Positions 1 to 64,000 of a stretch of 64,000 nt of DNA are shown here, one piece after another. The first letter of the stretch is position 1; every line of letters begins with the position of its first letter. Below the pieces are notes generated by a model that searched no databases, was not told where the DNA came from, and was given only the letters and a program-made list of their open reading frames with translations. The stretch is from Raillietiella orientalis. Lineage: Eukaryota. The position numbers and the translations under genes were made by a program. The DNA is taken from the NCBI GenBank assembly GCA_036172245.1, contig JAYWIR010000032.1, positions 1,178,001 through 1,242,000 of the forward strand, given 5' to 3'.

Positions 1-3000
1 AGTCTGGACCCTCCTCCCCTCGTGAGATCCTCCCGGAAGAGGAGACAGGAAACGAAAATGGAATAGAAGGGGAGGCTGAGCGGGCCCCTCTCTTTTCCCG
101 AAGGCCCGGGAATCGTGAGAAGGATGGAGTCCGACCCTTCCCGAATTCCCGGCGCCGCGAGTCATCAGCCTCCCTCAGATCGGCACACTCCTCAGAGGAG
201 CGAGGACGGACACTCCGGCGGCCGATCACGTTCGCTTGTTTTCGTGACCAGGGGACGAAAGTAAAAGGTCAGAGTGCACCCGAGAGCGCTGTCGGCAGGG
301 AGGTGGAAGGGAGGGCGTCGGGTGGAAACCGTTGCCCGCAGGAGAAGCTCCTGGAGTTCAGGGAACGCCCCCGAGCGCTTCTGGGATCGCCACCCGGCCC
401 GCCTAATCTCCCTTTTCCCCCTCTGGGGTCACAAAAGGGGGCGGGAGAGAGGACCCACCCCTCGGGACAGGGAGGAACGCTTCCTACCCGCCCCGTTTCC
501 TGCCCTCTTTCGGCGGAAAGGGCGACCTCTCGCTGCGGTCTGACCGGCGGTGCAGCCAGCGGCGTTTTCCAGCCCTGTCTCCTCCATCCGTTCCTGAGAG
601 GGGGTCGTTGCCCCCTGGAGGCCTCCCGAGTGTCGTCTCTTCCCTGGTTCGTCGCCCAACCGCTTCCTTGCCGGAGGGAGGGACCAGCCTCTTTCGGAAG
701 AGCGTCGCACCAGGCGACGGCGGGGTTGCTGCGGCGGGCAGAAGGGGGCAAAGGGAGAGCGCTCTCCTCCAGCGACTCCTCCGTGCTCCTTCCCGAGAAG
801 CACCCGGGAGGGGAGAGACACCTCTTTCAGGCGATGCTGCCCTCGGAGCCATTGGTCATCTCCACGGCTCCTCCTCCAAGTCTGGATGGCACGATCTCAG
901 GGGGGGGCGCCTCGAAGGAAGACCTCCGGCGGAAGGAAGCTCGGGGGAGCCCCCGCAGAGGTCGGCGCCCCTCGCCAGCGACTTCCCGCTGCCTACCGGT
1001 GGCGGATAGATGCCTCCTCCTCCGGGAAAGCGAGGAGCCGCGCGCCTTCGTTCCGGGCGGTCCAGCACAGGAAGGGGCGCGTTTCCAGGAGACAGGTCTT
1101 CGAAAAACGGTCCGGAGGAAGAAGAGCTTGGCGAGGCTGCTTCCAACACCGCCACCACCCGCGATGGATGGCTCCGGCGTTGTGCGCATGAGCCTCTGCT
1201 GCAGCAGCGTGCGCCAACTGCCTGCAGGAGCACGCTGGAGGCCACGAGGGACGCAACCCGCGAAGGGCATAGAGAGCGCGCGACGGACAGAGGAGCTCAG
1301 GCTTGCCTCCAGGCACACGCGGTCCCCAGTTCACGGGGCACGGACCTCGACGCAGACGCCCCGCCTGGACACCGTCGACGGCAGTAGTGAGTGACGCGCT
1401 GCTGGCAGCCTCAGCTGGGTGAAGGAGGACGTCCCAAAGAGGAGGTCGCCCTTGCGGGTCATCACGGAGACCCCCCAGAGCGCTGTATCCGGGAGCGCTC
1501 AACGAGGAGTATCCAGGAGGAGGGAGGCCAGCCCTCTAAGGGCCGCCGATACGCCGAACGGCAGCTAGGAGGTGTCCGGAGCCGGGGATGTCGGGAACGT
1601 GGACCAGCGGGAGGATGAGGCAGTAGTCCGGGAGGGCTCCGGAGTCCCTGCCAAGACGTGGGACAGTTTCTTCCTCACAGGCGGAGCGCTCAGCACAAGC
1701 GCGCTGGCGAGTGAGCCCGAATTCTCAGAAGCAGCAGTAGCAGCGCTGCCGAGGTCAAGAAAAAAAGCCTCAGAGGGTCGCCCTGCCCCCCCCCCCCCAT
1801 CTGCACCGCGGGCATGCCCACGGTAGCGCACCTCGCGACGCGCTTGGCTCAGTCCGAAACGACGAGAGGCTGCTGAGGAAACGCCAGGTGACCGGGAAGC
1901 TGCGGAGAGCAGGCTCCGGCACGGGCAGGAGACGGCGTGAAAGCACCAGAAGTCCGCCTTCCCCCCTCCCTCTCCCCGCTACCATCCCTTCCGTTCAGAG
2001 GATGATTCTCGGACCAGTCTTGGGGCAGAGGGATCGCTGGAATCCCGGAGCGGGTGGAAGAAGAAGTATTGAAGCGCTTCTTCTTCGTCTCCTTCTGTCC
2101 TCCCCCCCTTTCCTTCCACCTTTGCTTAACGAGTTTCCCTCTGGAGCGGACGTCGGCATCCGCAGGAGCCGAGCAATCAGGGAAATCTTTTCGGACGCGC
2201 GCCGTGCGATCCGCGCCACGCCCACCTCTGCGAAAACCGCGGTTTGGGGGGATAGGCAGTGATAGCGGCGTTGCTCGCGGGAGAGGACGGAGGGAGGGTG
2301 GAAAAGGATAGCGGCGGGAGGGCGCGCACCTGGAAGCCGCCGCACTGCACCGTGCGCAGCAGGGCCGCTTCCGGGGATGAACTCTCTCGGCGCAGAGAAA
2401 ACAAAGCACGTCAGCGCGGGTCGCGGCGTCCCACGTATCCGCCAGAGAACTTCTCAAGCACTGCCTGGGAAGCCGGAACCGGACGAACGGGATGCACGCA
2501 TCCCCGCGTCCCGGGCGCGTCCGTGCGACCCCGGAACCTCCCCGAGCGCGACGCGCATGCGTCTCTCTCTGCCTGAAGGGTGGAGGAGGCACTGTCGGGG
2601 CACGAGCAGGGCGAGCTCACGGGTGCTCCGGAACTTCACACTTTGCGACGAAACCCTCTTCCCCTCTTAGCAACGCGACGTCCTCTCGCCAGAGGGAGTG
2701 TTCGAGTTACGTACATCCCGGATCAAGGTATCCCTCGCAGTGTTCCAGCGCCAACCCCGCCATCAACAGTCCTGGAAAGCTCGCTTCGACCGCCGCGCCT
2801 TCTAATCGCCATCACGTCGTGCTCGCGCAACTTGCCACGCGCGCAAGGCCTCTGAAAGGACAGGCCTTCTTGTTCGCCAGGAAACGCATCACGCTGCTCC
2901 TGCGCGCTGCAAGCGGTCGCCGATGCCGCCACAACAGGAAAGTCACTCCACGTGCCCATGGTGCCCGGAATACGTAACCTACCAAAGCTAAACATCCTGG

Positions 3001-5064
3001 TTCACGGAGGTCCAACCGTTCACGTCCCAGGCATTCTGATAAGGGCAAGGCGTAGGTGGGCCTTGGGGAAACATGCAGGCGCCGTGGGCGAGCTGGGTAT
3101 CCACGCGCGCGCGAGCCACCGGTAGGAACCGAATTCCTGTTGGTGCACACGGCGACCCGTCAAGTGAGGACGGGCTTGCGACCTGCACGCATCGCAGATG
3201 AAAAGCGCCCCACGGAGGAGGCTGAAAGATGCACCTCGGACGAAAACATGCGGAGGGGGGACGGGGACGGCACAAGGACCGGGACCAGCAGTTGGAACAC
3301 ACTCGGAGCAGATGCTCTCGCGACGGAGATCCGTGCTCGAAAAGATCAGCCTCCGATTCGAGGACCACAAGTGGCAGATGCCATCGCAGTGATGAAAGGA
3401 AGCTTCAACGAATCGCAAGTCACAGGATGCCTCCGTGGCAATTTTTGGCGGGATGGGTAAAACGTACTCTGGCAACAAAAGCAATGCAACCCGACTTTCT
3501 CTATCATTGCTGGGTAGCACTGAGCTGTCAACGGTTTGGTCTTTGGTGAACCTTGCGAGATCCAGGTCTCTTTTTTCTTTTCTTTTTTTCTATTTTGTTT
3601 TATTTTTTTTTCAACAGCCGAAATCTCACCGGAGAAGGGAGGGGGGGAGCTAGGAAGAGTGCTGTGCATCCGAACATTCAGCAGAGGAACCTCAGACTGA
3701 GGGAAAAAAACACCACACGAAAACAGAGCGTTTCCCCAAAGGATGCTGATACTTTTCACGTCTGATTTATTCCGGTCTGTATTGTGTTACAGCCTGAAAG
3801 CAAATCCCAGGCATCCTGCAGCCTTCCCGAGGATGCGTTGGCCTCGCCAAGGCAAGAAGCTCGCACTCCCAGCCGTACGCGAGCGACAACCCTTCCTGGG
3901 CGTCGGCGGTTGAAACGATGCGAGCCGCTCGAGTGAGCGCGGGATGACGGATCCGCGCGCCTTCCCGGCAGAAACCGCACTCTGAAAGTGAAATCTGCTG
4001 AATCCCAAACATGAGAATCAGAAGACGGACGGTGCGCTTCCGGCATCCCGACGCAAACCTTACGGAGACGAAAAGTGATTACAGAGAAACGGCGAGTCGT
4101 GCAGGACGAGATTTACAACTGCAAGGCTCCAAGGAGCAGCAACTGCCTGGATACGCGCGCAAGTGCAACGCAGGAAGCTTGAAATCTGCAACCGGCCCTC
4201 CGAATGCAAGATCTGGCGTGCGGGGTGGAAAGATCTGCACCGAAAGGAAAGCGCGTCCCGCCTTTTGAAACTTGAGAAGTGAAAACGACTCGCAGGAAAA
4301 AAGTCGGGCCAATTTCGAAAAACGCGAACTTCCGAATGCCGTTTACGAATTCACCCTTTCTTTCTTCTCTTTTCTTTTCTTTTTTTTTTTCTGGAAAAAA
4401 AAAAAAAAAAAGACTCCCACTTCTTGCTTGGGGCAGACAAAGAAGACAAGGGAGAACTTTAAGGGACGTGGGACTTCCAGCGCCCGTCTTCCGCAACCGC
4501 GAATCGTGTACCAAACTGACTTGCGTTCGGTACACGTTTGCGTTGGGGAGCGGACACTTCCAGCAACTCGGTACGCTGGCGTCTTATGGATGAGCCCACG
4601 GCCAGGATCCACGATTTTTGGATAAAATTCTGCATCGAACAAGAAAGTCCGCGAATAACCGAATCTCGCTCGAACTCTCAAGTGAGAAAAAATCCAAAGG
4701 GAAAAAGCACGCGACCTTGAAAGTGGTGGGTGGAAAAGTGAAACACATATGTGAAACACGTACACCAGGAGAATTCGGGAGCGTGCGAGAGCACCTCAAA
4801 AGCAGGTTACTCGTCCAATCAGCAGACACTCTTTATTTCTTCCACGAAATTCTAACCCTTTTCCCGCCGAATGACATTCTGTGTCACTACGCTTATCGGT
4901 TCACGGGATGAAATAAATGGGGAGATCCCAGCAACTTGCTATGCACGAGCCCTCGTCACTTTACATCGACGCTATCATTTTGTGACAAGAGTTGGGTGCG
5001 TAACCGTCACGGCTGCGATAACGGAACTTTTAACTTACAAACGAAAAACAGAAAAGCAAAAAAA

Positions 5065-8000
5065 ATGCAATTTACACGAATGTTCATTTGTTGCATTGTA
5101 ACCGATTGCATTCTCCTCTGTGCGGCTTGGCCGTTCCATAACGCAAGACTGCGCAAAGGTTTACTTGCTGCTCCAGAAAAAGATGCAGGAAATTCATCCC
5201 AGTTTGGTGAAGAATGGTTTCAGCAGAAGTTGGACCATTTCAATCACTCTTCCACTCAAACTTGGAATCAGGTGGGTGCAAAATCTTCCTCTTGATCCAA
5301 CATGTAGGTGCTCCAGAAATTTTTCCGCAATGACGAGTACTTTAGAGAAGGAGGACCAATATTCCTCATGATTGGGGGTGAAGGACCTGCAAACAGTGTA
5401 TGGATGTCCAATGGCGAATGGATCGTACTGGCCAAACGCTTTGGTGCCATGTGCTTCCTTTTAGAGCACAGATACTACGGAGACAGCCATCCTGTTCAGT
5501 GAGTGTCCAGTGCTTGGGTTTCAGTTCATGATTGGGAGGAAAAACAACAACGCCTTACCTAGAAATCTCAGCACCAAAAATTTGAAATTTCTGAGCAGTC
5601 GGCAAGCATTAGAAGATCTGGCAAACTTTGCCAAGAAAATGAAATCTGAGTTGGACTTGAATAACAGCAAAGTCATTGTGTTTGGTGGCTCCTATTCTGG
5701 AGCACTAGCAGCATGGGCTCGCTCCTTATATCCAGATGTTATACATGGAGCAGTTGCCAGTAGTGCTCCTGTTGTGGCAACTACAAATTTCCAACGTAAA
5801 TCCCAACCACTTTGACCAGCATCATTAACTGGCTGTTGTTTCTAGAATACCTGGATGTAGTAGCTAAATCTTTAGGGCCTAGCTGCATATCACCTATTGC
5901 AAATGGATTAACCCAGATAAAAAGCTTAATGAAAGAACCTGGTGGAGATCAATGGATTTCGGACAACTTTAAGTAAACATGAACATAACCTTGAACATGC
6001 ACAAATTCCAAACAGGCTTTGTCTTCCTCTTAACCATACCAACACAATGGATGTTGCCAATTTCTTTCAAAGTGTGGCTGATCGTTTCATGGACGTAGTT
6101 CAATATAACAAGGATAACAGGGGATTTGAAGGGGTCAAAGGAACCAACCTGACCATTGATAAGATATGTGCTGTGCTAATTGATGAATACAAAAGAACAG
6201 ATGCCTTGCATGCACTGATAGCAGCTAATGACATATACATGGCTGCCAAGGAGGAAAAGTGCATGGAGCATCAGTACAAGCAGATGATAGATGAACTCTC
6301 TCAGATTTCCTGGAAAGACTCTGAAGGAGGTAAAAAAAAAAAAAAAAGGGAATGTACAAACTAATGAAAACTGAGATTAGCTAGGCAGTGGCTCTACCAA
6401 AGCTGTACAGAATTTGGCTTCTTTCAATCATCGGATTCTCCTAGGCAACCATTCCATAACCTTTTTCCAATTTCAACTGTGGTGTGCCAATGTGCTGATG
6501 TTTTTGGCAAGCGTTTCACATACAGCTCTGTGGAGCTTGCAGTGTATGAGACAAACAAGTATTATGGAAAACGACATTTTAAAGTGGACCGAATATTTTT
6601 CATTAATGGGATGATAGACCCTTGGCATGTTCTTAGTGTGTTACATGATTCTACAACAGTTCACAGCCGTCTTCTTAAAGGTAAGTTCCAACTGTATAAA
6701 AGGAAGAAAAAAATATTTTGTAACGGAAGGGCGATAAATTCAATAAACAAACAGAAAAATTTACAAAATAAAAGAAAACGTAATTTACTCATATGTTAAT
6801 TCAAGACCACTTTTCGGATTAACAAAATGTTGTGAGGGATGGGATACCGGGTAAACATTCATGGATGTCAAGCACCGCTTCCATGTATTTGCACGAGTGC
6901 TAGTAACATCAGCACATTGTTACATAATAAACATTAGGTGATACAACAGTAGAAAGGACCGTTTTCTAATACACAATACGTAAATCTCCTCTATTATGTG
7001 GGTGAATCGTGGAACACAAGAAATACATAAAGTGACAGTTTGTGCTGATAAACGAAATATCTTGAGGCGGATGGCTTTAATTCGTATCTGAATTTCACTA
7101 CTGTATACAATCATGATATCCTAAGTTAAACTAACCTTATCATGGTGAGAATTCCAAATCGAAATGGGGTAGCGATTCAAGTGAAAATGCGAAAGTAGCT
7201 TCTCTATAAAAACAGTATGCATAAAATAAGTAGTGAACAATTAGATGATATAAAACAGTGCACGCAACGACCATTCAAGCTGTTAGCATGTTGTTTATTA
7301 GCAGAATGAAGGTGCAGGAAAAAAAAAAATGAGACGAAAAACTGCATAGCGCAATCAGGGTTCCACCATCTTGGCGATCGTAATTATTGAGTTCGGATGA
7401 TACCGAACAGAGTACCAAATACCGAGTTGAAGCAAACAGCTTTAGTTTTCACCCGGACTCTCCAAGTCGTAAAAGGAAAAACTTTAGTGCAATTAAAACA
7501 TGGAAACGTTTCCGAACTAGATCTTCTCTTTGTAACGCTATTTACAAATAATAAGCTACTGAACATGCTTTAAAAACAAAGATGGCTACTGCCTTAAGAT
7601 GAAGAAGATGGTTCTGCTTTATGTTAACTTAAGACTTAACTTGCACTAAAGTTTGTAGGTCTCCACTCTTCAGATCGGATCACTTAACGTTGACATTTTA
7701 TTGAAACGGAACGGATCGGTTTGGTGTGCAGTCATTCAGCTATGTGAGTCGCTTAAGTAAAGTTAACTTCGTCTAGCTAAGTGAGCAATACATGAATGTC
7801 GTTAACTGCATGGAAATGTATCTGGAATGCACAATGAGGATGTTTCACTTGAACCAAGAATGTGCCACCAAGAATTGCTTCCAGTCCACTCTTTCATAAG
7901 GACGTGTCAACATTGTTGTTTTCAGAAGAGTACATTTTCTCATCCGATTGCTTATAATAGTCTGATTCTGTGTGGTGAGGATAAAATTGAAGAAACTTGA

Positions 8001-11000
8001 TGACCCAACACTGAATTTCTAGAAGATTAGTGAGAGAAAGAAAGGAAAGAAAACTCGCAAAGTTAGTTCTGAAAGCCAAAATCAATAGCAGGCTGGACTT
8101 TCTGTTGCTTTTTTTTGCTGTTGTTGTTGTTTAGTTTAGGTGTTGATCATCCTTTTCATCATGATTAATATATTATACAAAACTATAGAAAATAGGCGGT
8201 TGAGAAAATAGGCGTAAAAGCTGCATGGATGTTTTTTTTTTTCTCTCGGTTTTTTTTGAATATAATGATAAAATTGAAACTTTTATCCTGGAGGGTCATA
8301 AGAAACATAATAGACAAAAGTAATCAAATGATCTCGATTTATCAGTGGAATGTAAACAACGGATCTCTGAAGTGTAAATGGACAAATCATATAAAGTAAG
8401 GAGGTGCATTTTTGGTTCTGAAGGCCAGTTTAAAAATAATAACAGTGCGCTGTTAAAGGAAGTCTTTTTTAAAATTTAGAGCTGCTTGACATTTATTTTG
8501 CTAAAATTACGAGCCATCGTAAAACGGGGAATCCGAATGAAAAACGATGGCCACCTTAGCGACGCGCAATTTGCATTTAAGGTAATTGGAATCCCGGTCT
8601 AATTGATAAATTGAAATCGGATTAACAAGGAATAGGAAATGTCTCGTTTTGATGTTACAGACATATGAAGCGAATGCATAGCTTTTGGACTCATGCAAGT
8701 GAAATAAAGAAAGAAAAAGGTATTGCTGAGGTCTGCCACATAGATACATTCTAGATAACTGATCAGTTTAACATAGAATAATCTCAAAGGACAGCTTAAT
8801 TTCTGGTTCTCCACCCCGAAGAAGTATACATGCAAAGGAATCGAATATGGAATGATTCGTAAATTTGTGTTTCAAATGTGCCATAATTTAAAAGCACCGA
8901 TGCAGCAAAATTGTGAAACAGTTTGCAATTCATTGTAAGGATCAATGAATCGAGAAGATGCACGCCAGAGGAAAGTAAGCCGCATCTTGGAGTGGCAGTT
9001 GGGATAATTTTTCGTAAGGTCATCTTCCGTCTTCCAACAGTCTTAAAATCCAAGAATAAAACCTGTAAAATTAAATAGATTCCTTAGCGATTGCAAACAA
9101 CGTTGCACCCGAAAATTCTCTGTTCGGACAAGAAAAGCTTGCCTTCGAGGTGGAAGACACCGCTGGAAGATGAACTGATTTGTTTTAAGAAGACTCACAG
9201 ACGACGGCAGCTCTGTTTTCATTAATGGGACGAATGATTTCAGATGGGAGGCAGCGGTATGACTAATTCCAAACAAAGCATTAGATTGTCCGTCTTCCTC
9301 CTTCCCTCATGCTACTTTTGCTCTTAAAAAAGTGATGCACTGCATCTTCATACTTCAACAGGAAAATGGTAGGCATGGAAGCAACTGACCCCCACTATTC
9401 CTGGGAATATTACTATGTGAGAATGAGTTGCGTTGACGTGTTGCTAACAGCCAATCGAGGAGTGGCGCAAGTTGAGCTTCACAAGTTACAGTGAGCGAAG
9501 TATCGTCTGAAAATTCTTTTGATTCCAAACTCCTTTGATTTGGAAGTTTGGTTTCGAGTCAGAAGCTGGATTCTGGAGTCTTTCTGAAATCGCCCACAAC
9601 ATGTTGATTGTCCTTGTTCGAGGGGGGGAAACAGGAGCGCGAAGCTTTCGAACGGAAGAGCCAAGCTTGCTGAAGACGGAAAGAAGGCAAGCAGCAGCGT
9701 TTTCGAGGCGCTTGACCTCAGACTCCGCAAACGCATCCTGAGCTTCGAGGCATCCGAATCCCGCTGCTTCTTGGCAGCAGCACTCTGAGAGCTCTGCCCT
9801 CGAAGCAACAGCGCAGACGACGCCAGGGCGACGTATAGAGACGAGCCGAAGGGAAGCGGCCACCGGCAGCGGAAGCCCTCTTGGGTTCGAAACCGCTCTT
9901 GCAGAGGTCGCGATAGGTGTTGTCGTGGTACGCCGGGATGTTGCGCGCCCGGTGGAACCGGAGCAGTGCGAGATCGCGGCGCCAAGCGAGGAGCGGGCGT
10001 CGCCGCCGTCTGACGACGGGCTGCCTCGAGCGGCAACGAGTCCGCCCGCCTTGCCGCGAGCCGAAGAACCAGGTCGTGCCGGCGGAAGCATCTGAACGGA
10101 AGTGGAGAAACACCCGGGATCCACTTCCGGAAGTCCGCAAGAGCGAAGAGAACGAGGGACGGCGCAGGAGGAAGATCCCTCCCGACGACCACCCGGCGGA
10201 CGCTGACTGCGGGGAGGAATCCCGGGCTGCTGCCAGCGCTCCTTTCTCCCACGGGAAGAGAAAGGAAGAGGAGGAGGGGGGGAGACGGGAATCTTCGCCA
10301 GAGTGCGCTCCCTCCGCGGCAAGATCCGCCCGCGGCGGCAAACCGCGCGAAGAGTCCTGGTTCCCAGGAAGTATCGATCCCGAACGAGGTCCTATGGACC
10401 TCCTGCGACGGCGACCGCGGGGTTCCCGTCGACCGACATCGCGTGGTTGCCATCTTCCCGCCTTTGTCGTCCGCGCCGGCAGCTCACTCGCCGACCTCGC
10501 AGCCGCGGGGCAGAAGATTCTCCTCAGACGGGATCCGAGGGGAAAGGACGCCCGCAGGGAACCTGCACCTCCCATCTAGGAGAGGACACACTGGACACTG
10601 GCCAATAATCACGGGGAGAAGGAACGGCTGCTAAGGAGAGCTCGACGACGTGGGCCGAAAAAGCGGTGGTGGGGAAGGGCGGCGCTCATCTCATCCTCCC
10701 GGTCTTCCAGGCAACGCTTCGCTTAAGTAATCCCGGACCGGGGCAGGCATCCGCTGCCACCTTCCGAGACTCACAGCGAGGGGGCGCCGCCGAGTTCAGG
10801 TGGCGTCGAGGAGATGCGAGCCCAGGTTCCCCCCCCCAACCCTCCGCACAGAAGTTCCGCCTCGATCCCGTCCCTCCCTCCGGGCGGGAGGAAAGCGATG
10901 TGCGAATCCCTGCGCGGGCACGGAGGCCGAGAGAGCACCAGGAGCACGGCGAGGAGGAGGATGGAGGGAGAACTGCGCGCGGTGAGACGGGGAGAGGGGA

Positions 11001-12521
11001 GGGAAGCGCAGCGCCCGTCTGCGGCATGGGCTTCGCACTCTGAGATCCTCCCTGCGGTGGTCGAGCACCGGCAGCGAGCGACGCCGTTGCCACGACTCGT
11101 CTCGACTCGAAAGAGACTCCACAATCTTCCCTCTTTGCCCTTTCTTCTCGCCCTCCTGCTCTTCCCTCCCTCTTCGTGCTCTTCCTTCTATCCTTCCCTT
11201 CCATATCGCCTTCATTTTCATCACCTTCGCAGCCACCTCCTGCCCTTGTTCTCCTTCTCTTTCATCTCCTTCTCATTCTCTCCTCCTCCTTTCCTCTTCC
11301 TCTCCTCTTTCCCTTCTCCTGTTCCTTCTTTCTTCCTCCCTTCCTTTCCTGCTTCCTTTCCTCACCATTCTCCCTTCGCCCTCACCATCCCGCTCTATCG
11401 TCTCCGCATCCACCACCTGCTCATGTTCTTCTTCTGTTGCACTTCTCCCCCTCCTCCTGTTTTTTCGTTCCTTCCCCTTCCCACTATCGCCGTCATCTCC
11501 GCATGCATCTCATCATCCTCATCGATTCTGGCTCCGTTCTTCCTTCTCGTGCTCATCCCCTCTTCATCCTCCTCACCGTCGCCACCCTCTCCTCTTCTGC
11601 TGCTCGTCACTGCGCCGCTGAAGTTCCTCCAGGAGCCCCTCGAGTGTGCGCTGGGACGGGGCGAGGGAGCGCGCGGCAGGGGTGCCCCCTGCCGCGCGCT
11701 CCCTTGCCGCAGCGTTCCCGGAGCGCGCGCCGAGGACGGTGGGATATCTTCACTCTCGGCCCACTCGGACCACGCTCTCGGGGTCTGCGGGCTCCAGGAT
11801 TTCGGGAACTTCCGAAACTCCCTGCGGCTCCCTCGCGCGCGTCCTCTGCTCTGCGCTGGGGGTGCGTGTGGGGCGCTGCCTCCCTCGATCGGGAGGAGCA
11901 GGCGGGAGTCACGCGGCCGGATCGCGCGCGTTCCCGGAAGGGAGCGTGAGGAGGCCTCCCCCTCCCCAAACGTTCCCTGTTCCCCTCTCTCTCTCCCGGG
12001 AGAGCCCCTTCCCGTCTCGGGCGAAGGCCTTCCGGGATGGAGGGGGCGGGGAAGGGAGCGGGAGGAGGGATTCCCGCCGGGACCGCCGCCGCGACGGCGG
12101 GAGCAGCGGCGCTCTCCGGTTCCCCGGGGGTCATCCTCGCCCCGCAGGCGCTCCCCAGGGCAACGGCGGAGATCTCGGTCGGAGCGGGATCGATCGGGAC
12201 GCGGAATTCCGGGATTCTCCCCCGGGAAGCTCGAAGGGAAGGAGGGGACCGATCCCTGCGGGACCGGCGCGCGCGCTTCGCTCCCTCCCGGCCCGCGGCG
12301 CCCGGGACTCCGGGAAGACCTCCCTCCCTCCCCGCTTGCGCCCTTCCCGGGAGCGCCGGATTCCCGCTGAGACTGTTGGTCTTCCAGGGACCGCCCACTG
12401 CGCCGACATATACCCGGCGTCCGAGGAGGACCCCCAGGAGCTGCTGGACACCCGCCGGAAGGTCGCGGACACCGTCGCCTTGTGGATCTCCGCGGAGGTG
12501 CCCGTGGAATCGAAGGAATAA
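5065..12521 (+). CDS. Peptidase S28 family serine carboxypeptidase (PRSS16/K12H4.7-like), 7 exons, 498 aa, probable signal peptide
   Basis: Exons 5065-5271, 5317-5498, 5563-5795, 5846-5972, 6016-6329, 6381-6680, 12388-12521 (1497 nt, all introns GT-AG, phases match). S28 motifs: [39 protein letters not shown], nucleophile [27 protein letters not shown], acid NGMIDPW, catalytic His GTAHCADIY. Confidence 0.92.
12388..12521 (+). CDS. Terminal exon of the S28 peptidase (catalytic His and C-terminal helix)
   Basis: Acceptor cttccag at 12381-12387; phase 1 matches the donor at 6680|gtaagt. Encodes (G)[49 protein letters not shown] at 12517-12522 overlaps the stop codon. Confidence 0.9.
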
Positions 12522-12815
12522 AAGGAGGGGGGAGCAGGGTAGGACAACGGAGGAATTCCGGGAACGGAGGGAGAGAAGGGTGGTAAGAGAGGGGGGGGAG
12601 AGGAGCGAGGGGGAACAAGGGCGAGCGGGTCCGACGGAAGAGGCGGCGCGCCGCTGCTGCTGCTGCCGCTGCCGCCGCCGCCCGCCACCGCGGCGCTCGC
12701 GGCGCTCGCGGCCGCTCCCGCGGAGTACCGTCGGAGCGCTCCCGAGGGACTCTCCGTCGCTGCCTGCGTGACGTAAGCGGCACCCCACGGGACTCCTCCG
12801 CGCGCGCGGGCTGAG

Positions 12816-12816
<1 letters not shown>

Positions 12817-12848
<32 letters not shown>
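12817..12848 (+). repeat. (GCC)n microsatellite upstream of the distal ZNF423-like ATG
   Basis: About 10 uninterrupted CGC/GCC units. Confidence 0.9.
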
Positions 12849-12851
<3 letters not shown>

Positions 12852-12988
12852 GTGCTGCTGCCTCCGGGAGCGAAACCCCGGCAGGAGCGCCCGCGCCCGC
12901 CCGCCCGCCCCGCACACAACAATGCGAGTCCCCGGCCGCGCGGCGGCGCTCCTACCGGCTCTTCCCGGATAGCGGCGGCGGCGAGGGG

Positions 12989-13028
12989 ATGCCCAGGAGG
13001 AAGCAGACGCAGCCGCGTCCACTCAAAC
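12989..13028 (+). CDS. ZNF423: Distal first coding exon of the ZNF423-like gene, [13 protein letters not shown] (NuRD-interaction-type motif)
   Basis: ATG at 12989, 13 codons plus 1 nt, then donor gtaagg at 13029. Matches the N-terminal MSRRKQxxP motif of FOG, SALL, BCL11, ZNF521 and ZNF423. Phase 1 fits the acceptors at 17152 and 40528. Confidence 0.8.
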
Positions 13029-16000
13029 GTAAGGAGCCTTCCTTTGTTGCCACGCGACCCCCCCTCCCCACCCCTACCCCCCGTCCCTTCCCCGTTTGCA
13101 TGCGAGCGCCTGCGGCTCTCTGTTTTCTTTTTTCTTTTTTTTTTCCCTCTCCCCTCCCCCCCTTTCGCCGAGAGGGCTGGAAGGCAGGTAGGAGGGGGTT
13201 CCTCCCGCACGGTCGCGCACCGAGGGACTTTCGGGAAGGGCGGGAAACCGTCATGGGAGCACCGGGGGGCTGCCTCGCATGGGTGCGAGAGGGGAGCCGG
13301 AAACGTTCACCCCCCTCCCTCCGCTTCCGTCTCCGGCACCGACGAGAGGGAGTCCCTAGGGGCATCACCGTCGCTTTGCAGAGGGAAGCAGCTCTTCCCC
13401 ACCCACTTTTCGAAGCCCCTGGAAGGCCATGGACCACCTGGGTGAGGAGATGCCTTCCCGGAAAGGAGGCAGCCGAACCCCCGCCTCCACGCCGTCGACG
13501 CCACAGGGTCAGGTGGTGGCGCGAGGAGGCGGCATTCCTCCCCTCCCTCCCCTCTTTCCACCCCTCATTCGACGGGGGGGGAGGGGAGGAGCGGTTGCCG
13601 GTCAGTGACAGATGCTGCAAGCGCAGCTGGCGGCGACCTCGCCGAACTCTCGGAGGCGCCGAGAGGAGGTGGATGACCGCGAAGAGGGATGAGGGATGCT
13701 GGAGGTAAGGAGCGGGTGATGCAGGGAGGAAGAGGAGCAATTCAGAAGGTAGAGGAGGAGGAATGTATGACGGGGAAGAGGGATGAGGGATGCTGGAGGT
13801 AAGGAGCGGATGATGCAGGGAGAAGGAGGAAGAGGGGCGGATGCTGGGAGAGCACCGGCGAAGAACCGACTGTCCTCCCTCGCCCACCACCGCTGACGCT
13901 GCCGAGGGCCGTACCCAGTAGTCACCTACGGAGGAGGAGGGTCTGGACCCGACGGTGGCCTTGTGGACCTCCTCTGTCGCCCGAGGCAGCCTCTCCTCCT
14001 CCCCCTTGTCCACCCAGCACTGATGTCCCCGCCCACGTGCGCTCACGAGGGAGGGGCTGTGCCCGCCGCGCACACCCGGAGGCGTCCGTTACCTGCCGGG
14101 GACTCGGAGAGCGGCGCCTGAGGCCACGGCGGGCACGCCCCGGGGTTGCACCCTCTGCCTCCCAGCCACGGAGGCGCGCTGTGCTCCCAAGCCCGCAGGC
14201 CTGTGAGTCCAGTGACCTCACTTCCTCCTGAGGTGGAGATGGAGGAATGCCCGGGGCCGTCTGCGCGTGCGCCCTCACAGGTCGCTCCTCTTTCTCAGCC
14301 TTCGTGGGTTCCCTGGTCACTCCCCTTCAGGATTCCTTCGGATCTGGAGCGCCGGGAGGGTTCGAAGGGCTCCCTCAGACAGCGATGCGGAGCCCCACCT
14401 GAGAGGGGGCGGCTACGAGGGTGCATCCCGACATTCCCGGTCCGCCCTCCCTCGGGCGCTCCCGGTGAGCCGTCGCCCGCGGACCGGCCGGCTCACCTTC
14501 CGGTCGTTGAGGGTGGGCCGTGGGGAGTGGCGGCGGAGCGGTCGCTCTCCACGCCACCACTCGGGCGCGCGCGATGGGCCCGGCCGGACGAGCGCCGTCT
14601 CCCGACGGGGACGTCGGCAGGAGCGCCGCAGGCAGGAGGAACGTCTTCGAGGGGGCCGCCAGCGATGAGCGGTTTCTTCCACCCCCTCGTGGTCTTTTTA
14701 CAAGCAGAGAGTCCTCGTTCTCTCCGCCTCCAACTCTCCACATCCACTCCTCCTCCTCGGAAACCCGTGTCTCACATCCATTATCCCTCAATCTTCTCCG
14801 TCATCCCCTCCTCCTCCTCTTCCCTGCATCACTCGCTCCTTCACTCCGGCATCCATTATCCCTCTTCCCGCCATCCACTCCTCCTCCTCCTCTCTGCATC
14901 ACGTGCACTTTACCATCATCATCCCTCGTCCGCTCAGCTCCTCTTGGCGTTGCCGAGAATCTGGCGAGGGTCGGGCTCTCCCGGCCCTTCGAGGAGAGGT
15001 GCAGGAGACCCGACTACTGCAGGGGCATCAGCATCCGCTGCTGACGCCAACACGGGGGAGCCTCACAAGGGTGTGGAGGTGCCAGGCGGCTTGGTCGGCC
15101 CGTCGACCCGAGGGGTGGACTTTCCGAGGAGGAGTCCTGGTGGACGCTCCGCGCGGGATCTGCGGCCCGGGGTTTGTTTCCCCCTTCCTGCACCCCCGCC
15201 GGGAAGCGCGCGCGCAGGTCGCCTCCCTCCTCGGACCGCAGGTCGGATGCAGCGTCCGACCCATAGGGGACCCCCCTCTTTCTGTGAACAGTGCCGCACC
15301 CCTTCCGAGACGGCGGCCCTCCGTCCCGAGACGGCGCGGTCTGTCGGCCGGACGGTGTTGCCCTCCTCGCTTCCTCTTCCCTCCCCTTCCGCTGCTGCCA
15401 TTGTTGCTGCTGCTGTTGCTGCCGCGGTTGTTTCGCTCCTCCCTCGTCTGGTGCTGCTGCCGCGGTCTGCCTCTTGCACAAGGCTATTGATTTCGGATAA
15501 TCAGCATCCCATATGAAGAGAGCGCGGTCCACGCCAGGCAAGTCCCGGATCGCCATTCGGGCTCGGAGACGCGCGGGGGAGGAGGAGCATCGCGCGCAGC
15601 CGACCGGGCACCCGGCGGCCTCAACCACCACGCCTTCCCCGTGCTGCCTCTTCCGGCAGGACGCCGCGCGCTCCGTCGCCTCCCAGCATCCGCCCGCGGT
15701 CTGGGCGAGGCGCAGGTTTCAGGGCGCCGCGGCGAACCCCGAGGGAGGATGGGAGGAGGGCCATCTTCCCGCCGCTCGCTTCGCCCTCCGCGAACCCCGG
15801 GAATGCTTCCGCCGAGGAGAGTCCCGTTCCCATGGGAACAGTTCCCTGACGCTTATCTGCATGCAGCTTGCCCTGCCTCCCTCCGCTTCCGCCGCCTTCC
15901 GCCTCGCGCCTCCCCTCGCATCGCCCTTACCCCACTGCCGCCGCCGCCGCCAAGCCAGCGACGGCCGGCCACCTTCCCGAGGTCCACCCCCGCCACCGCT

Positions 16001-17675
16001 CGCGCAGCAGCGCAAGGACGACCTCAGGGCAGGGAGATCCGAGGCCACTTCCCGCCGGGGTGGGTTGTCTCCCCTCCTTGCTAAGCGGATGCGCGCGGGA
16101 GGGACGGCCTCGAGACGAAGGGGAGACGGGACGCAGGCAGCACAGGCGCCGCGCGCGCGCTGGCGGCGAGCCAAGCGCCGACCCGCCGTCATGGAAACGA
16201 CGCCCGCGCGTCACGCTGCTCCTGCTGAGCGGGCCCGCACGCGCGCGCCTCGCCAGGGAATCGCAACTTGCCCACATTTCGAACGGAGTTCCGTTCCTCC
16301 TCCCTCCTCTATTACTCTTTTAGTCCTCCTCCTCCATTCTTCCCTCTTCTCTTCCCTTCCTCCTTTTCCCCTTTTCTTCTCCTCCTCTTCAACCTCTTCT
16401 CCTTTCGTCCTCCTCTAGAGCGAAGGGGATCTCGAGTCGGGGAGAGGGAGAGGCCCTTCCATGGCTCTTCCTGCTCCGCTCTCGCAGAGAAGAAGTCATG
16501 AAAGAGGGAAGCAGTTAGAGGGAGCTGAGAGGTCTCAGAGGGCAAAGGCGGCGGTCCAGATGGCTCTGATCCTTCCCCTGCCTTGCTCCTGCTCCTCATC
16601 CAGCATCGTATCCTCCTTCCCCTCCGCGTCCCGGTGCATTGCTGGTCCTCCCGCGGGGAACATCATCCAGGCGGTCCACGGAGAACGGAAGGCCCGCGAG
16701 CGCGCCCGCTGCCCCTTCGCGATGCTCGCGGACGAGGCGTGGCTCACGCCCGCTCGGATCCCCTCGCGGGATCGCGGCGGCGGCGGCCGCTATTGAGGCT
16801 CCTCGTGGAGAAGGTCTGCGCGGATTCGAACTGCCCGGAAGCTGCGGTCCAGCAACAGCCCGCCGTTGCGGGTGTGGCACGGTCCGTTCCCTTTGCCTCG
16901 AACGAACCGGAAGAGAGAGAGGAAAAAAAAAAGTGGAAGGAAGGAAAAGAAAGAGAGCCGGGGAGACAGGAGCAGGCGGAAGAGGGGGAGTGGCGGCAGC
17001 AGCAGCAGCAGCAGCAGCAGTGGCTAAAGACAAAGCAAAAGAACGAAAGAAAAGAGACGTGCGCCTTCCTTTGCCGGCAGCAGCCTCTCTGCCGGACCAG
17101 GGCAGCTTCCTTCTCCTCCGAAACCCCCGTAAATAACCGCGCAATTTTCAGGTAAGATGATCTGCGATGATAGCCACAGCGGAGATGACATGACCGAAAT
17201 CTTCAAGAGCCAGACGTCGGATTCCTTCGGCAACTCCGACTATTACGAAGGTACTTTGAGAAAATGAAGTTTTCCAGAGAGAGAGAGAGAGAAAGAGCGA
17301 GAGACAAAAAAAAAAAAAAAAAAAGAAAGAAAGAAAAGAGCGAGAACGGTCCTCCTTTCTTTCCTCCCCACTCTCCTCCGCTCACCCTGCGTCCTCCTTT
17401 TTGTTGCTGCGTGCGGCTCTTTCGATTACCGCGCGGCGGCGGCGGCGGCGGCGCGCTTGAGGTGCCACACGCGGCGGCAGCGGCGGCGGAGGGAAGCGCG
17501 GCGAGCGACGCTTCCTCCTCCGCTACGCAATAAATGCCAAAGTTGCGCAAAAGCGTATGTCATTACGCGCGGGTCTCCCCTTAGCAGATTCCGTCCTCAA
17601 CGCGCACGGGTCGCTTCTTTCTTCAGCATTGCCCTCTGCTTGTTTTTTTTTTTTCATTCTTCCTGTATGTGTGTG

Positions 17676-17709
<34 letters not shown>

Positions 17710-20700
17710 CATACAGTGAAGAAATATATATATATTTGGTCACCCTCCCTCGTTTCCTCCCAACCTGATGCGACTGTCGTCACGTGATCCCGGCCCCCGC
17801 TCGCGATTGGCCTCTCGCGCGCGGGCCGAGCCCTATTACCCCCCTCGTAAAGCCGTGCAATTTCCGAGAGATTACCGCCGCCCATGCGCGTCGTCGGCCT
17901 TTCCTTGCCCCCCCACCCACACACACACATACCCTCTTTCCCTGTCCCGCAGGGGAAAGGGGAGCGCTGGAACCCTTTGCGAGCGCTGACAGCGAGGATC
18001 CTCGCGTCCGCGATAGGGGAGGAGGGTTCCATGCCACTTGTCGAGAGGGTGCGAAGCGGATGCCCTTGCCCCCACGCCCCCTTTCCCCCCCCCCCCCCCG
18101 GAACGGAGCGCACGCGCGCACGCGCGGCTGTCGGCGCTCGCGAGCGAAGGCAACCCCCACCCTGAGCTTCACCCCTGGCAACCGGTCGAGGCCAGCCAGC
18201 CGATTTCGCGTCCGCGTGGCTTAGGGTCGAGACTGCCCTCGGACCGGCGTCCCCATTTCCGGACAGGACAGGCGAGCTCTATCGGGCGCGGAACAAATCC
18301 AGGAGTCGTGGCCTCTCGGAAATTCGGGCAGGTCTCAGTGCACAGCCCTCCTCCTCCTCCTCCTCCTCATCGTCGTTACCCTCGTCCTCTCCCGTTCCTC
18401 CTCCTCCTCCTCCTCCTCGCACCTCGGCGACGGGACCGGACGCAACTGCGTCCACACTTGGTCCAGGTACCCTCCCGACGCGCACGCAAACCGGCGCAAG
18501 CCCGCTCGCCGCCTCCCCCGCTCGGGGAGAGGGAGGACCGCGCGCGTCTCCTGAGCGACGCGGAGCATCTCCTTCGGCGCGAGCCTCGGCCAGGGCAGCA
18601 GACCCGGTGCTCGTAGGAGGCCTCGAGGACCAGGCAGGCCGGGTCCTCCTCGTTTCCAAATGGTGATTCATGGCAATTTAAAGTCCTATTAGCTGTTGCC
18701 AGGGAAACCGAATTCTCCAGACTCCTGGAACTAGTCCCTCGCCTTCGGATATGATTAATACACTCTCTTGAGGATCCTTTCTTCCTTATATCTTCATCCA
18801 GGATACGTGTGCCTAATAAAAATACTCAAAATCAAGAGGAAGCTGTAAGCATCGGAGAGAACGGAGAGTGTAAATGCTAACGGATGAAGACAGCAGGAGC
18901 CCTAGGGGCTAAATGCAAACTTGCATGTGTCCCCGGGGAAATAAATTTCCTTTGAAACTGCACGTGCTGATCTTTCTGGAAAGTCCAATTTCATTCCATC
19001 TTCCGGATGGAATTTCCAGACATTAATAGCAAGAAATACTTTTGCATGGCGGGAATTCACTTTTCCGATGTCCGAGGAGCGAAGAGCTGCTGCTGCAATC
19101 TCCAGGCTCCCTTCCCGCGTGCGCGATCTTGACTTTTACGTCGCTCTTGGCGATTAAGGGCAGGGCATCCCGCGTGCTCCTCGTTCTCCTTCCTCTCCGC
19201 AGCAGCCGCCGACGCGCGAATTTTTTTTTTTTCGTTCCTTTTTCTGTTTTCGTTCCTGGGGGAGGGCGGAGGAGGGAGGGGGGAAGGGAACGGAAGGGCG
19301 AGTCGTGCGAGCGGACCCACCTCGAGGAGCAGTCCTGGGTGAGGGCGAGCGAGAGCACTTGCGCATCCCTGCCCGTTTCCTCGCCCGACCTCGCACGTAC
19401 GTCTGTCCCGTCTCTGGAGAGGCAGACCGCGACCTTTCGATCTCGCGTCCACTTCCTCCTCCTGCCCCATGTCCAGGGGCGATGTGGGACTCTGAGAAGG
19501 GGCGGTCTTCCCGCCTCTTCGGGGTCTAGTAGGTTTCCGGTTCGTTGCTGGATCTTTATCAAGGAAGTGCCGCACGGTGCTTGGAGGTGCGGATGCGGCC
19601 TGGCGCCTGGCATCTCCGTGAGATGCTTCCTGGAGCGGCGCTGGAACCGGGAGCGAACTTCCCGACACCCAGCGAACGGCGGCGGAACGGACGAGTGGGC
19701 TTATCCCTCTGAAACGGCTCCCGGTACGCAGCGGGCATCGCATCCCGGCATCCGAAACGGGAACAACCTGATCCACTCACGGACGATCCGCAGGGGTACG
19801 CACGCCGACCTCGGAGTCCCCGAGAGGATCGCTTCCAGCACTCGCGCCTCCCCGACGCTCCTCCATCTGGCAGACGATGCGCGCACCGCTGGCTGGTCCT
19901 CCCAGCTTCTTCCCGTTCGCCCCTGCCGACGCTGCTGGCACCTCGAGCGACGGAAGGAGTAACCGAAGCAACCGACTGCTACCTCTTTTTAACTGGCCTC
20001 TCGAAAAATCGCCTCTTGCAGGTGCTTCCCATCCGAAAGGCCTCGCCGCTACCTTCCGCTCACATCCCGATCCGCCCGCTCAGCAACCTGACCAGAGGTT
20101 GACCGTAAAGCAGTGGTGTTTTGAAAGTGTTCTCTCTCTCTCTCTTTTTTTTTTTTTTTTATGGCACCATACCGCGGGAGGCACTTCCTTCGTGTTCCTT
20201 TGGTCCTCCCGGGCGTTTGTTTTTGAAGTGGTCATCATCTTTATTGTTGCCGTTCCTTCCTTCGAACCCTCCGTTCGCTTGGGCGTTTTTTTTTTTTTTT
20301 ATAATCGGGAAGCGTCCCGATCTCCCTAATCAACTCATCCCATGCCAAACCAATAAATTGGATTCGGACAAGGAGACGCCGTGGCCTCCTACGCCTCACC
20401 TACCTCACGAAAAATTAAAAAAAAAAAATAAAAAAAAGTTTATCCGCCTCGTTTTGGTCCGCTCCAAGAAGAAACTGCTCTTCTCGTCTCTTCTGCATAG
20501 ACAGGCCGTTCCCACATCCTCCCTTGCATGGCTGCTGCTGCTCCCGGAGAGCGCTCGGACCTGCGTTCCCCTCGCCCGGGGGCCATCGAGATGCGCTTGA
20601 GACAAGGCGAAACGCGCTCCCCGCGATGCTTCCCGCCGCCACGAAACCACCGCAACCACCACGCTTTGCTTCCTTTTGTGTGGGTGCATTTTTTTCTTCT

Positions 20701-20711
20701 TCCTTTTCCTC

Positions 20712-20744
<33 letters not shown>

Positions 20745-23700
20745 CGTTGTGACGTGACGTGGTCGCGATGGGGGAGCGGGCAGGCAGAGTCGGATGCGGA
20801 CGAACTCGCGTGCCACACGCGTCTTCCCTTGCCGCTTAATGGACCCGAAGCTGCTCTTCCGGAGCCACAGAAAGGACCGCTGCCGCGGGAAGATCGTGGA
20901 CCCACGAGCCTCTCCGAGGGCACGAGGACGCGACCTCAGACGAGGGAGAGAGGGAGAGAGAAGCTTCCAGGGTCGCAGGCAGGTCACAGGTGACTCTTTT
21001 TTTTGCTTTTCCTTTTCGCCTCCGGAGAGCTCCGCCCCCTCCCTCCCACCGGGTCCGTTCCGCGAACCGCGTGGGGGACTCCCGGAGACGCACAGGAAGA
21101 CGAAGGAAGGAGTGCGCAGGCGTCGCAGCTGCCCGCAGCCGCCACGTGCAGCGTTCATTCGCAGACAACCCGCGCCCAGAGGCCACGGAGGCTTACGAGG
21201 GGCAGAGCAGGCCGGAGCCCTGCTGTACCACCCCTGCGGGGGGACGGGGGTGCGGACCTCTCCTCATCTTCAGGCCCGCAAGGCGGAAAGAGGGGTCCTT
21301 CCTTCTCCATCCCGAGGCCAGATCAGGCTCCCACCGGGAGTGCTGTCGGACCCTCCGGCCGAACCCCGACGACCTCCCCTCCAGAACCTCCTTCGCCTCC
21401 TTTCCTACCGCCGGGGTTGCGATCCCGGATGTTCCGGGAGCGGGAAAGGAGAGAAGGAGGAGGAGGAGGAGGGAGGGAAATGAGCTCGGGAAGTCAAGCG
21501 AGTTCGTCTTCCCCTGGGGAGTCCCCTTTCTTCGCCATGCCCCGGGAGAGCGACGGGAAGAGCCGCGCTTCCTCCTCCCCCCCCCCCCCTCCGGGACGCG
21601 TCTCGGGGCTCGGCGGCTCCTCGGGGGCAGATCGCCTCGCTCCGCGCGATCCCCTAGAGGAAAGAGGACCTCAGGGAAGAAGGAAGGAAGGAGGCGGCTC
21701 GCGCCGCTCGCGCGCTCCCCCGCCGCGTCCGCGCAGCTAGCGGACCCGCGCGCGGAATGAGGGGGGGGGGGGCGGAGCGGGGGAGGATCCCTCGGGAGAG
21801 AAGGGGCACGGAGCTCCCTTCACTCACGCCCGCTTCGCGCCGAGCAGCGGCCGCCAGCAGAGCGTTCCCGCTCCTCCTCCTCTCCGTCCTTCCGCTTCCT
21901 GGAGAGGCTTCTCTGGCGGGAAGGGGGGAGCTGGCGCGCTCCACCCCTTACCTCACCCCCTCCTTTCGCCGCCGCCGCCGCGTGCGTGTACGCCCGCGTA
22001 GTCTCCAGGCGCGTCTCGTGCCGCTGCCGGACTGGGGTGCCGTGCCAAGGGACAATTAAGGGTCCCGAGCGTCCTTGCGCTATCTTCGGCTGCAGCGGGA
22101 GAGCGAGGGAGGGGAGAAAACAAAGGGAGAAGCGAGGGGAGGGGATGGAAATTCCTTTGGAAAATCTTTATGGCCTCGCGTAACCATGGGGACGAGGGGA
22201 GGAGGGAAAGACCGAGAGATCAAGCGAAACTCCCGCCGCGACTGGCGGGGAGAGCTCCAGCGCGGGCGATCCAGGGAAGGGACGTGCGCGCACGGGCGCG
22301 CGGGACGCGAGATGACTTCATTGCCTTAAATTACCGGCCTGTCTGACCTTATTTTTCCTGGGGGACGCTTTGAACTCCTCCCGCCGATTCCCCGATGCGT
22401 CGTTCCGTCCGCGACGGATGGCTCCACCCTGAATTCCTGCCTCCTGCCCGCGCGCATCCTGCCGTTGCAGCCCTAGAGCTCTCCTTCGATCCCGGGAGCA
22501 TTTCGAGCAACGGAGAGGGGAAAACGGGGTGATTAACGGCGCGATACGTAAACAAATAAATGGGAGCATCTCACAGGAAGAGGGGTGCCTGCTGAGCGGT
22601 TCCCTTCACACGAATGCCACGAGTTCCTCCTTTCCTCCTTCCTCCTCTCCCTCCTCCGCCTCCCTTCCTCCACCCTTTCTCTTCCTCCTCCTCCTTTCCT
22701 CTTCCTCCCTCCCTTCTTTCCTTCTTCTACACCTTTTTGTCTTCCTCCCCCAACTCCATTCCTCCTTTCGTCCTCCCTTTCCCCTTCCATTTCCACCTCT
22801 TCCTTTTCTTCTCCCTTCTCTTCCTCCTTTCCTCTTCCTCCCTTCCTTCTTTTCTTCTTTTACATCTCTTTTTCCTCCTCCTCCTTCTCCATTCCTCCCT
22901 TCTTGGAACCCAAGCCAACCATGAGCGAGCATCATCCGTTCCAGATGATTGCTTCCTGCATTTTGGCTGTTGCTGCTGCTCTTCGTCTTCCTCCTCCCTT
23001 TCCTCCTCCTGCTCCATTCCTCTCTCCTTCCCTTCGTCTACTTCCCTTCCTCCAACTCCATTCCTCCTCTTCTTCCTCCACCCTTCCACCTCCTCCTCCT
23101 CCTTTCCACTTCCTCCTCCCCTTCATCTACAACTCTTTTTCCTCCTCCCCCAACTCCATTCCTCCTCCCGTCCTTCCCTTCCTTCTTACTCTGACTCCCT
23201 TCCTTCCATTCCTCCCCCTCTCTCCCTTCCTTCCTTCTCCTCCTCCTCCTCCTTCCGCCCCCAGCTTGGTTGCTGCGGCTGGCCCGAGGCGCGAGGCTCG
23301 CATTTCGTGCACGCCACGTCTTCGGGAGAAGCGTCCGTCTCCCCGTCCCCCTCCCTGTAAGCAGCAGCTGCCGCCGCTCTCCTTCGCAAGCGGAGCCCGA
23401 TGGCGCTCCGGGCCGCGTTCGCCTCCTCCACTCGGCCGCTCCCGGACGGAGCCGCCGCAGCTGCGATCGCCGCGAGCGGAGCCGCGAGTCGGAAGACGCT
23501 GCTGCGCCCCTCCTTCGCCCACGGCCTCTCAGAGAGCCGTCTCGCCCGAGACACGCCCTCCCCTTTCCTCCTCGCTGCTGCTTCCTGCGCAGCCAGCGTT
23601 TGCGCACCGTCTGGCGCGGCTCAGGGGGCGCGCGCGGCTTTGCTGCTGCTGCTGCTGCCCGCGGTCAGTTCGGGAAGCCGACGGAGTTTGGAGGAGAACC

Positions 23701-26700
23701 CGTCCGCAGGGCGCGCACGCGGAGGGCAGGGTGGACGCCTGGCCCAAGTGACCCCTCGAAGTCTCCAGACGGACAGGTCGCAGAGGATCCGGCTCGAGTT
23801 GAAGGACACGCTTTCCCCCCTTTTCTCTTCCCGCGGGGCGCGTGCGCGTGCGCCTGCGGACGGACGCTCCCGACCTTCCGCTCTCTCCCTGCCTGTCTGC
23901 GCCGACCCCAGACCATCGCCGACGGCTTTCCCGAGGCGTGGGTCGCTCGGGAGGGGAGCGTAGCGAAGGTGCGACGCAAAGGCGGAGAGCAGGGAAGGCA
24001 GGGAGACGGGAGGGAGGGAAGCGGAGGTGACGTCACGGGACCCGGAAACCGCCGAATCGTCCGCCCCTCCTTTGCCACCGCCGCCTCCGCTGCTGCCGCA
24101 GGCCGCGCACGCGCGCTAGAGCGGTCAGGCGGAAGAGCGGAGACCGACGCGATCCCTCTGGGTCGACCCTGAGGTCAGCTGCCCTCTCGTGCGCGCACCC
24201 GGACGCAAGCCGCACTGGGAGAGCAGGAGAGGGAGGAGGAGGGGAGGAGACCCGCCGCCACGGCAGATGCAGGCGACGCAGGGGAGCGCGAGAGACGTGC
24301 CGGGAACGAAGGGTGCTCGGCGGGAGACGCCGCTATGCGGGGGCGGAAGAGTGAAGGGGATCCGCGGAGGCGCCGAGGTGGCCGCCCGCCTTCTCGGGAG
24401 GTTTTTTTTTTTATTTATTTTTTTTGTTTTTCCTCTCCTCCTCCACGCGGGGGTAGAAAGGGGCGCTCTGCTGTCCGCCTCCACCTCCTGCAGCCTCTCC
24501 CTCCCCCCCCGCCATCTGTGCTGCCATCTGCCTTCTGTGCTGCCAATCGCCGCAGTTCCTACGGTTCCCTACAGAGAGAGCTCCGGCCTCCTTGGTTTCC
24601 GTTCCTCGTCACCTGCTGTGACGGCGCCCCTCTCCCACGGGCGTGGAGAGAGAAAGGGGACAGAGGCTCCTCTCCCTTACCCCCAGGAAGACGAAAAAAG
24701 GGAAAGCCGAAAGCTACGGGAGGAACGGCGGCGAAGGGGGGACTTTTTCCCTCCCCCCCTCGGACGAATCGTGTCGAAGAGGAGGAGGTGCCCGGCCGCG
24801 GGACGGACGTGCCGCCCAAGTCGCCCGGCCGCAGGACTGTCCTTGAGGTCGTCCGCGGGAATAAATCACGCGCTCCTCCACGTGCTGCTGCGTCACTGGC
24901 GCGCGCGTAATTGCGTGGAATGCGGCGGCAGGTGGCGGTTTGATTGGACGGCGCAGCGGGTCGGGCGAGGCATCCGCAGCGGCGGGAGGGGTGACACCGT
25001 CGCGGAGAGTGGGCGGTGCCGCCATCGGAAGGAGACTGGGGCGGGTGGCGCTGAGGAAGGGGTGACCACCGGTCCGCCGAGGGCGCGCGAACTCGGAACG
25101 CCTCCTTTCGGAACCCTTGGCGAGGGTTCGACGACGGCGCGGTGGGCGCGCGCCCGTCGCCGGGCAACAAGGGGGAGAGTGAAGCCAACCCTCCCTCCCC
25201 GTGGTGATAGGGTGACCGTCAGCGGCCGGACGTCCTCTGCGGCTGGCGAGGATGGGCCCGTCTCGCGGAGTCTCCTAACCCCAGGGAGCAGGCTGAGTCT
25301 CTGCCTCCCCCCCCCTTCCCCCGAGGAGCCGACCTCTCTCCGCTCCACCGTCCTCAGAGAGAAACCTCGGAAGCGCCGCCACAGCCAGCGATCAGTTCTG
25401 CTCCTCCTCCATACACCCTGTCTACCAGTCCGGGAACTTAAGCCAGCCATGAGTGAGAGTCGCCCATTCCAGCGTTCTAGCTGTTGCCGCTGCCCTTCGT
25501 CTTCTTCCCTTCCTCCTCCTCCTCTAGCCTTCCTCCTCCACCCTTTCTCCTCTTTCTCCTCCTCCCTTTCTCTCCCTCCTCCTTTCCTCCTCCAGCCCTC
25601 TTCCTCTTCGATTCCTTCTTTGCTGCGTCTTTCCCTGTCCCTTTCTCTCATCCTCAGTTCCTGCTCTCAGGCCCTCGCGAGAAAACTTTTTCTTCCGAGA
25701 GGGGGCAGTGCCCGTCACTGGGTCTCCCAGCGACCGCACTGCAAGGAGCGCAGGTCAGGTCTCTATCGCTTTCGCCTTTCCCACCGCTTCCTCCTCCTTC
25801 GTCGCCTCCTTCTCCTCCGCTGACCCTCCCTCTCTCCACGGTTCCCCCTCCCTCCCATTCTCTCGCGAGCTGCGTGCCCCCCGTCGTCTCGCTCGCCTCG
25901 GCGCCGGCCGTCTGCCAGGTGGGCCGAGCGAACGCCCGCCGCGCGCGCCACGCTGCCTCTCCAGCAGGGCGGAACGCCTCCCTGCGGTCCCCCCTTCGCA
26001 GGTTCCCGGCGTTGTTCCTCCCCAACCTCCCCTCCCCCCTCTCCACCCGCCCACCCCTGCTGTTCCCTCCCTCACCTCGACCCCCGCGCGAGCGGCGTCG
26101 CGGCACAGGACCGCCCGCGGCGCGAACTCTTCCGGCCGCGCGAGCCACGGTCGACCCTTGCGAACGGGCGCGTCCCATCCGAGACGCTCCGCCGGGACAG
26201 GAAGGAGGGAGGCGGATAGGCGGGGCCTTCGCCCTCGCAGACCTCGGGGGCTCCCCCGCGCGACCGACTGCAGGTACGCGACCTCTGCCCCCAAAGGTCA
26301 GCAGAAGCGGCAGGGCTGCCGACCCCCCGGGCTTCCTCCGAGCGAGTGGGACCCCAATGGGGAGAAAAGGTCTCCTCCCTACTCCTGAACCCCGTAGGAA
26401 AAGGCTCGTTTCCCAGCGCCGGTCCCTTCGGCGCGCCTGGAGGCTTCTCCGCTTCCGTTGCCCACGGAGACGCGTCATCTCCTGAGTCCCTGAGGCATCC
26501 GGCTGCCGAAGGGAGGAACCATCAGGGCTGAAGGGCTTACCTCCTCCCCCCCCCTCCTGCTCCGCCCCAATCCTGCCGGGCTTTTTCCCCGTTCTGCAAG
26601 CCAGGAGTCTGAGAAACGAGGATGTCAAGATGGAGACGGTTTCCATGCGACGATACTCCGCCGCTCGGCCAGAGAAGGAACGGACGCTCCTTCTCCTGAC

Positions 26701-29700
26701 CCCTTCTCACCTCTTCGCCCGCAGCAGCCACAGCCCTCCGCGGGAACCGGCGGGCTCGAGAGAGAGGCGCCGCTCGGCCGCGTGCGGGCCAGCGGCCCTC
26801 CGCTGCGGCTTCGCCGGAGCGCGTGGACCGCTCGGAAAGCGGCAGCTGCCTGAATCCGCCGCTTCCTCTCTTCGGAAGAGGGAGAGGAGCTTCGGACAGC
26901 TGCGGAAGGTTTCCATGGAGGCGGACGCGGTCAGTCGGCACCGGGAGGCTCCAGCGGCTCACACGCCGCCGCTGCCGGAGCCGCGCTGACTGCGCTGGAT
27001 GCTGGGGAAGCGCGTGTGCGCCCACTGCACTGCACTGCCTGAAGCCCGTTCTCTGGTGGCATGGCAACAGGAAAGGGGCATGGTGTGGATCGGCTCTGCC
27101 CCCCGGTGGCGCCGGAGAGCACTTCTGCACTATCACCACCACCAGAGGTGGGAGATGGTCCGTCCGTCCGTCCCAGCATTCCTCCTTCCCAGATGACGGA
27201 CGGCAGGCAGCAGGATTCCGTCTAGAGCCGTCCGCCTCCGTAATCACTGCCGGAAGCCAAAATTCCTCCTTGAGTTCCTCTGGTACTCTGAAAGAGCTGA
27301 GGGATGACTGATGCGCTCCGATCCGACCTTCCGCGGCTGGAACTCGAGGTGGCGGGACCCGCCCCGACCTCCCGATCCCGCTCGGTCAGCACCTTCTCAG
27401 GAACCTGGCCAGCATCCTGGGTCACACTCGGCAGCAGGGAGTTCCTCTTGAAAGCCACGGCCGGATCCCGGCGTGGCGGCGGCTCGGGAAGGCGCTCTTG
27501 CACCCGCTCGTCGCTCGCCGAGCAGCCGCGAGCGCTCGTGGTTTTCGCGGCAGCTGCGTTTGTTCGCTCCCGTTCGCGAAGGGAGCATCTCGGGACGCGA
27601 TCCCTTCTGGGAACGAAGCGATCAGGGGAGATGCCCGGAATTTTCGTCGTTCCTGTCACCTCCCCCTTTTTTCCCGTTGTATTCTTTTCCATTGTTGACG
27701 TCCTTCCTTCTCTCCGTTGTTGCCTTTCTCATTCATTCCCCTTTGGTCTCTCTCCCTGCTCCGGGCATCTCCCAGAACGCAAAGATCGGAAACGGTCTCA
27801 GAAAGAGACGGAGCGCTGTCCGGAAAGGATCCGCGGATCCTAACGATCACGTAGCCGCCCGCATCCTCAATTTGTCTCCCTGACGCGTTTTCTGTAAGCA
27901 CGAATTTCACAGTGAGATGGAGCCGTTCGGAAAGTCGGCCGCGGATGATCGTCCTTCCCGCAGCGCGATAGAAAGCGCGCTACAGCTTTTGTTTCCGCAT
28001 CATGGGTTTCCACGACCCGGCTCCCGTGAGAGGGCCTCGGGCGACATTGGAGGATTTCTCCCCAGCAAGCATTTCGGGTTCTGCTGTGCGCGATCTGCGT
28101 TTCCTTGCCTCAGGAATGGATGGCACTCCGCGGATTAGGGCGAAGCATTGGGCGCAGGGTCCCCCAGGCTCCTCTGAACCTCAGGAAGCTGCCGTTGGAA
28201 CGGCTCTTCCTGAGGAGGCGCCCTTCCTCAGAGGAAAAGATCTCCCTCGAAAGAAATGGGGTAGGTTGCGGAGACATTCCTTCCGTCTAGGAGAAACGTG
28301 TGCTTCCTGCCCCTGGACGTGGGATGACCTTGAGCAGCGTCAGCGATCCACTTCTGCTGCTTCTAGAGAGGGATTCTAATGAGGACGGAGGCTCCTAGGA
28401 GCCCATGTGACCCCAGGAAGACTTCTAGCTGCTTCCACCGATCGTGCCCTCGAAAGCGAGCCGCAGGAACCGCAACTCCAACAGCGACGGAAAGCGGCAA
28501 AGGCTGCGGAAGAGAGGCACAGCGACTCGAGCGCATGAGCCCCGTCGTCCTCCACTGAGAGGTGGACGGGCAGGCGTCCATTATCAACGCGTGTGCGGCT
28601 CTCTTTACAGCTTGCCGTTTTTCCTTCTCATTGTTGGCGTTTTCCTTCGCATTGTCGATGCTTTTTATTTCACACTGCTGCCGATTTTTGCGCAACATAT
28701 GCCGCACCGCACGCACATTCGATAGCCGTCTCTAAGGATGATGTCGAAAAGCGTCGCCATCCTCACTTACCTCCGACCGCACGCCGGACTAAATCGGACA
28801 CGGGAGTTTGTCGCTCCTTCCCTTTCTTGAGAGCTCCATAGTCCGCCTTCCTCTATCCAGGAGCTCATGGGAAGAGGGAGCGAGCGGAGGTGGGTCTCTG
28901 TCTTTTTCGCACTTTTATTCCTTCGTTGGATCTTCCAGGACACCGTCCCAGAGCGCGTGAAGGAGGAGGAGGACAGGGAGGGAGGGAAGGAGCGGGCTCC
29001 GTGAACCCGGAATGGGAAAAGAAGGACGCATGGACGTTCCGGGATCCCTCGGGACCGAGAACTCCGGATGATCCCGGTAGGAGAGAACATGTGGACGCGG
29101 AAGTGACCGTCTCGCGTTTCCGCATCTTCCTCTCCGCGCACATCGTCAACCAGCTGGGCGAGCGATGGTGGGATCGCGAGCGTCCGACCCTGTTCTCTCC
29201 CCTTGGGGACCCTCGATAGCGTTTCCCCGGTATGCTTCCGGAGGCGGCGGACACACACATACACTCCTTCCTCCTGTCTGGTTCACGAGGAAGCTCGTTG
29301 GGCCTCACTCCAGGGGGATTGGTCTGCCGGGAAGCTCGTTGCGAGGCGGCGGGGCAGTGCACCGTCTGGCAACGGGCAGCGAAAGGGCTCGCTTGGCGTT
29401 CATCCGTCTCTCCAGAAGTACTCGGGCGCCTGCGAAGCGAACCGGGAGTGGTCCGGTGACGACAACAGCCTCGCTGATCCCCCGCGGGACCAAAGGGCGG
29501 AAGTTCATTCCCGAACCGGAGGCTTGGACCCACGGGTGCACCCTCAAGCGGCGGGCGCGCGCAGGAGGAGGAGGAAGGGGGAGTTCGCGCGTTCCCCGGA
29601 GGCGGAGTAGTCGACCTCGGGGTCCGAGCGCACGACGACCAGGCGGCCACTCTCCGCAGACCCTCTTCCTCCGCTCCACACTCGACCGCTTTCCTCGTTC

Positions 29701-32700
29701 CCTGCATTCTTTCTGGAGGACGACGACCGTCGCCGCCGCCATCCCTCGGGATGCCTCCCGTCCACCTTAGGTTCCTACCCCCTTCCCAGCAGGACAAAAA
29801 AAAAAGGGAAGCTGGGAAGCGCCTCTCATCTCCGAGGCAACCGCGGGGCGAGTAAACCGCGCAGCAGGAGGACCGCACTAGGGAGATGGCAGGGCTCTTC
29901 GCCCGGACCATAAAAGGGTCCCTACGGGGTCGTAAAGGAGCTTTTTGCGCGCGCGCGGAACGCCGCCCCCAGGCCACGCGGTGCCAACGAGAGGGGCGGC
30001 CGACGGGGCGAAGGGGCGTCCCCAGCAGCCCGGCGGCGGGCGTCTCTCCCTCCCGACATCCCCATGGCGACAGGGGTCGCGCGCCTTTTACAACCGCGGC
30101 CTTCCCCTCCCCGCCCTCCCCGCTGTTCCCCCACCCCACCACCTTTTTGTCCTTCCGCATCCTCCGGGACGCCGAGCTCTCAGGCAACTGGCCGAAGGAG
30201 TTCGCCCTGCGGGGGTGGTGGCTCCCTCCGGGGAGATGGCGAGTGGTGCGCGCGCGCGCGCGCTCCAGCCGCACGCAAACCGATACGGAGGACCAGCCGA
30301 GGGGATCCGTCGGGTCGCGGGTACCACCCAGCGGGGCTCCACCTCGGATGCTGCGGAGGAACCTCCGATGCCGCACGCGCCGCCCAAGAGCGTTCGCAGG
30401 GCCGCCGACTCCCAAATGCGCCGCTCTCCCGCGCCAGGGGAGGATACGCGGGTCGGCGTACCCTCCCCCGGGGTACACACAGGGGTACGCGGAAGGTCGA
30501 CGGGCTCCGCCGCTGCCACTCACGAGAGGTCCACGAGAGGACACAGTACAGGAGCAGCAGCCGACCGCGTACCTAGCGGCCCGAGGGACACCCCAGTGGA
30601 ACACTTCTGGGAGGTCAGTTCGTGAGCCGGCGCCACCCCTTCCCCACGGGATCCAGGGGCGCATTCAAGGGCGGTTGGATGGAGGTGAAAAGGCGAAAGA
30701 GGAAGGTAGGAAGAAGAGATGCAAAGGAAGTGGAGCAGGAGTGGTGGAGGAAGGGATGCAAGTAGGGGAAACAAGAGTGGTGCAGGGAAGGAGGGAAGGA
30801 GCTGGCTCCGGAATGGGAAAAGAAAGACTGTTGGACATGCTGGGATCCGGATGATCCCGGTAGGAGAGAACAAGTAAACGTAGAAATGAGGAAGAGCACG
30901 AGAGGAAGAGAAGGAATGATGCAGGAGCAAGAAGAAAGCAGGCGATGGAGGAGGAGGAGTGGAAGAGGAAGGGAAGGAATGCAAGCAATGGAAAGAGCGA
31001 TGGTGCCGAAGAAAGCAGACGGAGGAGTGGCGAAGGATGAAGAAGGCAGGAAGGGCAGTGGAGGAAAAAGAGGAGGATGGTTGGAGGAGGAGGAGGAAGA
31101 GCAGTGGAGGAGGGAGGGAAGAGGAAGGAACCCAATTGGTGGAAAGAGGAATGGTGTAGGAGCGAGAAGAAAGCAGGAGCAAGAGGAGTGGAGGAGGAAG
31201 GTATGTAAGCATCGGGAAGAGAAGGAACGGCATCGGAGCAACAAGAAGGCAAGCGAAGGAGAAGGAATGGCAGAGAGGGATGGGGGGAGGACGGTGAAGG
31301 AGGAGGCATGGAACAAGCGTCGTGTCTGCAGCGTTTCCCTTCGTTCCCTGCCCTCGCCTCCTCCTCTCCGGGAGGAGGCCGGTCTGGACCGGCAGCAGCC
31401 ACCTGGCCGGACTGCGGCTCGTGGACCGCTCGTCCGATGAGACGTCGCCGTTCCGTGAAGGCCCCTTGGAGCGGGCGGGGCCCCGGCCTCGTTTCCGGAA
31501 AGAGCGCCTTCGCGGGAGGACCCGGAGTGGTCCCATAAATCAACGTGGAGCGCACGTGGCGGCTTCGAGCGACGGGAAGGTGGGACCGGGAACAATGCGG
31601 GGGGCTCCGGTGTTTACCGCGGGAGATCCATCATCCGCAGCGTCGTACGTGACGTCTGCCTGCTCTCCCTTTCGTCCCTCGCCGCTGCTGCGGACCCTTC
31701 GCGCAAGGAAGGGGGGAGGAGAAAGGGGGCGCAGGGTGCGTGCTCCTCCAGCCCTGGAACAGCCCAGGAACCTCAGGCAGCCGTTCCACCCAAACCCAGG
31801 AGCTAACCATCCCCCAGGCTCTCGCCTAGGAGGCCGCGTAGGGCCGCTTCGGAAAGGGACGGCCGAAGGGATCCGCGTCCGGGAGCGGCGGCTGCCCCTC
31901 CGCCCGTCCCTGGAGAGTCAGCAGTTTTTTTTTTTTTTTTTCTGCTCCGCCGCAGGGCGGCTTCCGGTAGTCGGCCCTGCAGGGAGGTCCGCTGAGCTGC
32001 GCGCGCGCGAGGCGGCCGCCAGCCTGGGGAGAGCCCCCGCGACTTTCGCCATCGCTCATACCCGCAGGCTGCCCCCGCCTTTGTCCCGGACCCTTCCCGC
32101 GCGCAGACCCCACGACGACCTGAATGGGTGACGTCCGGCCCTCGCACGCCGCAGCTCTTGACGTCCTCCTTTGAGAAACGTCAGCCCTTAATGAGCTCCG
32201 CGACCCCGCTGTTTTGCCTTCTGGCGTCTCTCCCTCCGTCGCCCCCTCCCGGGCGGGCGAGTGAGCGGGCAGGAAGGGCGAGCGGACGCGCGCGCATGCG
32301 CCGCCTGTCCGAGAGACGGATGCGACCCCCTGCGCGAGGCTGGAGCACCCCCTCCCCCCCCTAGACCAACGACTCCTGCGCGCACTGCGGGCGATGCGCG
32401 GCCGTTCCGGGCGAGGGGCGGCGAAAGGGCGTGGGTGTGGCAGCCCAAACCACCGGACGAGGGAGGCGGAGACCGGCGCTCGCCAGTCGGCGACGGAAAC
32501 GGAGCAGGAAGACGAAGGGGAAAGACAGTAGGGGGGGGGGGAAGGAAGAGCAGGAATGGTGCAGGAGGAAGAAGAAATCAGGGAGAGGAATACGAGGAGG
32601 AAGGGAGAAGAGGGATAAGGAGGCAAAAGAGGAATGGTGCCACATGAAAAAGAAAAGCAGGAGGAGGGAGCGAAGAGGAAGAGAAAGAGAAAGGGAAAAA

Positions 32701-35700
32701 AGAGGAAAGGAGGAAGACGACGATGAAGAGAAACGCAAGCACTGTGAAGAGAAGCACTGGAACCGGATGAAGAAGAAAGAAAGGAGAAGGAAAGGAGGGA
32801 GAACAAGGGATGCAAGCAGCAGAAAGAGGAGGGGAATGGTGCAGGAGCAAGAAGAAAACAGAGGGAAAAGAAGGAAGAAGACGAGAAATGGCGCCGGATC
32901 AAGAAGGCAGGGAGAAAAGGAGGAGTTTCCGAGAAGCATTTTCTTCTTTGAGTAGGCGGAGTCGAGGAAAGGAAGACACGCGCAGTGCCCCGAGAGGTCA
33001 GCCAGGGGCCGGCGCGCCCTGCCACGAAGCCTCGGAATCCCGGATACGGGGAGGGGAGATGGGGGCTACCGCAGAGGGGGGAACCCGCGCCGCGTGGCTG
33101 GCTGCCGGTAGGGTGGAGGAGGTGGTGCTGGTCTCCGGGTACGGCAGACGGGGCCTCCGGACGCCTGGCAAAGGGAGCGAGGAGGGGCCGCGTGCTTGGT
33201 GTTGCCCGCCGGCTGCCCTTCGCGCGCTGTTTTCAGAAAGCAAGCGACCACAGAGCGCGCGCTCTCTCTCTCCTTCCCGCTTCCTCACCACCTCTCTCGC
33301 GCGCGCGAGCGCGGGCGCGCGCGCATGTTTTTCCCCGGTCATCCCCGCGAAGTCACGTTTCTGCGTGCGGCCTCGCGCGGCGGTTCGCCCCGCCGCGACC
33401 CGCACGCACAGTGCCCCGAGGGACCTCCGACAGCCGCCGCCGATCGGGGCGGCCGCGACATCGGCGGCGGCGGCGGCGGACCCTGACAGGTCGACTCGCC
33501 ACTCTGTCAAAGCGTCCTGGCCGGGACCGTAAACACCGAGGGGGCGCGGGCGAGCGGCCCCCGCACGTCCCGCGCCTGTCAGCGTTCCGAAAAGACTCGT
33601 CAGAGGGAGGCGGCGCTCGGGGTCCGCTGCCTCCCTGCCCTGAGGGCGCGAGACACTACCGGGAGAAGGGAGAACAATGGGGTGAGGCCGCCTCGCCGGG
33701 GAGGAGACGTCCCCGAACCCGTGGGTGACTTAATGGCTTTTACATGGTCGGAGGTGGCGAATTTTCCAGCTTTCGAGCCGGAGGACGCCCGCTGGCTGCG
33801 CGCCCCGACAATGGGGGCGGACGCGCGCGATAAGGATCGGCGCGCCGCGCCGTCTCCCCTCTGGCCCTACCCGCGCGCCCCCTTCCCCCCCCCCCCTTCA
33901 CCCGGCTCCCTTTCTTTCGAGCCACCCCCTCCGCAGACTCTCCCCGGGCAGGAAAGGGAGGGGGAGCAGCCAGAAAATAAAAAAACAAAATGAGGAAGGA
34001 AGAGGGATGCAAGCAGCGGGAAGAGGAGGGATGGCTCCCAGAGCAAGAAGAACGCAGGGAGAAAAGAAGAAAAAGAGAGTGAAGAGGAGGAAGAGGAGGA
34101 AGGGAAAAGGAGGAGGAGAAAAGGATGCAAGCAGGGGAAGGAGGAATGGTCCTGGAGCGAGAAGAACGCAGGCAGAGGAAGGCAGAGGAGGAAGAGACGC
34201 AAGCAGCGGAAGAAAGAGGAAGGGTGTGGGGGAAGAGAGAAAGCCGGACAAAGAGGAGAAGGAGGAAGTGCAAGAGGAAGGGCCTTCCTTCGTCTCCCTT
34301 CCTCCCCGGCTGCATCCCTGTAGCGGTGCTCCTCGGCAGCGCGCGCCGCCGTTCGGACGCCCTCGTGTTCTCAAGCGGCTAGGACGGAGAAACGCGAGCG
34401 GGGGAGGCAGCGCACGCTCGCACCCTGGCCCTCCTTCCTGCCACTCCTTTGTCGATCGTGCTCTCCCTCCTCCGCATCTTCCTGCTTCTTCTTCTTCTTC
34501 TTTATCATCTTCGCCGACTCCTCCTCCTCCGCTCCCGCAGCGAAATTCACGCCCTCGGGGCGCGGGTTCCGTCCGTTCATTTTCCAGGCCAATTTGCAAG
34601 AGACGGCGGTTCGCGTCGCCGGCCCGTAATGGCCCCTCCTAATGGTGATGGGGGGAAACCGGCGTGGCCGTAGCCAGCGCTTCCTCCTCCTCCGCCCAAA
34701 GAGCAGCAGCAGCAACGGCAGCAGCAGCGGCAGCCGGGCGCTCGTGGCGTCCGAGTCCCCGGACGTGTGTGCTGCGCGCGCCTCCGGCTGGCCGGACCTC
34801 GGGGATAAAGCGCGCTCCGCCCCAGGGCGTGTCGCCGGCCTCCTCCGCGGCTCGCCGCGCGGCGGTTTCTTGCCCCCCTCCCCCCCCCGCTTTCACCCGC
34901 TACTCGGCGACACGCGGGCGCGCGTGCGCCGAGCGGCGGGGATTTGCCCTCTCTCTGCGTCTATCCTCGCCGCGCGCGCTCCCGTCGCGATCGCCGAAGG
35001 CCGGAAGGATCCCGGGTCCTCCTCCTCCTACTACTACCCTTCTTCCACCCCGACCTCGCAGGGTCGACTGGCGGCGGCAGCCAGCGCTGGCTCGCTCGCT
35101 CGTTCACTCGCTCGCTCTCGCGCGCGCGCGCGCGTGCGCGGAGCGGCTGTTTGTCGGCCGCGTAAATCGAGAGAAGATGGGATTTTTATGCCCTCTTGGA
35201 TGAATGGCGGCTGGAGCAGATTGCAGCCAATAAATTTCGGAGGAGGAGGGAGGAGGGGAGGGGATTGTTAAAAAAAAAAAAAAAAAAAAAAACGAGCAGA
35301 AAGCGGAGAGCGCGAAAGAGGTCGTCGCTTCCTGCGCACGTGCGCGGCGCCATCTGCAGCTTCCTGTTCGGCTCCGCTCCTGCGGGACGGCGGCGGCCAT
35401 CGTCCGCTCCCCGCCCGCAGCCTGGAGGACCGAGGAATGGAAACGGGAAGCCGAGACGCGCGCGCGCGCCGCGGGCGCCGGCATCCGCCTCCTCCCCCCC
35501 CTCCTCGCTCCCCTCCCCCAGCCTGGAACCCACCCCCGCCTCTCCCCCCTCACCCCTTCCGAACCGCTCCCCGGTGCTCCGAGGCGAAGCCCTCGACTCT
35601 TCGTGACACTCAGGTGCTAAACGCCCAGCTTTCCGGCGGCTCTTTTTCCCCGCGACCGCGTTATGGCGTCCGCGCCCGCCGGGTCCCCGGCTTATGGCCG

Positions 35701-36701
35701 TCCGGGAGCGCGGCACAAACGCGCCGGCTCCCCTTGTCGGCGCGGCTTCCACAGGACGCCAGCGCTAGCGAAGAGTCCCTCCCGCCACGCCGCGCCGACC
35801 GGAGCCCCCCGTTCCAGCGCGAGGACGCCCGTTTATGGTCGCCGATTCCCGGGAGTGGCATAAAACGCGCGCAGCGTTTTGGGAGCGGGCGAAAGGCTTC
35901 TCTCTCTCTCTCTCTCTCTCTCCCCGCTCCCCCATTCCCTTCCGGCGCGCTCCCTGCCGCCTCCGAGCGCTTCCTGAGCGTCTTCGGAAAGCGAATAGGT
36001 CGAGGTCGAGCTGCCAGGGCGCGCGGCGGCGGCACTGCCAGTCATCCCACCAGCATCCCGCTAACCGGTTCGGGAAGATCCTGTCTTGGCGGGGTCGGAC
36101 GAGTGCCACTTTCTTCTTCTTCTTCCGTCGTGCTCCTCTTGCTCTCCCCTCCCTACCGAGGGTGAGCGAACCGCAGGCTTTGCCCCACGCACTTCTTCCT
36201 TCCACTCTCCTCCCGCTTCCACAACAATGCGGCGAACGGTTTCCGCAACCATGGTAACGTTTATTGCCGTCGCCGCCATCTCTCCAAACAGATAACATCG
36301 GTGCCCATCTTGATCGACCCCTTCCACCGAGGAGGACACAGCATCAGAATGACCATAAATTCGCCATATGCGCTGGCGCTCGTGTGGTCGCCCGACATTT
36401 GCAACATGCGAGCGGAATGCGCCCATCTTTCCAGATGAAGCGCGCGCGGGCGAAAAGCCACGCCGTGCGCGCGTACGGCGGACCAGCGAGCGTCTCCACG
36501 GAATCCGCTGTTATTGATCACACTTTCAAGCTATTAATAGGCAAATCTCGGATTGCTCACAGCATAGAGAAATCCGTTCCGACCCTGCTCACTTCCAGCT
36601 TTGCCCACGGGATACCCGTTCCCGGCGCTCCCCGAAACGCTGCACGTTCAGGGGAAACCATGGGGGAATATCCAGAAGGATTGCGAACGGTTCGTCTTTT
36701 T

Positions 36702-36745
<44 letters not shown>

Positions 36746-39700
36746 TATTTCTCCTCTTTTTTTTTTTTTTTCCGCACCGGCAGTTTTGATGAATCTACAC
36801 GAATCTGATGCTTGTACCATATTCGAAATGAGGGCATTTTTATCCCCCCCCCCTTTTTTTTTTATTCTCTCTTTCTCTGGAGGAAAGGAGGGGGAAGGGG
36901 GAGGGGTGCGCGCGGTCGTGGTCCTCCTAATCCTACCCTGCGTAAGGTGGGGCGAGTCCTCACGAAATCCATCGTTACTGATGGCGCTCGTTGTTCCTTG
37001 AGCAAACCTGCCAGAAAATGGAAAACAGGAGGGGGAGAGGAGGGTGGGGGGGAAGTACTTTTCCTCTTTAGAAAGGTTTTTGTGTCTGCGCGCGCGCCTC
37101 CTCGGGATGTGTGTGTGCGTGTGTGCGTGTGTGTTTTTTTTTACACCTCCTGGAAACAATCTAGATATGGATAGAAATTGGTTTGTTTTCCCCCGCCTCC
37201 TCCTCCTCCACGAGCTTCCTCTCTCTTTCCTTTTTTCCCCCAATGCCTGGACCCCCGTGATGAATCGCCGTCACCCACCCAACGCGCGTGGAGCGCGAGA
37301 GTTCCGAACGGGGGTAACTTTCTGCCTTTCGTACTCCGCCGTTGACGATGACAGCAGCCTGCGTACATCTTCATCGTGCATCCTCCGCACAAAAGAGAGG
37401 GTCCATGCAGCGCGCCGGGTGTGGCGTGCACCGGAGCCTCGGCCTGCTGTTTCTCACGTGATCGCCGCTGGAAATTCGGAGGCATCTGATCGAGCAAGGA
37501 GAGCGGTTTCCCGAAGACGGGAAAAATAGGCTGGAGTTATTTATTTATTCCTGTTTGTTTTGCTCGAGGCACGATCGCTGGTTGCCACTGGAATGGATTC
37601 CCCGGGCGCGCGGTGGATACTCCGAGGAGAGCGCTCCTTCCCGGGGGATCGGTCGAAACCCGCACCGTCGGGGAGAGGAGGAGGGGGAGGAGGAGGACGG
37701 GCGCTCTGCATCAGGAACGCCGCCCGGCGCAGCCTTGCTCGCTCCTCCGGGATTTTCCTGCCAGGGCTTCCCGGGAGCGGCGCGTCTGGGAAAGAAAGCC
37801 CGCGCCGCTTCCTCGACGACGACGCTACCGTGGAAACGCTCGCCTCGAAGACGAGGCGGACGCTTTGCGGTGGTAGCGGGTACACCTCCCTCTTTTGCGG
37901 GAACACGCGGGAAAGGAGCACCCCCTGCGGACGAGAGTGAGCGCGCGCGGGAGCCGGAGCAACGTTCGCAGCGAGACCTTCCCAGAAGTGGCCGGGCGGA
38001 TGGCAAGGGCGGGCGTGCGGCGGTGTGCGCGAAGAGCACCCCAGGCGCGAGGAGGGAGCCACGGCACGGTCCCCACATGGACCGGGAGGACTCACCCAAG
38101 CAACGCGGGCGCTCGCCCCTTCTCCGACCGGTCTCAGCCACTGCCGTTTCTTCCTCTGCTCTCCACCGAGAGAGGACGCCGGCGACTCCTACTGGAGACC
38201 TCCGAGCGCATCCGACACCTGCCGGCACCTCGCGTGCGGGGCCGGGTGCCGCCCGCATCCCGGATAGTCGACTGCTTGCTGGCTGCTGCCGCAGGAGCAG
38301 CAGCAGCGTTTGCAGCGGGCTGGTCTCTAGGGTGGCGCGCGCTCTGCTTCCTCCAGCCCGGAAGGTCATCGGCCGCAGGCGAAGGCGGCCAGGTGGCTGC
38401 CTGGACGCTGTGACGGCGGCGGCGGCGGCGGCGGCGACGACGCAGGAGGAGGAGGAGGAGGAGGCGCGTTCCCGGAGGAAAGCCGAAGAGTCGGCCGGCA
38501 GAAGGATCGTCTTCCGCCCCGCCAGAAGAGGAGGATAGACGCCACCTCTAGCTGCCTCCCGCTTTCTTCCCTCCCCGGTCCGAACGGAGCCGCAAACCGA
38601 GAGCGCGCCGGGCGGCACCTCGTCAGGGGAAAGAACTCCCCGTTAGGCGCGCCAGCGAGCTGCAGTCAGGCGACCTTTCGACCCCTGACATGACACGGTC
38701 CGGTGCCAGGTGCCCGCGGCGCCTCGTCGTCCGTCAGAGGAAGAGGAGCAGGAAGGAGAAGGCAGGGAAGGGCAGCACAGCCATCTCCAGCGCTACTCGG
38801 ATGCGACCTTTCCGCTCTTCGCCTCCTCGGCTTCCCCCTTCTCCTCGGCTTCCCACCCTTCTCCCTTCCCCCTCCCACCCTTCTTCTTCATGTCTCCTCC
38901 TTGCCTCCTCCCCATCCTCCCTTTCTCCTTACGCGGGGGGTCAGGGTGGGGGCGAAGGAGGAGGAGAAAGCGGGAAAGAAAGGAAAAGAGCGAGCCGGGG
39001 AGGGACGGAGGAGGGGGAGAAAGGGACGCGCGGTGGCGGAGGGCGGCAGTAAATCCGTTCCGGTTACAGGAACCGTGACCTCTGACATCTCCTTCAGCAG
39101 CCATAAATCCCTCTTCTTTGCAAGCCGGGCCTCTCCCCGCAGCCTCCTCCCGGGACGCACAATGGCCGCCGCGCGAGGCGCAATTTGTCTTCCCCGCTGG
39201 TCGGGGAGCGCGCATGCCACCCAGGTCTTATCTGATCGGAGGAGGGGGAGGAGAGAAGCGCGCGCGAGGGGGGGGGGAGGAGGCGGGAGGGGTCGCCCAG
39301 CGCGACGTGCGCCTGTCACCTCAGGCGTCGCCGCTGCCTCCCTGCCTGTCCCCCTGCTCCCCCGCCCCCGCTGGTGCGTCGCGCGCGTGTATGCGCGCGC
39401 GAGGGAGCAAGGGCGGGGAAAGGGCTGCTGCCGGGCAGGGGGGCCTTCCTCCCTTCCCTCCTCCTCGCTCCTCTTCCCGCACCCCTTTTTTTTGTCGCCG
39501 TGGTGCAAGCACTCGTAAAGTAGGGTTAATCGGATTAGGGCCGTCGCCCCGCTCCGCCCCTGCCGAGGCGCTCCGAGGGGAGGGGCTGCTGCCGCCGCAC
39601 TGCACAGGCCCCCCGCCGGAGCACGAGCGCCTTCCTCCTGCCGGAAGGGCGGGCCTGGGAGGGAGGATGGGAAAGGTGCGCGCAGGTAAGAGCGGGCGTG

Positions 39701-42700
39701 CCCTATACTTCGCCAGAGGGGCCAGCGAAGGGGGTCGGCGGGGCGCCACCGGCAGCAGCTCCGAGACGCGACGCCCATCCTGCCCGCATCCCCCTCTCCC
39801 GCACGCTCGGGGTGACTCTTGAGAGGAAAAAGGGGGGGCGGGTCGAAGGGCCCCCACCGCCACCCTCGTATGCCGTAGCGGCGGGAAGCGGTTCGCGCTG
39901 CCGCGGGGCCGGACGTTGGCGGCGGCGGCGGCTGGAGGACCCGCATTGGCCGAAACCACCTACGGCAGGCCTTGCCTCCTGGAGGCAGCCGCGCGAGGAA
40001 GGCCCAATCAGCGCGCGGTGCGGGTCCACCCAGAGACCTCCGCTGAGCCGCCGCTTCGAGGAGGTGAGCCCCCGCCAGGCGCGCGCGTCTCCCCCCTTTC
40101 CAGTAGGCTCCGCTCGCTCGTCGTGTGCGCGCGCGCTCCGTGTGCCGTCCTCCTTCCCTCGCTCGCTCGCGTGCGGTGCGTGCGCGTGCACGCTGCGCGC
40201 CGGCCTCCTCCTCCACCTCCTCTTCGGCCGTGCCCCGGGGACATGCTCTTCAAGGGGAACAGCTCCAAGCTCGAGAAAGTCATCGTCAAGATACAGGCGG
40301 ACCGCGGGGCGGAGGGTGAGTGGGCGGACGAACGGGCGCGGGACCCTCGGACAGCCCAGACGGAAGAAGGAGACGGGCTGCTGCACCTCCTTTTCCTCCC
40401 TCCGCCGCCACCGCCGTCGCCACCTTCTCCCTTTGGCGCCGGCGGCGGCTTTGCCGGCACCCTTTCCTCCTCCTCCTCTGCCTGCCTTTCTTGAGCCTGG
40501 GACTACAGTCGTGCTTCCTTCCCGCAGATTCCTACGGGACGGATCCATCCCCATGGAAGTCGGACGCCCTGGAGGATAACTCGCTGTCCCCGACGTCATG
40601 TAACACGACCAACAGCTCGTCCGAGGTGGACGCGGAGACCTCGGCGGGTGCCAACGGCGCAGAGGCTGAGGGCGCCTCCTACGCGTGCCAGTTCTGCGAC
40701 AAGGCGTACCCGAAGCTGAGCTTCCTGAAGAAGCACGAGCAGGTAGGCCCGCCCTTCCTCCATGCTGCCTGACCACCTCCACCCTGCCCACCCCCCGCAG
40801 ACCCACGGAGACCAGATGCCCTTCCGGTGCGACTTCTGCCAGAGGCTCTTCAAGCACAAGCGCAGCCGCGACCGGCACATCAAGCTGCACACCGGCGACA
40901 AGAAGTACCGCTGCCCCCACTGCGAGGCCGCCTTCTCACGCAGGTCAGAGGAGTGGAGAGCGCCCGCGAAGGGGGGCTGGATGGGGGGTGGGGACATGGG
41001 TCCTTCGCTCCCCAGTCGCCTCGCGCCGGTTGCTCGGAACTTGCTCTACCGTCCGATTCCCCGGACGGAGGCAAGGCCGAGCACCGCTTTCCCTCCACCG
41101 TGCTCCAGTCGTCCTCCCTCTCTCTCTCTCCCCTTCCCTCCCTCCCTCTTTCCTCTTTCTCTATCCATGGTCACCTCAGCATGCGTCGAGGTCTCCCTGC
41201 TCTCGTGCTGTGGGGAAGCAGGCTAGGCCCCCTTAGGGCGTTTCGGTCTTTTGGCTACCGGCGGACTGCGCCAGCCTCTCCTCGGTCACGTGCGCCTCCC
41301 CCCGACAGCGATAGGGGGTCAGAATGGAAGTCAGGGAGGTCGCCGTTTTTCACTTTTTGCCTCCCCCGCCGCACGCCACCGCCTCGCGATCCTCCTCGCC
41401 TTCTTCCCGCCCCTTCCGGGCCCCGGGGCGGAGCGCATCGGGGCCGGAAGCGGAAGTTCACTCTTTCCCTCTCCCCGTCCAGCGACCACCTGAAGATTCA
41501 CCTGAAGACGCACGACACCCAGAAGCCCTTCCAGTGCAAGGTGTGCAACCGGGGCTACAACACCGCGGCGGCGCTCACCTCCCACGTGCAGAACCACAAG
41601 AAGGAACACGCCAATGGTGGCGGCGGCGGCGGTGGCACCGGCGGCGCCGGAGGCTACCGGTGCCTGGAGTGCCTTGCGGTTTTCAAGAGTCCGGAGGAAC
41701 TGCAGGTAAGGGAAGGTCGAGAAGGCCGACTCCGCGCGCCGCCTCCAGCGCACTCCTCTTCGTCACCTCCTACCCACCCCTCTCCAGGTCCACGGAGTGT
41801 CACATCTGGAGGCTGTCGTCAAGAAAGGCGCCACCCCCGCGGCCACGGCAGACGGGTCTCCCCCAGCGCTACCGCAGCAACAGCAGCAGACGGGGCGAGG
41901 AACGCCGGGCGGCGGCGCCAAGGACCCTTCCGCCGACACCGAGACGGCCACGACGTGCTTCTGCTGCCTCAAGGAATTCTCCTCCCTGCGCGACCTCCGG
42001 GAGCACGTGGACACCTTCCACAGTGAGTGGATCGGGGCGCCCCGCGAGGACCCACGTCTCACGACGAACCCTCCCTTCACGCACGCCCGCGCAGAGGGTG
42101 CCCTACGCCACCACCAGGACGGCAAGGCGCTCCCGTTCGCGGCCGCGGACGCCTTCTTCGGCCGCCGCGCCGCGGGGCACCTGCCCGCGCAGTTCCTGTG
42201 CGACCTCTGCGGAGCAGCCTTCGCGTCGGTTCACGCCATGCAGAAGCACGCGCTGAGCGCCCACGGCTACGCCGGGGGCGCGGCGGCAGCGGCAGCGGCA
42301 GCGGACGCCTACGGGAAGCTCAAGGACCTGGTCATGTGCTCCCACTGCTCCCTCGTCCTTCCCAACGTCTCCGTCCTGGCCGACCACCTGCGGTTCTCCC
42401 ATGCCCCCTCTGTCCCTTTCCCCGCCCCCTTTTCGCCTGCTGCGGCTGCCGCCGCGGCTGCCGCGGCAGCGGCCGCCGCCTCCTTCCTGCACAGGAACGT
42501 CCCGCTGGATCACGTGCTGCTTCCCGGCAGCGACAGCCTGCCGACGGACCTGCGCAAGCGGGAGCGGTGCCCGGAAGCGCGCGACGAACCCTGCGGAAGG
42601 AAGTTCCGCAAGGCGTCCTCCGGGAGCGCCTTCACGGAGGTCAAGGCGTTGCCGGCGACCGATGACGCCTTCCTGTGCAGCCAGTGCAGTGCCTCCTTCG

Positions 42701-44529
42701 CGGACTTCGAATCCTTCAGAGCCCACCTGAAGGCGCACCTGGAACGCGGAGGCGGCGGCGGTGGAGCTCCCTTCGCCTGCGCCGAATGCCACGCGGAGTT
42801 CCCGTCGGAGGAACTGCTGGAAGCGCACGCCGTGGCACACTTCCTGTCTGCGGACCGGGCGTACGACTGCGAGACGTGCGGCAAGGTCTTCGGCAAGCCG
42901 GACGAGCTGCAGAAGCACCTCATGGACATCCACGCGCACCATCTGTACCAGTGCTCCTTCTGCAAGGAGGTGTTCGACTCCAAGGTGTCCATCCAGGTGC
43001 ACTTCGCGGTGAGGCACAGCAAGGAGTGCCGCGTTCTTCACTGCGCCCGCTGCCGTGCCACCTTCCTCTCCGAGCCGGAGTTCCAGCTGCATGTGCGCGC
43101 GGCTCACCTGCGTAGGAGCCCTCCTCCCTACCGCTGCCCCTTCTGCCCGCAGGGGTGCGCCTCCGAGGCCGACCTCCGCGAACACCTGGCCGCCCACCAG
43201 AAGCAGTTTCCGTGTACCGTCTGTGGAGAGGCCTTCCCCGTGCGCTTCCTGCTGGAGAGGCACATGGACACCTGCCACGACGGCAGCGGCGAGGGGACTG
43301 ACGTCAGCCCCGCCACTGGAGACGCCGCCTCCGGAGGAGGCCGCCGGCACCACCACCACCACCACCACCACCACCACCAGCAGCAGCAGCAGCAGCCGGG
43401 AGCCGGGACCAGTAGCACCAGGAACAAGTGCAACATCTGCGACGAGGTGTTCCCGGCGGCGTCCGTCCTGGCGGAGCACAAACTCGTCCACTGCAAGGTC
43501 ACCGCGGGCACTCTGTGCGTCATCTGCCGTGGTGACCTGGGCTCCGAGGAAGACTTCTTCGTGCACCTCCGCAGGCACCACGCGGAGTCCCTGCCCGCCC
43601 CCTGCGTCATCTGCCGGCAGACCCTGCTGTCCGACGTGGAGGCGCACCTGCACGCCCGCTTCCACGTTCGCCTGGGGGGCGGCTCGCCGCCCCTGCAGTG
43701 CCACAAGTGCCGCCGGCGCCGCGACGGCTCCCAGCTCATCCTCAACGGGCTGCGCAACGGCGCGCAGACCTATCTGTGCAGGGGCTGCTTCCGGGAGGAG
43801 AACGGGGGAGGGGGAGGCGCGGCCCTCGACTTCTCGGCCCCGCGGGAGGGTGCTCCGCCTCCGCCGGCACAACCTCCAGAGAGCGATCCCGGCCGATCCC
43901 GCAGGCCTTCGTCCCCTCCTCCTTCCTCCTCCGCACCCCTTCCCTCCACCTCCCCATCGTCCTCCTCCTTCTCCTCCTCCTCATCCCCCTCCTCTCCTCT
44001 TCCTCCTCCGTCTCCGCCACCGCCCGAAAGAGGACTGGAGGCTGCGACGGGAGAGCGCGGTCGGCGCCACGCCTGCCCGCAGCCCGGTACCCAGCGGGAT
44101 CACCGCGCCCAGCGACCGCGCGGTGACGCCTTCGCTTGCACCGAGTGCGGAGCGCGCTTCGGCCCCTGCAAGGACCAGGACGCCCAAGGACTTTCCCTCC
44201 ATGGTGGCGAAGAGAGGCCCCGCGAGTGCCATTCCTGCCTGAAGCGTCTTGTCGGGAAAGAGGGCCGCAAGCCTCCTGCCCACCCGAAGCCCAAGCCTTT
44301 CGCCTGCCCTCAGTGCGGCAGGCGTTTCGCCAGGAAGAGCCAGGCGAAGGAGCACCTGAGGACTCAGCAGTGTCTGGAACGCCCTCGGGCGTCGGTGGAA
44401 CCCTCCCGAGGGCAGGTGCCGGAGGACGATGCGATGGAGAGGAGGAAGAGTCCCGGATCCCCGCTGCCAGAGGCGTTGCTGAGGCCCCGCCCCGACGGCG
44501 TGGCCTTCCGGGCGGTCAGCGAAGGGTGA
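12989..44529 (+). CDS. ZNF423: ZNF423/ZNF521 (Oaz)-like multi-C2H2 zinc-finger transcription factor, long isoform (1120 aa, or 1153 aa with the optional exon)
   Basis: Exons 12989-13028, [17152-17250 optional], 40528-40742, 40801-40943, 41483-41705, 41788-44529. Family-typical fingers: [77 protein letters not shown] count 18 intact C2H2 fingers plus a terminal C2HC finger. Linkage of the distal exon is inferred from its motif and phase. Confidence 0.85.
13670..13850 (+). repeat. Tandem pair of a purine-rich unit, period 94 nt
   Basis: GAAGAGGGATGAGGGATGCTGGAGGTAAGGAGCGG(G/A)TGATGCAGGGAG starts at 13681 and at 13775. Confidence 0.85.
14775..14930 (-). repeat. Inverted, diverged copies of the 13681 unit
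   Basis: The reverse complement of 14821-14868 reads GGAAGAGGGATAATGGATGCCGGAGTGAAGGAGCGAGTGATGCAGGGA, with partial units on either side. Confidence 0.75.
17152..17250 (+). CDS. Candidate 99-nt symmetric (phase 1-1) cassette or recursive-splice exon of the ZNF423-like gene
   Basis: Acceptor ttttcag|, donor GAAG|gtact. Open in frame: (R)[32 protein letters not shown]. High-complexity sequence amid low-complexity DNA. Confidence 0.55.
17664..17735. repeat. (TG)n/(TA)n microsatellite
   Basis: Read directly from the sequence. Confidence 0.9.
22620..23260 (+). repeat. CT-rich degenerate array
   Basis: CCAACTCCATTCCTCC recurs at 22750, 23052 and 23150 within a near-pure pyrimidine tract. Confidence 0.75.
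30680..34285 (+). repeat. Three clusters (30680-31320, 32500-32930, 33992-34285) of a degenerate GA-rich repeat family
   Basis: GGAATGGTGCAGGAGCAAGAAGAAAGCAGG-like cores at 30913, 31148, 32553, 32631, 32833, 34029, 34143. GGATGCAAG(C/T)AG cores at about 30753, 32807, 34004, 34123. Confidence 0.75.
39945..40008. promoter_or_regulatory. Paired CCAAT boxes, candidate proximal promoter of the ZNF423-like gene
   Basis: ATTGG at 39945-39949 and CCAAT at 40004-40008, about 240-300 nt upstream of ATG 40243. Confidence 0.35.
40243..40315 (+). CDS. ZNF423: Proximal alternative first coding exon of the ZNF423-like gene ([24 protein letters not shown]), 1131-aa isoform
   Basis: ATG at 40243, phase-1 donor G|gtgagt at 40316, 212-nt intron to 40528. 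Resembles, from memory, the N-terminus of arthropod ZNF423 homologues; not verified by search. Confidence 0.7.
43348..43395 (+). repeat. Coding (CAC)10(CAG)6, a poly-His/poly-Gln tract in the ZNF423-like protein
   Basis: Read directly; in frame between two zinc fingers. Confidence 0.9.
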
Positions 44530-44806
44530 CTCTCCCCGACCCTCTCTCCTTCGACTTCCGGGAGGCGTCCCGGAGCGGCGACGTCGGGAAGGCGTGGACT
44601 TTCGTCCTCCCTCTCTCCACCTCCCCTCCGCCCCTGCGCGCGCGCCTTCCCGGCCGGTCGGACGCCCCACCAGAAGGCTGTGATTGGACTGGGTGGAGCC
44701 TAGGAAAAAAAATATCCAAAGAACTCTTTTCGAGGGGGCGGGAGGGTCGTCTCCCCTCCACCTCCACTTGACCTCCCTTCCCCCTTCCCCCCTCAAGAAA
44801 AAACAT

Positions 44807-44812
44807 AATAAA
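44807..44812 (+). terminator. Candidate poly(A) signal of the ZNF423-like gene
   Basis: First AATAAA after the stop codon at 44529. Confidence 0.5.
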
Positions 44813-47065
44813 CCACGCGCAGGCATTCACTAAAGACGTCCGTTGGGTCTCGCTGGGGTGGAGAGAGAGGTTGCTGCTCGCATCTCCCGGAAACGACCGG
44901 AACTTTCCGGGAGGCAGGTGGAGACCCTCCATTGCACCCACCTGGCGCCGTGGTCACCGGAAGGGACAGAGATCCCATCTGCCGCTTGCGGGTTTCGCGC
45001 CGGCGCCTTCAGGGCAGGGAGACATGGCCCGCTCCTGCCAGCCAACCGCCCCAAGAGATTGATTGGACCTCTCGCCGCAGACGGATCCCTGGCTGCTGGT
45101 CGTGCGGTCACCGTTTCGTCCCAGGGCTCCCGAAGCGGCTCTCTCCCCTCCTCCGGAGAAAGCAGGCTTCCAGAAGAACATCCTTGAGAGCCACAGCGTC
45201 CACTGGACGGCGGCAGTCGCTTTCACCTTTCCCAGGGCAGCCTCCCCCCGCTTCCTACGCACGCGGGCCTGGATCCTGGGGTCGAAGGCGAGCGGGCAGC
45301 AGTTCTGACAGGTCGAAGGGGGAGGGGGAGATCGAGGTTCGGACTTCATCCCCACTGTGGCCGCCTTGCGCTCGACCGTGAGCGATCGCGCGAGCCGGAC
45401 TCTTTCCTCCTGGGGCTTCCGGAAGTTTCCGCGAGGTCATGCCACGTCTTCGGGTTCGAGACGAGACGCTTCCCCTGCACTGGAAGCCGGTGCGCTCCCC
45501 CTTGAGAGCGGCGGCGGCAACCTCTGGCGCCGCCGTGGAGGAAGCGCAAAGAGAGGAGCATCCACCTAGCCGAAGAGATTCTTTGGCTGCTACCAGCAGC
45601 TCGGCATCCTCCTCCACCGTGTTTCGAAGGGAACCCCCTCGTCATCACTGGCTCTTCGTGGGGGAAGCAGAGCGGGTGCACCGCGTCGTTCGTTCCCTTG
45701 GAGGATCACTATCTTGTTGGGGTCTTTTGAACCCCTCCTCCCAATGACGTGTGCTGCATTTCCGCGCCACCTGCGTCACCACCTCGGTGCGGGGCCGTTG
45801 CCCGGCCCCTGAGAACCTCAGCAGCACTCTCGACTACCACTTCTCTCCCGTTCCTGCTTTCCGGAGAAAAACCATCGTTAGCCGACGGCTGAAACCCTTA
45901 GGATGTGGAGCCCACCCACCTGCAGCGAAGGAACCCAGGAGAACTGCACGGCGGGGCTCCTGAGCACATGCCGCGCTGCTTCCCCTGAGCTCCAGCTTTG
46001 CCCACCCTCCCTTCTTACTGAAACCACAACAGAAGATCCTGTGCTCGAGGGAAAGGGAAAGTCAAGCAGTGGCTGGTCGAGTTTCCCTACGGAAGGCGAT
46101 GCGTCGCCTGGAGTCCTCCAGATCGAGACCGCGGATGAGGCGGAGAGACCAACCTGTCGAAGCGAATGGCTCGTGGGCATTCAGCTCGCAGAAAGAGAAA
46201 TGCGTGGGTGCGTTCGGCGGGATCAAAAGACGCTCTGCGTCTGGAGAAACAGCAGAGCAGATGACGGCGATTCCATCACCCGCAACTCGGTCTGAACAAG
46301 GACGGGGGAAGACTGGCTGGAACTCTGAGAGGCCATCGGATAGCCACGGGAAAGAGGTAAACTCTGACCGACGGAATCGATGTGTCATCATTTCGAAACG
46401 GACGTGTGCTTAGAATCCCCCTTTAAATCTGATCGGCCACGAAAATGGAGCACTCCTCAACCGAAGTGGAAAAGCTTATTTTTTTCCCAGTAACTTCCTC
46501 GAGGGGATTATGAGCGTGCCTGAGCATACATCCTCTGTCTGACTCATAGTGCACACGTGTTAGGAGCGCGAAAGCCGAATTCACTTGCTACAAACTTTTG
46601 CCTGGTGCGCCTCTTCGTCCGGCTGAAGCAAAGTGCGATTAAAGGTCGGCAGGGCGTTTAGCGCAACTGCCTGCCGTCCTGTGGCTTTGGTCAAGATGAA
46701 GATGCCTTTTTAATTATATTGGCATCGGTGAACACGGTCTCACACTTTCGTCAGATTTCGCACAGTTCTTCGCTTTCACACGAATAATTGCAGCTTTTGC
46801 GCAAGTCCTTCAAATCCGGATCTCCCCCATAAAATCAAAGCAGCGAAAAAGCAAACGAAGGCTCTCTCTCCTCGTCGAAAGAGGCCGACACCGCAAGGTT
46901 CCCCTTGCTTTGCACTCACAAAGGCGACCTACGAATTTAAAGGTAAGCGTCTGAATTTTAGGAAACAATCAGCAGCATCTCAATGAAACAATCTGTCACA
47001 ACATATCATCTCCATGTGTGCGGAAGTCAAACAGTAGAAGCCGCTTATTACGTGCTGCAAAGGAA

Positions 47066-47105
<40 letters not shown>

Positions 47106-48040
47106 GAAACACCCTGCAATTTTCTCCCTTACTGCAATTACAGATAGTTGACGCCAAAGAGAGCTCACTTTGCTCGCATTCCAGCTTGAGCATGGTTCTT
47201 CATCAGAAACGCTATTAGGCGGATAAACCCCATTGTAAGTCTTCGAGACCGTTACGTGCCAAAGGAAACGAATGCAGGCTCAGCACTGCACTCCCTATAA
47301 CTCGGTCCTATTCCCCATCTAGAAAAATTGAATCTCTGGTGATTCGCTGCCAATTGCGTTTGATGCAAATTCCCCTCCCCAAGAAAGCAGGTGCTATGGA
47401 AACACTGCTGCAACAAGAAAATCTCAGGATAGCGGAAGGAGACTGCAGGAAAGCAAGGAAGGAAGGGGAGGGGGGGGGGGGGAACAAGTTTATGTGGTTG
47501 AGAGATGAGCGTGATATACCACATCCTTTTCGATTTCTGATCGCTCCGCTCCGAGTGATCCCGAAGAACGCTAACAGGAAGAACTCAGCCAGTTGGGTTC
47601 GATCCTGGAGCCATGCCGATTTCACTGTCGTTGCTCTCCCGGTAGCAAGTGTGCATGTGTGTGCGTGTGGCTTGCATACATTAGGGAAATCCAGGAGGAG
47701 CAGCAGCCCCCCTTCTAAAAAATTCCGAGATTACCGAGGTTGTCGTTCCAGAGAAACCGGGGAGGAGGGGGGGGGGAGAAGTGCAAGACTCGAGCCTCAG
47801 ATGGATATTTTGATTTTTTTTTTTTTCCTGTTAATTTCTTCCTGCGAGGCATCCTGGATACGTATCAGTCCGCCTCTCGATTTCCTAAAAGATCGTGCTC
47901 TTTCCTCGTGTGGGGCTTTTTTTTTTCTTCCTCCGGCGACAGCGTCTTCCCATTTCCGAGGCTGCGGAGGCACCCGAGCACCATGACGTAACTGTGGGTT
48001 CCTCTGGGAGAACGTTCTTGAAAATCAACCCGTGGTTTGA

Positions 48041-51000
48041 ATGCCGCGATCATACCTGTCCGTCTCCAGGCACCTCGGAAAATTCTCCCTGCTCTGGAGG
48101 AACAACAGGAGGAGATCCATATGGTAAGATGGGTGGAAATGGTGTCTGCACGTGAAGGGCTGCTGACGCGTTGCCCCGCCGGTGTTCCACCGAAACGATT
48201 GTGTCGCTCTTGACCCGGAGTTCGTTCGTCCTTGTGACCACCTATGGCTTTAAAAAGCTGCAAAGTTATTTCAAGTTGATGCTTTGAGATGAGAGATGCT
48301 GGTCTTCCCCTAAGGAGTCGTTCAGAGTAATGCTCGTACGAGTTGCCCGAAACAAATGGTTCAAGGGGAGGGTTCTGGAATGGATGCTACTGTGATCATA
48401 CTTTGATGAATTTTTTTTAACCTTTGACCGGTTTTGGCATAACTACTTATCTAGCCTCAAATTCATAGGCCGTGAAATCCTGGAGAAAGAAATAAACAAT
48501 GCATCCCATTCTACCAGTGTTTTGAAATAAGGGCTGCTGCCTTACTTTGGATGTCACCTAGAAGACCCAAACTCAAATAATGACTTTTGTATACCATTCG
48601 TAGTGTATTCTATTATGATATTGTTCTGAATATCCTTTGAGGTTTCTTGCCAAATTCTAAATTCTTACCAAACGGACGACTGATATGTATTTTTTGCCAA
48701 CCCTTGTTATAGGTGTTCTTAGTCACCTGAGCCAGTGAGTGTTTCTTCATTGTATGTATGGCCCAATTCTTCCCTTGCAACTTACAAAAAGAAACTATCG
48801 TTCTCAGTTTGAAACGAGATAACATGCACGAATATTCCCCCCTTTTTTTTTTTTTTTTTTTTCAATGGAAATGCTGGATGTTTTATTTATGGTCCATATA
48901 AGAAAGTTTTCAAACAAATGCCTTCCTGATTAAGGGAGGTGAAAAAATAGGTGACAAGAATGTCTGTTGAACGGCAAATTAAGCTTATAACGTCATGGTA
49001 CTTTTGCACCAAGAAATTTCCTTGGTGTAGAGAACCAATACTTATTTCTTAGTTTTTTGATAAACAGATGATAATATATGGTACTGTGCATGCAAAAATG
49101 GTAGAGTTTTAATATTGGAATGTTAATTTGGGGGGATGCTTTAATAGGCTCAAAGTTCCATTAAAAATAGATTTTGATAGTAGGAGAGTAAAAACATTGT
49201 TGTTGCAAGTTTTTGCTAAGGATGCAACAGCACTGAATTAATTGTCATCACTTTCCCCTTTACAGGTTCAGTAAGTGTATTTGTGTTTTATTTGGAGCTG
49301 CAGTGGTCCTATATTGTTCCCTGCCTTTTGTATTCCGGTATTCTGGATCTGTCAGGAGGTCATTCCTGTTTTCAACATTCTGTAAGTATGGCCTTTTGCA
49401 TATTCATTATATTCTTGTCCTTGTGCAAGTAATCATAGTATAATTTCACTCACCTACAAGACTACATTTGATGATTGGCAATTTGTGGATGCTTGTGTCA
49501 TGGTAAAAGCACAAAACAAAAGTATAAACATGAACAGATGGATAAAATGAAAAATGAATACAAATGATTTAAAGAAAAAAAAAGCCAAAAAAGTTCAGTT
49601 TTCATGAGAAATTGTGTAAGAAATGCATGAAAGGCATTTTAAAATCACATAGTAACAGAGAAGAATTTGCAGGCACATCAGGAATTGTCGAATTTTAAAT
49701 CCGAGGACTTAATTAACTTGTCTGGGCACACAAATACTATTGAGAATTCATTCATTTGGTTGTTTACATTATGCTAGTTTAATCTAACGAATAGTGATCT
49801 ATTGAAAAATGTTCTCTGATGAGTGGGAGCATTCATACCAAGGCTGAGCATTATGAATGCATGAAAAAAAACTGGATCTTGTTTTGTGAATCCTGTCAAT
49901 GTGGCGCACTTAACTCACTTCATTATGGACTAAAAATTTGTGCAATGGATAGGTTGTGTTTTCTGAAGTGCTGTTTTCTGATATTTCAAGATTATTTTAA
50001 GATTGTTTTCAGCTGCAAATCCCAGATGTTTGTCTTGCATGATTCTGTGAAAAAGTGGAAACTTTCAAATATTGAAAAGCCACAAACAATTTGAGATCCA
50101 AAGATGCCAATTAATTTATTAACAAAACTTCATCAGTGTCATGTCATCCATTGTTTTGGTTGCATTTTGATAAGAAAATGCTTCAAAACTTCATCATATG
50201 AGCGTTTCATGACTATTTAGCATTTTCATAACTGTAGCTTTGTTGCATAATCATTTGAAAACATCAGGAACCTCATTTATGAAGTTCATGGCATTCATGA
50301 TCCTTGCCGTTGTTATACATTCGCATCATTTTTTTTATTCCTTTGCCCTTCCAATTCCTTTTTTTTGCAACTGAAGATTCTTGCCTGCCAGAGTTGAGCA
50401 TCTGGGATTCGTATGTGAATTTTTGTGGGCCTGCACGAATGAATGTTACCAAGATTCCTAATTTGCACCATCAACTTGTTGTGCTGCCTTATTGTGTGGT
50501 TTATGGACTTGGTGGTTCCTGTCGAGCGCCCACCCACAGTGTCGAATGTGGTCTCACGGTGCTGTTGTTTCGTGTGCAGGAGTGAGGATGTTAATGTCAA
50601 GCGTGTAAACAGGAGTGAGTGCATCTCGATTCGAAACTTCGAACTGCCTCCACACGCGTCAGTGACGGATTCGGTTAGGCACGCAGAGTCTTGCACTGGT
50701 CACGTCCCGAGGAGGACGTGCAGAACCGCTAAGGACGTCTCTGTCGCCCACTGTCCCCGCTGATGCGGTGCACCAGCAGCGCGCGCCAAAGATTCGGGCT
50801 GATCTCCCCCACAGAACAGGACCTGCCCTGATTTCAAGAATCGCAAGAAGTGCAGGTACCGAATTACTGCTTACGTCGTTTGCAGTGGTACGTTTTCCTA
50901 GTCCAGGTATCCTATCATTCCGTTGCCTCCGACCTGCCGTTTGTTTGTGCTTTTCGTGCTGCGATTCGTAAACGAACTTGCAGATTTCGATACATGAAGT

Positions 51001-52367
51001 GACTGTGAATGCTCAGGCATTTCAAGCGTTTCGTGTGACCTCCGTGTTCCGACAGAAGAGTTCTTTGATTCAGTGTCTTCCGAGCAGGTCAACACTGCGG
51101 ATAGTAGCAGTGACGTTTCCGGTCTGTGCTGCGGAAACGGTATCCATTGATATTCCATGTGTCTACCAACAGGATCTGTATTTCAGTGAAGATACCAGCC
51201 CATGTGAACTATTCCCAGCCGGAAGTTTTCGGCTTTCCAAATAGTAGGAACTTCTATCTTCCCTCCACAGATGGAATCTCATTGGGTGTATGGTAAATGC
51301 CTTCAAGCATGACCCAAGTAAAACAAAAAAAAAAAACGTACATGCATGCGTTAGGCACATTTTTCCTGAATCTTCGGATTCGCAAGCTTTTCCCGACAAC
51401 TTGTTGGACGGAGCCTCCAGGATTGTATTGTATTTGCATGGCAATAGTGGATCACGGGCGTCAGCACATCGGGTCCATCTGTACAAAGTTCTGGTACAGA
51501 TGGGATGTCATGTCATCACATTCGATTATAGAGGTGAATAGAGAGACTTGTAAATTAGAAAAGCTGATTGGCATCAGGCTATGGAGACTCCACTCACAGC
51601 TCTCCAGATGAAGATACAGTGGTTCAGGATGCTTTGTCTGTCTATCACTGGCTGCTCTCCCAAACTCAGAATGTGCCCATATTTGTGTGGGGTCATTCCT
51701 TAGGAACAGGGTAGAGAAGCCGGTGTTAGTGTTCCCAATAATATTGTTTGATTCAAGTATTGGTAGCAGGATGATGGCATGTCTATGTCAAGGAAGCAGC
51801 TCACATCTCAAGCTGCCTGAGGGGCTAATTCTGGAATCCTCATTTAATAATTTAGCAGATGAAGTGCGCCACCATCCGCTGGCCTCAGTAAAACAGGTAG
51901 ATTCAGCTGATGACTCAACTCATGCAGTTGTATTCCTGGCTACCCATGTTTGACTGGATGTTTGTGGAGCCCCTGCACCTTTCCGGGTTGCACTTCGAGA
52001 GCGACTTTCACCTGTCGCATACACCTGTGCCCCTTCTGATGCTGCATGCCGAGGATGACCATATTACTCCATGGTTGTTGGCTTACAAAGTAAGTCACCA
52101 GCATGCCTTACATACTGTAGTTTCAGATAGCTCTACGCAAAAGTTCAAGAAAGCCGACGGCATAATGGAAGTGAAGTGCGTTTGGTAACCTTCCCTGGAC
52201 ACCTTGGTTATGGGCACCAGCACATCAGCAAATCTCCCGAACTGCCCAACGTTGTGAGGTAATTAGTTACAATTTGGTTGCTCGGGCTCACGAAACAATT
52301 TAGCGAATTTATGGATAAGTGTTTGAAGCTGGTGTGGGCCTGTGAATCTGCCAATAAACAGTATTGA
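48041..52367 (+). CDS. ABHD12: ABHD12-like lysophosphatidylserine/monoacylglycerol lipase, 9 exons, 366 aa
   Basis: Exons 48041-48123 (least certain; MPRSYL...WRNNRRRSIW, phase-2 donor gtaaga), 49266-49381 (transmembrane segment ICVLFGAAVVLYCSLPFVF), 51187-51292, 51355-51533, 51578-51710, 51758-51887, 51928-52089, 52131-52258, 52304-52367 (1101 nt). Motifs: GVWH, LYLHGNSGSR, FDYRGYGDS, nucleophile WGHSLGTG, LILES, LHAEDD, LGYGHQHI. Confidence 0.9.
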
Positions 52368-52396
52368 CTTCTAGCGCCTTGATTTGTTTGTTTATT
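52353..52396. terminator. Facing poly(A) signals of ABHD12 (+) and AMPD (-)
   Basis: AATAAA on + at 52353-52358, inside the ABHD12 CDS. TTTATT at 52391-52396 reads AATAAA on the minus strand. Confidence 0.55.
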
Positions 52397-52435
52397 TACT
52401 TTTGCTGGCCCATAGGTAACAAGACACCAGGGCCC

Positions 52436-55400
52436 TCATGAGATGTGCTCCACGCTGTTGAAAATATTTTGCAGTTCCTCCATGAACGTCTCATATCGGT
52501 AAACCACGCGGATATCTGGCAGATTGGTTCGCGATATATCGTTTCCGGCAACCCCCTCCCGGATGTAGTTGGGCCCCAGCCAGTGCTGCTTGAGCTGAAG
52601 GCAAAATCAAGTGTTGGCTGGTGACATCTTGGAACTCACTGTGTGTGTAAAACCGCTCATCAAAACTGAATTATGCGCCAATTCGCACATGTCACATGAA
52701 GTCAGCTTCCACACTTGTGCAGCAATGCTGTACTCCTCCATTAAAGGTTCCTGGAGGGAAAAGGATGATGGGCTGCAGCAGCTGCACTGCTTGATTGAAA
52801 TTACCTTTGTGAAGTGGAACATGAGCGGGTCATCTGTAGACAAGCTGACACACAATCCCCTAGCCAAGAACTCTGGCAGCGGGTTGCGATTGTAATTCAG
52901 AAATAGGGAATTGTTGCTGAGGGGAGACATTGCGATGCCAACCTGTGCCAAGTAAAAGAGATACTGCAGCACTGGTACTTTTCTCAGCAGCAGTCCATGG
53001 GAAATGTTCTCTGCCAGGAGGAAGCCAGTAATCAAGTGGTGCACGGTACCAGCTTCCCCACAGTGCGGGCGCAGCACAAACGTGTTCAGCCCACGCTGGA
53101 GCCGAAAATGATTCAGTATTGTCATGTTGGCATATGTGTAGTATAAGTAGTACGCATATGGTGGGTTATCCAGGACTGTCCAGTTCTCAGGGGTGGGAAG
53201 GTCCTGTGAGAAAAGCAGCGGATGTTCTGGTTTGCTTTCATCATCCACCGAATCGAACCCAATGACCTGAGGCAGAGAATGGGAGCCCACAGCGCCTCCA
53301 TACTCACGTGATGTAGGAACTTGTATAGATCAGGGTGAGAGCTCGGGTTGTTGGTCGCTTCAAACAAAGGAAGGAAGACGTTCGTTAAGAGCTCCTGGAA
53401 ATTTTTGACCAGGTTCTTTGCTTTGTAAATGTCGCTAAGGAACCAGTGAGTTTCGAGGCCCTAATGCACTCACTAGAGACGTGGGATCTGGATGAGCCAG
53501 CGCACATTATCGGAGTACACTTGGTGCTCCACTGCCCATCGAGCCAAGCTGTCCCATTCCGTGTACGACTTTCCATAGATGGATAGACGCAACTCGGCAT
53601 TTTGGTACTTGCTTTCCTCCAGGTCGTACAGGACTTCCTAGCAGCGCAGTGAACAAGAAGGACCACCCTACCCGTGCTCGCTTGCATACTTTAATGATAT
53701 TGGCAAAGTATCTTCCTTTAATATAATTGTCTGTCTTGAGAAAAATTTCCCTCAGGATGCTTTGTCCCACAGGATTGTACTTGGAGTTGAATTTGTCGAA
53801 TCGGTGAAAGGTATTGCGATCCTGGGGAAAGCAGGGAGCTGGGTGCGTTTTAGTGTGTGATTCCCATACGTACGCAGTGCACGTCGAGCATGTCGACGCT
53901 AAGGTCGTAGGAGGTCAGTTTCAGACTCTGGAACACTTCCTTTAAAGTCATCGCGGTGCCGTTTTCACAGTAAACAAACTGGTCCTGGTCTGTGCGCAAT
54001 TTCTTCTTGATGAAGCGCAAAAGGTGCTTTTGATTCATGCAGGAGGAAGCGTGGATGTGTGTGTCTACCTAGAAAGGCACCTCCGGAGATCTTACGGAAG
54101 GGATCTACCCTTTACCTTGCGAACGTTGTAAAAATCCCTGTGCGGGACACTTTTCTGAGCTGCCAACTCCTGCACTTCGTTGAGCAGAGTATGCAGCTGG
54201 AACTTGGACAGTAAGTAGGTAAGACGCCGGTAGCAGAACGATTTGCTGAAGAAAGGTGAGACCTTTTCGCTCGAGTTCGCTGCTTACAGAGGTCCGCTGG
54301 CGACCATGGCGCACATGGTGGCCATGTCCGTGGAATACTGCTGGGCCGATGGGCAAGGATAGTCGAACGGGCGGTTTTCCCTGACTGCCTGCTCGTTGGG
54401 GAACACTTGGAAAACACCGTTGACTTGTCGGATCAGCAAATTTAGGTCAGGTGGGAAGTCGGCATCAAAAGGATCCTTGGTGGTAGGAGGGGCATGGATC
54501 GGGTGATCTACCAAGAGAACCAGAATTTCGTGAGGGCAATCTAGCATTCCTGGAGAGAATCATTCGAAATTTTCACAAATTTATCTCGTATTTTACTGTG
54601 ACACGGGAGATGTGACAGCATATCTTTAAGAAAGATTTTCTGGAACCAGGAAAAAGAGCTGCGCTTCCTTGCTGACTGCTCTATGCGAAAATGAATTACC
54701 TGAAAGACTCTTCCGGTTATCAGAAGGGTGCCACTGACGAGTCATGACACCTCCGTCTATGTTTCTTAAGAAGCGTGACGTGATGGAGGGAAAGCTCTGC
54801 TGGGAGTGGGCCATGTACTTTTCTCGGAACCGTAACGCTTGGACTAGGAATTTAGCAGAGTGCTGCAGATCTTCCAGAAGAACCTACATTGGACAAGGGT
54901 GTGGCAAAGCATGTACGTGGATATGACGAAAACACACGTACGCACGCACACACACACACCATTCTACGATTCGGTAGCGAGGGCTTTCTCGAAATCACGT
55001 GTTCTGGCGCGTCGGCGAATGCCACCGGAGGGGGGGGGGAAGGGGGGCACGCAAACACACAGCATCTTCAAGTGAACAGGTCTCGCAACAGACTCACAGC
55101 AAAAGAAGAAGAAAAATGAATTTACGTTGAACCATTCTGCACGAGTGGAGCGGAAAGAACAGCTTTTGGATGCGGTGCTGCACGGTGTTGGGAAGAGATG
55201 GTGACGGGGGGAGAGGGCGAGGGAGGCGCACGAGTGCGGGGTTGACATGTCGCCACGACATCCTCCGAAACGACCATCCAGAGTGGCGCGGCCGCGGTCT
55301 CGCGAAGCTCGTTCCGATTTCTTACTCCAGATTTGTGAATCCCGCTGATCATCACTCTGTGGTAGTGAGGGATGTACTCGGGCTCCATTCCATCCAGAAA

Positions 55401-55847
55401 CTCGGTCTTTTTGGAGGTCAGCTTCTTCTGTATGGCTGAGAAGTCGAGAGACTTGGAGCGATCTTTCAGCATCCTGGAACATCCCGGGATCTCGTCGCGA
55501 GAACCTGGCGCACAACTTCCTTCTACCTTTCGTTCAGCTGAAACTGCAGCTTCTTCCGGTGCTCGATTTCCTCAATCGGGAATTCCGTGATTTCGCATGA
55601 CCTTATGATGTCGTCTTCAGTAGAGTTCACGAGCGTCTCCTTGAGATCGCCTTTCAACAAGCCAAAGTCTTCATCCAAGGCGGAATGGAGGATCTTCAGG
55701 TCTTCCGGGTTCCCGTCATCTGAAAGAAAACGAGGTGGCCGGAACGATCAGTCGCCCTGGAAAATCCTTCGCACCGTTCTCCTGCCTGTCCTCTGACTCA
55801 TCGAGGATAAGTACGTCCGGGTTGCTGGAAGCAGAAGACCCACTCAT
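52436..55847 (-). CDS. AMPD2: AMP deaminase (AMPD2-like), 13 coding exons, 765 aa
   Basis: Minus-strand exons 55847-55775, 55719-55527, 55473-55326, 54883-54700, 54507-54288, 54245-54116, 54068-53874, 53821-53690, 53637-53474, 53434-53308, 53266-52805, 52750-52640, 52594-52436 (2298 nt). Motifs: [81 protein letters not shown]. Start gccATG has an upstream in-frame TGA. An acceptor at 55882-55883 implies further 5' UTR exon(s). Confidence 0.93.
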
Positions 55848-57756
55848 GGCTCGATGCGGGTTTCAGAAAATGCTGAGATTTCTGGCGGAAGAAAAATCGC
55901 ATCAAACTGTCCCCTATTTAGGATACGGGCCAAGACCCGACCGTCGCGTCTGAGGAAGCACCCGATTACTTAAATGTCCCGTAAACTCTTAGGGAAACTT
56001 TAAGCTGAGGAAAACACACACATCCGTTCGCGTGATCCACAACTGAGTATCGGGATCAGATGCGGACCGTATAGTCCGAAACACCGCACGTCTCGAACAA
56101 GGTATTTCTGGAGTCCGAGCAGGCATTCCGGGGCGAAAGGACGTGGCAGGACACTACCAGAGTCCGTCGTACTGTGCTCACCAAGGTAGCTCAAACTGGC
56201 TCCTGCTGCTCCGGGAGGAGGGTTGCGAAATTCTTTCCGAGGCTTCCAGGGAAAAAAAAAACCTGCAACGAGAGGCGGCAATCACGGACTCATCCCAGAT
56301 GCTTCGGTTCCCCGCGCAGCAACCCGTTCGGCAAATCTCGGATTCGTAAGCACATCGATCCCGCGACCGACCCGCGTGAGAAAGGCACGAGCGACCAAAG
56401 AATGCCTAGAGCCGCGCACCGCGGGGCCGGGCTGAAAGCGGGTGGGCGAGCGACTCCAGACGCAAGAGTAAGGTCGACCAAGTCACCTGGCTTCAGACCG
56501 CGGGGCCAGAAAGCCCACAAAGGCGCCGACTAAGTACTGAAGAACCGTTCGCCCGACGGCTCACGAAGCTCTTTGACGCTGTCCGCGCCATCCGAGGGTG
56601 CTGTAAGTCCTCAAGTTATGGGAAGAAGCCCTGTGAGGACCCACCCTATGAATCCAGGAAGACCACTTCCTCATTCTCTCCGAAGGGAACCACTCCTCAT
56701 TTCATCTCCGGAGGAGACCCGCGAGGGAACTGCTCCTTGTTCCCTACCCTGAAGAGAACTCCGAAGCGACGCCTCCAAATTTCTCCTAGGGATCGCTCCT
56801 CGAAGGGAGCCGCGCATCTCTTGACGCTCCGGAGAGGTGTCAACCCACCAGTTCCACGACACGAGATGGTACGGTTCCATTTGCACAACCGGAGGAGAAT
56901 CCCTAAGGGAACCGACTCCTTGACTCCTGGAAGGATCTCGAAAGGTCAGCTTCCAATACCGGCCACTCATCGGGGACATCCGGCTTCCGGCTTCCACCAG
57001 TGCTGCACTGGGGTCTCCCCAGCGACGCATGCCGGCATCGGTGGACACAGGGGTGTGTGGACCCAAAGTGTGCAAGGTGAGGGGAGCGGAAATCCTTCCT
57101 GCACCTCCTAGTGGACTGTGTTGCTCTTCGGCCTCCCGACGCTTTGCCGCGACCCTTAGAACCCCCGGTGGCAACAGAGACGTTTGAAAACTCCTCTTCC
57201 TGAGCGACACCTTCACGCCGGCCGCATCCCCAGCAGCTCTTTGCTACTGCCTACGCGGGACCGCCAGAGGGGGTTACAACGACAGGGACACCATCTATTT
57301 TGCTGTACTCTTCATGAGGACAGCGTGTCAAGATGGCCCCATCTGGGAGCCTCGAAACAGGAACTTGCCGGCATCCTTACAAGGATGCAGAGGACACCCT
57401 CCAGCAACGAAGAGTCGAAGATAAAAAAATCTCATCGGTCCAATGTCTAAAGACCAGCTAGGGACGAAATTTTCACGAGGAGACTGTATGCTTTTTGACT
57501 GTATGTTTTTCTTTTTGATTGTCTGCCCTTCCCCTGTGCTGCCGAAACGAACCCCGCCGGTCTGCGGGCCGGTTCCCGGCAGAACGTGGCAGAATCAAAC
57601 GTCCTGCCACAGACGTGTACGTTTATTTTATAAATAAACGCCCCGGAGTGACCCGGCTGATGTCAACGAGTGCCGCACCCGAATAGATCAACCAGCGTTA
57701 TCTTTGTGGGAAGGGGGAGGAGAACGAACCCGCGACGCAGCCATTTCTAGGCGTCA

Positions 57757-57826
57757 TCCCCGGGCGGGATTCGAACTCGCAACGCTCGGTACCGCGCGCA
57801 GATGCCGCAGCCGTACGGCCGCCAAC
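57757..57826 (-). mobile_element. Degenerate tRNA-like sequence (SINE head or tRNA pseudogene)
   Basis: The minus strand has a B-box/T-arm GCGAG-TTCGAAT-CCCGC and a weak A-box-like TGGCGGCCGTACGG about 45 nt upstream. No clean cloverleaf. Confidence 0.35.
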
Positions 57827-60117
57827 GCAGGCGCTCGCCAACATTCGAGTGCTTGGCGAACGTGCTCACAGAGGTCCACGGGAGGTCGGCTCCCAATCCA
57901 TGAGCAGCCGAAACGCTGGTGGGAGACGGGCGTCGTAATCCCAAAGACCTTTGCACTCTCCTTTTTCCCTCTGGGTTTTCCAATTCGCGGCAATCAAAAA
58001 AAGAGAGAAAGAAAAAAATACACGAGGAACTTCGTCTTTGGTGTTAGAGCCGGATGCCCCGCGATTGCATCCAGCACGAGTTCGAAATCCCAACCCGAGT
58101 CAACCACCTTCCTCATTCGGGTGGTGGTCTGGTTTTCCGTTTGCTTAGTGACCAAGCGGTGCAGATCAGAGCCACTCCGCTTTGGGGTGGTCAGGGAGGG
58201 GGGGTCGGTTCCGTATTTTCTTCCTGTCTGACGGGGGAGGACACGATTCATGCTGACGTCTGCCGTTCGAATTCCTCTTTGCTTTTTCTCTTCGCGCGTA
58301 CAAAAGGGAAAAAGAAAATCGCTGATAGTGGCCAGGCCGGTCGGAGAGCCGGAGTCCACAAGCAAGTGGTTGAGGACAGCGGGTCGAGGGACGGCACCGG
58401 TTGCATCCGAAAAGTCGTTCGCTTCGCGAAGAACGCGGCGCGTCGAGGCTTCGCTTCCCCCCCTCCCCGTCGCCCCCCATCGCGCACGACGGAGAAACGG
58501 AAGACGAGGGCAGTAAAGGAAAAATGGATTTTCGGCTCCAGAAGATTCGCAGCGGCCGCCTGCACGACCGGTCCAGAAGCGCGGAGCTGGACACCGCGCT
58601 TCTGGACCGGTCGGTTTTCGCTTTGAGTGCTTCCGTGTCACGGATCTCCGGCGGTCGACGAGCAAAAACTTCTGGACCGGCCGCGGCGGAGGAATGGTGC
58701 TGCGCGAGAAACCCCTTCCCCTCCTCCCCCCCCCCCCCCTAGCAACCGGCGGACGTGTTTGCCTGGGAGAGCCCCGAGGTCGCAGCACACGAAACCGGAG
58801 AGGATTCTTCTCGGAAGGACAGGAACCCAAAGACCGAAAGAGGGCCTAAGGGATGCATTCAGATATTCAGGCAGGCACACGTGCAGATATGCAGCGGGTC
58901 ACTTCGGAAAAGGAGAGGGGAGGAGGGGCGCACGCAGTCAAAACGAACGGAGGCTGCGCTGCCGTAGAAGACAAGAACCGAGTATGAATTGAGGGTTGGT
59001 CCTGCCGCCGTCCATTTTACGCGTGCAGGATTTGCCAGGGTGTTCCTGGATACACAATCAAAGATGCAGACTTCTCCCGACCGGTCCAGTAAGACGAAGC
59101 CTGTTGTAGGCTGGGTTTCGTTCCTCCTCCGAACCCGGAACACCTGGGTGAATGCAGACGAGAGGTGAACGTGCCTTAGTGAACGCTGCACCATCTGAAG
59201 CCAAACGAAGAAAAAGAAAAGTCTTGAGAGAGGGATGCGAAGACGTTGCGTTGCTGTCTGCGAGAGCGCAACGGACGGCAGTTCCTGGAGACGGAGGGTG
59301 GCACGATGCCCAGCAACAACGACGCACAGCGCACCGTTCAGCTAGCAGCAGCCCGCTCGCTGGTGACCAGCAGAAGCGGCAACGGCTTTTGGCGACCAGC
59401 TGGAACTGGACCGCGGAAGAAGGAAATCCTTCCGGAAATCGCCTGTGCGAAAGCACTCCAGCCTCGAACCTTTTTGCGGGGCCGCAAAAAGAATCGATAA
59501 AAAAGATGCAGGTCGCAACGTGTAGCTTCGGTCCTCAGCCACCGATGCAAGGACCACGCGCAGCCAAGGGAGAGAGAGAGAGCTCTTAGTGGGCACCGAA
59601 AAGCGAACAAGCGACGGGGTCCGTACGCGATGGGATGTGTTTCCCTTTGGGTCCGTGGGCACGCCTGAAGCCATTTTCGCAAAGTGTGACGGGTCAAAGT
59701 GTTTCCAAAATCCCGAACGAGATCCCGAACAAGCTGCAAACGGGGTGCTGCGGAGGCAATGAGGGGGGTCATGACAACGAACAGGGGGAAAGCCTCCGAG
59801 AGTGCCACAATCCAAAGGAAGAAAGAAGCCAACAGCAGAGGGCGGTAACCGCCCATCACACACATCGGTTTCAAAGGGTCTTTAGCTTCGCAATGGAACT
59901 CCTCGGCGCAGGCCTTCGTCACGGGAGCGGAGGCAACACGCCGTAGATCTGGATGACTCTGTGGGATCGTTTCTAATCGTTACAAGCAGATGACGATTTA
60001 AAAATCATGTTTGGGGCACCGAAGACAACGGCAAGCGGCGTAGGAAATGCGCGTGCGCGGCATTTTGGTATTTGGTGATTTGCTTTGCTCCAGGTCATAT
60101 ACATGGTTACTTCGCCT

Positions 60118-60215
60118 GCACCAGACCGGAGGGAACTCGTGCTCGGAGGAGGAGGAATCCGTCGGGGAGAGGTGAAGGGGACTGCTGGGAGCCGCGCGAG
60201 CGCTCTTCCGAGGAG
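60118..60215 (+). repeat. Dispersed ~100-nt direct repeat, copy A
   Basis: GCACCAGACCGGAGGGAAC...GGAGGAATCCGTCGGG...GAGGTGAAGGGGAC...AGCGCTCTTCCGAGGAG is shared with 63400-63500. Confidence 0.85.
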
Positions 60216-63200
60216 AGAGCAGAGATGACATCGCGCGCGGGAGACTTTAAAATCGTAAGCGAACCGAATGTGTTTTCTTGAGCAGGGTACGGACAGCAAG
60301 CGGATGCAGCGCCGACCAGTCTGGTGGCTATGAATCAGTCGGAATCGCCGGTTTTCAGAAGGGGGATTCCCGGAAGAGCAGATCCCGAAGATCCGAGACG
60401 AAACTCATCACCGTGCTTTCTTAACTTTCAGTATGCCACTGCCAAAGATCAGCAACGAAAGAGGTTACAGATCAGAAAAGAAATGAGCCACTGCAGGACT
60501 TGAAGTTCCGCATTGTGCGCTAGCGTGGATGGGAGGGGAATCGATTTTCGGGATCAAACGCCAGCGACTCCGGAACGAGCGAATCCTGAAAAAACTCAAA
60601 CCAGGCGGACTTCCGTAGATGCCTTTTTGGCCACGAACCGTTCCACCACCCCCTTCTCTCTCTCTCTCCTTCCACGCGGGAAACGCACTGGCCAACAGAC
60701 GCAAAGAGAAGCACCGGGAAGTCGCACGCGAAAAACGGAACCGCCCGGCGCTAGTGACTGGAGAAGTCCTTCGCCACTCCCTTCGACTTTCCCCCCTTCC
60801 GCGCTCAACCCGTCTCCAGAACCGAACGCACCCGTCTTGTTTGGGCTGACGCCCGCTCGGCGTTTAGCATCCCCCACTTCATCCGCGCATCCGGTGAGAC
60901 GCTCCGGAAACGCCTTAGCACGACACGAAGGCTTTTTGGACACTTAATTGGACCTTCCGTTGCTTTCTGGTACCTGAAAGCAGTCGATTGTGCTGTCTTC
61001 GAAGCAGGAAAACAAATTGCTTTACGGCAATTACCGCTACAAGACGGATACAAATGTTCCTTTCCCTCCTCACGCGTGAATGGGCCGCTAAGAACAGGAG
61101 GGTGGGGGGGAGGTAGTGAAACAGAAACGAGGCGGGCGCCTGCCGGGAACGCAAAGAGAGTAGCTAAACGTCTACGGGATGACGAATCCTGTAAACACTG
61201 AGCGAACTGAAACGGCACGGGACTTTCGTGCGTGGAAGCACGGCGTATCAAAGAGCGCTCCGCAGCCAATCGCCTTCAGTCCGCGAAGGAAACGCTGCGG
61301 ACCTTTTCCCCCGCGACCCCGCCTCGAAAACTCTCGCGAGGCTGAGCACCGCCACCCAGCAAAGACCGCAAGGGGCACCCAACCGGTGAACTTGGGAAAA
61401 CCCAGGTTCTGGGTTCAAACCCAGAACACGTCTTTCGCATCCAGCAGTGCTGTGCTCCGACGACGACGCATTGGGACGGCAGTCGGGGACGCCTCTGCGA
61501 CGTGGTAACGTTTTTCCCAGCCCGCGACCCACGTGATCACTCCGGCGCCCTCGCGGTTCGGTCGCCCGCCAGCCGGGCACCGCTCGGACCTGCCGCCAAG
61601 CAAACCAACCCTGCGAGGACACTCCGCGCGAGGGACGTCTTCGAGCTGACGTGAGGCTGCGCACCAGCGACGGCCGCGAACGATCGGAGGTTCCGCGCCG
61701 CCGTAGAAAGCGTGGCACCGCGACGGAAGAAGAGCCACGCCGGAGACGCCCAAGTGCGGCCGACGAAGCACGAAGGCTCAGAAAGTACTTGCGACAGACC
61801 ACAGGCAACGAGCCGGGCAACGTACCAAGATTACGCTCTTCCTGCTTTTATTCTTTTTTTTTTTTTTTGGTGGTGTTCTTTTCATTGCCTCACCTCTTTG
61901 ACGGTGCCCTCGTTCCATTTATCCGACAACCTGAACTGGAAAACGACAAGTTTTAGCCCTTGGGAAGAGAAGGACGCGCGTGCGTTAAGTCGGAAGAGCC
62001 CTCGGTTCTCTCTCCCGACGAGTCCTCTGCGTCTCCCGCGTGCGAGGCGGATTGAGTTCTTCGCGTGTCGTGAGGAGAGCGCGGAAAACCCGCAGGACTT
62101 TGCACGCACGACTGCATCGCGCGTCCAGCCATTCCAAACGTGCTTTTTCTGCCAATCTTCCGCGCGCGCGCGCGCGCGCTACGGGGCAGGCGGCAGCCGT
62201 GGTGGTCCGCCATGCGCGCCCCAGCCGCCGGAAGACCACAGTCGAGGAACGAGGAAAACATCGGGAAAGCTCAAGAGAGTGCGTTTTGGCTTTCGCTACG
62301 CCTCATTGACCGTCCAGGTCGCGCGCGCCTTCGGATTCGGCCCTTCCACCAGTGGGTCTTTTCACCCGAGCTCGGAGCGCAGCTCCGGGTTCGTCCACTC
62401 ACGTATGGCGTGCGCGGGCAGGGTTTTTTCGGGGAGACGGGGAAGAGCAAAAGCGACTGAAAGGCACTACCAGAGTGGAATCGGCAGCTGCCAGTCTGAT
62501 GGCGATGAGCGGGAGATCCCCTCCGCACCGTCTGCAGGCAGCGCCTCGTGGAAACGTGGCACCCGCCAAAACCAACCATCGAGAGCACTCCATGTTGATA
62601 AGCGCAGAAGCCATTCGACCGGGGCAACAAAACGGCAAAAAAAATTCTCCTGCGCGTTCGAGGAAGTTATCGGCGGCTTGAGTTGGACTGGAGATAAGGC
62701 CGGCCCTCCGAATGAGCAGGGGAGGGCAGAAGCATTCGTGACTTCGTGCCGCGGAACCCTGCAAAAAAAAAAAAAAAAGAGGAGGAAAGAAAGTGTTCCC
62801 TCAATGCCGAGGAAACACGGAATGCTACAAGGCCCGCGTTCGGGAGGAGTCCTGTGGGGTAGGGTGGGGCTCCTTGGGAATGCGCGCTGCTGGCCGAAGA
62901 GTCGCGCGCACGTGGACGAGGCCGTTCCCACAGTGCGGCAACACCACCTTCCTCCGCGGAAACGGACCGTGCAGAGAAACAGGGATCGCCCGCCAGAAGT
63001 CAGGAATGCTCCCGAGGAGCACGAAAAAAAAAAAAAACATACCAGCAAAGGAACCGGTGAGTCCTCAGCGGCAGACCCATTCATCCGGCATGCAGCTGCG
63101 CAGCAGGACGGATGGGTAGAGAAAAGATTTCCACCCTCCGGAAAGGAACGGTAGTGCATGAGGATACATGAGGGAACGTGGTGACCCTTTCGAGGCGTCC

Positions 63201-63399
63201 GGCACCCTGGCAGCCAGCCAGCCATGAGCGCTGCTCAGCGACGAAAGACGGGAAAGGAGAGGAAGAGGGAGAGCTCCCGAGCGACTGGGCCGGGAGATGG
63301 AAAAGCATGAAGGACGGGCAGACGCAGCGGCCATTCGGCGCGAAACACCGTCTGCGTCTCGAGGGGGGCGCGACCCAGCAGGAACGCTTGCTGCGCCGC

Positions 63400-63500
63400 G
63401 CACCAGACCGGAGGGAACCCGTGCTTGAAGGAGGAGGAGGAATCCGTCGGGAAGAGGTGAAGGGGACCGACAGGAGCCGCGCAAGCGCTCTTCCGAGGAG
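63400..63500 (+). repeat. Dispersed ~100-nt direct repeat, copy B
   Basis: Aligns to 60118-60215 with scattered substitutions and one 3-nt indel. Confidence 0.85.
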
Positions 63501-64000
63501 CGCACCCAGTGGAGACCCGCATCACGTGCTGCACGTCGTGCCGCCACTTTCCCGCGCGTGCTCACGCGCGGGAGGAGGGCGACGACGTGACGCAATGCCC
63601 CGCAGGAGGAGTCAACCGGCTGAGGACAGTACATGGGCGCACCGGAGGGCGTGTGGGCATGCGAAGCGAACGAAACGGGAGAGAACGGGTGCGTCATGCC
63701 CCGCAATCCTGGCAGGAGGGAACCTCCGTTCGCAGCCCGCCCGGATCGACGGGAAAGAAAAAGTCCCGGTTCCCATCGGACTTTCCACGGACGCGTCGCT
63801 TCCTCCAGAAAAAGCATCTTGCAGGCCCCTGCAAAGACGAGCACGAGACACGCAAGCACGCGGAAAGCAGATCCAGCATCACGCAAGGGCACAGCAGGCA
63901 CGGACGCCGCGGCCGCAGCGAGTGGAAACCACACGCAGCCTCGTCGTCACGGCATCGATCCGCCCGCTCTCCCTGGAGACGACTCGGAAGAGGCCTTAGA

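Follow-up and report, generated by a model that had tools for sequence, protein, structure and literature searches.

Does the short open stretch that begins at position 17152, inside the long first intron of a ZNF423-type gene of Raillietiella orientalis, serve as an exon, and does the donor-like sequence with which it opens take part in recursive splicing? The question arises in a window of 64,000 nucleotides (contig JAYWIR010000032.1 of assembly GCA_036172245.1, positions 1,178,001 to 1,242,000 of the forward strand), by which we mean the whole stretch that was analysed and to which all coordinates refer. The first-pass annotation of this window had proposed a recursive splice site that doubles as an in-frame coding exon. 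In this study, we asked which parts of that proposal hold for the gene model, the splice sites, the coding character of the stretch and its likeness to related proteins. The results suggest that the 99 nucleotides in question probably serve as an alternative exon, and that this would be a putative recursive-splicing exon (RS-exon) of a known kind, for which recursion itself is unproven.

The host gene and its 5' exons

The host gene is a member of the ZNF423/ZNF521/OAZ family, and the earlier assignment to the ZNF423 type is well founded: the large exon matched 125 proteins with E ≤ 0.001 (best 9e-139), and the matches that carry a name are ZNF423 or ZNF521. The top identities, 37-44%, are found in chelicerates, crustaceans and insects, with vertebrates next, and arthropod proteins are the nearest likeness both for the finger region and for the start of the common exon E3. 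The body of multiple C2H2 fingers is homologous to that of ZNF423, ZNF521 and OAZ members, an N-terminal RRKQ motif of the NuRD type is present, and this N-terminal architecture is common to the family. The gene sits in a block of about 65% GC in which CpG is near expectation. At about 52.6-53.3 kb of the window, the minus strand carries a gene for AMP deaminase.

The exons and splice sites that enter the gene model are collected in Table 1. The acceptor ahead of E3 is a good one, and exon 1c, which lies a short way upstream of it, is in phase with E3. The product of exon 1c agrees with the N terminus of a Plutella protein (P0029) at 15 of 21 residues (E 1e-8), and many proteins of moths begin in the same way, with a looser likeness in Culex. 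On this comparison the segment 40243-40315 is an alternative first exon, and one that is demonstrably conserved. Four models were built by script, with exons joined by coordinates: exon 1 followed by the candidate exon, exon 1 alone, the candidate read from the ATG at 17157, and the third 5' exon, which starts at 40243. Each of these models reads without interruption as far as the stop at 44527-44529.

Table 1. Features of the 5' part of the ZNF423-like gene, in window coordinates. Slashes mark splice boundaries. Donor scores come from a crude position weight matrix (PWM); the last column counts the intronic GTs that score as well.
Feature	Position	Strand	Remarks	Donor PWM score	Intronic GTs as good
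Exon 1, coding part	12989..13028	+	ATG 12989; 13 codons plus one base (phase 1); NuRD/FOG-type N-terminal motif		
Exon 1 donor, AAC/GTAAGG	13029	+	from the sequence	3.06	27/997
Intron from exon 1 to E3		+	27,499 nt; split at 17152 into 4,123 nt + 23,376 nt (23,277 nt if the exon is kept)		
First intron segment	13029..17151	+	4,123 nt, if the acceptor is 17152		
In-frame TAA	17130..17132	+	upstream of the candidate exon; first bases of the TATA-like heptamer TAAATAA (17130-17136)		
Acceptor-like ATTTTCAG	17144..17151	+	TT at -6/-5		
Donor-like GTAAGA	17152..17157	+	first bases of the candidate exon; CAG/GTAAGA in the genome	7.01	2/997 (17152 and 39686)
Regenerated donor, AAC/GTAAGA			formed once the candidate exon is joined to exon 1	2.51	33/997
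Candidate exon	17152..17250	+	exactly 99 nt; Arg junction codon, P0001 (32 residues) and the first base of the next codon		
ATG	17157..17159	+	possible translation start (at +6) in first-exon use; second in-frame ATG at 17190		
Downstream donor, AAG/GTACTT	17251..17256	+	weakest donor of the gene model	1.08	76/997
Exon 1c, alternative first exon	40243..40315	+	ATG 40243; 24 residues plus one base; donor AGG/GTGAGT		
Common exon E3	40528..40742	+	acceptor common to all 5' exons; first conserved C2H2 finger		
Further exons	40801-40943, 41483-41705, 41788-44529	+	defined in this analysis		

Splice sites, coding character and conservation of the 99 nucleotides

The layout that the first-pass annotation had described is present in the window in all its particulars. 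The sequence ATTTTCAG is followed at once by GTAAGA (17144-17157), a second donor stands exactly 99 nt on with its GT at 17251, and these 99 nt form an open stretch in the ZNF423 frame that runs from exon 1 (donor 13029) to E3 (40528). The frame is kept with or without the 99 nt as far as the stop at the end of the gene, and the intron that had been put at about 27.5 kb has the length given in Table 1. The candidate exon has phase 1 at both ends, it is not itself repeated, and a stop in frame at 17265-17267 leaves 17251 as the sole usable downstream donor.

Part of this layout recalls the ratchet points of Drosophila. In the portions of the preprint by Duff et al. drawn on here (bioRxiv 10.1101/006163), TT stands at -5/-6 of 196 out of 197 fly ratchet points, the host introns measure 11.3-133 kb and are divided into recursive segments of 2,596-63,580 nt, and only 6% of fly introns longer than 11.3 kb are recursive. 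Together with sections of Joseph et al. (2021, PMC8605326), the same preprint describes an acceptor and donor in juxtaposition, a prominent pyrimidine tract and high conservation, and places after the ratchet point a short RS-exon whose own donor is usually weaker. At 17152, the TT at -6/-5 is present, as it is at 14 of 189 plus-strand AG/GT sites, at 50 of 1,866 intronic AGs and at none of the four confirmed acceptors of the gene. TTTTCAG/GTAAGA (17145-17157) is the only AG/GT of the intron between exon 1 and E3 that combines TT at -6/-5 with GTRAG, and the 27.5-kb intron and both of its segments fall inside the ranges of the fly ratchet points. The acceptor is of poorer quality: in the 20 nt before the NAG that immediately precedes 17152, the pyrimidine fraction is 0.5, a value reached by 40% of all intronic AGs, versus 0.7, 0.8, 0.9 and 0.9 at the four confirmed acceptors. 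By eye, no clean branch site of the form yUnAy was seen upstream of 17152. The site agrees with fly ratchet points in the TT, the CAG/GTAAG, the size of the intron and the presence of a downstream donor, and departs from them at the pyrimidine tract. It has several of the sequence features by which fly ratchet points and putative RS-exons are recognised.

The motif by itself is not beyond chance. The pattern YYYYCAGGTRAG occurs once in the window versus 0.25 times expected, and at least once in 25 of 100 shuffles. The looser TTNYAGGTRAG occurs three times on the two strands versus 0.26 expected, a number reached in none of the 100 shuffles; both of the remaining copies fall on the minus strand, where they may simply act as normal donors. 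The shorter AGGTAAG, which is also the ordinary donor consensus, is found 12 times versus 3.8 expected. A 9-mer identical to that of the site (CAG/GTAAGA) is found at 39683-39691, where it has no pyrimidine tract. The motif at the in-frame edge of a coding-like open reading frame, on the other hand, is beyond chance. We scanned the intron for AG..GT pairs 45-400 nt apart that keep the phase and are open, and graded them by three measures: the GC skew across codon positions, the score of the donor and the pyrimidine content. On the plus strand, the candidate alone (1 of 3,726 pairs) equals its own level on all three measures jointly, and on the reverse complement that level is reached by 0 of 3,665. 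Another frame-compatible AG..GT candidate, at 36167-36253, was dropped on its translation.

The composition of the 99 nt resembles that of coding sequence. The GC content by codon position is.38/.34/.75, and the confirmed exons of the gene show the same shape. The resulting skew is 0.391, and a value as high was seen in 19 of 26,709 intronic 96-nt windows (top 0.07%), which form four clusters; three of these are CT-rich low complexity and the fourth, at 40225-40240, belongs to exon 1c. Exon 1c is the only other non-repetitive place with such a skew and serves as a positive control for the scan. The codons for Ile, Phe, Lys and Ser follow the bias of the gene, whereas those for Asp and Glu run contrary to it (GAT 4 to GAC 2; GAA 2 to GAG 0). 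The junction codon would be CGT, which accounts for 6 of the 72 Arg codons in the gene, and the rarity of this codon hints, if slightly, at a non-coding reason for the retention of the GT. The GC skew, the AG..GT scan and the joined frames bear out the earlier description of the stretch as coding-like and frame-preserving, and it is quite likely that this stretch is a genuine coding exon.

Conservation of the encoded peptide had been suggested as a check, and general searches gave no significant sign of it. The 32-residue peptide P0001 had 0 matches at E ≤ 0.001 among 1.84 billion representative proteins, the 44-residue in-frame stretch drew no candidate in a protein search, and when P0001 was compared with all 71 N-terminal segments of the family, its best local score was reached by 160 of 500 shuffles and was not significant. 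E3 used as a query gave 35 word-sharing candidates, none at E ≤ 1. Since E3, too, is without a match, both the species itself and its near relatives seem to be absent from those protein collections. In Pfam, no family reached its curated cut-off (EGF_Tenascin on the 44-residue stretch: E 0.066, 13.7 bits versus a cut-off of 25), all Rfam matches were below the gathering score and lay on TA/GA low complexity, and two metagenome scans, the first for an exact 51-mer and the second for a degenerate pattern obtained by back-translation, returned 0 matches.

The N-terminal architecture of relatives is more informative about the place of the peptide. A start of the form M..RRKQ is found in 30 of the 120 family proteins examined, and acidic sequence follows the NuRD-type motif in two proteins from moths and in one from a crab. 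The suggestion that an acidic segment would stand directly behind this motif is supported by these relatives, which have an acidic stretch and optional exons there. In moths, the acidic stretch ends in DIKSESMDSFES (P0036) just ahead of the point where the isoforms converge, which is also the place of the candidate relative to E3. The window has its 5' exons in the same order as the one that we infer for moths: NuRD exon, acidic exon, MLFKGNSS exon, common exon. When P0001 was compared, in six proteins, with the 40 residues that lead up to the convergence point, the local score of 36 was reached by 186 of 5,000 shuffles, in a test designed post hoc. Across all six frames, the window has a single KS...DSF, inside the candidate exon. 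A match of 7 of 14 residues to Culex P0097 was rejected; it lies behind the 1c-like exon of that protein, a non-equivalent place, and is probably compositional. We take a homology of P0001 to the N termini of the family as no more than weak, post hoc support.

A predicted optional exon and competing readings

We propose that the ZNF423/OAZ-like gene has in 17152-17250 a genuine coding exon whose use is optional. In transcripts that begin at exon 1, exon 1 would be joined at 17152, which would place 33 acidic, serine-rich residues directly behind the NuRD-type motif. With GTAAGA at the start of the exon, this junction would rebuild a 5' splice site almost identical to that of exon 1. Two outcomes would then be open to the second step. 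Use of the regenerated donor would remove the exon, and the 27.5-kb intron would be gone in two steps; use of the weak donor at 17251 would keep the exon. Either product would be in frame. For this account as a whole, in which an optional coding exon joined to exon 1 regenerates the donor and is, by its sequence, a putative RS-exon of the type represented by Ubx mI/mII, we estimate a probability of about 0.45. Its parts differ in strength. The motif, the frames, the coding-like composition and the likeness of the sequence to ratchet points are shown by the analysis. We infer the use of 17152 as an acceptor, the use of the regenerated donor and the balance between the two outcomes; the joining of the candidate to exon 1 at 17152 has very nearly an even chance, and actual use of the regenerated donor is rather unlikely.

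The regenerated AAC/GTAAGA agrees with the donor of exon 1 at 8 of 9 positions and differs only at +6, in line with the earlier view that it resembles a real donor. The isoforms with the NuRD motif depend on the exon 1 donor, and a regenerated donor that is nearly identical to it should therefore be competent. By the crude PWM the regenerated donor scores above the one at 17251 (Table 1), yet both agree with the consensus at six of nine positions. According to the parts of Joseph et al. (2021, PMC8605326) that set out a donor-competition model, the regenerated site and the RS-exon's own donor compete. Under this model, skipping through the regenerated site would be favoured at the candidate unless that site is repressed, for example by the exon junction complex. 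Passages of Blazquez et al. (2018, PMC6224609) likewise make the inclusion of RS-exons dependent on repression of the regenerated site and bring in the exon junction complex.

The same 99 nt could serve as an alternative first exon only, with a promoter just upstream (the TATA-like TAAATAA), transcription starts at about 17155-17165, translation from the ATG at 17157 or 17190, splicing from 17251 to 40528, and an AG/GTAAGA that is there by chance, at or ahead of the start site. The first-pass annotation had mentioned the ATG at 17157 as a possible first-exon start, and the surroundings of this ATG suit that use: it has A at -3, the in-frame TAA at 17130 is 27 nt upstream, the donor is in phase 1, and the frame is open to the end. 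It is preceded by a 435-nt stretch free of ATG, a length reached in 13 of 219 intronic gaps, and the corresponding stretch of exon 1c is 373 nt. The weakness of the acceptor points the same way, as does the variety of first exons in the family, of which exon 1c is an instance in this window and the differing N termini of ticks, Limulus and moths are others. Human ZNF423 has alpha and beta promoters, according to the portion of PMC3804944 drawn on here, and the moth models P0033 and P0088 start shortly before a similar motif. What speaks against a first exon and nothing else is the strength of CAG/GTAAGA, matched by only 2 of 997 intronic GTs on the crude PWM, together with the expectation of just 0.26 TTNYAGGTRAG per window; a chance motif that falls in frame inside the 26 nt between the stop and the ATG would be unlikely. 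In addition, a transcript that started upstream of 17152 would carry a strong donor 5 nt before the ATG, which would beat the donor at 17251 and remove the ATG. A start at about 17155-17165, some 25-30 nt past TAAATAA, would avoid this clash, and translation would then more likely begin at the ATG at 17190. Taken as the sole role of the 99 nt, use as a first exon is doubtful, and it stays nearly as likely as the RS-exon reading.

The two other readings that we considered would remove the 99 nt from the mature mRNA. In one, they are not an exon at all but a chance open frame of 44 codons amid low-complexity tracts, and CAG/GTAAGA is either a chance occurrence or the donor of an unannotated non-coding leader exon whose last base is 17151. 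The peptide found no match in two protein searches and no Pfam family at cut-off, AG/GTAAG is the ordinary donor consensus and recurs as the identical 9-mer near the end of the intron, and the poor donor at 17251 is equalled by 76 of 997 intronic GTs, all of which would fit this reading. It would leave unexplained a GC skew in the top 0.07% of intronic windows, obtained in the same scan that recovered exon 1c, as well as the correct phase at both ends and the unique standing of the candidate in the AG..GT scan against its reverse-complement null; and a leader exon that ended at 17151 would yield an mRNA without an in-frame ATG before exon 4. We consider this reading improbable. In the other, 17152 acts purely as a ratchet point like those of flies, of zero length, a constitutive intermediate whose 99 nt are a cryptic RS-exon that never appears in mRNA. 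The TT at -6/-5, the CAG/GTAAG, the size of the intron and a downstream donor that is weaker than the regenerated one (by the crude PWM) are all as such a site would have them. The weak pyrimidine tract is not, and cryptic RS-exons, as characterised in sections of PMC8605326, are generally out of frame and poorly conserved, whereas the candidate is in frame and coding-like. A ratchet point of this pure kind is very improbable here. An optional coding exon that is joined to exon 1 and regenerates its donor remains our preferred reading.

Relation to known recursive splicing and to isoforms of the family

The nearest known parallel to the preferred reading is provided by the microexons mI and mII of Ubx, which are expressed RS-exons (Hatton 1998, as told in the part of PMC8605326 used here), a class first demonstrated in this gene. 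Like them, the candidate would be a coding exon of small size that preserves the frame and lies within the very long intron of a transcription factor gene with a role in development. It would open with a donor, and once exon 1 has been joined to it, splicing at the regenerated donor would skip the exon, whereas splicing at the exon's own donor would include it. The Ubx exons are 51 nt long and conserved at every position, whereas the candidate is 99 nt long, is without demonstrable conservation and is known from DNA sequence only; it also differs from them in its weak pyrimidine tract and in the ATG at +6, which permits a first-exon reading. With the Drosophila ratchet points (Burnette 2005; Duff et al.), as far as the excerpts cited above describe them, the candidate shares the juxtaposed sites, the TT at -6/-5, an intron longer than 11.3 kb, segments within 2.6-63.6 kb and the donor of a downstream RS-exon. 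The fly sites have a prominent tract, are deeply conserved and precede cryptic exons that are mostly out of frame, in contrast to the poor tract and the in-frame exon of the candidate.

A broader class has been defined among annotated exons. In the sections of Blazquez et al. (2018, PMC6224609) consulted, 3.6% of human exons are classed as putative RS-exons, and in Drosophila the share is roughly half as large. The candidate has in common with these exons that a competent 5' splice site would be reconstituted at the junction with the preceding exon. The class of Blazquez et al., as presented there, consists of annotated, expressed exons that pass a MaxEntScan threshold, whereas the candidate was read off the genome and judged by a crude PWM and by its likeness to the exon 1 donor. 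Within the family, the alpha and beta forms of ZNF423 (PMC3804944, in part) offer a parallel of another kind, in which an NuRD-interacting N terminus is switched by the choice of 5' exon. Hybrid first/internal exons, where one exon takes either role in different transcripts, have also been described (parts of PMC11797052 and of 10.1101/2021.05.27.446076).

A literature search found no paper that links recursive splicing to ZNF423 or Oaz. The fly gene that we looked up is one that we take to be Oaz (CG17390, FBgn0284250). Oaz is absent from a table of 539 sites from fly S2 cells (supplementary files of PMC6110457), which covers S2 cells only. In flies, fewer than 50 expressed RS-exons are inferred, and recursion has been validated for Ubx only, according to the portion of PMC8605326 on which we rely.

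A further gain of the analysis is a better model for the 5' part of this ZNF423-like gene, with three alternative coding 5' exons. The RS-exon class is already known, and the candidate would be a well-formed but unproven case of it. A stronger reading, which we regard as unlikely and offer as speculation, is that the 99 nt are an expressed RS-exon of the Ubx type outside Drosophila, in which a genuine ratchet point and a coding cassette spacer coincide and donor competition sets the N-terminal architecture of the protein; the ATG at +6 might then give the same 99 nt a third use, as a first exon. If this is true, it would be a useful second clear case of an expressed RS-exon, in another transcription factor gene and another lineage, and competition between two donors would be tied to the presence of a spacer behind a co-repressor docking motif.

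Base composition and neighbouring genes

GC content in the window changes sharply in blocks (10000-46000 versus 4000-10000 and 46000-54000): the entire ZNF423-like zinc-finger gene lies within a block of 60-70% GC, and the adjoining blocks have 37-50%. CpG is near expectation within the GC-rich block, as measured over 12-19 kb. The protein's large exon (+ strand) encodes a run of ten His and then six Gln at about 43.3-43.5 kb, with long Ala and Gly runs elsewhere. Two further TTNYAG/GTRAG motifs lie on the minus strand in the AT-richer blocks, where they probably serve minus-strand genes as ordinary donors. An open frame in the neighbouring AMP deaminase matches human AMPD2 chains with an E value of 2.5e-95 and about 80% identity by eye; the frame is broken by a short unaligned insert, which is probably an intron read through.

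Features located in the window
Feature	Position	Strand	Match
TTNYAG/GTRAG motif	5554-5564	-	
(CAG)9 run	about 16995-17021		
Second copy of 9-mer CAGGTAAGA	39683-39691	+	
Alternative first coding exon 1c (MLFKGNSS...)	40243-40315	+	Plutella P0029
TTNYAG/GTRAG motif	49449-49459	-	
Open frame, partial AMP deaminase	52607-53329	-	human AMPD2 chains

Surroundings of the candidate exon

Purine-rich (GA/A) low-complexity tracts flank the 99-nt candidate exon at 16912-17056 and 17277-17340, leaving it as a short patch of complex sequence between them. An alternative acceptor, AG/AT at 17185 (17183-17185, +), is in frame with this exon; its use would give a 66-nt version in which the codon-position GC skew is higher still, at 0.48. 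A TG/TA microsatellite palindrome at 17650-17740 yields several matches to microRNA families; all score far under the gathering scores and were rejected as spurious.

An alternative first exon near the common exon

Exon 1c is separated by just 212 nt from the downstream common exon, and the phases of the two agree. The copy of CAGGTAAGA that lies 557 nt upstream of its ATG at 40243 is without a pyrimidine tract (0.2) and perhaps serves as donor to a non-coding leader exon. The peptide of exon 1c shares 15 of 21 residues with Plutella P0029 (E value of 1e-8), and this MLFKGNSS N-terminus is also present in many moth ZNF423 homologues.
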